In this document: piece after piece, positions 1 through 45,434 of the stretch
Layout: every line of letters starts with the position of its first letter
How positions within the stretch are numbered: position 1 is the first letter of the stretch
Source of the DNA: a virus
Lineage: Duplodnaviria; Caudoviricetes
Reading direction: 5' to 3' (one strand)
Length of the DNA stretch: 45,434 nt
IMG/VR virus record: IMGVR_UViG_3300046001_002739
Span: 1-45,434 of that record
The notes under the pieces: generated by a model
What the model saw: only the letters and a program-made list of their open reading frames with translations
Told to the model about the DNA's origin: nothing
Databases searched by the model: none
Translations under genes and position numbers: made by a program

Positions 1-127
1 CTCGCGGCCTCGGTCTTGACAATCTCGGCGCGCTGCGTGAACTCGGCGAGCTCGCCCTTCTGCGCCAGCTCCAGCATCGCCAGGCGTGCCTGGTCGCGCT
101 GCGTGGGGTCTGGCCACAGCCGGTCGA
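1..127. repeat. Terminal direct repeat (copy 1), most likely circular-assembly overlap
   Basis: 1-127 is identical to 45308-45434. It falls mid-gene, and 127 is a common assembler k-mer size. Confidence 0.9.
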
Positions 128-176
128 TGAGTTTGCCGCCGACGTCGAGCGCGGCGGTGAGGGGATCTATTGCCAT
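1..176 (-). CDS. 5' part of putative 3-TM holin (GTA-holin-like); spans the circular junction and continues at 45088-45307
   Basis: ATG at 176 overlaps the endolysin end. MAIDPLTAALDVGGKLIDRLWPDP...ENWLASSWRPILMLTFG... gives ~131 aa with hydrophobic helices. Confidence 0.7.
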   Translation of the reverse strand, partial: MAIDPLTAALDVGGKLIDRLWPDPTQRDQARLAMLELAQKGELAEFTQRAEIVKTEAA

Positions 177-592
177 GTGCCGGTCTCCATCTGCTTGGCC
201 AAGCGCTGGGCCCGGGCGGGGGTTTGCGTGGCCCACAGGCTCTGCAGCATGCTGCTCGCAGCGCCTGCGAAGTTGCCAGCGCGCACGCGGGCGAGTGTGT
301 TCTTGAAAGCGAGCAGGCCATCCACGCCCAGCTGGAAGGACATGTTGAGCAGCACGCCCTGGCGGGCACTGTCGAGCTCAAGGAACCACGGGATGCGCCG
401 GCCAAGTTGGTCGATGCGGTCGTTGATGTCGTTGCGCAGCAGGTAGTCGATCTCGTCCTCGCGCAGTCCGCCGCCCTTGCGGGTGTCGATGAGTCTGCCC
501 ACACCAATGGTCCAGAAACCCAGGTGGTCCTGGTAGGCGGAGCGCTCGCGGCCCTCGTCGCGGGTGAGCTGGGCGGTGAGCTCGGCGATCAT
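167..592 (-). CDS. Endolysin, T4-like lysozyme (GH24)
   Basis: DEG...YQDHLGFWTIGVG catalytic E-D-T signature; C-terminal SLWATQTPARAQRL. Confidence 0.92.
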   Translation of the reverse strand: MIAELTAQLTRDEGRERSAYQDHLGFWTIGVGRLIDTRKGGGLREDEIDYLLRNDINDRIDQLGRRIPWFLELDSARQGVLLNMSFQLGVDGLLAFKNTLARVRAGNFAGAASSMLQSLWATQTPARAQRLAKQMETGTWQ

Positions 593-843
593 TTGTCGGC
601 CTTCGCGTCGAGCTTGATGTCGATCTTGTCGAGCTTGGCAAAGAGCGCGGTGGTCAGCTGCTGCAAGTCGTTGCGGGTGACGTAGGTGCCCGCGACCAGG
701 ACCTCGATGTGCTGCAGCTTGTCAGCGAGAGCGTTGTCGGTGACTTGCAATCGCGCGATGCTGTCACGAAGGCTGTTAAGCACCCACCCCCCTAAAAATG
801 CCACGAGAGAAAGTACGACGTTAAAGGCAGTTTGAGAATCCAT
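589..843 (-). CDS. Lysis-cassette membrane protein (holin/antiholin candidate)
   Basis: Single N-terminal TM helix plus coiled-coil-like tail; ATGA overlap with the endolysin. Confidence 0.65.
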   Translation of the reverse strand: MDSQTAFNVVLSLVAFLGGWVLNSLRDSIARLQVTDNALADKLQHIEVLVAGTYVTRNDLQQLTTALFAKLDKIDIKLDAKADK

Positions 844-917
844 GGATCAGCGGCAAGTGGCCCCACCGCCCGCCGAGAGCGGCGTCGGGTGGAGGTGGGT
901 TTTAGCGGGCATGCGCA

Positions 918-949
918 ATGGTATTAGGGGGCGCGCAGCACACGGACAC
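918..949 (-). promoter_or_regulatory. Late promoter 1 (lysis cassette)
   Basis: GTGTCCGTG-N17-TACCAT; one of six copies with identical spacing. Confidence 0.8.
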
Positions 950-998
950 CGCTACTTGACCATGGCGGCGAAACCGGACAGATAGGGTGGGTAGAAGA

Positions 999-3900
999 TC
1001 ATGCTGAGATAGCCCCGAATGTTTTCCAGGCATTTACGCGAATCTCTATTTTTGCGTTTGTTACTGTAGTAACTGCGGCAGTGTCTAAAGTAAGCGAGGT
1101 TGTGCCGCCACCTGAAAGAACTGTAGGTATTTGATTTCCTCCAGCGACACCAGAGCCATATATGCGCAAGTTCGTACCATTTGGAATGGATACCCCGCTT
1201 GGCACCGTTAATACCGACGCTCCTGCTGTAATGCTGCCAGTTGAGGTAAAGCTACTACCAATACAGACCCAACCTAAATACCCGCTGGCCGCTGGCGACT
1301 TGTTGTAGACAATATCGCCTATAGACCCTGAGCCAGAAGTCGGTGCCGCAGCCATGTATAGGCGGTCATTACTTATCAGTGAGCTTGATGCGTTAGTCAC
1401 CTCAATAAGGTTGTTGTTGGTAACGTCAATGTTTTCGCAGTCTGATGCGATCAGGATTGGTGATATATCGGTTACTAAGGGCAATGTGTTGACCGGGACA
1501 ATGGCGTCTAATGTCCGGCCCAGTTTCCCTATTACGCTTTTCTTAGCATAGGCTAAGCTAACCGCACGCCCGCTTACTGAAAAGAAGCTAAAGACCCCTA
1601 CGCTTACCATCACCTTACGAGTCCCACTCGTTACCCCTGTAATGAGTAATGGGGTGTGAACAGTAATTGTCCCGTTTACAGTACCTACCGTAAGGGTAGC
1701 CGCCACAGCATACGAAACACTGGTGGTTGTTGACGCAGTAACTACAAAATTACCGTTATACCCGGACGGTGTTACACCCGCCACCGCGATCAACGACCCA
1801 ACTAACGGGGCAATAGCCGTGGAGCTAAAAGTCAGCGTAGCTGTTCCGCCGGACCATGAAGCTCCGGTTGTCGCAACACTTACGCCTGCGGCTTGTTCAG
1901 TTGACGTTATACGGTCTATGACCAAACCAGTTGTTCCGGGTGTGAAATCGCCACCAGCAGGTGTTGCACTGACAACATTTTCACTTGTCACCCTAACCAA
2001 ACAGTCGGTTACTTGTCTGTGTGCTGCTGCCGTATTCTCAAACAGGTGCCCAATGTACAGACCCTGCATGTTACCTTTTACAGCCAGTACGTTTGTTCCT
2101 GTGTAGGGCTGTGTAGTCCTTACGATAGGGTTTGTCTGATTAACTACAACATTTACACCACTCCCATTTGTGAATAGAAAATTGACTTTTGTACTTATGA
2201 ACGTGTTTTGTGGCGCGACGTTTAGCCCAATGCCGCCATACCCTGACACCTCAAGATTTTCAAACGTGCATTCATCGGAGGCGTTTGAGGAGTTTGACCA
2301 TTTAATCGCATCGCCCAAGCAATACCGGAACCGCGCCCAATTAGCGAAGCAGGTTCTTGCGCCTGATTGAATCTCAAGAATAGTGTCTACGATGTAAGCA
2401 CCTTCAACTAGCAGCCCGTTGGTGAAAGTCAAATCCTCAGTCTTAAAGTCAGTTGCACCCGTTGGGTCTTTAAGCCCACCAATGATGATCATTGGCACAG
2501 TCATTGCTTGTTTAGGACAAATGCGCCCGTAGGACTCAACAACCAAATTGTTGTCTTTTGGCTCAAAATAAAGCGTATCAGTAATACCCCATGCAGTGGC
2601 GTTGTAGTGGTTGAGTACTGATGCTGGATCGCCTACCTTTGGCTCTGGAAATTTGACGTGCTTCGTTTTCGCATCGAAGAAACCCTTTCGGCAGCGATCC
2701 CACTTTTCATTTAGGCTGTTGCCAGCAAACCAGCCAACTGAAAAATAATTCTGATTAGAGCGCACAGTCCCCAAGCCCGAAAAGATCACGGTGGTGTCTT
2801 GTGCGCTGGCAGAATCGACGGTGAGCACTACACCTGCGTCCACACTGATGATGCCACCCAAAGAGTGCAGATTGCCTACTGCGCATGTTGTAGATATGCG
2901 ATAGGTCCCCGTCGCTGGCACGAATAAATTAGCCCCGGCAGCAACAAAAGCAGCATAGTCGTTTGTCACTCCGTCCCCCACGGCGCCAAAGGCTTTGACG
3001 GATTTGCGCTCCGTGTTTACGCCATCTTGCGTCTGGTAAGCATTAGCCCCCACCAGCGCAGCATCCGTCGCCCCCAGCACGAAGGGTCGTGACCACACGA
3101 CCTCGACGTTGGCCGTGCCACTGGGTGGTGCCGTGCTGAACGTGATCGTGGTGCCCGCGACGGCGTACTGGTCCTTGTTCTGATAGACGCCCGAGATGAA
3201 CACCTGGGTGTTGTTCTCCGCGCCCGGGGCGAACGGCAACGTGAACGTGGTCTGGGCGCCGGTGCCGTTGAAGTTGGTGACCTGGATGTCGTCGCCTGCG
3301 GTGACGTCGCGCCACAGGGAGAGGTTGCTGGCGACGGTGTTCACCGCACTGATGCTACTGGCGACGGTGTTCACGTCGGCGATGTTCTCCGCGACCGTGT
3401 TGATCTCTGACACCGGTTCGTTCAGGTCGTCGGCGACCGTGTTGACGTTGGTGATGTTGGTGCCGACAGTGTTGACGTTGGCGATGCCGCCCGCCACCGT
3501 GTTTATGTTGGTGGCGTTGGCCACCACCAGATTGATGTTGGCGAGGTCGTTCGCCACCGCTGAGATGTCGGTGCTGATCTCAGCCAGCACGATGATGCCA
3601 GAGGTCAGGGCCTCGACGTCCTCGTTGGAACTGTAGACCGACATCTTGGCAGACCGGTCTGACAGCTCCTTGAGCTGCTGGATCTGCATCGTGGCGCGGT
3701 CGAGCTGGTTCTCAAGCGAGAACGGCGAGAAGTTACCTCCGCTCGGCAGGTCCAGCGGCTGGTCGTAGTCGAGGTCACCGACGATGGCGAGCTTGCTGCC
3801 CACCGGCAGTGCCGCCCCGCTGATCGGGTAGGTGACCGTGCCGCCCGGGCTGGTCTCCTGGTTCGAGTTCAGGGCCACGCTGTAGTCCGCCCCCAACGTC

Positions 3901-4043
3901 TGGACGGTGATCACCCCCGCTGCGTCCGCGACGGAGACCAGGATGTCCGCCTCGGCGAAGACCTTGAAGGTGAACGGCCAGGCGGTTTGCGCACCCGTGC
4001 CAAGGAGAGGACCGGCCTTGCGCGCGGTGGAAGGGATCGTCAT
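999..4043 (-). CDS. Tail fiber/tailspike with putative beta-helix depolymerase domain
   Basis: Podophage-type N-terminal anchor, NINTVA heptad repeats, SVKAFGAVGDGVTND pectate-lyase-3-like motif, AT-rich C-terminal two-thirds. Confidence 0.85.
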   Translation of the reverse strand: MTIPSTARKAGPLLGTGAQTAWPFTFKVFAEADILVSVADAAGVITVQTLGADYSVALNSNQETSPGGTVTYPISGAALPVGSKLAIVGDLDYDQPLDLPSGGNFSPFSLENQLDRATMQIQQLKELSDRSAKMSVYSSNEDVEALTSGIIVLAEISTDISAVANDLANINLVVANATNINTVAGGIANVNTVGTNITNVNTVADDLNEPVSEINTVAENIADVNTVASSISAVNTVASNLSLWRDVTAGDDIQVTNFNGTGAQTTFTLPFAPGAENNTQVFISGVYQNKDQYAVAGTTITFSTAPPSGTANVEVVWSRPFVLGATDAALVGANAYQTQDGVNTERKSVKAFGAVGDGVTNDYAAFVAAGANLFVPATGTYRISTTCAVGNLHSLGGIISVDAGVVLTVDSASAQDTTVIFSGLGTVRSNQNYFSVGWFAGNSLNEKWDRCRKGFFDAKTKHVKFPEPKVGDPASVLNHYNATAWGITDTLYFEPKDNNLVVESYGRICPKQAMTVPMIIIGGLKDPTGATDFKTEDLTFTNGLLVEGAYIVDTILEIQSGARTCFANWARFRYCLGDAIKWSNSSNASDECTFENLEVSGYGGIGLNVAPQNTFISTKVNFLFTNGSGVNVVVNQTNPIVRTTQPYTGTNVLAVKGNMQGLYIGHLFENTAAAHRQVTDCLVRVTSENVVSATPAGGDFTPGTTGLVIDRITSTEQAAGVSVATTGASWSGGTATLTFSSTAIAPLVGSLIAVAGVTPSGYNGNFVVTASTTTSVSYAVAATLTVGTVNGTITVHTPLLITGVTSGTRKVMVSVGVFSFFSVSGRAVSLAYAKKSVIGKLGRTLDAIVPVNTLPLVTDISPILIASDCENIDVTNNNLIEVTNASSSLISNDRLYMAAAPTSGSGSIGDIVYNKSPAASGYLGWVCIGSSFTSTGSITAGASVLTVPSGVSIPNGTNLRIYGSGVAGGNQIPTVLSGGGTTSLTLDTAAVTTVTNAKIEIRVNAWKTFGAISA

Positions 4044-4069
4044 GTGAGGAGCTCCTGCAGATTACCCAG

Positions 4070-4101
4070 AGAGTAAGCGGCAGGAGCCCCGGCACGGACA
4101 C
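4070..4101 (-). promoter_or_regulatory. Late promoter 2 (tailspike)
   Basis: GTGTCCGTG-N17-TACTCT. Confidence 0.8.
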
Positions 4102-4102
4102 G

Positions 4103-7100
4103 TTACTTGCTGTCGGGGCTCGGCGTTCCGGTCACGGTGCCCCGTAGGGCATCGAAGGCGCTGGTCGGGTCAATCTTGTCGGTGGCCACCCCCGCCAGGT
4201 AACCGAGCGGACGGGCGACGGCGACGGCAGGCAGGCCGGTGGCCAGGCTCACAGCGCTGGCAACGTCGCGCACGGCGTTGCGGGTGTTCAGCTTGTCCGG
4301 GTCGGTGATGGCTTTGTAGACATCGACCGGCACGCCCACCGCGGACTCCAGCAAGCTCACTGCAGGTGACAGCGAGACCTTGTCGTCGGCCGGGTTGCCG
4401 TTAAACCGGTTGATACCGGCGTTGGCCAGCTGCCCGACGAACGGCACCATGGCGAGCGAACCTTTGATCGTGCCCATACCGAACACCGCGGCCAGCCAGT
4501 CATCGAGGTAACCGTCGTCGTCCTCATCGTCAGGACCACCGCGCATTGCATGCGCGATCGCCTCGGCCACCCAGATCGGGATCAGGAACCCGAGGGTCAC
4601 CACGCCGATTGCCTTGCCCGCACCCTTCTTGAGGCCCACCTCTTGTGAGATCTGCTTGAGCGCTGTCGCGTTGGTGTTGGCCATCATGTTGAAGTAGCCG
4701 ATGAACTGCGTGAAGATCCGAGCGTAGGCCGGGCCGGTCTCGATTCGGCTCACGTCCTCTGGCAGGGTCGAGCCCTGGGTGGTGCGGATCACGCTGTCGG
4801 CTGCGCGCACGGCGTCGCGCTCTCGCTCGGCCATCGCGGCCTTGACCTGATCCGAGGTAAGGCCCGTGGTGACTAGAGCGGGCAGGGAGGTCAGCGCGTC
4901 GTTGTAGGCGGCGGTCCAGATGATCGGCTCCATGGTGTTGGCCATGGCGGTCTGCATGAAGTAGGCATGCTTCTGGCTCCAGGTCTGGGCCTTCTCGTAC
5001 AGGCTGGGGTCCAGCAGGATCTGGTCCATTGCGTCGTTGATCGCCGCGATCTCGTTGTCCATCCGGTTGGCCATGAACTCGCTGGCGTCCGACACGGCCT
5101 TGGCGGTCTTCTTCGGGCTGGCGATGAACTGCGAGGTGGCCCGCATCATACTGGCGGGCTTGACCTTGAGCGCGGCCAGGCTGAACCCGGTCAACTGCTG
5201 AATCGTGTTGCTGACATTGGCGAACATCAAGGCCATGCCTGCCCGGTTGCGGGCGGCCGAGAGCACGCGGGAGATGCCGCCGTCACCCACGATCGGGGTC
5301 TCGACGATCTGGCGCGCGCTGCGGTTCAGCCAGGGGGTGAGCATGCCAGCGTAGATGGTCGGGTCGATGCGCCCCAGCGAGTAGCTCACGCCCTTGCGCG
5401 AGAGCAGCTTCTGCACGTCGCGCACCGCGGGCTCCATGTGCGAGAACAGCAGCACCTTGTCGATGTGCTGGCCGATCGTGCGCAGGTCCAGCATCAAGGG
5501 GCGGTTGTAGTCGACCCGGCCCTTGGTGAATCCCTTGTTGGTGCCAGGGAAGCTGAACGCCATGTTCTCGTTTTCAGCCTCGGCCAGCTTGCGCAGGTCG
5601 GCGTCCTGCACGATGCTGGGGTCAGCCTGTGCGGGAACGTAGCCGCCGGCGTAGCCGCCGAACGGAGTGTCGAAGCTGTCGGCGGTGACCTCGGCGAAGT
5701 AGCGCCCGAACACGTCGCGGTGGGTCTTCTGCGCCAGGGGCTTGGTCTGCTCCAGCAGATCCCACACGCCCTGGGCGAAGTCGTAGTGCGCCTTGTTCAG
5801 CACGCCGGTGTCGTGCATGCGCTGCAGGAAGGCGTCCCACTGGGTCGTGTCCATCGTGCCGTCGGCGTTTTCAGCAGCCCAGCCGCGACCGAGCAGCAGC
5901 TTGCGCTTGTTGCTGGCGTTGCCGGTGTGCAGGATCGCGTGCAGCAGCTCGGCGTGGCCGATGCCGTTGTGCCCCTTGCCGAACGTGTAGCCAAGCTCGG
6001 GCGCGTCGATCGTGCCCTTGGTGAGCGCGGGCGCCACGTTGTCGACCAGCGCCTGGTACTTCTTGCGGTAGGCCACGCGGTCGGCGCGGTAGGCGTTGGC
6101 TGCGTCCTTGACCGGCTGGAACACCAGGCGGGTGAACTCTTGGCCCATGCCCTGCGCCCACTGCTCGGTGCGTCGCAGCAGCGAGCCCACATGTTGGAGC
6201 TTGCGGGCGAGCGCCTCGCGTGGAGTCACTGCGCTTGAGTCGCCCGGCATGGTGAGAGGCACACCGATCGCCTGCATGCGGTCCTGCAGTTCGTCCTCGG
6301 CGTCCTGCATGTCCATCAGGTTGCCGTCGATCTCCATCTGGCGTGAGCGCTTGGCCAAGTGCCACATGGCCTGGATCTCCTCGTGCAGGCCACGCAGCTC
6401 CTCCATCGTGAGCGCGTCCAGTGGCTGCGCCATGTTGAGCGCACCCTGCACGCTCGGCTGCAGCGCGGCGTACATCGCCGGGTCGTTCTTGGCGACCAGG
6501 TCCATGTACTCGGCCGCGGTCTTCGCGCCCCTGGGCGCGATGCCGTAGGCGCCGAGCACGGCGCGCGCGGCGTTCACCACGTCAGGGTCTCGCCCCTTCT
6601 CGACGGTCTTCTCGTTGTTGTCCTTGATCACGCGCTTGAAGAACGTGAGGATCTTGCGCATCTCGCCCTGCGCCTCGAGCGCTGCCTTGGCGGCGGCGTT
6701 GTTAAGCACCTGGTCCTGCTTGGCCTTGACCGCGTCCTGCGTTTTGCCGGCGGCGGTGGCTTCCTGCCAGCGCTTGCCAGCGCGGCGCTCGGCGGCGGTG
6801 TGCTGCCAGGCCTTGGCCTTGAGGTCGCGCAGCGGGGTGCGGGCGACCACGTTGGCGGCGAACTGCTTGGCCGCCTCGACGATCGCGTTCACGGTGATCT
6901 TGCTGCCCTTCGCGTTGACTTCGCCGGTGTCGGCGCGCGGGTTCAGCATCTCGGCCTGAGAGCGCAGCTCGGTGGCCAGGCTGCGTGCGCGCGCCTCGTT
7001 GTGCACCGCCTCGTTGGCGGCAGCCTCGATCGCACGCTGGTCGATCAGGTCACCGTGGCGCTCCAGCATGCGCTGGTCGGTCATGCCTTCGATGGCGTCG

Positions 7101-10100
7101 GCCTTCTTGCCTGCGACGTCGATCGCCTGCAGCATGGTCGGCACGTCGGGGTAGTTGAAGCTGTCCGCGATGGTGGCCATCTGCAGGTCGTTGTCGGCGG
7201 GGATCGGTTTCTGGGGCTTGGGGTTTTCCTTCTCCCAGGCCAGCGCCTGCGCCTCTGCCTGGTTCGCCATGTCGCGCTTGTTCTTGGCCAGCAGCTGGCC
7301 CTTCTGCAAACCCTTCACCTCGGGGTTGGCTGCCAGCAGTTCCGCCTTGAGCGCCTCGGTGGCGCGCTCCAGTGCGGCCCCGCGGCGCCCGTTCCAATCC
7401 TTCAGTGCGTCCTTGAATTCAGGGGTAGATTCGCGCAGCTTGTCCAGTGCCGCCTTCGCCTGGAACTCAGGCATCGCGTCGACCTCGGCACGCACCTCGG
7501 CCTCGACACCCTTGCGCAGTTCCTTGGCCTGATCCTGCAGCTTCTTAATCTCTTTGTTGCGGGCGTTCACGGTCCACTTCAGATCGCGCAGGCTGCGCGC
7601 GGTCAGCTTCTCGACCGCCTCGGCGGTCGCGTCCTCGTTGGGCAGCAGTCCCGCCACCTCCTCGGCTTGCGCGATCTGCTCCTCGCTGGCCAGCATGCGG
7701 TCGTAGAACTGCACCATCTCGGGGGGTAGCTTGAGGTTGGAGGGTTCGTTGTTTTGGCCGTAGATGTTCGGTGAATCGGTTGGGTTCGCGTTGTCTGTCG
7801 ACTTGATTTGGTTGCTGTCGAAAGCGACGTAGACTGTTCCGTTCCCGTTGTCGTCCACCAAACCTGGGGCAAGCCAGCCAGTATCGTTTACGTCTTCAAC
7901 AATAAGTCCGTCGTGCCCTGCGCTTTTTGCACGGTTAGCCCAGTCGTCTAACTTCAACCCCTCTGGCCCATCCCCCCAGTCTTTCCCGTTCCAATCAATC
8001 ACCATCGGGTTGTTTAGTTTTAGGTAGACGTTGTAGACCCCCGGCATCTCCTCACTGTCGCTCTCCACGTCGTCGTAGCTACCGGCGTAAGACGCCGCTA
8101 CGTCGTTTCTGCTGGAAAAGAACACCCCAACATTGCTGGTGCCGAACGTGTCGAATCCCGCCTTGGGGCTTCCGTGGTACACCACCCGCGGCTTGCCCCG
8201 TGCGTCGACCACCTTGCTGTCGCCGAACCACTCGGCGAAGTTGTCGGTTTGCCCCAACGCATCCCCGCCAGCGGGGGCTGCGCTGCGCTGCGCCACGAAC
8301 GCTTTCAAACTCTTGTAGACGTTCAGCATGAACGCCTTGAGCTTGCGCATCAGGGGCTGCAGCTCGAGGCTCGGGGCCTTGCCGGTCAGCAGGTACTGCT
8401 CATACCCCTCGGCCAGCGCCTCGTGGTGGGGGCGCTTCTGGTCGAGTGTCATCGCGTTCCAGGTGTCGAGGTCGGCAATGCCCTGCCACTTCAGGAAGCG
8501 GTCGAGGTTGGCCATCAACCCGTCGGGCGGGTTGGGCCGTGCCGCGATGCGGGTCAGGATCTCCAGGTAGGCGTGCGCCATCTCGTGGTGCACGGTCGAG
8601 AGGTTGGCGTCTGGGTTCAGCGCCAGCTCGAAGCTCTTCGGATTGAAGGTGCCTCGGGGGCCTTGCTTCAGGATGTTGGGGTCGGCCGGGTCGAAGGTGC
8701 CGAAGTTGTCGACCGACTTGAGCTGGGTCGGATCGAACGCGACGAACACGTCAGAGGGTTCGCCGGCGTACCCACTGTTGCCCCCGCCGTCGTCCATGAC
8801 CTGGCGAATAATTGCCCCGTCGTTGTTTGCTTTGCGGGCGTCGCGCACCACGCTGTCGGTAGACTCATAGTGGTCGCCGGCCGGTTCGGCCCTTGCGGAA
8901 ATGTCCTCGGCGTTCAGCCGATCCAGTTCCGCATCCCGTTCACTCTCCGTGAAGAAACCCTTTCCCTCGGGCGAGTAGAGGTTGTCACCGTTTTCGTCGA
9001 ATATTTCAAATTGCTCTACGCGCGAACCGTCCCAGTTGGCGCCCTCGAAGTTGGCTTCGTTGGGGCTGCGAATGTTGACGAATAGCGGGTAGATACCCGA
9101 CTTGCTGCCGTTCTGGAACGGGTCGCCGGTCATGTCCTCTGGGGTAAAGTTCTCACCACCGCGGTTGCGCTTCACGTAGCTGCGCGCCATTTGGCGATTG
9201 GGTGTTAGGAAGATGCCCAGGTCGCCGCGGTTCTTTCCCCCGGGCGTTTTGAACTCGGTGAAGCCGCCAATGTCAGTGCCGTGGTAAACGACTAGGGGTT
9301 CGCCGTTCTCGTCGACAGCCTTGGAGACTGAACCCGCGGTATCGGACCAGACGCCGCCCTCGACACTGGTGAAGGCTTCCCAGTCACCAAACCATGTTTT
9401 GAACTCGGGCGTGCGCACCAGCGCGTGCTGCGCGGGCGTGAGGTTGCTCGGCTTGCCGTTGGGGGCAAGCAGCGGTTGGCTTACGCCTTCTTGGGCGTAG
9501 GTTTCTCCGCTGGCGCGGCGGGCGTCGAGGGCTTCGCGGAGGAGCTGGGTCGCTTCTGCCCGAAAACCACTTGGCCGCCTTTGAGCGGGTGATTGTCCGG
9601 TAGGGGTTGTCCCCTCCTGTCCGTTACTGCCATATCCGTAGTCCTCCTTGCCGGGAAATGCGGAGTAGACCGTGTCGATTGCGACCGGGAACTCGCCACC
9701 CAATTGTTCATCCACCAGCCGGGCAAGCTCGGCGTCTTCCAGGCCTGAGTAGTTCAGGATCACCATCTGGCCGTCGGCCGTCGTGTGACCGCCGATCAGC
9801 TTCTGGCTGTCTTGCTCAAGCTCCCACAGTTTATCATAGAGCGCTGAAATCTCGGTCTCACCGTAGCCTTCAGGCAGCGTCACCGTGACCACGCCCACGG
9901 GGTCTGCACCCAGGGTCTGACGCTCGGTCACCACCATCATGCTGTCCTGTGCCAGCGCGTGGCCCAGCATCTTGGCCGCCGTGAGCGCGAGCTCGGGCCG
10001 TGCCAGGCGCAGGGTCATCGACGGGTTGGTCGCACCCATGTAGCCGCCCAGTTGCATGACGAAGTCGCCGTCGGTGCCAAGCTCCTTCAAAACCTGCGGC

Positions 10101-13100
10101 ACGATGCGTGCGGCGACCTGTTGGCTTAGGGCCAGGCGCTCGGCGCTGTCGAGCGCGTTCCACTCAGCGGTGAGCGCCGCGTCGTTGGGGTCGGGTGCGA
10201 CCTCGAACATGACCTTGGCGCTCGGGGTCTCAGCAGCGCCGATGTCGCCCTTGGCGTCGACCGCCTTCTGCGCCGGGCCTTCGTAGGTGCGGCTGGGGGT
10301 GTCGTTGTGCGGGACCTTGGTCCACGAGGGGGGCGTGATGTCGCCGGCCAGCGCAAGGATTTCTTTTTGGGCCTGCTCCTGGTCGAGCTCGCCCGACTTA
10401 TACCGCGCCCAGATGGCGTTGGCGGGCGCCTTCATGCCGCTCTTCTTTGCCGCCTCGAACAGACCGCGCACCGCTTCCCAGGTGATCGACTGCATCTCGC
10501 GTGGCAGGATGCCGCGCGCTTCGGCTGCACGGCGATAGGCCTCGAGGTAAATCGGGTAGGTGCCGTTCAGGCCGGTCATGTTGGACGAAGCGGAACCGCC
10601 GCCGCCGAACGCCTGGACCACCTCGATGTCGGCCGAGGCCAGCGGGCGCAGCAGTGCTGCCGCCACCGCGTGGGTGTCGATCGTTGCGTAACCGAGATCG
10701 CTGTTCGGCGCGAATATGTTGTTGTAAAAGTTGCGAACCTTGTGTTCTTTGCCAAGGTTGTAATAGACGTTTTCTGCGCGGCCATCCAACAGCACTGAGA
10801 TCGCTTTGCCGATCGTGCTGTAGGACTTCCACATCATCGTGGCGTCGCCGCTGCCCTCTTCGCCGTCCTCGCCCTTCTGCACGTAACCCGCTGCCCCACC
10901 CTCGGGGGTGAGCACTCGATAGGCCCGGTTGTTGTGGGTCTGGTCGTAGACACGAACCCAGCGGGCAGCGCTCTCGGGCGTGGCCAACAGTTCGCCCAGG
11001 GTCTTGCCCCGGGCCGGCACCATGTTGCGTTCGTTCGCCTCGGCGGATGCTCGGGCCGCGTTGACCTTCTTTTCGGCTTTGAGTCGGACTTCCTCGTTCT
11101 TCGACTTGAGGTTCTTGGCTTCCTTCGCTGCCGTCTTCTCGGCGGTGGCGTAGGCGCCCGCCACCAGGCGATCGGCCTCGGCCGACATCGCGTCATCCCA
11201 GGTGTGGTTGCGCAGGCCGAACACCATGTCGGCGATACGCTCGGCCTGGCTCACGTTGGCGAACCACCCGTTCTGCGGGGACAGCACCGCGATGGCGGCG
11301 GCGCCCTGCATCTCACTGATGCCGTAGCGGTTGGCCCAGGCCTCGACCGTCTTGCGCCCGCCGTCGTACCACTGCCGTGCGCGGTCGCGCATCTCTGCGG
11401 GCATGTGGTCGTGCAGCCACAGCAGGTTGTTGGTGACGTGCTCGATGAACGCCTCGACGTTCTTGACCGGGTCTTTAGCGCCCTTGCCCGTGAGCTTGCG
11501 CGTATTGGGCAGGGCCTGCAGCGCGGTGACGTTTTTCTCGAGCGTCTTGGTGTCGGAGAGCACCACGTCGAAGGTGATGTTCAGCACGTTGGCCAGGGGG
11601 TCCTCGGTCGCCTTGACGGCAGACGGCAGACGGGAGGACAGTGACTGCGCGTAGCTCTCGCTCGGCGTCGCCTGAATGAACCGCTTGATCAGCTCGGACT
11701 TGTAGACATTTGCGGTCTGGTCACCTGCGAACACGCCGGCGTCGGTCAGGGCCTGCAGCACCTCGGGGCTCTTGGCCAGCAGCTGCTGCCAGCGCGCCAG
11801 CGTGGGGGAGCCTGCGGGCAGTGCGGTGTTGGCGTTGAGCGCGTCGACCACAGCGTCGCGCCCCTTGGCCTCGCGCGTGCCTGCGGGGGCTACGCGCTGG
11901 CCGGTGGTCTTGCCTAAGCCCCCGAGCTGTTCGACCGGGATGTCTTGGTCACCCAGCATGATGACCTGACCAGACTGGGAGCCGCTCAGGCGGTCGAGGT
12001 AGCCCGAGAACCCAGCGTCCAGCACCTTGGACTCGAAGTCTTCCTGGCTGCCGCCCTTCAGGCGCAGCGGGTCGGTGTTGGAGTCGTAGACGTTGGTGAG
12101 CGTGGCCTTGTGCCCGCGGCCACCCACGCCTGCCTCTGGGTTGATGCCTGTGCCGGTGTCGGCGTAGAAGTACCCGCGCTTGGCCAGGCGCTTGTCCTTG
12201 GCATTCTTGAACGCCTCACGGTTGCTGCCCTGCAGCCCGGTGCCGTACATGCTGGTGCTGACGAACGAGCGGTCGGCCTTGCTGAAGTGGAAGCCCTCGA
12301 CGGTGATCTCGCCGGTCTTGCCCGCGTTCAACACCGCACCCTTGCCGGTCTTGTCGGTGAACACGATCGGGTCCTGCGCCCAGGCTTGCTCGGGCGTGAT
12401 ACCGAGCTCGCCGGCGATGGTCTTGTACATGGCCGCGAACATCGTCGCGCTGCCCTCGTTCACGTCCTTGCGGAACCGCCCAACGGCGTTGAGCTGGTCG
12501 AGCACGGTCTGCTCGACCGCGTCGTGGGAGGCCTGCCAGGCCTGCTGGTCGACGGCCTGGGCGATCACGCGCTCGGACTCCTGCGCCAGGAACTCCTGCG
12601 CCTTGGCGCCGGCTTCCTTGGCCTCGAACTGGCTCATCGCGCGCACGTCACCGATGCGGGCGTGCTCCACCAGCATCGCCTCAAGCGGGGTGCCGGGTGC
12701 GACCGTGAGTACGTCGCCCATCGGGATCGCCACCACGTCATTGGCGGCGAGTGCTGCCGCCATCTGCGCGGCGACACCGGGCAGCTGCGCCAGCACCTCG
12801 GGTGCTAGTTGGTTCAGGACCTCGGCGTCGACGTAGACCTCGGTCGGTGCGCCGTCGGTGCCCTCGGCCATCGACTGCACCAGGGCGCGGAATTCTTCAG
12901 GGTTGCGCTCACGTAGCAGTGCCTGGCTCGCCAGTGCCATCTGGCCCTTGATGCGCTCGGCCGACTGCTCGGCCTCGACGCCACGCTGGATTTCGACGTT
13001 GCTGCGTACTCGCACGCCAAGTGCTGCGCGCACGATCGCGGCGGAGGTGCCCGCGACGCTCGCCTCGTAACCCACGCCTTCGCCGATCTTGGCCTCGTCG

Positions 13101-14074
13101 TTGGTGAGCATTTTGCGCACCACGTCCTGCAGCACGCCCTCGGTCACCTCCTGGGTGGCCTCGATCCCGGCGGCGGCAAACTTGTCCGCCACCCAGCGCA
13201 GGGCGTTGTTCTTGATCGCAGGCGGCACCCGGTTCAACAGCGCGTCCACCCCGTATTTTTCGGTCAGCGCCGTGATGCTGGCGCCGGCGATGACCGCGGT
13301 GTCCTTCAGCGCCTGCGAGCTGTTGTCCCCCTTGACCTTCTCGTTCATCACGTCCGCGCCCTGCGCGAACAGCGAAACAAGCGAGGCCGTGCCGCCGGTG
13401 GCGATCTGCAGTCCGACCTGCTGCAGCAGCTGGCCGATACCGCCCGCCACATCGGTGGCAAAGTTCTTGTTCTCGGGTGCTGGGCCGATCACATCGCCGA
13501 GCATCTTCCAACCGCCGCCCACAGTCTTGAGCCCGCCCGCCACGTCGAGGGCCAGGCCCAGGTCGGCGCCGGTCAGATCACGCACGGCCTTGGAGACGGC
13601 CGTGAGGCCCGTGGCTCGGGCAGCAACGTCGACACCGACGCCCAGACCTGAGACCAGGGTGCCGACACCGGTGACCGCGCCTGCGGGCAACGCGCGCACG
13701 ACGTTGAAGGTCTGCTCCAGCGCGGAGAGTTCGGGGATGTGGTCGTGCACCTGGCGGGCAAACGTGCCGCCGGTGCGCATGTACTCGGCCAGTTTAGGCG
13801 AGGTCTTGAGGTGTTCGTCGGCCTTGTCCACGGCCTCCTGCAGGCGCACGTCGCGCAGGTTGCGCAGCAGTACGTCCTCTGGCGCAGGGTAGCGCTTGGC
13901 CAGGCGGGCGGCCTCGGAGGCGTCGTCCGCGCTGGTGCGGACTGCATCGTTCAACTTGAAGCGCAGGTCTTGCTGTTGGTCGCGCTCAATCGTCGCCAAA
14001 GCAAAGGGATTGCCGGTGGCCGGTGCTTGGCCAGTGGGCTCGATGTTCTTCAGCGAAAACGGGTTGTCAATCAC
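4103..14074 (-). CDS. Giant internal virion/ejection polyvalent protein (ART-like x3, HhH-glycosylase-like, SAM-lyase-like, HExxH zincin domains)
   Basis: 3323-aa ORF at the end of the ejection-protein cluster; VVYHGT and VVYHGS ART-PolyVal-type motifs, HEMAH, TIDTHA. Confidence 0.8.
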   Translation of the reverse strand: MIDNPFSLKNIEPTGQAPATGNPFALATIERDQQQDLRFKLNDAVRTSADDASEAARLAKRYPAPEDVLLRNLRDVRLQEAVDKADEHLKTSPKLAEYMRTGGTFARQVHDHIPELSALEQTFNVVRALPAGAVTGVGTLVSGLGVGVDVAARATGLTAVSKAVRDLTGADLGLALDVAGGLKTVGGGWKMLGDVIGPAPENKNFATDVAGGIGQLLQQVGLQIATGGTASLVSLFAQGADVMNEKVKGDNSSQALKDTAVIAGASITALTEKYGVDALLNRVPPAIKNNALRWVADKFAAAGIEATQEVTEGVLQDVVRKMLTNDEAKIGEGVGYEASVAGTSAAIVRAALGVRVRSNVEIQRGVEAEQSAERIKGQMALASQALLRERNPEEFRALVQSMAEGTDGAPTEVYVDAEVLNQLAPEVLAQLPGVAAQMAAALAANDVVAIPMGDVLTVAPGTPLEAMLVEHARIGDVRAMSQFEAKEAGAKAQEFLAQESERVIAQAVDQQAWQASHDAVEQTVLDQLNAVGRFRKDVNEGSATMFAAMYKTIAGELGITPEQAWAQDPIVFTDKTGKGAVLNAGKTGEITVEGFHFSKADRSFVSTSMYGTGLQGSNREAFKNAKDKRLAKRGYFYADTGTGINPEAGVGGRGHKATLTNVYDSNTDPLRLKGGSQEDFESKVLDAGFSGYLDRLSGSQSGQVIMLGDQDIPVEQLGGLGKTTGQRVAPAGTREAKGRDAVVDALNANTALPAGSPTLARWQQLLAKSPEVLQALTDAGVFAGDQTANVYKSELIKRFIQATPSESYAQSLSSRLPSAVKATEDPLANVLNITFDVVLSDTKTLEKNVTALQALPNTRKLTGKGAKDPVKNVEAFIEHVTNNLLWLHDHMPAEMRDRARQWYDGGRKTVEAWANRYGISEMQGAAAIAVLSPQNGWFANVSQAERIADMVFGLRNHTWDDAMSAEADRLVAGAYATAEKTAAKEAKNLKSKNEEVRLKAEKKVNAARASAEANERNMVPARGKTLGELLATPESAARWVRVYDQTHNNRAYRVLTPEGGAAGYVQKGEDGEEGSGDATMMWKSYSTIGKAISVLLDGRAENVYYNLGKEHKVRNFYNNIFAPNSDLGYATIDTHAVAAALLRPLASADIEVVQAFGGGGSASSNMTGLNGTYPIYLEAYRRAAEARGILPREMQSITWEAVRGLFEAAKKSGMKAPANAIWARYKSGELDQEQAQKEILALAGDITPPSWTKVPHNDTPSRTYEGPAQKAVDAKGDIGAAETPSAKVMFEVAPDPNDAALTAEWNALDSAERLALSQQVAARIVPQVLKELGTDGDFVMQLGGYMGATNPSMTLRLARPELALTAAKMLGHALAQDSMMVVTERQTLGADPVGVVTVTLPEGYGETEISALYDKLWELEQDSQKLIGGHTTADGQMVILNYSGLEDAELARLVDEQLGGEFPVAIDTVYSAFPGKEDYGYGSNGQEGTTPTGQSPAQRRPSGFRAEATQLLREALDARRASGETYAQEGVSQPLLAPNGKPSNLTPAQHALVRTPEFKTWFGDWEAFTSVEGGVWSDTAGSVSKAVDENGEPLVVYHGTDIGGFTEFKTPGGKNRGDLGIFLTPNRQMARSYVKRNRGGENFTPEDMTGDPFQNGSKSGIYPLFVNIRSPNEANFEGANWDGSRVEQFEIFDENGDNLYSPEGKGFFTESERDAELDRLNAEDISARAEPAGDHYESTDSVVRDARKANNDGAIIRQVMDDGGGNSGYAGEPSDVFVAFDPTQLKSVDNFGTFDPADPNILKQGPRGTFNPKSFELALNPDANLSTVHHEMAHAYLEILTRIAARPNPPDGLMANLDRFLKWQGIADLDTWNAMTLDQKRPHHEALAEGYEQYLLTGKAPSLELQPLMRKLKAFMLNVYKSLKAFVAQRSAAPAGGDALGQTDNFAEWFGDSKVVDARGKPRVVYHGSPKAGFDTFGTSNVGVFFSSRNDVAASYAGSYDDVESDSEEMPGVYNVYLKLNNPMVIDWNGKDWGDGPEGLKLDDWANRAKSAGHDGLIVEDVNDTGWLAPGLVDDNGNGTVYVAFDSNQIKSTDNANPTDSPNIYGQNNEPSNLKLPPEMVQFYDRMLASEEQIAQAEEVAGLLPNEDATAEAVEKLTARSLRDLKWTVNARNKEIKKLQDQAKELRKGVEAEVRAEVDAMPEFQAKAALDKLRESTPEFKDALKDWNGRRGAALERATEALKAELLAANPEVKGLQKGQLLAKNKRDMANQAEAQALAWEKENPKPQKPIPADNDLQMATIADSFNYPDVPTMLQAIDVAGKKADAIEGMTDQRMLERHGDLIDQRAIEAAANEAVHNEARARSLATELRSQAEMLNPRADTGEVNAKGSKITVNAIVEAAKQFAANVVARTPLRDLKAKAWQHTAAERRAGKRWQEATAAGKTQDAVKAKQDQVLNNAAAKAALEAQGEMRKILTFFKRVIKDNNEKTVEKGRDPDVVNAARAVLGAYGIAPRGAKTAAEYMDLVAKNDPAMYAALQPSVQGALNMAQPLDALTMEELRGLHEEIQAMWHLAKRSRQMEIDGNLMDMQDAEDELQDRMQAIGVPLTMPGDSSAVTPREALARKLQHVGSLLRRTEQWAQGMGQEFTRLVFQPVKDAANAYRADRVAYRKKYQALVDNVAPALTKGTIDAPELGYTFGKGHNGIGHAELLHAILHTGNASNKRKLLLGRGWAAENADGTMDTTQWDAFLQRMHDTGVLNKAHYDFAQGVWDLLEQTKPLAQKTHRDVFGRYFAEVTADSFDTPFGGYAGGYVPAQADPSIVQDADLRKLAEAENENMAFSFPGTNKGFTKGRVDYNRPLMLDLRTIGQHIDKVLLFSHMEPAVRDVQKLLSRKGVSYSLGRIDPTIYAGMLTPWLNRSARQIVETPIVGDGGISRVLSAARNRAGMALMFANVSNTIQQLTGFSLAALKVKPASMMRATSQFIASPKKTAKAVSDASEFMANRMDNEIAAINDAMDQILLDPSLYEKAQTWSQKHAYFMQTAMANTMEPIIWTAAYNDALTSLPALVTTGLTSDQVKAAMAERERDAVRAADSVIRTTQGSTLPEDVSRIETGPAYARIFTQFIGYFNMMANTNATALKQISQEVGLKKGAGKAIGVVTLGFLIPIWVAEAIAHAMRGGPDDEDDDGYLDDWLAAVFGMGTIKGSLAMVPFVGQLANAGINRFNGNPADDKVSLSPAVSLLESAVGVPVDVYKAITDPDKLNTRNAVRDVASAVSLATGLPAVAVARPLGYLAGVATDKIDPTSAFDALRGTVTGTPSPDSK
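9481..9633 (-). CDS. Overprinted 50-aa protein nested out of frame in the giant gene
   Basis: AAGGAGG (9643-9649) 9 nt before the ATG; MAVTDRRGQPLPDNHPLKGGQVVFGQKRP... Confidence 0.55.
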   Translation of the reverse strand: MAVTDRRGQPLPDNHPLKGGQVVFGQKRPSSSAKPSTPAAPAEKPTPKKA

Positions 14075-15663
14075 TTGATGCCTTTGGCTAATTTGAAGCG
14101 CTCTAAGACCTGCGCTTCGGTTGGGTTTTTGACGCCTTCAGCTTCAAAGGCAGAGCGCACGAGTTTGCGGTCTTCGCTGGTGATTGTAGGAGCGAAGTTT
14201 TTGCGCTCTGCGGGTGCGGCCTCGAAGTAGGCCTTGTCGGAATCGGGTAAGAACATCGAGCCTGATAACACCTCACCGTCAAGGACCAGTCGGTCCATGA
14301 TCTGGCGTTTCTCTTCAAAGTTGGGTTCGCGTTTCTTATCCGTCTTGAATCGGGCCAGTTCGTCGAACATGACGCCCTGGAACTTGGCCTTTTTCTCAGG
14401 CTTCCATCCGCCGGTGTACGTGCTGGCGAGCTGCAGCGTAGTGGCTGTGTCCTTCTCGGTGTCGGGCTTGGACATGTCGCGCTGTATGCGCGCTACCTGC
14501 TCGATGTCGCTGGGGCTGAAGGAGGTTGTGAGCGAGGCCAGGCGCAACTTTTTGAACCCGTCGGGGTCGTCGCGCATCATGTCGTAGACCTGCGCCAGGG
14601 CTGTGGGATTGGTCTTGACGCTCGGGTTGCCCGCGGCTGCACGGTCGGCCTTGGCCCGCAGGTGCTCCTGCAGCTGCACACGCTCCTTGCCGTCCATGCT
14701 GGCCAGGATAGCTTCGGGCACGCGCTTGCCTTGGCCCACGAGTTGCCAGGCGGTGTCGGAGAACTTCTTCTCCTGCTCGACCTGCATTTCTTTGACCAGG
14801 GCGTGGTTGCTCTTGATCTGGGCGATCGTCTTCTCGCGCCGCGCGGGGTCGGTGATCTTGGCGGCGGCGGCCATCTGCTCGCCCAGCGGGAGCGCAGCCA
14901 CCTCGGCGGCGGTCTGCGTGGCGAACTGGTTGTCGACCTCGGCCTTCAGGACCTGCTCGACCTTGGGCTGCTGCGCGAACCCGATCTCGGTCTTGTTGGC
15001 TTGATAGTAGGCTTCGGCCGCGACCGCGCCGCCGGGGAGTTCGACGAGCTTGGCGATCTGCGCGGTGTGCAGTGCGGACAGGTTTTTGAGCGTCTCGGTC
15101 TGCACCTGCTCAGTGGTCCAGCCCTTGCGTCCACCGACTTGGGCTGACAGCTCGCGCACGCGCTGCGAGGCGCCAGCGACATCGCCGCTGCTGACCCCGA
15201 ACTGGATCGTGGTGTTGATGTTCGCGGCAGCGGTGTTGTCGGCGTGCTTTTCCTTTTCGGTCTCGACGAACTGCGAGACCTGGCCCATCGAGCTTAACTG
15301 CCGGCGGGTCAGCGATTTGCTGACCATGGCCTTGGACATCGGGTCGAGCTTTTCGCCGTAGGTCTGCGCAGCCTTGCCCCACCATTCGGCGGCGGCGGCG
15401 GTGTAGCCGCCAGCGTTTTCGCCTTGGTAATTCTTGCGGTTCTCGGCGTCCCACTGCAGCCAGCCGCCAGCGATTGCCGTGTCGGCGGTGTTGGCCTTCG
15501 CCTCGGCGTCGCGCTGCACACCGCGATCGACGACGCGCGCTACATCGCCCAGTCCCGCAGCCAGTGCGCGTGCACCCTGCGTGACGTCGATGTTTTCCTG
15601 ATAGCCGCCGCGGGTGGCCTGCTCTTGGACCTGGGGTCCGTCATAGGTTGGAACCCGTGGCAT
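14071..15663 (-). CDS. Internal virion/ejection protein
   Basis: 530 aa, Ala/Gln-rich helical, MPRVPTYD start; position in the podophage ejection cluster. Confidence 0.7.
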   Translation of the reverse strand: MPRVPTYDGPQVQEQATRGGYQENIDVTQGARALAAGLGDVARVVDRGVQRDAEAKANTADTAIAGGWLQWDAENRKNYQGENAGGYTAAAAEWWGKAAQTYGEKLDPMSKAMVSKSLTRRQLSSMGQVSQFVETEKEKHADNTAAANINTTIQFGVSSGDVAGASQRVRELSAQVGGRKGWTTEQVQTETLKNLSALHTAQIAKLVELPGGAVAAEAYYQANKTEIGFAQQPKVEQVLKAEVDNQFATQTAAEVAALPLGEQMAAAAKITDPARREKTIAQIKSNHALVKEMQVEQEKKFSDTAWQLVGQGKRVPEAILASMDGKERVQLQEHLRAKADRAAAGNPSVKTNPTALAQVYDMMRDDPDGFKKLRLASLTTSFSPSDIEQVARIQRDMSKPDTEKDTATTLQLASTYTGGWKPEKKAKFQGVMFDELARFKTDKKREPNFEEKRQIMDRLVLDGEVLSGSMFLPDSDKAYFEAAPAERKNFAPTITSEDRKLVRSAFEAEGVKNPTEAQVLERFKLAKGIK

Positions 15664-16242
15664 TTAGCGTCCTTTGTACATGTTCCACTTGTCGGACACC
15701 TGGCTGGCCCCCGACAAGAACGAGCCGCCGGCCATCATCAGAGGGTTCTGCGCGTTGGCTTGTGCCTGGTAGTTGGCACCCTGTGCGCGCTTGCCCCAGG
15801 CATCCTTTGCCGCGTTGGTGCGCGTGGTGGCGACATCGCTCTGAGTGAAGAAGTCGGTCTGGTCCTGCAGGTCGGCGGCGGTGCCGTAGCCGAGGTCGAG
15901 ACCCTTCGCGGCCAGCCCCACGCGCTGTGCGCTCTTGACGGCGGCGCCCTTGCGTTGCACCTCGATCGCCTGCTTCTCGCCCAGGCGCGAGGCTTCCAGC
16001 GCTTGGTACTCAGCGTTCTTGGCGTTGTTCTGGGCGGTCTGCTTGGCGACCTGGCTCTGCTGGTAGGCGGACGCGGTGGAGAGCACCGTGCCCCCGACCG
16101 TGGCGCCCAGGGCAATCGCCTGCATGGCGGTCAACCCAGCCACGGCGGCCGTCGTCGTTGTCGCGGCGACTGCTCCTGCCCCGACAGCGGCGTAGGATGT
16201 AGCAGCAGTTGCTATGGCGGCTAGGGTGATCGGCTCGCACAT
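15664..16242 (-). CDS. Small internal virion/ejection protein (T7 gp14-like)
   Basis: MCEP start, hydrophobic Gly/Ala N-terminus, Gln/Ala-rich; synteny. Confidence 0.7.
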   Translation of the reverse strand: MCEPITLAAIATAATSYAAVGAGAVAATTTTAAVAGLTAMQAIALGATVGGTVLSTASAYQQSQVAKQTAQNNAKNAEYQALEASRLGEKQAIEVQRKGAAVKSAQRVGLAAKGLDLGYGTAADLQDQTDFFTQSDVATTRTNAAKDAWGKRAQGANYQAQANAQNPLMMAGGSFLSGASQVSDKWNMYKGR

Positions 16243-16245
16243 GAT

Positions 16246-16704
16246 TTAGACCTTCATTTCAAAACGGTGGAAGGCCTCGCCCTGTGCGCCAAAAGGCGCA
16301 GCCTCAGAGAGGGTGAACCCCAGGCGCTTGAGCCAGCGCACGCTGGCGGTGTTCTCGGCGTGGACGTGGTTTACCAAGTGCGGGAAGGCCTTTAGCATCG
16401 TGGCAATGTAACGGGGGGTGAGGCGCACAAGGACACGGCTCTGTGCGTCCAGCAGAGGCGTGGCGAGCATCCACGGCGAGCCGATGCCGCTCACCAGCGA
16501 GATGGGGGCGCAGCCTAGGATGCAGATCAACTGATCGCCCTTGAACGCGCTCCAGCAAAGCAGGGATTGGGCCACGCTGCGACGCGCTGCCTCGAGTGGC
16601 TCGTGGCCACAGGCGCGCACCTCGGCGATGTCGGCGGGTCGCATGGCCGCAGCGAGGAGCTCGGCGTCACCGGGCTGCGTCGCGCGGATGACGATTTCAG
16701 CCAC
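16246..16704 (-). CDS. GNAT-fold virion assembly protein (T7 gp13-like)
   Basis: N-x-VHAEN-x-ASVRWLKRLGF GNAT motif; follows the nozzle gene. Confidence 0.75.
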   Translation of the reverse strand: MAEIVIRATQPGDAELLAAAMRPADIAEVRACGHEPLEAARRSVAQSLLCWSAFKGDQLICILGCAPISLVSGIGSPWMLATPLLDAQSRVLVRLTPRYIATMLKAFPHLVNHVHAENTASVRWLKRLGFTLSEAAPFGAQGEAFHRFEMKV

Positions 16705-19186
16705 CGGTCTGCAAATCGAGCGTCATCGACAGCACCGTGAGCGGTACCGGCAGGTCCTGACGCACGCAGATCGCAGCGTCGGTGTTCCAGCTGGGGTCGA
16801 CGGAAAGCGACAGCTCCCCATCGCGCAGCGCAGGGGGCGAGCCGTAGGGGTCGCTGACCGCGCGGGCCGGGTACTCGCGCAGGCGCGTGAAGTCGGGGCC
16901 CGCCTTGACCAGTGCCGACTGGCTCACGCGCAGGTGCACCTTGTTGATGTTCTTCATCGTGCCCTGCCCCGCGCCCTGCATGCCCTCGATCGCCAGGGGG
17001 AGCGTGCGCAGGTCTGAGGTGAACCCAAGCCCGACGTGGATCTTGCTGGCCGCGGTGCCGAGCGTGATCGCTCCCCCGGTCACAACCTGGGGGACCTCGA
17101 CTGCGCCGTCAGCCAGGATGTCCACGGTCTGGCCTTCGAGGTGGTACAGCCCTGACAACGTGGTGGTCGGGGTGCTGTCGTAGGTCAGCCCAGAGTCCAC
17201 GAAGAACGCGTCCTCGAGCTCGGTGAAAATCCGCGTGCGCAGGCGCTCGATGTAGCGCACGGTGCGCGCGTTCACGGTGCGCTTGACCACCGCGTAGAGC
17301 ACGTCCTCGTTGCCCTCGGCCACTACGCACACGCTCTCGAACGTGCCGTCGGTGTCGTGCGCGTGCCAGCCAAACACCTTCTGGTCTGGCAGGTAGGTCA
17401 TCCCCAGCATCGTGCCGTCGTCGCGCACGGCCCACAGCATGGGGTCGGGTGCACGTGAGAACGCGAGCTGGGTGATGGTGTGGCCGTTGAACCGGTGCGG
17501 CGCCATGACCGAGATGTCGATCGTGCGGTAGGCGCTGGACTCCCAGTTGTAGGCGAGCTCGCGCAGGCGTGAGCCTTGGGCCTGCACGTAGAGGATCGAG
17601 CCGGAGGTGACCACGGGCTGCACGTTGCTTGACCCTGAGTACCCCTGGGGTTTGATGCTGACCGAGGTCGGGGTGACCGCGGGTGCTCCTTCCGCGAAGA
17701 CACGGAACTCGCCGCCGGCGGTGAGCGCGATCAGGTCAGAGAGCGGCACCAGGTGGCGGATCTGGTTGTACTGGCTGTTGGCCACGCGCAGTTCCATGCC
17801 GTCGGCCTCTTGCGAGGGGATGCTCGATGTCAGGTTCGCCTCGGTGCCTGTACGGGTAGCCCACAGCACCTGGGGCTTGTCGTTGGTGCCCGCGAACCAC
17901 CGGCGCTGCTCGTGGTAGGTGGTGGCGCTCGGGTAGTCGCCCGTGACGCTGTTGAGCGCGATGATGTCCTCTGGCGGCGACTTGGTGGTGTCGGCCAGGA
18001 CGTTGTCGTCCTTGAGCGTGAGCGCTGCAACACTGGCTGTGCCGCCGGTCGAGGACAGGACGCTGACGCTTCTCCGGGCAAAGGTGAACGTGGTCGTGTT
18101 CTCGACCGTCACCGACCAGCTGCCGTCGAAGTAGGTGGTGCCCTCAAGCAGGACGATGTTGCCGGTGGTGTAGCCGTGCACGGCGGCGGTCACTACGCGC
18201 ACGCGCTTGGCGACGAACAGGCTTGCCAAGTCGTAGGGCGTGGAGCTGGTGATGGTGATCGGCAGCGCACCGGTTTCGGATGCGATCTGCCCGATGTAGC
18301 CGTAGGTGCCCCCGCGCTGCTTGTAGACGTTGTACCGGGTACTGCCCGCGACCGCATCCCAGGTGACGGTGTTGAAGTTGCCGGCCAGGGTCAGGTTGTT
18401 GGTGGCGCTGGCGCTGGCACTCATCAGCGATTCGGTCACACCGTCAGAGGCCACCGCGGTGACCCCATAGTTCTGGCCGGTCAGGTTGGTGGCGACCGCC
18501 ACGGTGGGCGTGACGGCCACGTTCAAGGGCACGTCGCTCGGCGCTGCGAACGAGACGTCGGTCAGGGTCCAGTCGGTGGCACCCAGTCGGGCGAGCTCGC
18601 GCGCGGGGTAGGTCGGGTGGACGATCGTGATGATGTCCGCGCTCTGCGCGAAGTGCAGGTCGAACAGGTCGGCAGCAGCGTAGGTGCTGGTGAGCGTGTA
18701 GGCCCTTGCGGACGTCGACCCACTGGCCGTGGTGGCTGCTGCCCACAAGTCCTTGGTCGTGAACGTGTTCGCGGCGGTGACCGTGACCTTGTGCCAACGC
18801 GAACCGATGTAGACCCAGTCGCCGGTGGTGTAGCCGTGGTTGCCGGTGGTGGTGACGATCGAGCCCACGATCGAGGTGATCGCCACGGTGTCCTCGAGCA
18901 GTGTGGCCCCGCCAAGGTGGAAGCGGACGTAGAGGTCGCCGAACTCCAGCACCACGGTCTGGGTGGCGGAGAACGAGAACGGAATCAGGCGCACGGCGCT
19001 GGCGCTGGTCTTGGCCTCGTTGACGAACTCGAACCCCGGGCGGCGAGTGGCTGGGCCGTGGGGGAGCGTGATGAAGTTGCGGCACAGGGACAGGCCGGTC
19101 TGGAACGCGGTCAGGTCGAGTCGCCCGGCCAGTTCGTTGGTAATCTCCCCACCCGCAAAGCTGCGCAGCAGCGACTTGGTGCTCAT
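16697..19186 (-). CDS. Tail nozzle / tubular protein B
   Basis: SFAGGEI...RRPG N-terminus, YPSATTYHEQRRWFAG, 829 aa; synteny. Confidence 0.85.
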   Translation of the reverse strand: MSTKSLLRSFAGGEITNELAGRLDLTAFQTGLSLCRNFITLPHGPATRRPGFEFVNEAKTSASAVRLIPFSFSATQTVVLEFGDLYVRFHLGGATLLEDTVAITSIVGSIVTTTGNHGYTTGDWVYIGSRWHKVTVTAANTFTTKDLWAAATTASGSTSARAYTLTSTYAAADLFDLHFAQSADIITIVHPTYPARELARLGATDWTLTDVSFAAPSDVPLNVAVTPTVAVATNLTGQNYGVTAVASDGVTESLMSASASATNNLTLAGNFNTVTWDAVAGSTRYNVYKQRGGTYGYIGQIASETGALPITITSSTPYDLASLFVAKRVRVVTAAVHGYTTGNIVLLEGTTYFDGSWSVTVENTTTFTFARRSVSVLSSTGGTASVAALTLKDDNVLADTTKSPPEDIIALNSVTGDYPSATTYHEQRRWFAGTNDKPQVLWATRTGTEANLTSSIPSQEADGMELRVANSQYNQIRHLVPLSDLIALTAGGEFRVFAEGAPAVTPTSVSIKPQGYSGSSNVQPVVTSGSILYVQAQGSRLRELAYNWESSAYRTIDISVMAPHRFNGHTITQLAFSRAPDPMLWAVRDDGTMLGMTYLPDQKVFGWHAHDTDGTFESVCVVAEGNEDVLYAVVKRTVNARTVRYIERLRTRIFTELEDAFFVDSGLTYDSTPTTTLSGLYHLEGQTVDILADGAVEVPQVVTGGAITLGTAASKIHVGLGFTSDLRTLPLAIEGMQGAGQGTMKNINKVHLRVSQSALVKAGPDFTRLREYPARAVSDPYGSPPALRDGELSLSVDPSWNTDAAICVRQDLPVPLTVLSMTLDLQTGG

Positions 19187-19815
19187 GCTCGGCTGCGCAG
19201 TTGCGCGGGTGTGAACTCGGTCTGGGTGGAGCTCGCGTTGGCGGAGGCCGTGGCGGACACGTCGGCCAGGCTCATCGCGCGCTGGCGCATGGCGTCGCCG
19301 ATTTTCATGCCTTCGCTGCCCTTGATCACCGGCCCGGCCAGGTAGCTGGCCAGCAGGTAGGACAGGGCCGAGGTGAAGCTCGGTGTGAATTTGGTCGCGT
19401 CTGTCTGGTCGCGCACATAGAGCAGCACGGCGTCGGGTTCGTTGCTGTAGAGCGTCGTTCCCTCAATCTCGTAGCTGGCGCTGGCGCTGTCGTTGACGGA
19501 GAGTGTGGCCTCGTCCTGCGTGAACACGGTCACCCCCAGTGCGGGGGTCAGCACGCGCAGGGGGCGCAAACAGTCAGAGGGCTTGGTGTAGGCGTAGGCC
19601 CAGGCGTCACTGGTGTTGGTGATTGAGGCCAAGGTTGCACGGGCGAGGGTGAACGCCCAACTGCCGGGTTCTAGCATCTCGGTGCGCGCTTGATCGTAGA
19701 AGATGGCGCAGTGACCCGCCTCGGCGCTGCCGTCGGGTGGCGAGATGGCGGACACGCGAGCGTCCGCGCCGATATGGCTCAAGGCCATGTTGCAGATTTG
19801 GACGACTGAGGGCAT
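19183..19815 (-). CDS. Head-tail adaptor / tubular protein A
   Basis: SVVQICNMALSHIG start; W-x-F and YAY-x-x-P-x-DCL motifs. Confidence 0.85.
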   Translation of the reverse strand: MPSVVQICNMALSHIGADARVSAISPPDGSAEAGHCAIFYDQARTEMLEPGSWAFTLARATLASITNTSDAWAYAYTKPSDCLRPLRVLTPALGVTVFTQDEATLSVNDSASASYEIEGTTLYSNEPDAVLLYVRDQTDATKFTPSFTSALSYLLASYLAGPVIKGSEGMKIGDAMRQRAMSLADVSATASANASSTQTEFTPAQLRSRA

Positions 19816-19836
19816 GTGGGTTCTCCAATGCCGGCC

Positions 19837-19868
19837 AGTTTAGGCGGGGGGTGCTAGAGCACGGACAC
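19837..19868 (-). promoter_or_regulatory. Late promoter 3 (tail/ejection operon)
   Basis: GTGTCCGTG-N17-TAAACT, directly after a terminator. Confidence 0.8.
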
Positions 19869-19874
19869 GCAAAG

Positions 19875-19907
19875 AAAAAGGGCTCACGGTGAGGTGAGCC
19901 CTTTTTT
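19875..19907. terminator. Bidirectional intrinsic terminator after the head genes
   Basis: AAAAAGGGCTCAC-GGTGAG-GTGAGCCCTTTTTT. Confidence 0.9.
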
Positions 19908-19909
19908 GG

Positions 19910-20143
19910 TTACGCCAGGTCGGACTTGGCGTTGACGTCGATAAAGCTCTTGGCTTTGTCGGAGCCCAGCTCGGACAGGGCTTTTGGCTCTGGCTTTGCG
20001 GGTTTCTCCTTCGCGGCCTTGGCCTCGATCGATCCCGTGGGCACGAACCACGAACCCTTGACCCCTTGCGGGATCTCGAGCTCGTCGCCTACGCGCACGC
20101 GGCGCCCGTTGTAAAACGCTGTCTTGGTGGCAACGACTTTCAC
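19910..20143 (-). CDS. Small head-associated hypothetical protein
   Basis: 77-aa ORF after the cement gene. Confidence 0.7.
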   Translation of the reverse strand: MKVVATKTAFYNGRRVRVGDELEIPQGVKGSWFVPTGSIEAKAAKEKPAKPEPKALSELGSDKAKSFIDVNAKSDLA

Positions 20144-20153
20144 GGGCTAGTCC

Positions 20154-20624
20154 TTAGAGCTGGAACGGTGCGTCAAACGACTTCTGGGTCACCGGTGTGG
20201 GTGTCAGGAAGGCGTTGACCTTGCCGGTCGTGGTCGTGGTCGTCGCGGTCGTGCAGAGCACGCCCAGGTAGCGCTCGTACTGACCCTTTGGCAGTTCGAC
20301 CTGCATCAGGGTCTTACCCGCGGCCAACAGCGGGCTGACCGTTGTCGCACCTGTCACCAGCAGCGGTGTCGAGGCGTGGGTCGTGCAGTTGGCCACGACA
20401 CCAGCGCCCAGGGTGGCCAGTGCGTCGGAGACCAGGAACAACTGGACCGTGCCGGCGGCCGCGGCCGTGGCGATCTCGGTGTCGACGCTGATCACAGCGT
20501 ACAAGCCTTCGACGTCATTGACGCCGTCGGTGCCCAGGTCGATCACGTCACCGATCAGTGCCGTGCCCGCTGCCGCTGCCACCGTAGTGGCATCAGCAAA
20601 TTCGTTTCGTTCGTCGAGGATCAT
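20154..20624 (-). CDS. Capsid cement/decoration protein (Bbp16-like)
   Basis: MILDERNEF...DVIDLG...ERYLGV; follows the major capsid gene. Confidence 0.8.
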   Translation of the reverse strand: MILDERNEFADATTVAAAAGTALIGDVIDLGTDGVNDVEGLYAVISVDTEIATAAAAGTVQLFLVSDALATLGAGVVANCTTHASTPLLVTGATTVSPLLAAGKTLMQVELPKGQYERYLGVLCTTATTTTTTGKVNAFLTPTPVTQKSFDAPFQL

Positions 20625-20654
20625 GGTAGTTCCTTAATGTGTGGGGTTGCGGGC

Positions 20655-21662
20655 TTAGACCACGCGGGATTCGGTCGACACCAGCGCGTCGGAGCGGCGC
20701 ACGGGGATGTCGTCGAACGTCATCACTCGTTTGCCAGACACGGTTTCCCACGAGAGATTGCTGGAAACCTTCTCGAGGATACCGAGGCGCAGGTTCTCGC
20801 GGATGTTGCGAGGAACGTACCAGCAAGCACGACCCTTGCCCAATGCAGGGATGCGCTCGGAGGCTTTGATCATCGCTGTGATCAGGGCCTTCTGGTTGGT
20901 AACGGCGGTCGCATCACCGGCGTTCAGCACGCTGAAGTCGATGTTGGCGATGCGCACGAAGTAGCGCCAGTCGCGGATCGTGAGACCCGAGTCCATGCGG
21001 TAGTGGGTGCGGTAGCCTTCCATGCGGCCGTTGGCGCCGTCCACGTTCTCGATCGTGACCTGACCCTTGTCGGTCATCTGCAGACCGCCCATGGAGCCCT
21101 TCGGGTAAATACCGAAGCCGGTCTGTGGACCCCAGACGCACAACCAGATCGACATGTTGTCGGAGCCGGTGCCACCGAAGTCGATGATGTTGTCTGCATT
21201 CTGTGCGGACAAGCTGTTGTAGCGAGGTGCCAGGCCGGTGAAGGCTTCAGGCTCGGTGCCCTCGTTGCCGTAGAACAGCGTCTGTGCGTGCTCCTGGGCC
21301 ATGCCTTCGATGTGGGCGGCGTCCTCAGACAAGCGGAACGCGGCGCTGTTGCCGTTCAGGTCGGCGAGTGCCTTGTCGACTTCAGCGTAGGCTTCCATCA
21401 TGCCGCACGAATCCGTGACCTGTGCGGTCGTGGACTTGCCGGGCTGCACGCCACCGTACAGCTTGCGCCAGGTAGGAGTGGGCAGACCGGTGCGCACGGT
21501 GGTGCGGTGACCCGTCACGAGGTTGCCTTCCTGGAAGGACATGTCCTCGAGGATAGGGTTCTGGGCGGCCATCAGTTCGACGATGGCGTCGATCTTGCCG
21601 TTGGGGTCCAGACGCTTGGACACGTCCAAGAGGGTGGGATTGGTGACAGAGAGAGTAGCCAT
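20655..21662 (-). CDS. Major capsid protein (Bbp17/epsilon15-like)
   Basis: 335 aa, TTVRTGLPTPTWRKLYGGV, DWRYFVRIANID. Confidence 0.92.
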   Translation of the reverse strand: MATLSVTNPTLLDVSKRLDPNGKIDAIVELMAAQNPILEDMSFQEGNLVTGHRTTVRTGLPTPTWRKLYGGVQPGKSTTAQVTDSCGMMEAYAEVDKALADLNGNSAAFRLSEDAAHIEGMAQEHAQTLFYGNEGTEPEAFTGLAPRYNSLSAQNADNIIDFGGTGSDNMSIWLCVWGPQTGFGIYPKGSMGGLQMTDKGQVTIENVDGANGRMEGYRTHYRMDSGLTIRDWRYFVRIANIDFSVLNAGDATAVTNQKALITAMIKASERIPALGKGRACWYVPRNIRENLRLGILEKVSSNLSWETVSGKRVMTFDDIPVRRSDALVSTESRVV

Positions 21663-21678
21663 TTGGAATACCTTTCAA

Positions 21679-22248
21679 TTAATTCATGGAGGGGAACATG
21701 CGCTTGGCCATGTCGATCGCCTGGCCCTTGGCGCCACCGGTCACGAAACGGTCTTCACTGATGGCCTGACCGATCTTGTAGAAGGCCTTGATCACTGCGG
21801 GGTGGTTGCCAAAGCCCGTGCTGTTGAGCACGTCCTTCAACTCCGGGGTCCCGAAGGTATCGAGCGCCTTGCGCGCCACGCCCAGGTTCTCGGCGAGTTT
21901 GTCGCCACCGATTTCTTTGTCGGTCTTGACGCTCTCGGTCCATGACTCCACCAGCTTGGCGTGGTTGTCGGCTTGGCGTTGGGCCATCTTGGCACCCACG
22001 TCTGCAAACTTCTGCGCGTCTACTGCTGAGAGCTTGAGCTCCTTGGCGATCGCGGTGAACTCGGTGGCAGCTTCCTGGTCGAGTGCGACACCGTCGGGCA
22101 TCTTCAGTTCATAGCTCTCGGGCACTGCCGGGGCAGTGACTTCGGGCGTGGCTGCAGGCGCCGCCGTGTCTACGGTCTGGTCATCAGTTTTCAGGTCCCC
22201 AGCGTTGTTGGTACTTGTGCTGGCTTCCGCTGTCGTCGATTCAATCAT
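21679..22248 (-). CDS. Scaffolding protein
   Basis: PESYELKMPDG, GNHPAVIKAF; immediately upstream of the capsid gene. Confidence 0.8.
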   Translation of the reverse strand: MIESTTAEASTSTNNAGDLKTDDQTVDTAAPAATPEVTAPAVPESYELKMPDGVALDQEAATEFTAIAKELKLSAVDAQKFADVGAKMAQRQADNHAKLVESWTESVKTDKEIGGDKLAENLGVARKALDTFGTPELKDVLNSTGFGNHPAVIKAFYKIGQAISEDRFVTGGAKGQAIDMAKRMFPSMN

Positions 22249-22556
22249 TTGTGATTCTCGGCAATCAATTTATGAAATCCGTTGGGTGAGGCTTCGCTGA
22301 CTTCTGCAAGAAGAAACAGGCCCATGTCGCGCTTACCTTCGTTGTGTGCCATCACGCTGCCGGAATGGTTGAAGGAGCTGCGATAGATGCCTGCCCTATC
22401 GAGCAGTCGCCAAATGATGCGTCGTCCTTGGACGTTGCCCGCCAGCCACTGCAGATCGGAGACCTCCAACTTGCGGATCTCGCGGGCCGTGCGCTCTTCG
22501 AGCAGGGCTTCGCGCTCTTGCAAGCGGGTGTCGGTAGGATCGTAAGGGGTTGACAT
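22245..22556 (-). CDS. Bbp19-like head protein (probably leaderless)
   Basis: GRRIIWRLL...AHNEGKRDMG motif; ATG 7 nt after the -10 of late promoter 4. Confidence 0.75.
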   Translation of the reverse strand: MSTPYDPTDTRLQEREALLEERTAREIRKLEVSDLQWLAGNVQGRRIIWRLLDRAGIYRSSFNHSGSVMAHNEGKRDMGLFLLAEVSEASPNGFHKLIAENHK

Positions 22557-22563
22557 GACGCGC

Positions 22564-22595
22564 ATCGTAGTGCGCGCTGTTTGCCACACGGACAC
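22564..22595 (-). promoter_or_regulatory. Late promoter 4 (scaffold/capsid)
   Basis: GTGTCCGTG-N17-TACGAT. Confidence 0.8.
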
Positions 22596-22596
22596 G

Positions 22597-22857
22597 CTAC
22601 ATGCCTGCGCGTGCTCGGGCCTCGATTTCGTAGGGGCTGTTGCGGTAGCCGTAGCGCATCAAGTACCAGACCACCTTCAGTGTCCAGACCACCGCGCCGT
22701 CGCGTTGGATTTGTTCGAGGTGGACCTGTTCATGTGCGAGCAAACGCTCGTGGCCCAGGTGCTCGGGTCTGCAGTAGATCACGCGCCACGGGGTGGTCAC
22801 CGCCCACGCGCCGGTGGCGCGCAGGAACCAGAGGATCAGTCCGGCGGCTTCGGTCAT
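22597..22857 (-). CDS. Small HExxH zincin-like protein
   Basis: LLAHEQVHLEQ...PYEIEAR. Confidence 0.65.
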   Translation of the reverse strand: MTEAAGLILWFLRATGAWAVTTPWRVIYCRPEHLGHERLLAHEQVHLEQIQRDGAVVWTLKVVWYLMRYGYRNSPYEIEARARAGM

Positions 22858-24548
22858 AGCGAGGACGCGCTCGGTGCGCCGTAGCCCATGAGGCTGGACA
22901 TCAGGTCCTTGGCCTCGGCGACGTTGCCGAGGTTGGTGTCGCCGACCGCCTTCATGGCGTCGACCGTGGCGGGCATCGCGGCAGCCGTTTGTGCTGCCTG
23001 CTGCGCCTTCGCCCGTTCGGCCCTGATCTGCGCGACCACGTCGTCGGGGATGATCAGCTTCGGGTTGACGCCGAACATCTCGCTGTAGTCGTCGATCGCT
23101 TGGTCGAGGTCGACCTTGTCGAGGATGTCGGGCTTGAGCGCAGCGAGCTGGCCTACGGTGCCCAGCAACCGGTCGATGCCTTGGCTCGCCACCGCGCGCT
23201 GTGCTTGCGCCAGCACAGAGATGAACTCGACCTTGAGGTTGATGCCCTCGATCTCGGGCGGTGCCTCGGGCAGGATGCCGGCAGAGCTTGCGTAGTTGAA
23301 CGCGATGTCGATCAGCGGGCTCAAGAGCTCGTTCTGCAGGCGCTCGAGCACGGGTCCTAGCATCAAAAGTTTCTCTTCATGGCGCTCGGCGATCTCGGTG
23401 GCCGTGGTGCCAGAGCGTGTGTCGTTGGCCAGCATCAGGAACAGGTCGGCGTAGTACGACTGGCGGATGCGCTCGCGCACGTCCTGGATGTCGCCCATCA
23501 GGTGCTGCAGGTTCAGGTTCACGTCGAACGCACTGCGCACGCCTTGGCCACTGCCCATGCTGTCGACGTAGAACACACCGCCCGGCAACCGTGCGCGGGC
23601 TGCTTCCTTGTACTTGGTGGGCACCTGCAGGGGTGGGTTGACCTGGTAGTCGATCGCCTGGCCCTTGCGCAGTTGCTGGTGCTGGAGCTGCTTCACATCG
23701 CCCAGGCACTCCATGCCGGGGCTGGCGCCGTAGATGTCGTTGCCGGTGACCACCCACCGCGGGGCGAGCACGGGGAAGTTGTCGAAGCCTGACTCACTCA
23801 GGTACTTGTCGAAGTTGTCCTTGCCGGGCTCGAGGTAGAGCGAGGCCCAGCGCTTGTTCTTGCTGTCCTTCTTGCTGAAGTCGCGCCCGGTGCGGGGTTC
23901 GATCATGTGCACCACATCGACCCAGGCGTCGAGCTGGTGGCGCTGGTACAGGTTCTTGACGGTGTCGGACACGTTGTCGAGACCGAACTGCTCGACCACC
24001 TGGCCGACCGTCATCTGGAACTCGCGCACGCAGGTGTCGACCACGCCCTTGGCACTGGTGGCGAGGCTGTACTCGCCCGCGGTCAGTGGGTAGTGGTGGA
24101 TCACGTTGTCGAAGTCGGGCAGCACGACCGAGGCAGCGGTGCCGAACAGGCCCAGCTCCTCGTACATCGTGTGCAGGCTGCGGTAGGTGTTGCTGGCGCC
24201 GAACACGGCACGCAGCACGCCTGCGGACTCGTGCAGCCAGGTCTTGACCGCGCCAGACTCCATCAGGTCCTTGTCCTCGATCTCGAGGCGGAACCATGGG
24301 CGGGCCGGGCTGGTCATGCCAGACATCATGCCGGCGGCGAGCGTGCGCACACCGAACACGGCAGTGTTGTCGAGGATGTTGTTCGTGCGCTTGTCGCCCT
24401 TGTTGCGATCGCCTGCGAAGAAGCGGCCCGCGCGGGGCTGCTGGTAGTCACTGATCTCGCGCCAGTGGCTGATCCACGAGGATCGCTCGTTGATCAGCGC
24501 GGCCTTGCGGGCCAGCGTGCGCTGTCGGCGGTTGATCGGTTCGTCCAT
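22854..24548 (-). CDS. Portal (head-to-tail connector)
   Basis: 564 aa, TSPARPWF, TATEIAERHEEKLLMLGPVLERL. Confidence 0.92.
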   Translation of the reverse strand: MDEPINRRQRTLARKAALINERSSWISHWREISDYQQPRAGRFFAGDRNKGDKRTNNILDNTAVFGVRTLAAGMMSGMTSPARPWFRLEIEDKDLMESGAVKTWLHESAGVLRAVFGASNTYRSLHTMYEELGLFGTAASVVLPDFDNVIHHYPLTAGEYSLATSAKGVVDTCVREFQMTVGQVVEQFGLDNVSDTVKNLYQRHQLDAWVDVVHMIEPRTGRDFSKKDSKNKRWASLYLEPGKDNFDKYLSESGFDNFPVLAPRWVVTGNDIYGASPGMECLGDVKQLQHQQLRKGQAIDYQVNPPLQVPTKYKEAARARLPGGVFYVDSMGSGQGVRSAFDVNLNLQHLMGDIQDVRERIRQSYYADLFLMLANDTRSGTTATEIAERHEEKLLMLGPVLERLQNELLSPLIDIAFNYASSAGILPEAPPEIEGINLKVEFISVLAQAQRAVASQGIDRLLGTVGQLAALKPDILDKVDLDQAIDDYSEMFGVNPKLIIPDDVVAQIRAERAKAQQAAQTAAAMPATVDAMKAVGDTNLGNVAEAKDLMSSLMGYGAPSASSL

Positions 24549-24673
24549 CAGTAGCCTAGCAGGCGAAGCGCGACACGCTGGGCGCCGAAGGGCAAGCGTG
24601 TGGTCTGGTGCAACAACCAGACGCGAATGCGGCCGGCCCTGGTCATAGGGGCGTAGAAGTTTTTAGCATCCAT
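24548..24673 (-). CDS. 41-aa hypothetical protein (not in the ORF track)
   Basis: MDAKNFYAPM...LLGY; fills the gap, with TGATG coupling to the portal. Confidence 0.5.
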   Translation of the reverse strand: MDAKNFYAPMTRAGRIRVWLLHQTTRLPFGAQRVALRLLGY

Positions 24674-24675
24674 GA

Positions 24676-24861
24676 TCAGCCGCCCAGCAGCGAGGTGCGA
24701 CCGGTGGCGGCCGTGGCCACGCCAGAGGGACCGGTGAGCAGCGAGCCGCCGGTAATGCCCGCGCGGTTCTTCTTGCCCTTGTCCAGCAGTGCAGCGCTAT
24801 CGGGCTGCTTGATCTCTTGCGGGGGTGGTGGTGGCGCGGGGATGTCGGGGCTCATGCACAT
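24676..24861 (-). CDS. Small Pro-rich virion-associated protein
   Basis: MCMSPDIPAPPPPP...TSLLGG, typical pre-portal podophage gene; GAGG RBS. Confidence 0.75.
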   Translation of the reverse strand: MCMSPDIPAPPPPPQEIKQPDSAALLDKGKKNRAGITGGSLLTGPSGVATAATGRTSLLGG

Positions 24862-24887
24862 GTTGCGGTTCCTCAAAGGTTCCGCGC

Positions 24888-24919
24888 ATTGTGCAGAGCG
24901 TGCAGCCTTGCACGGACAC
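24888..24919 (-). promoter_or_regulatory. Late promoter 5 (portal)
   Basis: GTGTCCGTG-N17-CACAAT. Confidence 0.75.
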
Positions 24920-24920
24920 G

Positions 24921-26531
24921 CTACCGCTTGCTGTATGGGTCGTAGTCGAGCACGTTGTCGGGAACGCTCTCCCGGTCGAGGTATCGCAGCGCTCGCACCT
25001 TGGGGGTGTCCATGCGTGCCAGGATGACCGCGCTGGCCCGGTCGGGGCTGCGACCTACGCGCGACACGATCGACTCACGAGACTCGACCTTGATGGTCAG
25101 GCCCGACATCTCCCAGCGTGGGGCGCAGAGTTCCTTGAGCAGCTCGGGGTCGGGCGGTAGGCAGATCCCGTTGTTGGCGTCGGGGTCGAGGTCCTCACGC
25201 ATCTGCCACCACGATTGGCTGCGCAGGTTGAAGAAGCTCAGGCGCCCCGACTTGTCCATGCTGGTGGCCTTCTCGCTCACGTTGATGCCATAGACTGGCT
25301 GGCTGGCCTCGGTCAGCACGTCGAATGGGCTGGCACCTACGCCGATCACGTCCAGGTGGATGGGTGCGTGGTCTCGGTGCTCGGCAATCACCAAGCCAGC
25401 GACGACGCGCCCGTTGGGGGTCTCGGTGCCTGGGTACATGGACAGCCGGTCGTACCAGTGCTCGGTCTCCTCGGTCTTGTGGCGCCGCGCGATGGCGGTG
25501 CTGTCCTTGCCTCCACGCGCCACGTCCACGCCCATCGACAACATTTCGCCCTTGCGAGCGCGTTCCTTCCATCGGTTCATAGCGATCTCGGCCCACGCGG
25601 TCGGTACTACCTGCCATGGGTCGTCCTGCTGGCCCGCCTCGAAGTTGCCGTTCAGCATCTGGCTGCGCAGGGGCTCGGGCAACGCCTGCAGCTGGGCCAT
25701 GTACCCGGTGCTGACCAGGAACGGGTTGTCAGTGATGCGGGATGGCACGAAGGTGCGGCTCTCAGGCTGCACGATCTCCTCGGGCCGGTAGTCGTCGGGG
25801 TTGAAGTCGTAGGTGCGCACGCCGGCAATGAGTACGAACGGGCGGTGGTCGTCATCTGCAATCCACACGTCGTTGCCGGTCTCCGGGTCAACGTACACGT
25901 AGCGCAGCTTGCCGGGGCCGGTCGGGTACAGCGTATGTCGCTTGTCCAGCCAGGGGGCAAAGAACCCAATCACCCACCGCCCTTCGGCGTTGGTGGGTGG
26001 GTTGAACGTCATCAACGTGCGCGTGCGCTGCCCGGGGCGTGTGGTGCGCACCCAGCCCTTGACGAAGCGCACCTGCTGCTCGAGGAAGTTGGCCGCCTCG
26101 TCGATCACCAGCAGGTCCTTGGGCCTCCCCTGGTATTTTGTCTCGTCACCCAGGTTGGGCATGGAGTTGAACTCGATCTGCCGGTCGTCGGCGTCGCGGT
26201 ACACCGCGGGCTTGCCGTTGATCAGGTCGCGCGAGCCCACGATCTCGGCCAGTCGGTCGATCACGCCAGTGAGCTGCGGGCCCTCACGCCGAAAGAACTG
26301 CGTGCGGTAGTGCTCCTCGGTGGCCAGCCCGATGGCCAGGTCGGTCTTGCCACCACCAGCAGCACCTCCAAAACCGATCACGTCGGCCTTGGACTCGTAG
26401 GCCATGGTCTGGGGTCCAGGCAGTGGCCGCCACGCGTGTTGCTTGATGTCGGCTGCAATGAGGCTATTGAGCTCGTCGCGCTCGGCCGGGGTCAGGTAGC
26501 GCTCTAGACTGCGCGCTTCCTTCGGGGTCAT
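24921..26531 (-). CDS. terL: Terminase large subunit
   Basis: Walker A GGAAGGGKT, Walker B LLVIDEA, TFNP, nuclease GVDVARGGKDST. Confidence 0.93.
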   Translation of the reverse strand: MTPKEARSLERYLTPAERDELNSLIAADIKQHAWRPLPGPQTMAYESKADVIGFGGAAGGGKTDLAIGLATEEHYRTQFFRREGPQLTGVIDRLAEIVGSRDLINGKPAVYRDADDRQIEFNSMPNLGDETKYQGRPKDLLVIDEAANFLEQQVRFVKGWVRTTRPGQRTRTLMTFNPPTNAEGRWVIGFFAPWLDKRHTLYPTGPGKLRYVYVDPETGNDVWIADDDHRPFVLIAGVRTYDFNPDDYRPEEIVQPESRTFVPSRITDNPFLVSTGYMAQLQALPEPLRSQMLNGNFEAGQQDDPWQVVPTAWAEIAMNRWKERARKGEMLSMGVDVARGGKDSTAIARRHKTEETEHWYDRLSMYPGTETPNGRVVAGLVIAEHRDHAPIHLDVIGVGASPFDVLTEASQPVYGINVSEKATSMDKSGRLSFFNLRSQSWWQMREDLDPDANNGICLPPDPELLKELCAPRWEMSGLTIKVESRESIVSRVGRSPDRASAVILARMDTPKVRALRYLDRESVPDNVLDYDPYSKR

Positions 26532-26698
26532 AACAACCCCGCCTGGAACGTGCGGCGCTCTTGCACTGTGCGCTCGCCAAAGTGCTTGCGGGGGTTACCA
26601 CACATGGGGCAACTGCAGACCGCAGGCGTCTCGGCCATGACCCTGCCTTGACCTGAGTATTTGCTGCGCTTGGCGTGGTGGATACGGACCACCTTCAC
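26528..26698 (-). CDS. 56-aa Cys-cluster (Zn-ribbon-like) protein (not in the ORF track)
   Basis: GTG start; TPAVCSCPMCGNPRKHFGERTVQERR; 4-nt overlaps at both ends. Confidence 0.6.
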   Translation of the reverse strand: MKVVRIHHAKRSKYSGQGRVMAETPAVCSCPMCGNPRKHFGERTVQERRTFQAGLL

Positions 26699-26784
26699 CG
26701 CTTACCCTTGTCTGCACCGTCCAGCCACGCCAGAGCACCCACCGCGGCCACCACAAGGCCTGCCACGTAGATCAGGGCCTCCAT
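26695..26784 (-). CDS. 29-aa membrane peptide (not in the ORF track)
   Basis: MEALIYVAGLVVAAVGALAWLDGADKGKR; coupled to the terS stop. Confidence 0.5.
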   Translation of the reverse strand: MEALIYVAGLVVAAVGALAWLDGADKGKR

Positions 26785-27212
26785 CAGGCGAGGTCCTCGA
26801 AGTCTTTGCGCTGCGATGCCAGCGCCAGCAGCTGGGCCACGCGCGCGCTGCGTGTGGTCTCGTCGATCTGCAGTGCGCCGCCGTCCTTGCCCGTCAGCTC
26901 CACCTTGTTGCTCTCGCGGTAGTCATCGGGGAAGCGTGCAGCCATAGACCGGGACCACAGCTGCGGGTTGAGCTTCGTGCCCTCTGGGCTCTGCCACATG
27001 CCCGTCTGGCCCTGGTCCTCCCACCAGGCCATGGCCAGGTCCCTCGCACGCGCAATGGCGATGCAAAACTCTTCGTGCTCATCACACCAACGGTTGATGC
27101 TGGCGCGGTCACAGCCCAGTGCCGCAGCCATTTGCGCTTTGCTTTTTCCAAGCGTACCAAGCTCCACCACGGTGGTGCAGAACGTTGGGTCGTATTTTGT
27201 TGGTCGTGCCAT
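26784..27212 (-). CDS. terS: Terminase small subunit (probably leaderless)
   Basis: MARPTKYDP HTH N-terminus, ELTGKDGG C-terminal motif; upstream of terL. Confidence 0.85.
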   Translation of the reverse strand: MARPTKYDPTFCTTVVELGTLGKSKAQMAAALGCDRASINRWCDEHEEFCIAIARARDLAMAWWEDQGQTGMWQSPEGTKLNPQLWSRSMAARFPDDYRESNKVELTGKDGGALQIDETTRSARVAQLLALASQRKDFEDLA

Positions 27213-27219
27213 GGTGTGC

Positions 27220-27251
27220 ATATTCCGATCAAATCAACCCGGCACGGACAC
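27220..27251 (-). promoter_or_regulatory. Late promoter 6 (terminase operon)
   Basis: GTGTCCGTG-N17-GAATAT; terS ATG 7 nt downstream. Confidence 0.7.
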
Positions 27252-27470
27252 CCGAATGGTGCGCGCGACGGTCTGGCTGCGATTGCGCCCGGTGCAGATC
27301 CACCGAGCGCACGATTTGCTGACTTCAAACTTGGCCGCCAGCCACGAATAGCTGAAGCCCTCGTCGCGCAGGTCCAGCAGCACCGCCACCTCCGCGTCTG
27401 TGAGTTTGGCGCCCGGGTGCTCCTGACCAATCCGTGCGCCTTTTTCGTTGAGTGCTACCAGCTTTTGCAT
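27234..27470 (-). CDS. Small HTH DNA-binding protein (candidate late activator)
   Basis: GQEHPGAKLTDAEV...SYSWLAAKFEVSKSCARWI. Confidence 0.65.
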   Translation of the reverse strand: MQKLVALNEKGARIGQEHPGAKLTDAEVAVLLDLRDEGFSYSWLAAKFEVSKSCARWICTGRNRSQTVARTIRVSVPG

Positions 27471-27510
27471 GACCAAGCCTTTCATGTAATTTTTTGCACG
27501 TTCCCGTAGG

Positions 27511-27619
27511 GTGTCCTCTTGTCCCTCCAAAACCATCGATTTTCCTATTCTCTCTCTAGAGATTTATTTCTTAAGGGGGTAATGGGAAAAATGCATATAT
27601 TGGAGGGACAAAAGGACAC
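27511..27619. other. Putative replication origin
   Basis: 19/20 inverted repeat (27511-27530 / 27600-27619) around an AT-rich core, right after the primase-helicase stop. Confidence 0.65.
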
Positions 27620-27621
27620 TT

Positions 27622-30147
27622 TTAGTCTTCCAACACCTTAAGCCCGACCAACACGATGACGTTCTTGCGTTTTCCTGCAGATACCGTCTGTTTTTTGGTC
27701 GCCTTCTCGAAATGTGGGACCAACCGCTCAAGCTCCTGAACGAGTCGTGTTTTGCTCAAAGCCATGAACCCGCCCTCCCCGCACCACGCCCGGTAGGTGT
27801 CGTAGACCCCGCCGTAGTCGCCGCACAGGGGTGTCTCGAAGTCCTTGCCGAGCTCGCAGCACTCGGTCACAAACTGCCCCACACGGTCCTGCTCGGCCTG
27901 GTAATCCCTCGATGCAGCGAGCACTGCGTCAGGGGGCTGCAGCCCATCTTGGAACCAGATGCGAGCACCCTCCACCACCCAAGCCAGCACGCCCTGAATC
28001 TCGCCCTTCAACCGCTCGGCGACGCGCGTGTCCTTTGCGTAGTGGGCGCGGCCACTGGCCACCTCTTCGCTCGAAGCAAACCGGGCCATGTAAGGCATTA
28101 GCAGGACCCGGCGCCAGATGCCGTTGTCCTGACCCTTGATGATCGGCTTGTGGTTGGTCAGCAGCTGCAACTTGTGCGTCGGGTCAAACTCAAAGAAGTC
28201 GGCACGCATGAACCGTGCCTTGACCTTGTCGCTGCCGGTCAGTTGCTTGACCATGTCCTCCTTGAGGTGACCGCCCTCGCCGGTCTCGTGACTGGTCACC
28301 ATGCGACGGCCGAACAAGTCGGCGATCTCGGTGGGGTGGCGGTCGCGCCCGTTGCCCACCAGCAACCCCGGGGCGCCCGTGGCGGCGTAGTCACCCATCA
28401 CCTCAGCCACCGTGTCCAGGATCGTGCTCTTGCCGTTGGAGCCCTGCCCGTAATGCACAACGAAGGCCTGCTCACGGGTGCTGCCCGTAGCGCAGTAGCC
28501 AAACCAACGCTGCAGGAACCTGGCCAGCGGCCGGGTGGTCATCTCCTCTTCGAGCGTCACCCGTGCGATCACGGTGTCCCACGCTGCACTGCGCGCCGCC
28601 GGGTCGTACGCCAGTGGCACCAGCTTGGTGATGAAGTCATCCGGGTCGTGAGGCTTCATCACGCCGGTGCGCAGATCCACCACGCCGTTGGTGCAGTTCA
28701 ACAGCCACGGGTTGCGATCGATCTGGTTCTCATTGACGGTCAGCATTTTCTTGGCCAACCCCACGGCCGCCTCGATCGCCGACTTCATCTCACTCTTGGC
28801 CGCCCACTTGGTCAGTGCGTCCGCAATCTTGCCGTTGCGCTCTGTCTCCTCAGCGGCGCTGGTCTTCTTGGCGCGCCACCCATCGCCCTCGGCGTGGATC
28901 AGTTTGGACAGCTTGCAGGCGTAGCGGTACACCTCCCCGTCGTCCTTCTCCCAGCGAAGCCCAGACCACGCATACCACTGCCCCGCCACCACGATCAGCC
29001 GCTTGCCAAACTTGGACACAATGCGCCCGGCGTTGGCCTGGTCGGTGGTCAGGTGCTTGGCCTCGGGTATGCCCTTACGGGTGATCTTGTGCTCGTCATC
29101 CGATGCCGGGATTCCGGCTTCGGCACTCACGTCCTCGAAATCGTCCAGCACCTCGTTGATGCCAAGCCTCGCCAGAAACTGCCCACGCCCACGGCCCACG
29201 CAGGTGGCGTGCAGGCACTTGAAGTGACCCACCGCATACCCGCCCGTGTTCGGGGGGTAGTAAATCGTCGAGCTCTCGCCCGACTCGCTGGTGTGGTCGC
29301 TGCTGAAGGGGCACTCGATGTTCAGCCCGCCCTCACGGCGTTGGCTCTTCACCAGGCCACCGTCATAGAGCGCCTGAGCGATCGGGTCTTCTTCAGCCAC
29401 CTCACGCAGTCGTTGCCCACGCCCACCCGTGCCGGTCGCCTGCGCCAGCATCGCCTCGTCCACCTCGAGCACAACCTCATCCCCGAACAGCCCAGGCACG
29501 TAGCCAGAGCGCACAGGGTAAGGGTCCGACTGCCCAGCCTCGAACACGGGCAACGCCGTGTAATGAACCTGCACCGGGTTGAACAGCGCCAGGTCGGCTT
29601 TGGTCTTGGTAGCCAAGCCCCACGCCTTGAGCTGCGCCGATGTCAGAGGTGTGGCCAACCAAAACCACAGGTGCACCCGCAACTGGTCGCCCTTGGTGGG
29701 GTGGCCCGCGCTGTTGGACAGCTGCCAGTGGTAACCGGCCGCGTGGAAAGGCTCGGGCAGCATGGTGAAGATGAACTCGTCGATCGCCTTGGTCGGGCAC
29801 GTCAGCGCGTCAGCCATCACCGGGGTGAACTTGTCAACGTCGATCAACATGCTGTGCAGTGGTTGGTCGTCGAAGTAATCAAGCGCACGACGCACGAGCC
29901 CAGGCTTGAAGTCAGGGTCGCGTATCGCCATGAGATCCGGCGCCACAGCAGCCCCCCTAATAACGCACGCGTTGGGCTGCTTCTCGATCTGAGTCAACAG
30001 CTTCGACAGGTCGTCCAAGGTGTGGACCGTGCGCTTGATCAGTTTGAAATACTTGGCGTCACCGTAGCCCGACATTGTGCCGTCGGCCTTCCAGGTCTTT
30101 GCAAGCTGGCTGGTGCTGTGGTGTAGGGTTGAAAGGTTGTCGCTCAC
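27622..30147 (-). CDS. Primase-helicase (primase-like N-terminus, Zn finger, D5/P4-type SF3 helicase)
   Basis: CPF..H...CLHATC, LLNCTNGVVDLRTG, Walker A GQGSNGKST. The GTG at 30147 overlapping the upstream stop is preferred over 30222. Confidence 0.88.
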   Translation of the reverse strand: MSDNLSTLHHSTSQLAKTWKADGTMSGYGDAKYFKLIKRTVHTLDDLSKLLTQIEKQPNACVIRGAAVAPDLMAIRDPDFKPGLVRRALDYFDDQPLHSMLIDVDKFTPVMADALTCPTKAIDEFIFTMLPEPFHAAGYHWQLSNSAGHPTKGDQLRVHLWFWLATPLTSAQLKAWGLATKTKADLALFNPVQVHYTALPVFEAGQSDPYPVRSGYVPGLFGDEVVLEVDEAMLAQATGTGGRGQRLREVAEEDPIAQALYDGGLVKSQRREGGLNIECPFSSDHTSESGESSTIYYPPNTGGYAVGHFKCLHATCVGRGRGQFLARLGINEVLDDFEDVSAEAGIPASDDEHKITRKGIPEAKHLTTDQANAGRIVSKFGKRLIVVAGQWYAWSGLRWEKDDGEVYRYACKLSKLIHAEGDGWRAKKTSAAEETERNGKIADALTKWAAKSEMKSAIEAAVGLAKKMLTVNENQIDRNPWLLNCTNGVVDLRTGVMKPHDPDDFITKLVPLAYDPAARSAAWDTVIARVTLEEEMTTRPLARFLQRWFGYCATGSTREQAFVVHYGQGSNGKSTILDTVAEVMGDYAATGAPGLLVGNGRDRHPTEIADLFGRRMVTSHETGEGGHLKEDMVKQLTGSDKVKARFMRADFFEFDPTHKLQLLTNHKPIIKGQDNGIWRRVLLMPYMARFASSEEVASGRAHYAKDTRVAERLKGEIQGVLAWVVEGARIWFQDGLQPPDAVLAASRDYQAEQDRVGQFVTECCELGKDFETPLCGDYGGVYDTYRAWCGEGGFMALSKTRLVQELERLVPHFEKATKKQTVSAGKRKNVIVLVGLKVLED

Positions 30148-30407
30148 GCCAAGCCCCCCAACTGCAGATGCTTGATAATCTCTTCCAGAGTGTCGAACCA
30201 CTCCTCTTTCGCGTAGTGCCAAACACGCCCGTCTGGCAGTACCAGGGCGTGATAGTCCTCGTCAGCGGTTGGGTTTACAGGATTGACATCGTCTTTTGCG
30301 ATAGACCAGGCTATTACCGGCTGCTTATCGATGTAAGGCGCACCCTCAGTGCAGTCGAGGTAAAGGGTCCAGTAGCCGGGTTGCGCGGGGATCACGGTTG
30401 TAGTCAT
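30144..30407 (-). CDS. Hypothetical protein
   Basis: 87 aa, VIPAQPGYW...PVIAW; coupled to the primase. Confidence 0.7.
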   Translation of the reverse strand: MTTTVIPAQPGYWTLYLDCTEGAPYIDKQPVIAWSIAKDDVNPVNPTADEDYHALVLPDGRVWHYAKEEWFDTLEEIIKHLQLGGLA

Positions 30408-30422
30408 GGCGAACTTTCAAAT

Positions 30423-30493
30423 TGCCATGGGTGGGGGCTCCGAAGTCGCCAAACCAACCCGCTGTCCACGGGCCGGAACCCCCACCCATGGCA
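30423..30493 (-). ncRNA. c4/P4-CI-like antisense RNA stem-loop in the primase operon leader
   Basis: 20-bp stem (15 perfect, plus a G-U that favours the minus strand); loop GGUUUGGCGACUU is complementary to sites upstream and downstream. Confidence 0.55.
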
Positions 30494-30518
30494 GGACAGT
30501 AAAAGGTTTGGCCCCCAG

Positions 30519-30547
30519 ACTTTACCACTAATTTACAGCCTGCTACA
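30519..30547 (-). promoter_or_regulatory. Extended -10 promoter with operator half-site
   Basis: TGgTAAAGT; TAGCAGGCTGTA (30534-30545) over the -35 region. Confidence 0.55.
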
Positions 30548-30609
30548 TTCCCAGCTATGTGTGCTGGCGCACATACCGCCCCTGGCAATGTGGGGACACT
30601 GCGCGCGGG

Positions 30610-30780
30610 CTAAAGAGCCCGGCCCCACTTGCGAAGATAAACCCCCGTGAATTCGACCTCACCGCGCTGCTTGGAATTGACGTACTCACACACCCAAAAG
30701 GCACGCTCCCTGCGCACCAGAACCAAGGTATTGCCGCTGGGCAGCAGCACCCGCATGCCGGTGAGCAGGACGCTGATCAT
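30610..30780 (-). CDS. 56-aa hypothetical protein
   Basis: MISVLLTGMRV...; ATGA-coupled in the cro operon. Confidence 0.6.
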   Translation of the reverse strand: MISVLLTGMRVLLPSGNTLVLVRRERAFWVCEYVNSKQRGEVEFTGVYLRKWGRAL

Positions 30781-30869
30781 TGATCGCGCGCCGCTGACAT
30801 CAGGCAGGCCAGGGCGTAGCCCAGGGCCACGCCAGCGTAGAACAGCGCAGCCCCCACGAGCAGGCTCAC
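30777..30869 (-). CDS. 30-aa membrane peptide (not in the ORF track)
   Basis: GTG overlaps the cro stop; SLLVGAALFYAGVALGYALACLM. Confidence 0.5.
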   Translation of the reverse strand: MSLLVGAALFYAGVALGYALACLMSAARDQ

Positions 30870-31195
30870 AGCGCCAGCTCCAGCTGGCGGGCATCGACAA
30901 TTGGGAAATCAGACACCACGGCACGCTGGCCCAGGCACTTGGCGGCGTAGCTGCATCCCCGGCACGCCTCGCACACGTCCGTGCGGTAGACGATCGGAAG
31001 GCGGCCTTTGCTGGCCTTGGCCATCTCCATCGTCGAAGACTCAATACGCCCGGCCATGTCCGCACTGGCCTGCCGGTGGCCGCCGGCGAGTTGGTACATC
31101 TGCCCGCGGGTGGTGCCGACTTTTTGAGCCAGCAGGTGTTGTTCGTCGGCCGTGGCTGCGGACATCCAGGCCTTGATAGATGTAATGGTTTTCAT
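30866..31195 (-). CDS. cro: Cro-like regulator with C-terminal 4-Cys cluster
   Basis: LAQKVGTTRGQMYQLAGGHRQAS HTH; divergent from the repressor; CEACRGCSYAAKC. Confidence 0.75.
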   Translation of the reverse strand: MKTITSIKAWMSAATADEQHLLAQKVGTTRGQMYQLAGGHRQASADMAGRIESSTMEMAKASKGRLPIVYRTDVCEACRGCSYAAKCLGQRAVVSDFPIVDARQLELAL

Positions 31196-31201
31196 CCGCG
31201 C

Positions 31202-31259
31202 AGTTTAGCAGACGGTACAGATATTGCGTGATCTGCTACAAATTGATACCGTGCGCGAC
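31202..31259. promoter_or_regulatory. Divergent cro/cI promoters with two operator-like sites
   Basis: + strand: TTGCGT-N17-TACCGT, 7 nt to ATG. - strand: TGcTAAACT, 6 nt to ATG. Operators at 31206-31217 and 31227-31238. Confidence 0.75.
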
Positions 31260-31676
31260 ATGAAAAGCGTCTATGAACAGCGCAGGGACAACCTGCGCAA
31301 ACTGCAGGTCGAGTGGGGCGGGCCCACCTCGCTCGCCAAGAAGCTCGGCCACAGCAATGGTAGCTACCTGGCCCAGCTCATCGGCCCGCACCCCTCGCGC
31401 GAGATCTCGGAGAAAGTCGCGCGCGAGATTGAAACCAAGCTCGCCCTGCCGTCGAACTGGTTGGACGCCGAGCACGGCGCATCGCCCAGGCAAGTCGACG
31501 ACAACACGCTCGCCCTGTGTGTCGGGGCCGTCGCCGCGGCAGTGCGCGACGCGGGCGCGAAGGTCGCCCCGCAGGCTTACGGCACTTTAGTCACCCTGGC
31601 TTATGAGCACTGCAAGCTCACCGGTCGCATTGATGAATCCTTTATCCAAAAACTTGTGGGGCTCACCATAAAATGA
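31260..31676 (+). CDS. cI: CI-like repressor (HTH, no S24 peptidase domain), leaderless
   Basis: RRDNLRKL...GGPTSLAKKLG...ISEKVAREIE...WLD, a typical phage repressor N-domain. Confidence 0.8.
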   Translation: MKSVYEQRRDNLRKLQVEWGGPTSLAKKLGHSNGSYLAQLIGPHPSREISEKVAREIETKLALPSNWLDAEHGASPRQVDDNTLALCVGAVAAAVRDAGAKVAPQAYGTLVTLAYEHCKLTGRIDESFIQKLVGLTIK

Positions 31677-31840
31677 ACGACGAACAGTTGAAGCAGCGCA
31701 TCGCGTACCTTGTGGAACATGGCGGACTGCATGATGCGGACCCACTGAGCGAGATCCGGCGCCACGTCCGCTGGCTTGCGCTCCTGAGCCTCGCGGGCGT
31801 GGGCTGCGGGCTGATGAACCTGTTCATGCACTTCGTGTAA
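31673..31840 (+). CDS. 55-aa C-terminal-TM protein co-transcribed with the repressor (not in the ORF track)
   Basis: ATGA overlap; MNDEQLKQRIAYLVEHGG...WLALLSLAGVGCGLMNLFMHFV; followed by a terminator. Confidence 0.65.
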   Translation: MNDEQLKQRIAYLVEHGGLHDADPLSEIRRHVRWLALLSLAGVGCGLMNLFMHFV

Positions 31841-31862
31841 AAAACACCACCTTCGAGCAAAG

Positions 31863-31886
31863 AGCCCGCCCTGTGCGGGCTTTTTT
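31863..31886 (+). terminator. Intrinsic terminator of the repressor operon
   Basis: AGCCCGC-CCTGT-GCGGGCT-TTTTT. Confidence 0.88.
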
Positions 31887-31901
31887 ATTGCCTTCGGTTT
31901 G

Positions 31902-31947
31902 GCGATAGCGAAAATCAATGAGCACAGCATTTAGCAGGTGCTAAGAT
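31902..31947 (+). promoter_or_regulatory. Early promoter with operator and upstream box
   Basis: TAGCAGGTGCTA overlaps TGcTAAGAT; GCGATAGCGAAAATCAAT upstream. Confidence 0.75.
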
Positions 31948-31973
31948 TCAGTCATACCAACCGAAAGCACAAA

Positions 31974-32276
31974 ATGACAAACCTAGCCCTTGACCAATCC
32001 GCCCTCGGCCTCGCTCTCAACGCCGCTTTTGTGAACTCCTACGTTAGCAAGCTCGGTGGCACCCCCACCCTGATGCTCACGGTCTCCTTGGACAAGCGCA
32101 GCGACTGGGTCAACGGCATCCTCGAAAACGGCCGCTACGCTCACTTCAGCATCGACCAGGACGGCGCCATCGAAAACTTCTCTGGCACATTGCCAAAGTT
32201 TCGTAAGTGCAAGGCAGCCGACGACGCCGCTGTCGCTACCAAGCTGAATGCCTGGATCGCAAAAGTATCGGCCTGA
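31974..32276 (+). CDS. Early hypothetical protein
   Basis: 100 aa, STLGG-like SKLGG...WVNGILENGRY; first gene after the promoter. Confidence 0.75.
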   Translation: MTNLALDQSALGLALNAAFVNSYVSKLGGTPTLMLTVSLDKRSDWVNGILENGRYAHFSIDQDGAIENFSGTLPKFRKCKAADDAAVATKLNAWIAKVSA

Positions 32277-32351
32277 TCCCAGCGATCTGCCCACGGGCAG
32301 ATCAGTGTGATCCGCACCCTTCAACTTGCAACGTAGAGAAAGACCCATGAC

Positions 32352-32711
32352 ATGAAACTCATTCTGAATATCGGCCTGGCCCGCACCAACAACAGCAACA
32401 TCGGTGTCGGCACCGCTCTGCGTGACCTGGCCAGCCACGGTTTCAAAATCGAACACCACGCCGTTGTCCACTCCGACACCGAGATCACGGGGGTGGCCGA
32501 GGTCGACGACAACGACCAGCCCGGCACCGACAACCGCGTTCACGTGCTATCGAACCGGCTCGGTCAGGACTGCATCGCGGTCTACAACCCCGAGACCCGC
32601 GAGGGAGACCTGATCGGGCCCCGCGCTGCTGCCTGGGGCGCGTTCAGCCCTGAGTTCTTTATTTTGGCCGACGGCACCCGCCTGGCATCTCCCCTGCAAG
32701 CCGCTGCCTAA
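32352..32711 (+). CDS. Putative SAM lyase (T3 SAMase-like)
   Basis: DTEITGV...LGQDCIAVY resembles the T3 TEE...EQDCVLVY motifs; early position. Confidence 0.6.
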   Translation: MKLILNIGLARTNNSNIGVGTALRDLASHGFKIEHHAVVHSDTEITGVAEVDDNDQPGTDNRVHVLSNRLGQDCIAVYNPETREGDLIGPRAAAWGAFSPEFFILADGTRLASPLQAAA

Positions 32712-32729
32712 AATATTTTTGCAAAAGAT

Positions 32730-32758
32730 TTCCAACCACCTGTAGCATCCGCTACAAT
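32730..32758 (+). promoter_or_regulatory. Early promoter with operator
   Basis: TTCCAA-N17-TACAAT; TAGCATCCGCTA at 32743-32754. Confidence 0.75.
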
Positions 32759-32784
32759 TTCAACTTCACTACTGAAAGCACTAA

Positions 32785-33006
32785 ATGCAAGACCTCAACG
32801 TCATCAACAAGCTCAACAACGAAGCAGTCCAACGCGACATCCCAAAGCAGCAAGCTGCGGGCAAGTACGTGGTCGCGCAGTTCGCTGGACTCTCCTTCAT
32901 CGGCTACAGCGTCCACGACACCGAGGGCGCCCGCAACCAGGCAGCGATCGACCACACCAACGCCTCCCCGACGAACCGCGCCGAACTTTTCAACCCTACC
33001 AACTAA
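32785..33006 (+). CDS. Hypothetical protein
   Basis: 73 aa, phage-like codon use. Confidence 0.7.
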   Translation: MQDLNVINKLNNEAVQRDIPKQQAAGKYVVAQFAGLSFIGYSVHDTEGARNQAAIDHTNASPTNRAELFNPTN

Positions 33007-33038
33007 CCCAGCCCCAGCCCAACTACCAAGGAAACAAC

Positions 33039-33485
33039 GTGCTTACCATCACCCTGACATTCAAATCCATCGAAGCCGCCCGCGCTGCTTTGCTCGAGAT
33101 CCCCTCCTCCTCCCTCGTTGGGGGTGACGCCCCCGAGGCGGCCGAAGCACAAAAGGCAGCGCCAGCCCGTGCCGTTAAAGCCCCAGTAGCTACTAAAACA
33201 GTAGCGGGCCTTGCCCTCGATAGTGGCGAGTTCATCCCTGCCGCGGATCTCAAGGTCGAAGCCCCAAAGCCCGCGCCGGTGGTCGAGGCTACGACCTCTT
33301 CGGCGAAGCCCTCCGCCTCAGTCGACTACCCCACCCTTCAGAAAGCGGTATTCGCCCTGGCCGGTAAGAGCCGCGACGCTGCCGCCGCGGTGGCCGCCAG
33401 CTTCTCCGTGAAGACCTTCAAAGAGCTGCCAGAAGCCAAGTGGGCTGACGCCCTGGCCGCAGTGAACGTCGCGTTGGCTGCCTGA
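33039..33485 (+). CDS. Hypothetical protein (Ala/Pro linker, helical C-terminus) preceding DUF2800
   Basis: AAGGAAA RBS; typical position before the DUF2800-DUF2815-polA module. Confidence 0.75.
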   Translation: MLTITLTFKSIEAARAALLEIPSSSLVGGDAPEAAEAQKAAPARAVKAPVATKTVAGLALDSGEFIPAADLKVEAPKPAPVVEATTSSAKPSASVDYPTLQKAVFALAGKSRDAAAAVAASFSVKTFKELPEAKWADALAAVNVALAA

Positions 33486-33487
33486 TC

Positions 33488-33679
33488 ATGCGTGCATCCG
33501 TTCGTGAACTGTTGTCCGCTGCCGCGCTTGCTCTTATAGGGGGCGCTGCCGCACATGACGCCCCCGCCCAGCCTCGCAACTACCGCCCCGCAAGGGGTAA
33601 AACCGGCGCGCTGAAGATCCGGCGCGCTGCCGCTAAAACCCGCAACGTGGCCCGCCACAAAAGGAACTGCCGTGGCTGA
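33488..33679 (+). CDS. Small basic hypothetical protein
   Basis: 63 aa, overlaps the next start. Confidence 0.55.
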   Translation: MRASVRELLSAAALALIGGAAAHDAPAQPRNYRPARGKTGALKIRRAAAKTRNVARHKRNCRG

Positions 33680-34940
33680 ACTCGCACACTCCAAGTGGTC
33701 GGCCTCGGGCTTTGAGCAGCGCATGCTCTGCCCAGGCAGCCATGTCTTGCAGGCGGGAAAGCCTAACACCTCGAGCAAGTACGCTGCCGAGGGTACCGCG
33801 GCGCACCAGGTACTGACCTGGGCGCTGCAGCAGGAAAAGCCCGCCGCTCACTTCCTGACCGCGATCATCGAGACCGACGGGTTCACGTTCGAGGTCGACG
33901 AGGACATGGCCCGCCACGTCCAAGTCTGCATCGACTACGTCCAGGATCTGAAGGGCACCGACGGCATCGTGTTCGCCGACATCCGTGTCAACTACAGCCA
34001 GTACCTCGACACCCCCGAGGTCGAGGCTTGGGGCACCGCTGACGTGATCGTGGCCCGTGGCGCCGAGCTGATCGTCGTTGACTTCAAGTATGGAATGGGC
34101 GTCGAGGTAAGCGCCGAGCGCAACCCGCAGATGTCGCTCTACGCCCTAGGCGCCCTGCAGGCCTACCACGGGCTGGTCGCGGACTTTGAAACTGTGCGCA
34201 TGGCCATCAGCCAGCCGCGCATCAAGACCGCGCCTAGCGAGTACGACCTCTCGGTCGCGGATCTCGAGGCATGGGGCCGCAGCACAGCACGCAGCGCAGT
34301 GATCACGTGCAGGAACGCCGCCGCCTGGGTTGGCAACGACCTGACCGAGTTCAACGGCACATACCTGCGCCCCGGCGAGAAGCAGTGCAAATTCTGCAAG
34401 GCCAAGGCTACGTGCCCTGCGCTGCGTGCCGAAGTGGCAAGCACCGCCGCGTTGGAAAGCTACGCAGCAAGCCCAGAAGAGTTTGCGGACCTTGACGTAG
34501 TAACCCCGAAGGCGGACTGCGACGAAGCCTGGCTCGCCGCCTGTCTGTCCAAAGCCGATCTGATTGAAGACTGGTGCAAGGCGATCCGCGCCGAGGTCGA
34601 GCGCCGTCTGCTGGCTGGCGCACCGGTACCAGGCTACAAGCTGGTGACCGGAAAGAAAGGCAACCGCCAGTGGAGCGACGCTAAGGAAGCCGAGGCAATG
34701 CTCAAGACGATGCGCATCAAGATCGAAGACATGTACGACTTCAAGCTGATCTCGCCCACAACGGCCGACAAGCTGGCCAAGTCCGAGGTCATTGGAAAGC
34801 GCCAATGGCCAAAGCTGCAGGAACTGATCGTTCAGCGCGAAGGCTCGCCGCATGTGGCGCCAGCGTCAGACCCGCGCGCTGCTCTGGACGTCCGCTCTGC
34901 TGCCGATGACTTTGAAAATATATCTGACGATCTCGCCTAA
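33672..34940 (+). CDS. DUF2800 Cas4-like PD-(D/E)XK exonuclease
   Basis: SAS...CPGS, EGTAAH, GTAD...DFKYG, QMSLYALG, CKFCKAKATC. Confidence 0.88.
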   Translation: MAELAHSKWSASGFEQRMLCPGSHVLQAGKPNTSSKYAAEGTAAHQVLTWALQQEKPAAHFLTAIIETDGFTFEVDEDMARHVQVCIDYVQDLKGTDGIVFADIRVNYSQYLDTPEVEAWGTADVIVARGAELIVVDFKYGMGVEVSAERNPQMSLYALGALQAYHGLVADFETVRMAISQPRIKTAPSEYDLSVADLEAWGRSTARSAVITCRNAAAWVGNDLTEFNGTYLRPGEKQCKFCKAKATCPALRAEVASTAALESYAASPEEFADLDVVTPKADCDEAWLAACLSKADLIEDWCKAIRAEVERRLLAGAPVPGYKLVTGKKGNRQWSDAKEAEAMLKTMRIKIEDMYDFKLISPTTADKLAKSEVIGKRQWPKLQELIVQREGSPHVAPASDPRAALDVRSAADDFENISDDLA

Positions 34941-34947
34941 AACGCTG

Positions 34948-34963
34948 TAGCACCCGCTACAAT
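34948..34963 (+). promoter_or_regulatory. Operator overlapping the -10 of the SSB promoter
   Basis: TAGCACCCGCTA plus TACAAT. Confidence 0.7.
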
Positions 34964-35000
34964 CTAAACTGTACCAATTTTTCACAAGGAACTTTTCACC

Positions 35001-35576
35001 ATGGCAACCCCTACACCCACCGGCCGCATCCTGCTCAAGAACGTGCGCCTCGCATTCCCCAACCTCTTCGAGCCCACCACCGTGGCCGGCGAAGGCCAGC
35101 CTCGCTACAGCGCCACACTGTTGATCCCAGCAGACCACCCGCAGATCGCTGAGATCGAGGCCGCCCAGGCCGCGGTCGCTGCCGCCAAGTGGGGTGCCAA
35201 GGCCCCCGCGATCGTCAAGGGCCTGGGCAAGCAGGACAAGCTGGCACTGCACGATGGTGACACCAAGTCGAAGTACGACGGGTTCCCCGGCAACTCGTTC
35301 ATCAGTGCAGCAGCGCGGGAGAACGCAGCACCCACGGTCATCGACCGCGACCGCTCGCCACTGTCCGCCAAGTCTGGCCGCCCCTACGCCGGTTGCATGG
35401 TCAACGCCTCGATCGAGCTGTGGGCGCAGGACAACAACTACGGCCAGCGCGTGAACGCCCAGCTCCGTGGAATTCAGTTCTACGCTGACGGCGACTCGTT
35501 CAGCGCAGGCCGCCCAGCCGACGCCGACGAGTTCGAGGAAGTCACCGAGGGCGCAGGCGCCGACGACTTCGCGTAA
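35001..35576 (+). CDS. ssDNA-binding protein (DUF2815, gp2.5-like)
   Basis: VRLAFPNLFEP, DGD, YAGC, acidic aromatic C-tail. Confidence 0.88.
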   Translation: MATPTPTGRILLKNVRLAFPNLFEPTTVAGEGQPRYSATLLIPADHPQIAEIEAAQAAVAAAKWGAKAPAIVKGLGKQDKLALHDGDTKSKYDGFPGNSFISAAARENAAPTVIDRDRSPLSAKSGRPYAGCMVNASIELWAQDNNYGQRVNAQLRGIQFYADGDSFSAGRPADADEFEEVTEGAGADDFA

Positions 35577-35582
35577 CTCGGT

Positions 35583-35608
35583 CAGCCCTGGCAACAGGGC
35601 TGTTTGTT
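35583..35608 (+). terminator. Hairpin/weak terminator after SSB
   Basis: CAGCCCTG-GCAA-CAGGGCTG-TTTGTT. Confidence 0.55.
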
Positions 35609-35711
35609 GAGCGGTAGCTGCATGGCGTTACCCGGCCCCGACAAGTCGGCGCCCGTTAAAGTCTAGGCAGTACGTAGCGGCGATCGCAGCCCAGCTACCG
35701 CTCACCAAACA
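35601..35711 (+). ncRNA. Structured RNA candidate 1
   Basis: 19/20 closing stem with a branched top; strand inferred from the operon. Confidence 0.5.
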
Positions 35712-35759
35712 CAGCAGGGGCTTGCTCTCCAAACCTCGACTGACCCACGAAGTAAAAAG

Positions 35760-35859
35760 CTAGAGATTGGGACCGGTTATCTGCCTGCGGCATTATCACA
35801 GGTGATCGGTCTGAACAGGTCCGCGCAGGCCATAAAAGATGACAGCGGGTAATCTCTGG
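35760..35859 (+). ncRNA. Structured RNA candidate 2
   Basis: Three nested stems with G-U pairs on the + strand, topped by small hairpins. Confidence 0.45.
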
Positions 35860-35885
35860 AACGGGTCACTAATTTTTGAAAGCGA

Positions 35886-37964
35886 ATGATGCGAATTCTC
35901 TACGGCGACACAGAAACGTACAGCGAGTGCGACCTCTCCAAGTGCGGCAGCGCACGCTACGCCGAAGACGACAGCACCGAGATTACCATTGCACAATGGG
36001 CGCTCGATGACGACGAGCCCACCGTCTGGGACTGCACCGCCAACGGCCGGCCCCAAGCGTTCATCGACTTGCTACTGGCGCCTGACACGGTGTTGGTATT
36101 CCACAACAGTTCGTTTGATAGAGCGGTGATCCGCGAAGTCTGGGGCATCGACCTGCCGCCCGAGAAGTTTCTCGACACAATGGTCAAGGCCCTGGCGCAC
36201 GGCCTGCCAGGCTCACTGGATAAGATCGGGCAGATCGTTGGCCTCGAAGCTGATCTGGCCAAGGACAAGCGCGGCCGCGAGCTGATCATGCTCTTTGCAA
36301 AGCCTCGGCCAAAGAACAGCATTTTAAGAAGGGCTACCCGTGAAACTCACCCTAAAGAATGGTCTGAATTTTTATCGTACTCGCGCCAGGACATCATCGC
36401 CATGCGCGCGATCGACCAGCGGCTGCCCAGTTGGAATTACCGCCCCGGTCACCCAGAGCTCGCATTGTGGCACCTCGACCAGCGAATCAACACAAGAGGC
36501 ATTGCGGTCGATACACACCTCGCTGAGTCAGCTATCGCTGCGGTAGCTAGAGAACAGAAGCGACTCAAGGAGGAGGTCAACACCGCGACCGAAGGCTTGG
36601 TAACCAACACCAGCCAACGCGACAACCTACTGACCTTCATCTGCGCCGAGCACGGGGTGAACTTGCCAGACCTCAAGGCCGACACCCTGCGCCGCCGCAT
36701 CGACGACCCCGAGCTGCCCGAGGCGGTCAAGTTGCTGATCAGCATTCGCCTAGAAGCCACGAAGACCAGCACGGCAAAATATAAGGCCCTGCTCAACGCG
36801 GTGAACCGCAACGGCCGGCTGTGCAACAGCATGCAGTTTGCTGGCGCCTCACGCACGGCACGCTGGGCGCACCGGCTATTCCAGCCTGGCAACATGCCGC
36901 GGCCTGACATGAAGAACCCGGCGATCGCTGAAGGTATCGAGGCGCTCAAGGCCAACTGCGCGGATCTCTTTTTTGAGAACGTCATGCGCCTGACGGCGAA
37001 CACTGTGCGAGGTTGCATCGTGGCGCCGCCCGGCAAGAAGCTGGTGATCGCTGACTTGTCCAATATCGAGGGCCGCGGCCTGGCGTTCCTGGCCGGCGAG
37101 CGTTGGAAGCTCAAAGCCTTCGCAGACTTCGACGCCGGCATCGGCGAGGATCTCTACAAAGTAGCATACGGCCGGTCGTTCAACGTCGACCCGAAAGAAG
37201 CCTTCGGTCAGAAGCGCCAGATCGGCAAGGTCATGGAGCTGGGCCTGGGGTATGAAGGCGGTGTCGCCGCGTTCCTGACCTTCGCCGTGGTCTACCGCAT
37301 GGACCTGATCGAGCTGGCCACCGCGGTCTACGGCACCGCCAGCCCCGAGGCCATGGCCAACGCGCTGGGCATGTGGAAATGGGCCACAAAGATGAAGCGC
37401 ACGCTCGGCCTGCCCGAGAACATCTATGTGGCCTGCGAGATCCTCAAGCGTGCGTGGCGCGACGCGCACCCCAACACAACCGCACTGTGGAAGGCCGCCG
37501 GTGACTCCGTGCGCGCTGCGATCAACAACCCGGGCCAGACCTTCGACATCGGCGAGCACCTCAAGGCCCGCCGCGACGGCGCCTGGCTGCGCATCCGCCT
37601 GCCATCTGGCCGGTATCTTTGCTACATCAACCCGCGCGTCGATGACGACGGGCAGATCACATATTTTGGCGTCAACCAATACACGAGGCAGTGGGGCGCG
37701 ATCAAGACGTATGGGGGCAAGCTCGTAGAGAACTGCACCCAGGCCTTCGCCCGCGACATCATGGCCAGCGCGATGCAGCCAATCGAGAATGCCGGCTACG
37801 AGATCGTGCTCTCAGTGCACGACGAGCTGCTGACCGAGACCCCAGACAGCCCCGAGTTCAACACCGCAACGCTGGCTGGGATGATGGCCACCGCGCCGAC
37901 CTGGGCCAAAGGTATTCCGCTCGCCGCTGCGGGGTTTGAGACTACGCGCTATCGCAAGGATTGA
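35886..37964 (+). CDS. polA: DNA polymerase family A with 3'-5' exonuclease
   Basis: DTETY exo I, motif A DLSNIEGR, motif B RQIGKVMELGLGY, motif C VHDE. Confidence 0.93.
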   Translation: MMRILYGDTETYSECDLSKCGSARYAEDDSTEITIAQWALDDDEPTVWDCTANGRPQAFIDLLLAPDTVLVFHNSSFDRAVIREVWGIDLPPEKFLDTMVKALAHGLPGSLDKIGQIVGLEADLAKDKRGRELIMLFAKPRPKNSILRRATRETHPKEWSEFLSYSRQDIIAMRAIDQRLPSWNYRPGHPELALWHLDQRINTRGIAVDTHLAESAIAAVAREQKRLKEEVNTATEGLVTNTSQRDNLLTFICAEHGVNLPDLKADTLRRRIDDPELPEAVKLLISIRLEATKTSTAKYKALLNAVNRNGRLCNSMQFAGASRTARWAHRLFQPGNMPRPDMKNPAIAEGIEALKANCADLFFENVMRLTANTVRGCIVAPPGKKLVIADLSNIEGRGLAFLAGERWKLKAFADFDAGIGEDLYKVAYGRSFNVDPKEAFGQKRQIGKVMELGLGYEGGVAAFLTFAVVYRMDLIELATAVYGTASPEAMANALGMWKWATKMKRTLGLPENIYVACEILKRAWRDAHPNTTALWKAAGDSVRAAINNPGQTFDIGEHLKARRDGAWLRIRLPSGRYLCYINPRVDDDGQITYFGVNQYTRQWGAIKTYGGKLVENCTQAFARDIMASAMQPIENAGYEIVLSVHDELLTETPDSPEFNTATLAGMMATAPTWAKGIPLAAAGFETTRYRKD

Positions 37965-37965
37965 C

Positions 37966-38012
37966 GCGATAGTGAAAATCAATCGGGGAGGGTTGTTAGC
38001 AGATGCTAAACT
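37966..38012 (+). promoter_or_regulatory. Early promoter with operator and upstream box
   Basis: TAGCAGATGCTA overlaps TGcTAAACT; GCGATAGTGAAAATCAAT upstream. Confidence 0.75.
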
Positions 38013-38042
38013 ACAAGCACACCAACCCAACCGGAGAATGAA

Positions 38043-38498
38043 ATGCCCAACATCGACAACCTCATCGCCTTTGAAAATGGCGAGCTCGACCAAGACGAAA
38101 CTGTCGCCTTCATCCAAGACGGTATCGACAAGGGTTGGGTCTGGCAGCTGCAGGGCTTCTACGGCCGCACCGCTGCCAGCCTCATAGACGCCGGCCTGTG
38201 CCACAACCGAAAGCCAAAATTGAACTGCTGCGACGCAAACGGAAATTGCAACCAAGCCCAGGATTGCCCGGCACGAAAGGACCCCGTGAACAAATCGAAT
38301 CAAACCCAGTGGACGAACTACCAGAACAGCCGCAATGGGCTGAAGCACCCCCGCACGCTGAACGAAACCTTCGGACCCTACACCGACAACCGGATCGTCG
38401 AGGTCGACCCCCCGTTCGACTGGCAGGACAAGCTGGTGGTCGTGGCCGGCATCGTCGCGGCCTGCGCCTGTGCGTTGATCATCACCATCTGGAGTTGA
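38043..38498 (+). CDS. Hypothetical protein, apparent fusion of three small modules, C-terminal TM
   Basis: WQLQGFYGRTA module, Cys-rich module, PRT...TM module. Confidence 0.65.
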   Translation: MPNIDNLIAFENGELDQDETVAFIQDGIDKGWVWQLQGFYGRTAASLIDAGLCHNRKPKLNCCDANGNCNQAQDCPARKDPVNKSNQTQWTNYQNSRNGLKHPRTLNETFGPYTDNRIVEVDPPFDWQDKLVVVAGIVAACACALIITIWS

Positions 38499-38499
38499 A

Positions 38500-39246
38500 A
38501 TGCGCAATGACACAAGCCGAGAGGCATTTGAAGCGTGGTGGAGCGATTACTCTGATTTGGACGGCGGTAAAGTCAGTGCATGGCAATCGTGGCAAGCATC
38601 CCGCAAAGCCCTCGAAGCCGAGCAAGCGCAGGCGGTGGAGCCTGTGGCAGTGTTTGATACAGCCATGACCGAGAAGATGGCGGTTATCGACTACGACTGC
38701 ACAAAGCACAACCTTAAATCTGGCGACAAGCTCTACACCCACCCATCCCCACCACCAGCCGGTGAGCGTGCGGATTTGATTGCAGGTATCAAGCATGAGC
38801 TATCAAAGTGCGACAAGCAGGCTCAGCAGGGTTACCGCATTTCCCGTGACACCATTGAGCGCCTGAGCTGGACGTTTACGGATCTTGGCTATTCAAAACC
38901 CAAGGGAGGGCTAGATCGTTTTGGTGTGCAGCTTGATTCGTATCTTGGCAGCATTTGCAGGGGTGTAGCTGGACTGTTGGCACAGCAAAGGATTGATTCT
39001 CAGCAAGTAGCAGTGCCTGATGCCGACATGTTCTGGAATCACGACGATGCCGACAATCTATACAGCAGCATTTCCGAATTCCTGAATGACGAAATGTGTA
39101 ATGGAACGCCTTTGGAAGTCGGTGACATTCGCACGGTGCAGCGGGCGGTGCGCTTGCCCAACATTGACATTCGTATCACGAGTGTGAACGACGACGAGTG
39201 TGATGCTGATTATGAGATCGTTGAAGCACAAGGAGCAAAGACGTGA
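38500..39246 (+). CDS. Mosaic accessory hypothetical protein
   Basis: REAFEAW, EPVA, LYTHP modules; lower GC. Confidence 0.7.
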   Translation: MRNDTSREAFEAWWSDYSDLDGGKVSAWQSWQASRKALEAEQAQAVEPVAVFDTAMTEKMAVIDYDCTKHNLKSGDKLYTHPSPPPAGERADLIAGIKHELSKCDKQAQQGYRISRDTIERLSWTFTDLGYSKPKGGLDRFGVQLDSYLGSICRGVAGLLAQQRIDSQQVAVPDADMFWNHDDADNLYSSISEFLNDEMCNGTPLEVGDIRTVQRAVRLPNIDIRITSVNDDECDADYEIVEAQGAKT

Positions 39247-39593
39247 GCCCACTGCAACAGGCAGCGCAGGCTGCCCTGGACGCATGGGAGAACCACGGCC
39301 CTTTCTACACCGGGCATCTGACAGAGTACCGCCTTGCCAAAACCAATCTTCTCAAAGCGCTGGCAGCGCTTGACCAAGAACCCGTTGACCCCATGATCCA
39401 CAAGCCCACGGCCGACGGCGCGGCCACTGTCAGCCCCGCGATCAAGTGGATCAAGATCGATGAGAGCACGCCCCGGGGCACAAAGTTGATGCTGATCTCC
39501 CGCCGCTACGGCGTGGCGCAGTTCGGCATGCACAACCCCGCTGAGAAGTTTTTTACCCACTGGCACCCCCTGCCAACTTTTGAAAGCAAATAA
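39243..39593 (+). CDS. Hypothetical protein (DUF551-like C-terminus)
   Basis: WIKID..TP.G...THWHPLP. Confidence 0.65.
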   Translation: MSPLQQAAQAALDAWENHGPFYTGHLTEYRLAKTNLLKALAALDQEPVDPMIHKPTADGAATVSPAIKWIKIDESTPRGTKLMLISRRYGVAQFGMHNPAEKFFTHWHPLPTFESK

Positions 39594-39886
39594 TGAGAGA
39601 AAGCGACATTGAAAATTACCTGGTCAAGCGCGTGAAAGAACTCGGCGGCGAGGTGCGCAAGGTCAAATGGATCGGACGCATCGGTGCACCCGACCGCTTG
39701 GCAATGCTGCCGACGCGCAACGATGCCGGCGGTTTTCGCGGTAACCGCACGATCTGGGTCGAGCTCAAGGCGCCTGGAGAGAAGGCACGACCCAGCCAAG
39801 TACGCGAACACGATCGCATGCGCGCCATGGGGCAACGCGTGCTGGTGATCGACTCGATCGAAAGTGTTGAGGAGTTGCTGGCATGA
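39593..39886 (+). CDS. VRR-NUC domain nuclease
   Basis: ESDIE, GAPDR, VELKAPG. Confidence 0.88.
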   Translation: MRESDIENYLVKRVKELGGEVRKVKWIGRIGAPDRLAMLPTRNDAGGFRGNRTIWVELKAPGEKARPSQVREHDRMRAMGQRVLVIDSIESVEELLA

Positions 39887-40065
39887 GCGGCGCGCCAAGG
39901 ACTCCACGTCCGCAGTCGATGCCCCGGCTGTCTGATGCCGACGTCGCGGACATCCGCGCGATGCGAGCGCAAGGGATCTGCTACAAGCTGATCGAGCGCA
40001 AGTACCCCGTGCACCGTGTCACCTTGAGTCGCGCTGCGAACGGGAAAGTCACGTATGCGCCGTAG
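39883..40065 (+). CDS. Small HTH protein
   Basis: RLSDADVADIR...YKLIERKYPVHRVTLSR. Confidence 0.6.
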   Translation: MSGAPRTPRPQSMPRLSDADVADIRAMRAQGICYKLIERKYPVHRVTLSRAANGKVTYAP

Positions 40066-41452
40066 GGTCTACACTCCCCGCGCGTTCGCCCCGCTGGCGA
40101 TGTCGCACATGGCTGGCGCGCAGCGCTGCGCCATATTCGCCAAGCCCGGCATGGGCAAAAGTGTGATGGCGCTGACGTTCCTCGACCACCTGCACAACGT
40201 GTGGGGCGAGGACCGCCCGACGTTGGTGCTGGCGCCCCTGCGCGTGGCGCGCGACACCTGGGCCAACGAGGCGCACAAATGGGACCACCTCGCAGGGCTC
40301 GAGGTTGTGCCGATTGTAGGCGACGCCGATCAACGCAAGGCTGCGCTGCGCCGGGATGCTCCCGTCTACACCACCAACTACGACAACCTAGTCTGGCTGC
40401 GCGACCAGTTCGAGGGCAAGCCCTGGCCCTTCGCCACGGTGGTGGCGGATGAGTCCACCAAGCTCAAGGGCTTCAGGCTGCGCCAGGGTGGCGTGCGAGC
40501 ACAGGCGCTCGCCCAGGTTGCGCACAAGGATGTGCAGCGCTGGATCAACCTCACAGGCACGCCAGCAAGCAACGGGCTCGAGGACCTGTGGGGCCAGACA
40601 TGGTTCTTAGACGCCGGGGTCCGCCTGGGCCGCACGTTCTCGGCGTTCCGTGACCGCTGGTTCAGGCCGGTCAAGGCTGGCGACTTCCACAACTACCGAG
40701 CCACCGACTACGCCCAGGCCGAGATCCAGGAGCGCATCGCCGACATCTGCCTGACGCTGGACCCCAAAGACTGGTTCGACCTCAAGGACCCGATTGTCAA
40801 CATCATCGACGTCGAGCTGCCCAAAAGCGCCCGCGTGAAGTACCGCGAAATGGAGCGCGAGCTTTTCACGATGATTCAGGACAAGGAGGTCGAGGCCCTG
40901 AGCGCCGCGGCCAAGAGCCAGAAGTGTCTGCAGATGGCGAACGGCGCGGTGTACCTGGACCCCGAGCGCTACGGCGCTGGCACATGGGTCGAGGTACACA
41001 CCGAGAAGCTCGACGCGCTTGAGGAGCTGGTCGAGGAGACCGGCGACGAGCCCCTGCTGGTGGTCTATTACTTCAAGTCGGATCTGGCCCGTCTGCAGCG
41101 TCGTTTCCCCGACGGTCTGAACCTGAGCGAGCCCGAGGGCATGGCCGCCGCGATGGCTGGCAAGGGCAAGCTATGGTTCGGCCACCCGGCCAGCATGGGC
41201 CACGGCGTCGACGGACTGCAGTACCACTGCAACACGATCGTGTTCTTCAGCCAGGATTGGAACTTGGAAAACCACGACCAGGTGCTCGAGCGCGTCGGGC
41301 CGATGCGCCAGCTGCAGGCAGGGAAGGACCGGGGCGTGTTCGTACACTACCTGGTAGCGCGTCAGACAATCGACGAGCTCGTGATGGCCAGGCGCGAGTC
41401 CAAACGCTCAGTGCAAGATTTATTACTCGATTATTTGAAAGGCAAACAATGA
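40055..41452 (+). CDS. SNF2-family helicase
   Basis: PGMGKS, VVADES, LTGTP, QVLERVG. Confidence 0.9.
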   Translation: MRRRVYTPRAFAPLAMSHMAGAQRCAIFAKPGMGKSVMALTFLDHLHNVWGEDRPTLVLAPLRVARDTWANEAHKWDHLAGLEVVPIVGDADQRKAALRRDAPVYTTNYDNLVWLRDQFEGKPWPFATVVADESTKLKGFRLRQGGVRAQALAQVAHKDVQRWINLTGTPASNGLEDLWGQTWFLDAGVRLGRTFSAFRDRWFRPVKAGDFHNYRATDYAQAEIQERIADICLTLDPKDWFDLKDPIVNIIDVELPKSARVKYREMERELFTMIQDKEVEALSAAAKSQKCLQMANGAVYLDPERYGAGTWVEVHTEKLDALEELVEETGDEPLLVVYYFKSDLARLQRRFPDGLNLSEPEGMAAAMAGKGKLWFGHPASMGHGVDGLQYHCNTIVFFSQDWNLENHDQVLERVGPMRQLQAGKDRGVFVHYLVARQTIDELVMARRESKRSVQDLLLDYLKGKQ

Positions 41453-41778
41453 ACCGACCGCTCACCCCAGCCGAGGCGCTGGCCACCTTCACCCCCGAGG
41501 CCGACGCCCTGCTCGACAGCCAGAAGCGCGGCCTCCTTTCCCCTCGCAGCGCCTTGGACGTGCAGGTCGCCGGCAGTCACTACAAGGGCAAGAAGATCCA
41601 GCCTGTGGAATACATCCACGCCAACGGTCTGGGCTTTCTCGAAGGATGCATCGTCAAGCGCATCACGCGCTGGCGCGACAAGCCGGCCGCCAGTCGTTTC
41701 CAGGACCTGGAGAAGATCAAGCACGAGGTCGACCTGCTGATCGAGTTGGAGAGCCGCGCGCAAGGAGCAAAGCCATGA
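41449..41778 (+). CDS. DUF3310 family protein
   Basis: QVAGSHYK...IQPVEYI...GCIVK...DLEKIKH. Confidence 0.8.
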   Translation: MNRPLTPAEALATFTPEADALLDSQKRGLLSPRSALDVQVAGSHYKGKKIQPVEYIHANGLGFLEGCIVKRITRWRDKPAASRFQDLEKIKHEVDLLIELESRAQGAKP

Positions 41779-42107
41779 GCCACCACACTCCATGGCTACC
41801 CATCCGTGTATTTTTTCAGGGGCAAAACGTACCCCCATGGTTTCAAAAAGTATCCGTATTAGCCACCCCACGCAGCAGCGGCCCGCCTAAAGTTATTTTC
41901 GGTTCCCCATCGCTATGCATCTGTTATAAAAACCAGTTTTTCGTTTGGGCACCCCTGACAAATTATTTTCTTAAGTGCTTCATTAATATAACCGGCAACG
42001 GCAACGAAGTGACGCTGAGAGGTGGAAGAGATGGCGTTTCCGTGTACTTTTCATTGTTCAAAATGCTCGCCAAAATGCGTAGTGTGGCAAAAGGGGCGAA
42101 GCCATGA
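41775..42107 (+). CDS. AT-rich hypothetical protein flanked by junction repeats
   Basis: 110 aa; ATGA overlaps at both ends. Confidence 0.5.
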   Translation: MSHHTPWLPIRVFFQGQNVPPWFQKVSVLATPRSSGPPKVIFGSPSLCICYKNQFFVWAPLTNYFLKCFINITGNGNEVTLRGGRDGVSVYFSLFKMLAKMRSVAKGAKP

Positions 42108-42373
42108 GCGCACACGCAGTATCAAACGCCCTCGCCCTCGCCCCTGCGACCGCCAAGGAGCTGATGGTCGCCACGGGTCTGAGCCGGGGCTTCATCAATG
42201 CGACGCTGCTGGGCATGGTCAAAGCACACGAGGCGCACGTGTCGCACGTCCAGCGCCAGCCGGGTGTGGCCGGTCGTCCCAGCCCGGTGTATCAAGCAGG
42301 GTTTGATTGCGCCGCGGGCGCCCAGACCTTGGCGCACGTGATGCGGACCTGGGGGTCACCATGTGCCGCTTGA
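42104..42373 (+). CDS. Winged-HTH-like protein
   Basis: TAKELMVATGLSRGFI...GRPSPVY. Confidence 0.6.
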   Translation: MSAHAVSNALALAPATAKELMVATGLSRGFINATLLGMVKAHEAHVSHVQRQPGVAGRPSPVYQAGFDCAAGAQTLAHVMRTWGSPCAA

Positions 42374-42448
42374 CCCCTGCTTGTGTGCTTCTCGCCACAC
42401 TTCGTTATGTCGCGCCGATCACCACGGGCGCGTTCTTCAGGAGACACC

Positions 42449-42643
42449 ATGAGTGACGACATTGACCGCGCACAGAACGAAGTCGAGCGCTCGCTCGGCG
42501 AGGCACTGCGCGTGAAGAAACCGGTGGGGCCTGTCGCCACCGGGCGCTGTTTGTTCTGCGATGAAATACTGGACGACGAGAGTCGCTGGTGCGACAGTGG
42601 TTGCCGCGATGCCTGGGAAGGTTTGCTAAAGCGAAAACGCTAG
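42449..42643 (+). CDS. TraR/DksA-like C4 zinc-finger protein
   Basis: DDIDRA (DxxDxA) plus CLFC...CDSGC; AGGAG RBS. Confidence 0.75.
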   Translation: MSDDIDRAQNEVERSLGEALRVKKPVGPVATGRCLFCDEILDDESRWCDSGCRDAWEGLLKRKR

Positions 42644-42727
42644 TGCATATTGCACAAAACAGGCCCCTTCGGTAGGGTGTTTTGAGCAGTAAGTATGGGG
42701 TAAGCAGTGGGTGGCTTTAGCATTTTG

Positions 42728-42755
42728 CTTGGTCACAATATACATTATGCGTACT
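42728..42755 (-). other. dif-like Xer site A
   Basis: Reverse complement AGTACGCATAA-TGTATA-TTGTGACCAAG; 21/28 to E. coli dif. Confidence 0.7.
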
Positions 42756-42774
42756 GTGGCATAATTATGTAAAT

Positions 42775-42808
42775 ACGCAGGTGCTAAGGATTTCGTTAGC
42801 TCCTGCTA
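42775..42808. promoter_or_regulatory. Tandem operators upstream of the mom-like gene
   Basis: ACGCAGGTGCTA and TAGCTCCTGCTA, 22 bp apart. Confidence 0.7.
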
Positions 42809-42821
42809 CAGAAAGAACCAA

Positions 42822-43505
42822 ATGTGGACCGTTGAACCGATAACCAAAAAGCAAGCCGATCTGATCGTGACCAGCCGCCACTACAGTCGTCGGGCTCCTG
42901 TGTTCTGGGAAGCCTTTGCACTGGTTGAGGATGGGTTCGTCGAGGGTGTCGTGATCTACGGGCAACCCTCACCGCCGATCCAGAAGCATTCGTTCGACGA
43001 CCGGGACTTCCGGTTGTACGAACTGGCCCGGCTCGTAATCCAGACGACTAAACCAAACGCGGCCAGCTTCCTCGTGGGCCGTTCTCTGCGCATGCTGAAG
43101 GAACAACCCAGCGCGGTGGTGTCATACGCCGACACGGAATGGGGCCACGCTGGTGTGGTCTATCAGGCCACCAACTGGATCTACACCGGCGCCACGAAGT
43201 CGCACGACCACGCCTATATGGTTGACGGCAAGCGCCTGCACCCGATGTCACTGCGCGACCAGGGCATCACCAACCCTAAACAGTGGGCCGCCGAGAATGG
43301 CATCCAGACGGCGCCCCCGATGGAGAAGCACCGCTACTTCTACATCAACGGGAACAAGTACCAGCACCGCGACATGCTGTCCAAACTGAAGTACCCCGTC
43401 GTCGGCCAGTACCCAAAGCTAGAGAAGCGCATGTATGACGCTGGGGCTGGGGTTCTCCTCCACACCAAGGACGTGATGGCCGACGGGTTCGGTGGCTTGG
43501 CGTGA
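42822..43505 (+). CDS. mom: Mom-like DNA adenine modification enzyme (GNAT)
   Basis: HYS, ELARL, SYAD..WGHAGVVYQATNWIYTG. Confidence 0.8.
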   Translation: MWTVEPITKKQADLIVTSRHYSRRAPVFWEAFALVEDGFVEGVVIYGQPSPPIQKHSFDDRDFRLYELARLVIQTTKPNAASFLVGRSLRMLKEQPSAVVSYADTEWGHAGVVYQATNWIYTGATKSHDHAYMVDGKRLHPMSLRDQGITNPKQWAAENGIQTAPPMEKHRYFYINGNKYQHRDMLSKLKYPVVGQYPKLEKRMYDAGAGVLLHTKDVMADGFGGLA

Positions 43506-43624
43506 GGCTGCTAAAGGACTTTTGTGCATCCTGCACTCAAAAACCGCTGTCATAAAAAACAAAAAGCGAACTCGACATTGTGCGAGATGTATCACGGAAC
43601 TCGTTGAAAAGGTTAGATAAGATG

Positions 43625-43652
43625 TACGCTAAGAATATACATTATGCGTCCT
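43625..43652 (-). other. dif-like Xer site B (degenerate XerD arm)
   Basis: Reverse complement AGGACGCATAA-TGTATA-TTCTTAGCGTA. Confidence 0.6.
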
Positions 43653-43671
43653 GAAAGAGGCATTATGACAC

Positions 43672-43705
43672 TAGCAGATGCTAAAAGATGTGGTACACTC
43701 TGCTA
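43672..43705 (+). promoter_or_regulatory. Promoter with tandem operators
   Basis: TAGCAGATGCTA, TGgTACACT, second site 22 bp downstream. Confidence 0.75.
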
Positions 43706-43732
43706 CAGAATCAACCACTTAAGGAAAGCAAA

Positions 43733-43921
43733 ATGGCCACTAAACTCGACACCCTCATCGCCTGGATCAACAACCATGACTGCGGCGTTACACCCACTGC
43801 TGTGGCCGTCGAAGGTGGCATCGAGATCCGCGTCCAAGCGGTGCACGCGGATGGGTCTACCAGCGTGGATCGGACCCTGGTAACTTGCTACAGCCAGGCC
43901 CGCGACGTCTTAGGTTACTGA
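43733..43921 (+). CDS. 62-aa hypothetical protein
   Basis: AAGGAAAG RBS; MATKLDTL...ARDVLGY. Confidence 0.7.
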   Translation: MATKLDTLIAWINNHDCGVTPTAVAVEGGIEIRVQAVHADGSTSVDRTLVTCYSQARDVLGY

Positions 43922-43994
43922 GCTGAAAACCATTTAACAATGTTCAGGCGATAGCGTACCAGTTGCGCGAACGCCACAACCTAGGAGAATCAAA

Positions 43995-44285
43995 ATGAAC
44001 AACACATCAACCCTCGCCGCCAACATGCGCAACGCCTTCATCGAGCGCAAAGGCGCCACCATCGGCGGCGGAAAATTCACGCCCGAGGAGCTGAAGGACG
44101 GCGCCTTTGCCCTTAACGCCGTGCCCAATTTGCTGGAAGCGCTGCGCGACATCGAGGCTCAGCTGTCTGGGCACCCCGACGCGGAGCGGGGTAACAGCAA
44201 GGTTCACTACTGCTTGCACAAAGCCCGCGGCGCCATCGCACGCTGCACACCCCAAGTCCCTGCTGCGGCAGGCCTTAACCCCTGA
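43995..44285 (+). CDS. Hypothetical protein
   Basis: AGGAG RBS; PNLLEAL motif. Confidence 0.75.
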   Translation: MNNTSTLAANMRNAFIERKGATIGGGKFTPEELKDGAFALNAVPNLLEALRDIEAQLSGHPDAERGNSKVHYCLHKARGAIARCTPQVPAAAGLNP

Positions 44286-44320
44286 ACGTAAGCGCCGTTA
44301 TGCGAACCAAGATTCAAGAA
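44245..44320 (+). repeat. 76-bp junction repeat copy 1, containing dif-like site C (44281-44308)
   Basis: Aligns without gaps to 44625-44700; CCTGAACGTAA-GCGCCG-TTATGCGAACC. Confidence 0.75.
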
Positions 44321-44677
44321 TTATCTGGCGTAGATCTCGACCAGGCGGTTGCCGACGCGGTGGGCGTCAAGGTTGGTATCTGTCTGGGTGGCTATCTCGC
44401 CCTGGCCGATAGCATCAAGCACCACCGGTACTGCGCGAAGGGCTACTCCCCTTCCACCGACTGGGCGCAGGGCGGCCCCTTGCTGGAGGAGTACGCCATC
44501 GGCGTGATCGCCATCTCAGACGCGGAGTGGGCGGCCGTCGAGCAGATCACGCACTGCCACGGTCGGGGCCCAACCTACCTGGTGGCCGCGATGCGTTGCC
44601 TTGTGGCTTCGCTCGTTGCAGAAAGCACACCCCAACCCGCTGACCCGTCAGCGATCAACCCTTTGAAAGAATCGTGA
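44300..44677 (+). CDS. DUF2591/NinX-like protein
   Basis: ELSG.DLD.AVA, YSPSTDWAQGGPLLE, GPTYLVAAMRC. Confidence 0.8.
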   Translation: MRTKIQELSGVDLDQAVADAVGVKVGICLGGYLALADSIKHHRYCAKGYSPSTDWAQGGPLLEEYAIGVIAISDAEWAAVEQITHCHGRGPTYLVAAMRCLVASLVAESTPQPADPSAINPLKES

Positions 44678-44700
44678 TTATGCGAACCACAATTCAAGAA
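44625..44700 (+). repeat. 76-bp junction repeat copy 2, containing dif-like site D (44661-44688)
   Basis: CTTTGAAAGAA-TCGTGA-TTATGCGAACC. Confidence 0.75.
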
Positions 44701-45171
44701 CCCATGTTCTACATCGCCAGCCTGAAGCACACCCAGAAGCACCATGAGCACATCACCTGGTGGGGTAAAGACAGCCGCGGCTACACCCCCGTCGTCGGTG
44801 ACTACATCGGCGAGTACCCGCTCTGGGAAGCGCTTCGGCTCAACGACGGCGTGGACTGCCTGGCGGTGCCTGTCGACGTGGTCAAGTCCTTTGTGAGCCC
44901 TGAGCCTTACTGGAAGCCGGGCGCCAAGTTCTACGACCAAGTCGGTCCTGTGGTCGACAACACCCGGGCGTTGTGGAACCGGCTGATCGCCGCGTCCCTC
45001 GCTGAAGGACGGCACAGCAAGCCGAAGCCCGAGGTGTTTCGCGGCAGCCGCCGGGGGTTTCTAACATGGCGTCAGGTACACGGGTTGTCATTTACTCCCT
45101 TTCATCGCCGTCGCAACGGCTGGCACAATTTTCTCCGCGGTTCTACCAATGACGTAACCGCCGAGGCCTAA
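44680..45171 (+). CDS. Hypothetical protein
   Basis: MRT start equivalent to the previous gene (alternatives 44674 or 44704); ITWWGKDSRGYT. Confidence 0.7.
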   Translation: MRTTIQEPMFYIASLKHTQKHHEHITWWGKDSRGYTPVVGDYIGEYPLWEALRLNDGVDCLAVPVDVVKSFVSPEPYWKPGAKFYDQVGPVVDNTRALWNRLIAASLAEGRHSKPKPEVFRGSRRGFLTWRQVHGLSFTPFHRRRNGWHNFLRGSTNDVTAEA

Positions 45172-45434
45172 TTCAACGATGGACCAGAGCTTGAGATACT
45201 CAGCTTCGGATAAATTGGGTGCCGCCCAGCCGAACCAGCGCGCCACGATGAGCGCACCGAAGGTCAGCATCAGGATGGGGCGCCAGGACGAGGCCAGCCA
45301 GTTCTCGCTCGCGGCCTCGGTCTTGACAATCTCGGCGCGCTGCGTGAACTCGGCGAGCTCGCCCTTCTGCGCCAGCTCCAGCATCGCCAGGCGTGCCTGG
45401 TCGCGCTGCGTGGGGTCTGGCCACAGCCGGTCGA
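45088..45434 (-). CDS. 3' part of the putative 3-TM holin (starts at 176)
   Basis: WRPILMLTFG...GLGGYVIGRTAEK. Confidence 0.7.
   Translation of the reverse strand, partial: DRLWPDPTQRDQARLAMLELAQKGELAEFTQRAEIVKTEAASENWLASSWRPILMLTFGALIVARWFGWAAPNLSEAEYLKLWSIVELGLGGYVIGRTAEKIVPAVATAMKGSK
45308..45434. repeat. Terminal direct repeat (copy 2)
   Basis: Identical to 1-127. Confidence 0.9.

Follow-up and report, generated by a model that had tools for sequence, protein, structure and literature searches.

Does a 50-codon reading frame that lies out of frame inside a giant phage gene encode a protein, and what might such a protein do? The window analysed here, a stretch of 45,434 nucleotides comprising the complete 45,434-bp virus record IMGVR_UViG_3300046001_002739, raises this question within a single long gene (hereafter the host gene), located in the internal-virion-protein block of a podovirus-like phage, where it follows portal, capsid, tail and internal-virion genes. 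The host gene has the hallmarks of a polyvalent protein: it is giant, multi-domain, carries LPD/ART-PolyVal domains and sits among virion genes. LPD22 and ART-PolyVal are also found in the polyvalent proteins described by Iyer et al. 2017 (PMC5512222), for which packaging and injection were predicted and zeta-like kinases were listed among the domains. The features referred to below are as follows:

4103..14074, minus strand: host gene for a 3,323-aa polyvalent protein (LPD22, DUF7178, two ART-PolyVal stretches)
9629..10216, minus strand: upstream host domain, approximately aa 1287–1482, made up of a SAM-lyase-like unit and another ferredoxin-like unit, and predicted to be the peptide's partner
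9643..9649, minus strand: Shine-Dalgarno (SD) sequence AAGGAGG for the nested gene, lying in the host K-E-D codons
9481..9633, minus strand: nested +1-frame gene, 50 aa plus TAA, recognised by its conserved start, open frame and selection in the +1 frame
9547..9633, minus strand: conserved core of the peptide, residues 1–29, delimited from alignments and from free-standing copies that match the core and diverge after it
9527..9565, minus strand: recurrent helix-like motif of the host frame, FRAEATQLLREAL, overlapping the hydrophobic-G-x-K-x-P segment of the peptide
8705..9313, minus strand: ART-PolyVal module downstream of the nested ORF, a position occupied by varying modules among loci

Conservation and selection in the +1 frame

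The nested ORF runs on the same strand as the 3,323-aa host ORF (14074–4103), in its +1 frame and across host residues 1481–1532, with AAGGAGG at 9649–9643, a 9-nt spacer, ATG at 9633–9631 and TAA at 9483–9481. These coordinates agree with the earlier note, which had reported an AAGGAGG-N9-ATG signal in a shifted frame of the same strand and a gene ending beside the YAQ border; the peptide is exactly as noted there, and its stop falls three codons past the host YAQ. With a duplex energy of -11.4 kcal/mol, the SD of the nested start is the second strongest among 79 out-of-frame ATG/GTG codons in the host gene, and two other out-of-frame starts with a comparable SD open just 6 and 8 codons. A weak sigma70-like site upstream of the nested SD (9861–9833, minus strand) was considered as an internal promoter and rejected, as its -10 hexamer occurs in just 2/86 homologues.

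The core of the peptide consists of P-L-P-D-N-H-P-L-K-G-G, three or four hydrophobic residues and G-x-K-x-P, and is followed beyond residue 29 by a variable tail rich in Pro, Lys, Ser and Ala. The core itself is variable, with 31% mean column identity and three subtypes. No family in Pfam or PHROG was matched by the peptide, which is also missing from ~15 billion called proteins; a homologous ORF in a GenBank record carries no annotation there, and no RNA was listed as a holder of the nested region.

Homologues were gathered through the upstream host domain and not through the peptide, producing 157 loci, 155 of them with the domain and 143 usable. The 12 loci dropped comprised nine partial domains at contig ends, L114, which was too near an end (the nested ORF is present there), and L058/L061, discussed below. 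At 90% nucleotide identity the usable loci formed 87 clusters, of which 86 have a +1 start at the end of the domain (85 ATG, one GTG); the remaining cluster, L105, has TAC at the start site, but AAGGAG-N6-GTG opens the core motif. The host Tyr codon that forms the start is TAT in 82 of 83 cases, L105 counted, compared with 18/81 for the Tyr codon two codons upstream and 672/1,777 for other Tyr-before-G codons. In clusters with no Tyr at this site, codons for Asp, His or Arg supply the start instead, and in L058/L061 an Asn codon does so.

The ribosome-binding signal and the open frame follow the same pattern. An SD duplex of -4 kcal/mol or stronger precedes the start in 92% of 86 homologues versus 33% of 3,471 other +1 ATGs, is stronger than under synonymous recoding in 68/86, and contains a GGAG/GAGG/AGGA core in 76/86. 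The +1 frame is open for 43–99 codons in all 86, compared with an expectation of 45/86 reaching 40 codons after recoding; elsewhere, 22% of 3,396 windows are open to the same length. The SD, the start and the frame, whose conservation in homologous modules the earlier note had proposed as a check, are therefore all conserved, whereas its description of the SD as perfect holds for this genome and is atypical of the family, AAGGAGG being present in 11/86 homologues.

Substitution patterns point in the same direction. Across 37 disjoint pairs, the third position of host codons was the most variable within the domain (0.263), and over nested codons 2–28 this usual pattern was reversed, with host third positions at 0.091 and host position 1, the wobble position of the +1 frame, the highest at 0.148; the same pairs gave 0.092 vs 0.314 in favour of purifying selection on the alternative frame. 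A second test used 28 pairs whose colinearity extends further. In the core, changes that are silent in the host but alter the peptide occurred at a rate of 0.059, while host-silent rates in control regions were 0.225 (domain), 0.217 (upstream linker) and 0.235 (codons 70–110), giving a core-to-control ratio of 0.26 (bootstrap CI 0.19–0.33). Peptide-silent changes exceeded doubly non-silent ones 1.8-fold (1.15–3.08). The comparison of constraint in both frames suggested earlier thus places the +1 frame under purifying selection. The accompanying claim that the main frame reads like low-constraint sequence is partly right: substitutions that change the host protein but not the peptide occur at 0.104, compared with ~0.225 for host-silent ones in the domain, and an R-x-E-A-x-x-L-L helix of the host protein recurs within the overlap, so that the host frame is not free there.

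That the nested ORF is a real gene is, on this evidence, close to certain, and we give scarcely any credence to the possibility that no functional peptide is made and that the +1 ORF is only a shadow cast by host constraints, or else acts as an RNA element or as a device for frameshifting or translational coupling. The host frame is indeed constrained over the overlap, and the Ser-Ser pair of the peptide mirrors host Leu-Leu codons. Such a shadow, however, fits poorly with suppressed host wobble and with variability that peaks at the +1 wobble; the overlap gave no sign of RNA structure (z 0.04), coupling back into the host frame was rejected with a host-frame SD plus ATG near the nested stop in 0/86, and free-standing copies keep the amino-acid core with no host ORF around it.

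Linkage of the peptide to a SAM-lyase-like domain

Among 81 loci the upstream domain is constant, whereas the next module falls into 21 clusters; with the downstream module varying in this way, the ART-PolyVal module is not a conserved partner. The small gene is therefore tied to the enzyme module, which is the linkage that characterises toxin–immunity and type II toxin–antitoxin pairs. Peptide-first scans added five new nested loci, some of them very divergent, all with the domain upstream, and a nested peptide behind another module was never seen in the loci examined. Its position is kept even though the domains are just ~30–40% identical. A cultured relative, phage zth2-2 (OL791268), has the module as well. 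L058/L061 had seemed to offer the domain without the peptide, a candidate that was rejected, since the ORF lies ~130 codons further on behind an insertion. This insertion of ~130 residues displaces the host helix and the nested ORF together, away from the domain, and the nested ORF may therefore be tied to the host helix as part of the module. With SD, start and frame conserved, selection in the +1 frame, and attachment to the upstream domain over 21 downstream clusters, the proposal that the nested gene travels with its module is upheld, and we consider it probable, with good confidence, that the peptide is a partner of the upstream module.

Copies of the peptide also exist outside any long host frame. 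An alignment of the whole peptide family varied too much to serve as the seed for a DNA scan, and free-standing copies were sought for one subtype only. Such copies, each with its own SD, were recovered in L002, L003, L160 and L166; they keep residues 1–29 and differ after them. The domain was found in 0/5 records carrying free copies, all of them incomplete or of unknown completeness. In L166 (940–1140), near a DUF4747 gene, a remnant of host K-E-E-Y-D-Y serves as the SD directly behind a terminator-like hairpin, so that this copy looks as if it had been excised. The copies in L002 (2255–2425) and L003 (351–530) lie on the opposite strand to a terminase-like gene, and L002 adjoins recA-like and cinA-like genes (labels recognised by eye), neighbours that suggest a satellite-like element. 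A 161-aa ORF in an Ideonella MAG (L161:7974–8459) begins with the peptide core. A further peptide-first match, L163, looks spurious.

The upstream domain was modelled with AF2 at a pLDDT of 93 as two ferredoxin-like units. SAM-lyase structures came near the top of both wide fold searches (VIA), tied with or below unrelated ferredoxin-like chains, with Z scores of 8.1 (rmsd 3.3, 97 aligned) and 6.7 to 6zm9, 7.2 to 7ock, and 7.0 and 7.1 to 9gab; in neither search did they rank above RND porter domains or BMY-1. PF23780 was the family touched by most members (8/85 at E ≤ 1, best 2.2e-4), and its curated cut-off was passed by none, the member in the window reaching 12.3 bits vs a cut-off of 28. 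Alignment of the domain to a PF23780 member with hhalign gave E 2.9e-5 (probability 73.5) and brought both lyase motifs into register, namely G-x-Y-x-G...S and Q-[DE]-S-[MI], which the domain appears to share with SAM lyases. A PDB sequence search with the domain returned nothing significant, Foldseek on PDB generic ferredoxin/ACT-like matches only, and ESM Atlas no named family.

Sequence motifs and predicted fold together suggest that the domain is homologous to SAM lyases. Its likely catalytic column is another matter: this is Glu in three stand-alone SAM lyases and Asn in 217/227 domain rows. Judging by the motif rather than by superposition, we infer that the column corresponds to E69 of the SAM lyase Svi3-3, a residue critical in that enzyme, which is toxic when expressed (Guo et al., PMC7877911). 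The Gln, which together with Glu makes up the residues shared by SAM lyases and SAM-AMP lyases (Chi et al., PMC12255297), is kept in 226/227 rows. A different Glu, located where strand 1 ends, is retained in 221/227, and this invariant Glu might substitute for the lost one. One PF23780 member above the cut-off likewise has Asn at the column. In the divergent L176 domain (5370–5987) Glu is kept at the lyase position and the nested peptide is still present; a scan for relatives of this domain returned only L176 itself. The label SAM-lyase-like given earlier to the domain is accordingly supported as a statement of homology, with the reservations that the likely catalytic Glu is replaced by Asn and that the PF23780 cut-off is missed.

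In its ferredoxin-like unit and invariant Gln the domain resembles SAM lyases (Svi3-3, T3 SAMase, PF23780) and SAM-AMP lyases; it differs from SAM lyases in lying inside a giant protein, in its second ferredoxin-like unit, in having Asn for the likely Glu and in its nested partner. The three stand-alone SAM lyase genes have no overlapping SD-led ORF.

Other modules with +1 genes of their own

An unbiased scan of 86 loci for further recurrent SD-led out-of-frame ORFs found additional +1 families at module borders, a recurrence that the earlier note missed. One of them, comprising peptides of 56–63 aa with a predicted helical structure and an N-L-D-Q motif, lies directly after a DUF7178-like module (for example L033:2792, L040:2792 and L024:2801). 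Its start is present in 21/21 clusters, picked by host motif, and its peptide-changing rate is 0.108 vs 0.375 (12 pairs). In the window, the host protein's own DUF7178 and two ART-PolyVal modules have no strong-SD nested ORF of useful length.

Another family follows a Zeta_toxin domain, identified by a Pfam match above the cut-off. As a prediction test, the best 80 of 111 viral zeta loci were fetched (L180–L259, 41 clusters). A +1 ORF of 52–70 aa, different from the SAM-module peptide, was present in 40/41 clusters of these best 80 of 111 loci, the search window being 33 codons wide, so that the evidence here is the clustering of position and length and not mere presence: 30 of the 40 ORFs start 28–31 codons after a D-N-S motif. 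The same best 80 of 111 loci included 13 clusters of short zeta genes that end just past the domain, 12 of them with the +1 ORF, and in the three short genes inspected the ORF begins within the 3' end of the toxin gene and takes up precisely the space before the next gene. Selection on the +1 frame is strong downstream of the toxin stop (0.056 vs 0.288, 16 pairs), and nested Zeta versions gave 0.14–0.18 vs 0.354 (13 pairs). Examples of the ~60-aa +1 ORFs of Zeta modules are L032:1124 and L204:2129–2308. In MW202577, a zeta homologue in GenBank, the usual place holds no SD-led +1 ORF; a 40-aa ORF in the +1 frame, with no SD, begins 20 nt before the zeta stop. In a different carrier gene of 1,143 aa (L018:442–3873), Zeta and SAM-lyase-like modules occur together, with a nested ORF for each.

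The gene order of the phage zeta modules and their partner is that of AvrRxo1/Arc1, a bacterial zeta-fold toxin with a small antitoxin gene downstream (PMC4938570); the likeness drawn here is one of order, and AvrRxo1 and Arc1 are separate genes in bacteria.

Two more +1 families stand at the N-terminal border of other modules; their members either have a separate SD or are joined in frame to the SAM-module peptide, and in three loci an ORF of this type starts no more than 3 nt from the stop of the SAM-module peptide. At the A-P-L-E-G-A-P module, the border family has its own SD in L006, L078 and L082 and is fused to the SAM-module peptide in L010–L013, L087, L088 and L098. Upstream of the G-x-H-Y-S module, the corresponding family occurs behind different upstream modules in L054, L055, L064–L075 and L129, with fused-looking forms in L007–L009 and L158. 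Collectively, at least five peptide families were seen (SAM-lyase-like, Zeta kinase, DUF7178-like and two modules of other kinds), sometimes in tandem or fused.

A proposed antidote role, its rivals and its implications

Our best reading, in which confidence and doubt are about equally balanced, is that these are module-specific antidote genes that became nested once toxin–partner cassettes had fused into polyproteins. The nested gene would use its own SD for translation from the late mRNA that also encodes the host protein, and the 29-residue core would dock on the upstream domain, the tail being dispensable. While the giant protein is being made, the peptide would bind and silence the SAM-lyase-like domain in the producing cell; the giant protein would then enter the virion and be ejected into the next host unaccompanied by the peptide, releasing the domain, which may act there against SAM-dependent or nucleotide-based defences of the host. 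As to origin, an enzyme gene and an overlapping downstream partner gene would have fused into the polyprotein, the host frame running on through the partner and leaving it nested, and the stand-alone phage zeta genes with an overlapping partner suggest such a fusion. Counting against this reading are the variability of the core and the ORF in L058/L061, which stays with the host helix and not with the domain end.

Comparable arrangements have been described in part. In MuF Apk2/IapK a phage enzyme domain is followed by a small gene for a cognate binding inhibitor (PMC12226406), an order found here as well, inhibition in our case being a proposal by analogy; the MuF toxin, however, lies at the C-terminus with its immunity gene beyond the stop, whereas in the present gene the domain has an internal position and the partner lies wholly within the gene in another frame. 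In Rpn intragenic antitoxins (10.1101/2023.05.02.539157) a small gene within a larger one likewise uses an internal start, and its product inhibits the larger product. RpnS, however, is in frame, identical to the toxin C-terminus and part of bacterial defence, while the nested start reported here lies in the +1 frame and not in the toxin frame, within a phage virion protein, and belongs to one of several families.

Whether the peptide is an inhibitor specifically could, in our judgement, go either way. Asn in place of the likely catalytic Glu means that the domain may not be a toxic lyase in need of an antidote, and this was counted against inhibition together with the lack of a nested ORF after the host protein's own ART-PolyVal and DUF7178 modules and at the three stand-alone lyases. 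The same replacement would suit a module-specific folding, packaging or ejection chaperone or adaptor that binds the domain or the host helix with no catalytic block, an explanation we regard as unlikely, though with some weight. It fits the linkage and selection data equally and would accommodate nested ORFs at the N-terminal border of two modules with no assigned activity; the E. coli GndA out-of-frame microprotein, which relocalises the product of its host gene (10.64898/2026.10.22.760973), provides a possible parallel. Like GndA, the peptide is an out-of-frame product proposed by analogy to act on the product of its enclosing gene; unlike it, GndA is a single cellular case with a role in localisation and no modular cassette. 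A chaperone is harder to reconcile with stand-alone zeta genes of ~300 aa that retain the partner ORF, and with free-standing peptide copies persisting in records (all incomplete) in which no domain was detected. Of the two roles named in the earlier note, inhibitor and chaperone, the Zeta-toxin parallel favours the former by analogy.

A target outside the virion protein is decidedly unlikely in our view: the peptide would then be directed at a host target or at rival phages coming in (exclusion), independently of its own domain, and its linkage would be hitch-hiking. Free-standing copies in satellite-like or island contexts (L002, L003, L160, L166) are consistent with this, and physical overlap alone would make peptide subtypes track the domain tree, a quick tree on which subtype clustering is expected from linkage alone. 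Hitch-hiking sits uneasily, however, with one position kept across such divergent domains, with the absence of the peptide from behind any other module in the loci examined, and with a separate peptide family for every module type. Highly unlikely, finally, is an activator or completing subunit, contributing for instance an added beta-strand, or a peptide co-delivered with the domain in the virion. A conserved short hydrophobic strand-like segment followed by G-x-K-x-P, and a domain devoid of the canonical Glu position, would suit such a role; yet the peptide has no conserved acidic residue able to supply catalysis, and the order of toxin then small gene usually denotes an inhibitor in the systems cited.

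We take the overprinted gene family to be real and, as far as could be seen, undescribed, with a recurring architecture. In the main text of the polyvalent-protein survey (PMC5512222) the terms 'overlap', 'small protein' and 'frameshift' are absent, and the passages searched yielded no nested partner genes; in wider searches of literature listings, drawn mostly from outside the subscription journals, nothing on out-of-frame genes nested in polyvalent virion genes came up. Extending the antidote reading, we tentatively propose, as an idea somewhat more likely to fail than to hold, that polyvalent virion genes are double-coded, the main frame carrying effector modules and the +1 frame a hidden operon of 45–100-aa module-specific inhibitors that move with the modules, and that the free-standing satellite or island copies are antidotes captured against incoming phage effectors.

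An antidote of this kind would give a testable answer to how a phage, late in infection, can mass-produce a polyprotein that is injected and damages its host, yet spare the cell in which the virions are assembled. The family reveals small genes of a kind overlooked by gene callers, and a nested partner could mark those uncharacterised polyvalent domains that are harmful enzymes and could supply the inhibitor needed for cloning them. It could also show how overlapping genes arise by module fusion and not purely de novo.

Follow-up and report, generated by a model that had tools for sequence, protein, structure and literature searches.

The right end of this phage genome raises the question of whether a row of dif-like sites, placed at gene boundaries and all facing the same way, could allow single accessory genes to be gained, lost or exchanged by the recombinases XerC and XerD of the host. 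The window analyzed, 45,434 bases long, is the complete genome of a BPP-1-like temperate podophage of lake origin. Its temperate switch is a divergent repressor pair (30866-31676) formed by a cro-like gene on the minus strand (30866-31195) and a cI-like gene on the plus strand (31224-31676), with matches to PHROG transcriptional repressors (E 2.6e-11 and 0.0024). The view of the initial annotation that the phage lacks a recombinase of its own was borne out, as neither integrase nor resolvase was found in the 45,434 bases; the PF00589 integrase was likewise absent from all nine further near-complete genomes bearing the sites. Two contigs of the sequencing run that is probably its source, not independent of the genome, jointly span 41500-45434 with zero differences.

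Sites A to D were recovered as four 28-mers at the expected positions and in a single orientation: TTATGCG occurs four times in the 45,434 bases, always on the plus strand and always at A-D, and the longer motif TTATGCGNMC has four matches against a mean of 0.35 in shuffled sequence (0 of 100 shuffles reached 4). In a whole-genome scan with a two-arm matrix built from 82 sites of relatives, leaving out this genome and its relative L004, A-D took ranks 1 to 4 (A 29.3, C 26.0, B 23.9, and D 22.4 bits, with the next best at 8.7 bits), although these scores are partly circular because the training sites were selected by motif. Over 62 loci, the XerC-arm motif had 71 matches in 181 kb of variable region vs. 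1 in 746 kb outside, and all 71 were on the plus strand; at least two sites were present in 21 of 50 loci (20 if a chance match in L040 is dropped). Because the loci are related to one another and in part duplicated, such counts are not independent. The repeated unit had been taken as 28 bp, but a palindrome, GTGCA-N3-TGCAC, keeps a constant distance on the XerD side and makes the elements longer; its exact motif was counted 50 times across 141 kb of variable sequence and was missing from the 606 kb outside.

Site A (42728-42755, minus strand) is a primary attP-like Xer site found at one conserved position across the clade. Read on the minus strand it consists of the XerC arm AGTACGCATAA, the centre TGTATA (42739-42744) and a degenerate XerD arm, TTGTGACCAAG, with T1 and G5. 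Judged by its sequence, A is the single conserved attP-like site of the clade and not merely one cassette joint. Centre and XerC arm match dif, both the proteobacterial form and 13 metagenomic dif sites, one of them identical in both parts. The TATACA centre was present in 49 of 52 contexts; G5 was kept in 27 of 28 primary XerD arms and either G5 or TT in 28 of 28, while the other positions vary. This pattern agrees with the rule given for XafT-driven integration in the cited sections of PMC9226527, by which the XerD arm keeps G5 or T1-T2, a rule measured with Vibrio enzymes. The palindrome GTGCATATTGCAC (42643-42655), predicted to be the binding box of an accessory protein, lies 83 bp to the left of the centre of A, and the distance was 83-85 bp in all 36 first-position sites. 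In one lineage nested within the clade, an integrase occupies the slot of site A. A hairpin overlaps the XerD arm in many primary sites. TTATGTAAAT at 42765 was discarded as a second XerD arm, the XerC arm being missing at the right distance. The leader that follows A (42756-42821, plus strand) contains a TAGCA-NN-TGCTA-like dyad (42797-42808), a putative repressor operator, and the same kind of dyad precedes early genes at 31932, 32743, 34948, and 37997.

The module between A and B, 897 bp from centre to centre, carries a Mom-family DNA modification gene as its cargo (42822-43505, plus strand; PF25680, E 3e-34), so labelled before, and the profile match agrees. This interval is missing from L004, a 97%-identical relative in which a mom of 58% identity stands behind the D-type site and starts at a separate ATG past it; homology to L004 restarts at 43634, at site B. 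The secondary site B (43625-43652, minus strand) has the same centre as A (43636-43641) and an XerD-side arm, TTCTTAGCGTA, with T1 and T2 but without G5. Among the 14 B-type secondary contexts, one of which (L042) is really primary, six arms were distinguished and all had G5 or TT. Upstream of B (43524-43592) lie an exact palindrome at 99 bp (43524-43536) and a degenerate one at 43 bp (43580-43592), and L097 has two secondary sites preceded by the left flank of B. A and B have some 85 bp of promoter-like sequence in common, and only behind these two do such leaders occur. That after B (43653-43732, plus strand) is a putative promoter leader, with the dyad TAGCAGATGCTA (43672-43683) and an extended -10-like TG-G-TACACT (43691-43699); a sigma-70 scan made no call for it, nor for any plus-strand promoter or terminator at the sites. 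It is followed by a 62-aa gene (43733-43921, plus strand), a 75% homologue of which stands right behind the primary site in L037. Identical centres make an excised A-B circle plausible, whereas the 380-bp C-D circle that had also been proposed is unlikely, given that the centres of C and D share 2 of 6 bases; excised circles were not found in the contigs, which drop rare forms.

Two weaker sites had been suggested. That at 43932-43960 (w1, minus strand) stood, in spite of a matrix rank of 2657: it keeps the outer halves of the arms around degenerate inner bases and a 7-bp centre, and its motif, ATTTAACAAT-N12-GCGTAC[CT], recurs at fixed length between different genes in five phages. It probably binds Xer proteins without cleavage or represents a decayed site. 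The candidate at 45059 was rejected (matrix rank 4193), lying inside the antisense of the coding sequence of a truncated gene after the holin.

Sites C and D are parts of elements of about 73 bp with the palindrome 43 bp upstream. The C element (44236-44308, minus strand) comprises a degenerate palindrome (44236-44248), a 32-bp spacer and site C (44281-44308), which has the centre GCGCCG on the plus strand, identical in L004 and L097, the XerD-side arm TTACGTTCAGG and the XerC arm GGTTCGCATAA. In the D element (44616-44688, minus strand) the palindrome is at 44616-44628 and site D at 44661-44688, with the centre TCGTGA on the plus strand. The stop codons described as lying inside the sites are indeed there, at 44283-44285 in C, where the 96-aa gene (43995-44285, plus strand) ends, and at 44675-44677 in D; the ATGs are inside the XerC arms, at 44300 and 44680. 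From the former starts a NinX-family gene (44300-44677, plus strand; PF10765, E 6e-14), a family that we take to be the DUF2591 of the earlier annotation. C-type sites contain a stop, an RBS-like GAAnGGAA and an ATG, and their left arm can also be read as a ribosome-binding site. Of 24 C-type contexts, 19 had the palindrome 43 bp away from the centre, and the 6-bp spacing was kept in 23 of 24 rows. Identity between C-type pairs drops to 0.28 from +18, and homology of the D region to five relatives stops where the XerC arm does, at 44687-44689. Conservation of the centre was discarded as proof for these sites because, despite 14 identical pairs, C-type centres do not surpass the spacer in conservation (their pair identity averages 0.44). 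Xer exchange at C and D is less certain.

The last ORF (44680-45171, plus strand) is a chimera: phrog_23101 matches residues 10-125, whereas residues 126-163 correspond at 95% to the late gene region of L004, the tail from about 45049 being the antisense of the truncated late gene. Comparison with L004 places a deletion junction here (45040-45055, about 45049), away from any Xer site and spanned by a zero-difference contig at depth 117. At this point L004 has an additional C-type site, a XafT-like gene and the greater part of a 167-aa gene. The initial annotation had host XerCD drive the system with no phage recombinase; a correction is that the clade carries a homologue of the XerD activator XafT, deleted in this genome (no XafT-like match in the 45,434 bases), so that the system is not host-only. 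The array ends in such an HTH-DUF3653 gene in 43 of 54 spanning loci; seven others have a site only, three have neither and one has only an integrase. A XafT-like gene without a site was found in none of the 54, L042 being counted as site-bearing. At E<=1, DUF3653 matched 18 of 18 aligned XafT-like proteins, with the first member, at E 1.2e-6, being over the cut-off. Loss of the gene with retention of the site, seen in 7 of 50 site-bearing loci, falls in several separate places of the tree. The same palindrome, site and XafT-like gene occur together in a second tailed lineage, and in two mini-elements from bacteria, of 836 and 1213 bp, a XafT-like gene is flanked by a canonical dif on one side and a degenerate G5 site on the other; the palindrome was absent from both. 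Among cultured phages the XafT-like protein had just two matches, both weak and to Vibrio phages, and the site region had none; the plasmids searched gave no match.

Alignment of relatives revealed that gene content changes at the sites. Where two relatives have a module in common, it sets in at base 0 of the centre in four of four pairs, all of which involve one secondary arm. In 15 pairs with common upstream DNA the first mismatch fell at +14 to +19, inside the XerC arm in 11, while four pairs, including this genome and L004, were identical across the whole XerC arm (+17, +19). The genes lying between the same pair of centres are not the same in this genome and in L004. The first difference between L086 and L095 falls at +3 of a C-type centre, and the two have the entire left module of the first site in common despite different upstream genes. 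Both pairs fit an exchange between matching centres, C-type pairs of this kind being few: C-type sites yielded only one clean centre breakpoint, and two other pairs split about 30-40 bases upstream. The full-arm identity of the four pairs and the mosaic promoter parts of relatives are both as expected of homologous exchange. That accessory genes differ at the sites between relatives suggests that this phage family likely borrows XerC and XerD from its host, for integration as well as gene swapping, with a helper protein of the phage switching them on.

The reading that we favor, with a probability of about 0.6, is that the region serves lysogeny in a tailed phage without an integrase, as a module that would borrow XerC/XerD in the manner of TLC-phi and that has apparently expanded into an array of Xer-type sites in one orientation, where accessory genes are likely gained and swapped. 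In its favor are the enrichment of the sites, the near-constant G5, the pairing of site and XafT-like gene in most loci, the nested integrase lineage, the second tailed lineage, the mini-elements and the module starts at the centre; against it are the failure of the searches to give a prophage at dif or an excised circle, the loss of the activator from this genome, the pairs identical through the whole XerC arm, the modest conservation of C-type centres and the origin of the G5 rule in Vibrio enzymes. The XafT-like protein would activate XerD on poor XerD arms, perhaps through binding of its HTH to the palindrome, and site A would recombine with host dif. Sites with TATACA centres, A and B, could recombine with each other, so that promoter-carrying modules such as that of mom may enter at A and may leave. 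The other centres, of C type, would act as compatibility keys, hindering deletion inside one genome and permitting two-step gene replacement between matching centres of co-infecting relatives, and a C-type site would provide the start codon to the incoming gene. Loss of the XafT-like gene from this genome would leave the array frozen unless complemented in trans. A bolder version, which falls somewhat short of even odds, makes the region an integron analogue of tailed phages, built from host XerCD and a XafT-like activator: attP would double as the entry point of cassettes that bear a promoter, downstream slots coded by their centres would exchange single counter-defence genes in register between co-infecting relatives, the phased palindrome would steer the HTH of the activator toward the XerD side of the sites, and deletion of the activator would lock the array.

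The main rival, above all for C and D, is homologous shuffling between repeats. Under this explanation, rather unlikely but deserving serious weight, only A works as an Xer site (attP), and B, C, D, and w1 are copies of A that persist as promoter, operator or translation-start modules, among which genes move by homologous or microhomologous recombination, like the T4 PeSL. The promoter-like stretch common to A and B, crossovers also at +17 to about +60, the translational signals in C-type sites, the exonuclease and gp2.5-like annealing protein that the phage encodes, and the PeSL precedent as presented in the cited part of PMC2839356 would all suit it. Against this, secondary modules start at base 0 of the centre behind unrelated left flanks; the G5-or-TT rule is obeyed by three unrelated kinds of left flank; the 6-bp spacing and the 43-bp palindrome distance are strict; and unrelated genes begin with M-R-T for no protein reason, while mom of L004 uses its separate ATG.

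Assembly of the array at host dif, by co-excision of the phage with neighboring small Xer elements that left the extra sites as capture scars and not as a cassette system at work inside the phage, is improbable. It would produce the order A-module-B too, one-gene elements at dif are known from the two mini-elements, and co-excision of TLC-phi with CTX-phi is on record in the portion of PMC6744903 cited; yet the modules bear the operator-like dyad of the phage and a palindrome that both mini-elements lack, and C-type centres are unlike dif. Slightly less probable again is that the phage is non-integrating and that the sites serve extrachromosomal needs, namely dimer resolution in a plasmid-like state or Xer titration, as might be suggested by the failure of GTDB and metagenome scans to yield an integrated copy and by the seven loci that kept the site without the XafT-like gene. 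A dif-identical centre plus an activator homologue is, however, the signature of integrating elements in the cited passages of PMC6744903 and PMC12715192, the module and an integrase alternate in one slot, and neither a partition gene nor one for plasmid replication turned up among the scanned ORFs of the genome. A chance resemblance to dif, to which the low identity with the canonical XerD arm (3-7 of 11) might point, is hardly credible: enrichment and conservation refute it for A-D, and it holds for the candidate at 45059.

Regarding integrated copies, a GTDB scan with the helicase gave no close prophage and four distant loci, with no dif-like site in the three checked. A metagenome scan for a host XerD arm joined to the phage leader gave 13 matches, all of them ordinary dif sites with nothing matching 19 phage proteins or the XafT-like set. 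Profile searches of 400 class-level genomes plus five small groups found short elements only, and the likely host order is outside that set. In the contigs of six runs there was no back-joint or host junction among the matches listed. L190 and L193 each have one dif-like site.

Integrons consist of one-gene units in direct orientation behind a primary site and promoter, joined by attC hairpins and moved by IntI. The present array resembles them in its one-gene units behind a primary site, with the newest module likely beside that site; it differs in that IntI is lacking and the joints appear to be double-stranded Xer-type sites instead of attC hairpins. The TLC-phi satellite, as described in the cited sections of PMC6744903 and PMC9226527, also has no integrase and has a double-stranded attP with an XerC arm, a 6-bp centre and a degenerate XerD arm with T1/G5, together with an HTH-DUF3653 protein, which is present here in the clade but not in this genome. 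In contrast, our case is a 45-kb tailed phage, predicted to integrate, with several internal sites and a palindrome at fixed distance, whereas XafT needs no flanking DNA according to those same sections. Vibrio dif-type double jelly-roll prophages and CTX-I inoviruses share with it a repressor, a XafT homologue, a dif-like attP module, integrase-bearing sister types and an adjacent hypervariable region, but they are non-tailed, and Xer sites between variable genes are not described in the part of PMC12715192 cited; here, unlike in the Vibrio dif-type elements as presented there, it is the stretch from attP to the XafT-like gene that contains the variable genes, with sites separating them. Acinetobacter pdif (xrs) modules have, in the cited portions of PMC11705084 and PMC13141974, several 11-6-11 sites with variable centres around accessory genes, and replacement of a single module between sites of matching centre is described for them. 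Those portions also give an alternating pdif orientation, a conserved XerD arm with a variable XerC arm, and mostly FtsK-dependent recombination, as against 71 of 71 direct sites, the reverse arm pattern and a clade-encoded activator homologue here. T4-type PeSL cassettes are similar in their repeated regulatory modules and in the swapping of genes in a hyperplastic region, but they are promoter-terminator repeats without Xer arms, dif centre or activator gene in the section of PMC2839356 cited.

If the favored reading is correct, XafT-type hijacking of Xer would no longer be confined to small non-tailed elements but would reach tailed phages of 41-46 kb in two lineages or more, phages that integrase-based tools would class as non-integrating, and turnover of phage accessory genes would have a site-specific mechanism. 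With dozens of natural variants, an XerD-arm base that hardly varies and a palindrome whose distance is fixed, XafT-like activation of XerD at imperfect sites would be directly testable. Four DNA methyltransferases, Mom proteins and an anti-CBASS protein, Acb3, are among the cargo of the variable region.

Sites A (42728-42755), B (43625-43652), C (44281-44308) and D (44661-44688), read in the initial annotation as dif-like, were present with the sequences given there. When the whole window was scored with a matrix built from 82 sites of relatives, they took the first four ranks (A, C, B, and D, in this order), and a clear gap followed D, the score dropping from 22.4 to 8.7 bits. Four copies of the XerC-arm motif were observed in the window vs. 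0.35 expected; across 62 clade loci, with duplicate loci retained in the count, it occurred 71 times in 181 kb of variable region, always on the + strand, vs. once in 746 kb outside. Of the two weaker candidates, w1 (43932-43960) failed the matrix but was conserved at fixed length in five phages, where the outer halves of both arms were kept around a 7-bp centre. The candidate at 45059 was rejected as an Xer site, the DNA there being antisense coding sequence.

Most close relatives presented one A-like site, 0.5-1.8 kb behind the helicase gene. The centre of these primary sites was TATACA in 49 of 52 contexts, which is the reverse of TGTATA, the centre of several betaproteobacterial dif sites (PMC2731167). 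Their XerD-side arm, which was no selection criterion in the site search, was highly variable apart from the fifth inner base: of the 28 distinct arms, 27 have G there (G5) and the remaining one has T1-T2. The arms obey the same G5 or T1-T2 rule measured for integration driven by XafT, the XerD activator of TLC-phi (PMC9226527). Judged from its sequence, site A is an attP-like site, and we estimate a probability of about 0.8 that it functions as an XerCD attP for dif. An inverted repeat resembling operator half-sites (42712-42738) recurs at primary sites of relatives with compensatory changes, overlapping the XerD-side arm in most. The promoter scan gave a single sigma-70-like call for this region (TTTACA-18-CATAAT; 42744-42773, - strand; chance expectation 1.2), directed leftward across site A.

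The palindrome GTGCA-N3-TGCAC ended 83-85 bp left of the centre at 36 of 36 first-position sites; B and 19 of 24 C-type contexts (C/D-like sites with other centres) have a degenerate version on the same side, at a distance of exactly 43 bp. The exact motif was found 50 times inside the variable region and never outside in 47 site-bearing loci, and not once in six loci without site and activator. Distances of 10, 43, and 83-85 bp correspond to about 1, 4, and 8 helical turns, whereas 99, 122, and 133 bp, also found, do not fit. Our guess is that the HTH of the XafT-like protein binds this palindrome. The leader behind A and B displayed a TAGCA-NN-TGCTA dyad, likely a repressor operator, which also occurs upstream of early genes elsewhere in the window. 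C-type elements span from the palindrome to the final XerC-arm base, beyond which identity is at background, and supply the ATG of the following gene. C-type sites without the 43-bp palindrome were also seen left of the primary site, immediately behind DksA (L002, L003, L020, L022). An extra site type, CATAA-N6-TTACACGTA (L009, L012, L017, L019, L100, L167), lies directly behind the palindrome and is followed, after ~112 bp, by a secondary TATACA site; a w1-like variant ends in TTACACGCACT (L016, L090, L180).

In relatives, the distal end of the array encodes an HTH + DUF3653 protein, the same domain architecture as that of XafT (PMC6744903). Among 54 loci spanning the helicase to the late genes, site and XafT-like gene occurred together in 42, the site only in seven, neither in three, and an integrase without site or gene in one; in a further one (L042) the gene accompanied a site whose palindrome has two mismatches. 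The integrase lineage is nested within the clade (FastTree), and its integrase occupies the slot used elsewhere by the site/activator module. Integrases were absent from all nine further near-complete site-bearing genomes; the complete genome L028 lacks both the site and an integrase. The window has lost the XafT-like gene through a deletion at about 45049, away from any site, and the deletion junction is spanned by a contig with zero differences. Loss or truncation of this gene was observed in seven site-bearing loci across the tree (the window at ~45049, L009, L016, L026/L027, L040, and L180).

A second tailed phage lineage (L107, L131/L164, L142, L153, L174), with records of 41-42 kb and genes for a Cas4 exonuclease and Sak4, shares the palindrome, the TATACA site, and the XafT-like gene. 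In L107 and L131/L164, palindrome boxes at 82 and 42 bp are both present. Two bacterial genomes provided a positive control: each carries a XafT-like gene between a canonical chromosomal dif and a degenerate-XerD G5 site, forming minimal elements of 836 bp (L189, G136:C205) and 1213 bp (L191, G406:C7) with one such gene each, and with the junction order expected for the phage module. A second, weak XafT-like match lies immediately past the L189 element.

Gene content of relatives changed at the sites, as had been predicted. The relative L004 is 97-98% identical to the window in the flanks; the match reaches the end of A and restarts inside B, so that L004 lacks the 897-bp mom module between them. 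The same A-to-B-leader join was found in contigs of relatives from two sequencing runs, and about 20 of 50 loci have at least two sites. Among 65 TATACA contexts, pairs with a common downstream gene and different upstream DNA matched from base 0 of the centre in 4/4 cases, all four including one and the same secondary arm. In pairs with common upstream DNA and different genes (n = 15), the first mismatch fell at +14 to +19 from the start of the centre, within the XerC arm in 11. These are the first variable positions of TATACA contexts, and the exact crossover point cannot be fixed since the 14-base core is invariant; the breakpoints would fit a crossover in the centre. Four of the 15 pairs were identical through the whole XerC arm and leaders are mosaic farther right, so homologous exchange probably contributes as well. 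An origin of B-type modules through Xer crossover at the TATACA centre seems likely. Pfam matches were obtained for 13 of 50 cargo ORFs, including four methyltransferases, Mom, Nmad5, and Acb3. The Acb3 CBASS inhibitor lies at L034:9479-10336, and a Vut_1 gene with a 237-aa neighbour at L022:4470-5671; we take the Vut_1 product to be queuosine-precursor transporter-like.

Sequence evidence for exchange was thinner at C-type sites than at TATACA sites. Loci L086 and L095 are identical over ~850 bases, with the first difference at +3 of a C-type centre, and the window and L004 carry different genes between the same pair of centres (GCGCCG then TCGTGA), which resembles the replacement of a single pdif module as described in PMC13141974. 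Against exchange, two pairs diverge 30-40 bases upstream and mean centre identity is just 44%. No two C-type sites shared a centre within any of seven phages with several of them (not significant). Xer recombination usually requires identical or near-identical centres (PMC11705084), and the C-D circle put forward initially is therefore unlikely. That C and D are slots recombined by Xer has roughly even odds.

Site anatomy and comparative patterns are direct observations; by analogy, the window module would work like a TLC-type IMEX (a Xer-using integrative element) carrying pdif-like modules. The array itself falls outside pdif, and the window taken alone differs from TLC-type IMEX in lacking XafT. 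The proposal of a phage without its own recombinase agreed with the window, where neither tyrosine integrase nor resolvase was detected. Prophages of the clade were not found in a GTDB scan or in a metagenome scan for the host junction, nor were the proposed excised circles in contigs of the sequencing runs. In open papers without supplements, mostly at abstract level, all elements described with XafT or as dif-integrating phages were non-tailed, and an array of Xer sites in a phage was not described, a negative limited by the DUF3653 tree in the PMC6744903 supplement, which could include tailed prophages.

The window is a complete phage record of 45,434 bases with direct terminal repeats, whose protein set indicates a podovirus plan and whose SNF2 helicase displays 54% identity to that of Bordetella phage BPP-1. 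The array is flanked by helicase/DksA genes on one side and a convergent holin on the other; the repressor genes at 30866-31676 form a divergent pair. The sequencing run from which the record probably derives is a lake metagenome. The sole host clue is a close XafT-like homologue on a 3.4-kb contig of a MAG named Rubrivivax. The gene of a 1014-aa tail protein (999-4043), with a GC of 48-50% vs. ~62% for the genome, is likely a swapped receptor-binding module. A virion-region protein of 3323 aa (4103-14074) contains ART-PolyVal, LPD22, and DUF7178 domains.

Follow-up and report, generated by a model that had tools for sequence, protein, structure and literature searches.

A dif-like site in the integrase slot of a BPP-1-like podovirus clade as a candidate attP for the host XerC/XerD recombinases

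By analogy with TLC-phi, and with a probability that we put at about 0.62, site A of the phage described here would be the attP of a BPP-1-like clade that replaced its integrase module by a mimic of the host dif; these phages would integrate at dif through the host XerC and XerD and a predicted XafT-like activator, whose gene the present genome lacks. The window, that is the whole stretch of 45,434 nucleotides analysed, is the complete genome of a tailed phage of 45 kb (direct terminal repeat of 127 bp, completeness 100%). Integration at dif had been put forward by the initial annotation for this phage itself. The proposal finds support for the clade, because the site occupies the int/attP slot, matches host dif, is mutually exclusive with an integrase and lies alongside a XafT homolog. 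It fares less well for this genome, in which there is no activator gene, and no prophage was found; the genome is probably an activator-less derivative.

The phage was recognized as a BPP-1-like podovirus from the gene order and the virion and replication families it shares with Bordetella phage BPP-1; membership of the genus Rauchvirus is not claimed, the DNA match amounting to 2% of a 23-kb query. Virion genes and terminase are followed by primase, a divergent cro-like/repressor pair, exonuclease, SSB, PolA, SNF2 helicase and a DUF3310 ORF, and then by converging lysis genes, so that primase, polymerase, helicase and terminase are all encoded by the phage. In BPP-1 (NC_005357.1), the helicase and bbp48 precede xis, int and attP. 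The corresponding slot here is occupied by a DksA-like gene, by sites A and B with a Mom-like gene between them, and by four small ORFs (Table 1). A BPP-1-like phage was also seen outside Bordetella, as a Pandoraea nosoerga prophage (L101, 6624-13027) which is 98% identical to BPP-1 over both compared stretches and whose integrase protein is identical.

Table 1. Features of the candidate attachment region and of selected lifestyle genes, in window coordinates.
Feature	Coordinates	Strand	Details
cro-like gene 30866-31195 (-) and repressor 31260-31676 (+), divergent	30866..31676		repressor phrog_12107, E 3e-11; synteny with BPP-1 bbp31/bbp32
PolA, Leu in motif B	35886..37964	+	same residue in BPP-1
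Left context	40055..42643	+	SNF2 helicase 40055-41452, DUF3310 ORF, small ORF 42104-42373, DksA-like zinc finger 42449-42643
Imperfect inverted repeat	42711..42736	+	right arm is most of the XerD arm of A; centre resembles phage operator palindrome
Site A, conserved attP-type dif mimic	42728..42755	-	AGTACGCATAA TGTATA TTGTGACCAAG; XerC arm 42745-42755, centre TGTATA 42739-42744, degenerate XerD arm 42728-42738
Leader of Mom cassette	42756..42821	+	operator-like palindromes 42797-42808, partial copy near 42778; lone XerD-arm-like word 42765
Mom-like DNA modification protein, A-B cargo	42822..43505	+	PF25680 E 3e-34; phrog_1384 E 4e-46
Site B, cassette border	43625..43652	-	AGGACGCATAA TGTATA TTCTTAGCGTA; XerC arm and centre intact
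Leader with operator palindrome 43672-43683	43653..43732	+	equivalent leader precedes XafT-like gene in most relatives
Two small ORFs, cargo between B and C	43733..44285	+	43733-43921, 43995-44285
Site C	44281..44308	-	GGTTCGCATAA CGGCGC TTACGTTCAGG; dif-like arms, non-dif centre; 18.6 bits arms-only vs best random 12.3
NinX-like ORF, start inside XerC arm of C	44300..44677	+	PF10765 E 6e-14
Site D	44661..44688	-	GGTTCGCATAA TCACGA TTCTTTCAAAG; type as C; 19.3 bits arms-only vs 12.3
ORF phrog_23101, start inside XerC arm of D, converges on holin	44680..45171	+	
Holin, start of converging lysis/structural arm (right context)	45088..45384	-	phrog_3427, PF11351

The phage had been described at the outset as temperate-looking, with a cI/cro switch and operators but with neither a tyrosine or serine recombinase nor ParA/B in a complete genome, and our searches bear this out. 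The divergent repressor and cro-like genes are present together with operator-like palindromes. Six-frame searches of the whole genome with PF00589, PF00239, PF07508 and PF13614 (ParA) gave no match, and no recombinase or partition family, ParB and protelomerase included, was found among 52 selected ORFs of the 297 listed, this 52-ORF family scan being the one that covers ParB. A hidden integrase was rejected after the four six-frame family searches and two ORF scans, none of which returned one, and the partition system or protelomerase expected of a P1/N15-type plasmid prophage was not found (PF13614 searched in six frames, ParB and protelomerase families in the 52 ORFs). The ORF at 42104-42373, considered as an excisionase or alternative activator, was discarded with no family or Atlas match. 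Leu762 of PolA, read initially as a temperate sign, is indeed present; it is not discriminating, because the integrase-bearing BPP-1 shares it, and it was dropped as lifestyle evidence. The repressor itself is 138 aa long and gave no peptidase-family match, the cI of BPP-1 being longer and annotated as UmuD-like; its induction may not proceed through self-cleavage.

Two observations were made elsewhere in the genome. Positions 4103-14074 encode a virion protein of 3323 aa, a polyvalent protein combining ADP-ribosyltransferase (ART-PolyVal), LPD22 and DUF7178 domains, which the phage probably injects into the bacterial host. In the tail-spike gene, one part (999-3000) has a GC content of about 49%, compared with about 63% genome-wide, which suggests an exchanged receptor-binding domain.

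Sites A and B are direct repeats lying 897 bp apart. Both keep the TGTATA centre and a good XerC arm, as had been noted, and the XerC arm plus centre of A is identical (17/17) to the dif of a Burkholderiales genome (G066, locus L305). The XerD arm of A is degenerate and retains T1, T2, T4 and G5; that of B keeps T1, lacks G5 and has no hairpin. Even with 3 mismatches allowed over the whole genome, the 14-mer common to A and B was found at no other place than these two, a loose count which is not significant alone (8 of 100 shuffles reach 2). Matrix scores were calculated against 27 distinct Burkholderiales chromosomal sites. Partly circular in their XerC-arm share, the host sites having been found with the phage word, these scores were 29.3 bits over 28 bp for site A (best of 60 random genomes, 13.9) and, for site B, 24.8 bits on XerC arm plus centre (random best, 20.3) and 2.2 bits over the full site. 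The XerD arm was not part of the query, and a canonical XerD arm followed the phage word in 27 distinct cases among the 43 host loci read. Of 401 genomes sampled in the order to which a Rhodoferax MAG belongs, 137 had the 14-letter word with one mismatch allowed, and in all five closed chromosomes it lay 44-56% of the way round from dnaA, as dif should, the full canonical site being read in three of the five. Because of the canonical XerD arm and the position at the terminus, the 14-letter word was taken as the XerC arm and centre of dif. Variant centres found in phage sites (TGTGTA) likewise match variant centres of host dif.

The resemblance to the TLC-phi attP that had been pointed out thus holds in its details, with a dif-identical XerC arm and centre and a degenerate XerD arm with T1 and G5. 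T1 and G5 of the XerD arm are needed for XafT-driven TLC recombination, and when FtsK acts by itself, the preferred sites are those that agree with the five inner bases of this arm (PMC9226527, in part); A agrees with four of these five. Several other matches were discarded. The family of the Rhodoferax MAG (G050) is an unlikely host, its XerC arm being different; the dif XerC arm of this family ends in GATACGA or CCACGA, and activator homologs directly adjoin it. Low-GC viral contigs matching the 14-mer were not retained as dif mimics, the word lying inside a coding gene in the four that were read, nor were two isolate proviruses in which it lies at a gene start. The lone XerD-arm-like word at 42765 is within chance.

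A scan with the helicase yielded 66 viral loci, the 43 closest of which were taken as the close set. The site was found in 32 of these 43 loci, on the same strand and 0.6-2.5 kb after the helicase, or in 32 of 38 when close loci with less than 1 kb downstream are set aside, counts which are not independent given that several close loci are near-duplicates; none of the other 23 helicase loci had it. The inner XerC arm and the centre are near-invariant in relatives and the XerD arm varies. Its position 5 is nevertheless G in 19 of 19 distinct sites and in 30 of 33 in a larger set, both counts excluding the loci from a pattern scan in which G5 was required. PF00589 matched 5 of 50 records (49 of the 66 loci, and BPP-1), none of the five carrying the site, and no serine recombinase match was obtained in 36 records. 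A quick helicase tree of 89 rows, built with no bootstrap, placed all site- or activator-bearing rows in one group of 58 (SH-aLRT 92, not starred), and the site and an integrase were never seen together across the 89 rows. Two relatives nested among the site-bearers (L030 and L041) have no site and carry an integrase in the same slot. The absence of an integrase is not diagnostic, because in 9 of 21 near-complete relatives the site is missing as well.

Clustering of the ORFs around the site revealed one family placed after the XerC arm. Five of the six clade proteins tested were over the DUF3653 (PF12375) cut-off, with weak HTH matches, and the structure model of the protein (pLDDT 85; no PDB match at E<=0.001) shows a beta hairpin and a long helix in addition to an XRE-type HTH. 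Alignment with the VC1465-like protein of TLC-Kn1 by hhalign gave a probability of 94.7% (E 6e-8, 78 columns). XafT is VC1465, which combines an XRE HTH with DUF3653 and is encoded on the XerC side of attP (PMC6744903, in part). At least 2.9 kb of downstream sequence was available for 33 close loci; 27 of them had the site, 22 had both site and activator and none had the activator without the site. When the activator was used to find loci, 44 viral loci were obtained; the site lay upstream in 38 of them with no more than 2 mismatches and in 41 with no more than 3, and at -48/-49 from the activator in 14. The XafT-like factor for which the initial annotation had advised a search is therefore present in 22 of the 27 site-bearing relatives and absent from the genome in which it was to be sought: relatives encode it between the site and the holin, and here this place is without it, the whole genome giving no PF12375 match and no clade-profile match at E<1. 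The five other site-bearing relatives also have no activator, one of them (L016) keeping a fragment only. In most relatives the leader between site and activator starts after the XerC arm and carries an operator palindrome, which also precedes other early genes of this genome; from these repeats, we infer that the activator leader would be under repressor control.

Distant homologs of the activator were present in 31 of 301 genomes of one host family (G180/G449). In 11 of the 20 regions read in this family, the homolog lies between a degenerate-D site and a canonical dif, an arrangement which is the expected product of TLC-type integration. Two further searches of host families with the activator profile gave 0 of 172 and 0 of 1. 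Many Burkholderiales chromosomes have elements of 1.3-2 kb, some larger, between a degenerate-D site and dif; these carry an HTH-DUF3653 gene and no clade phage genes, and some are in tandem (L483). With their resemblance to minimal TLC-type elements, they could be a source of the activator in trans. The same site and activator module, with the two parts 35-74 bp apart, was also seen in a more distant phage group (three loci, with a contig of 41 kb) that shows no match, within the locus, to the helicase or polymerase of this phage. A 44-kb contig of a Burkholderiales MAG (L074, 13313-13822) has the activator and, 47 bp upstream of it, a site with the quite different centre TAGTGA.

The same data were examined for the view that the clade is lytic or nearly so, with the site a vestige or a hotspot of short-homology cassette exchange between phages and A/B a duplicated leader module. 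The activator has been lost several times, the leaders after A and B share the operator and other repeats, many co-occurring strains differ exactly at these sites, and the 9 of 21 near-complete relatives mentioned above have no visible integration system, all of which this view would accommodate. We consider it unlikely. A vestige would hardly account for an inner XerC arm and centre that stay near-invariant, for a G5 kept while other XerD-arm bases vary, or for an activator that 22 of 27 site-bearers have kept intact, many of them with it at a fixed distance; the agreement of variant phage centres (TGTGTA) with variant host dif centres also speaks for an attP.

The XerD arm of A is overlapped by an imperfect inverted repeat. 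In shuffling tests (mononucleotide shuffles, 36-nt segments), 24 of the 33 distinct phage primary sites had a DNA-fold z below -2, versus 1 of 28 host dif flanks, with a value of -2.1 for A; B, C and D do not have this inverted repeat. With the register chosen per site, several pair types were observed per position of the palindrome, and pairing is therefore favoured. A phage HTH protein may bind beside XerD, because the centre of the palindrome resembles the operator. A folded attP of the CTX type was rejected, the hairpin covering the XerD arm only, the XerC arm not being rebuilt and the centre being fully dif-identical, and a matrix scan of the genome detected no second, inverted dif-like site above chance.

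Conservation of this hairpin in phage sites and its absence from host dif could also mean that the HTH-DUF3653 protein is a regulator or a packaging-type factor acting on the hairpin over the XerD arm, with a XerC binding that is regulatory and not recombining. A precedent exists in PSB15, a DUF3653 protein of Xanthomonas filamentous phages; it lacks an HTH and binds to a packaging hairpin, and integration does not require it (10.1101/2024.03.19.585677, in part). The operator-bearing leader that starts right behind the XerC arm, and a sigma-70-like promoter that overlaps A on the minus strand (chance level 1.3), would suit such a role. We give this explanation very little credence, considering that HTH and DUF3653 are in one chain, as in XafT and unlike PSB15, that the phage has its own terminase, and that host homologs of the activator adjoin dif.

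A and B had both been proposed as attP. Comparison with relatives leaves this role to A, the conserved attP-type site, and makes B the border of an inserted cassette. In the locus L004, whose helicase is 97% identical, the XerD side of A (47/48) is joined to the XerC-side flank of B (75/80), and the same joined form was recovered in contigs of runs X1, X2 and X7. It is because of this empty allele that A is considered the conserved site and B the cassette border; on sequence grounds, the 897 bp with mom between them form a cassette whose gain or loss took place at the site. The B-type flank is present twice in L333, and a search of viral contigs with the B-type border pattern gave nothing, the pattern being too narrow to match even L333. 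A second type of cassette border, with the XerD arm GACCGAGGCGG, was found in seven loci; it has its own perfect inverted repeat and a conserved flank, and it recurs before different genes. Six loci contain two or three dif-centre sites each. The ORFs 43733-43921 and 43995-44285, behind B, had no family match. Upstream of the array, an AT-rich intergenic stretch (41780-42100, 47% GC) is absent from L004, and in contigs of runs X2 and X4 it is replaced by 7 letters (joint from 41751 to 42103); this is a second, site-independent insertion.

Beyond the coordinates of the original A/B observation, two further sites, C and D, were recognized. All four sites are on the same strand and in direct orientation, and four of the five CG[CT]ATAA words of the genome are on the minus strand within 42.7-44.7 kb. 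Contigs of public runs have joints at 44659 and 44688 (site D). On the plus strand, the upstream ORF ends and the next one begins within site C, and the XerC arms of both C and D give the ATG of the following ORF. Sites of the C/D type were present in 8 of the 43 close loci, before unrelated ORFs beginning Met-Arg-Thr, and a scan of the collection with the commonest form returned 7 contigs, all known members of this clade. T1 was found in 13, T2 in 15 and G5 in 11 of 16 distinct C/D-type sites, the 6-nt centre being the most variable part. We infer that Xer moves cassettes at the sites, a type of move for which sequence alone cannot tell Xer from short-homology recombination.

C and D might instead be portable stop-RBS-start junctions that were copied from gene to gene and resemble Xer arms only secondarily, a serious possibility that we rate somewhat below even odds. 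Each of them holds a stop codon, a purine-rich stretch and an ATG; about 70 nt upstream of C/D-type sites are conserved too and encode the C-terminus of the upstream protein, and variation of the C/D-type XerC arm falls at silent codon positions. Unlike centres block a full Xer crossover, and the centres of C and D differ from that of dif, so that a full crossover with dif would be blocked. Copied junctions do not readily explain the 11-6-11 layout with its most variable 6-nt centre and frequent T1, T2 and G5, nor arms-only scores above those of all 60 random genomes. The C/D-type sites moreover share the strand of A and B and are limited to the attachment region of this clade (7 contigs), and the unrelated ORFs behind them are all forced to begin Met-Arg-Thr.

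No prophage or host junction of the clade was found in any collection searched. The initial annotation had expected related prophages with ends at dif, and none was seen there or elsewhere in bacterial genomes; it had also proposed reads joining A or B to host terminus DNA, and no such junction was found in the collections searched, a single contig of run X1, which may be the source, running unbroken through A and B. Species-representative genomes gave 54 helicase loci (best full-length match 64%), none with the site. A metagenome pattern scan returned 27 loci, four of them clade sites and all four in phage context; a canonical XerD arm was found at 0 of 44 activator loci, and the 6 loci with an attR-type pattern had no clade genes. 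In 38 host regions (18 + 20) around distant activator homologs there was no match to 23 phage proteins. None of the best 120 activator and best 120 helicase homologs is on a contig longer than 46.8 kb, and in a capsid-based scan none of the best 80 of 227 was on a contig over 46.7 kb. The provirus class did not occur among the site-bearing virus records checked. The contigs of L007 and L020 stop in or just before the XerD arm, which fits any branch point and was not counted. The missing junctions lower the case for integration but do not refute it, because most contigs are short and the true host is probably poorly sampled.

These searches bear on another suggestion made initially, dimer resolution of a plasmid-like prophage. 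In its general form, the site would recruit the host Xer system for dimer or concatemer resolution of an extrachromosomal genome, plasmid-like or in a carrier state, with no integration. The absence of a junction in every search, the phage-sized or shorter contigs of all 240 best homologs and the phage's own primase, polymerase and helicase are in agreement with it. We nevertheless keep it as a minor and quite unlikely rival. The phage has no ParA or other partition family and no close relative among plasmid records (best 50.5%), a dif-identical centre with a weak XerD arm is the integration pattern of TLC and the gonococcal genetic island (PMC5357621, in part), and the small host elements that share this site and activator are found integrated.

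If site A is the attP of the clade, then by analogy with TLC-phi the predicted activator would turn on XerD in the attP x dif synapse independently of FtsK, and the weak XerD arm would keep FtsK from excising the prophage. The operator in the activator leader would link integration and excision to the lysis-lysogeny switch. Cassettes would accumulate in direct orientation, A-mom-B and then C and D, because the site presumably recombines. This genome, devoid of the activator, would integrate only with an activator in trans, or rarely through FtsK, or it would be effectively lytic. A more ambitious picture, which we hold tentatively and judge rather doubtful as a whole, is that of a widespread freshwater clade of tailed podoviruses which exchanged its integrase for a TLC-type Xer module and employs the same host recombinases for gene capture in an integron-like array; the XerC arm would provide the cassette start codon, the palindrome over the XerD arm would control the reaction, and activator-less members would be helped by co-infecting relatives. 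The array also suggests how anti-defence genes such as mom may be gathered by phages of this kind.

A tailed phage that has no integrase is routinely taken to be virulent or a plasmid prophage. If the clade lysogenises through the host Xer system, integrase-based lifestyle calls miss a class of temperate phages, for which the 28-bp site with a DUF3653 gene would be a marker, and Caudoviricetes with a full repressor switch would join the small non-tailed elements as hijackers of Xer. Nature supplies phages with site and activator, with the site only, with an integrase instead and with neither, a series in which the roles of the activator, of G5 and of the palindrome can be tested. The literature, searched by title or abstract opening and with subscription journals largely outside the searches, yielded no tailed phage exploiting Xer, the exploiters being filamentous phages, TLC, gokushoviruses, tailless double-jelly-roll phages and islands. 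The PMC6744903 supplement, in the part covered, contains neither 'terminase' nor 'Caudovirales', and its hit lists in figures and an online tree may include tailed prophages. The initial statement that known Xer-exploiting phages are mostly ssDNA has to be widened to dsDNA tailless phages (PMC12715192, in part).

The nearest known system is TLC-phi, a satellite phage of Vibrio cholerae that uses XafT/VC1465. As in the present clade, it has a good XerC arm, a dif-identical centre and a degenerate XerD arm keeping T1 and G5 (PMC6744903, PMC9226527, both in part), with an HTH-DUF3653 gene on the XerC side of attP and no integrase (PMC6744903, in part). Unlike TLC-phi, the phage described here is a tailed podovirus whose dsDNA genome of 45 kb encodes its own polymerase, terminase and repressor switch, with hosts of the Betaproteobacteria type; it has a hairpin over the XerD arm, a cassette array and no activator in its genome, and its integration is a prediction. 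In the dif-type double-jelly-roll prophages of Vibrio, which have the XafT-like P15, a dif and activator module alternates with an integrase module on a shared backbone, as here; these prophages are tailless and small, and their junctions have been curated in host genomes (PMC12715192, in part). For the activator-less genome, the closest parallel is the gonococcal genetic island, which is large, has a degenerate-XerD site and no activator of its own, and is proposed to be helped in trans; it differs in being a conjugative island whose integrated form is known (PMC5357621, PMC6744903, both in part).

BPP-1 (Rauchvirus; NC_005357.1) has in common with the phage its replication, switch and virion gene order and families, as well as the Leu in PolA motif B. 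It differs in having xis, a tyrosine integrase and a tRNA-His attP in the slot of the dif-like array. In the pdif modules of Acinetobacter plasmids, the XerD arm is kept and the orientation mostly alternates; unlike these, the sites of the present array are all direct and in a phage genome, and the XerC arm of C and D supplies a start codon. Both pdif modules and the IMEX arrays at dif (10.64898/2026.06.12.731946, in part) have accessory genes between Xer-type sites of varied centre, and direct-orientation arrays occur among them, as found here. What this locus contributes is an array whose cassettes have their start codons in the XerC arm, together with the palindrome and the lack of an activator gene.
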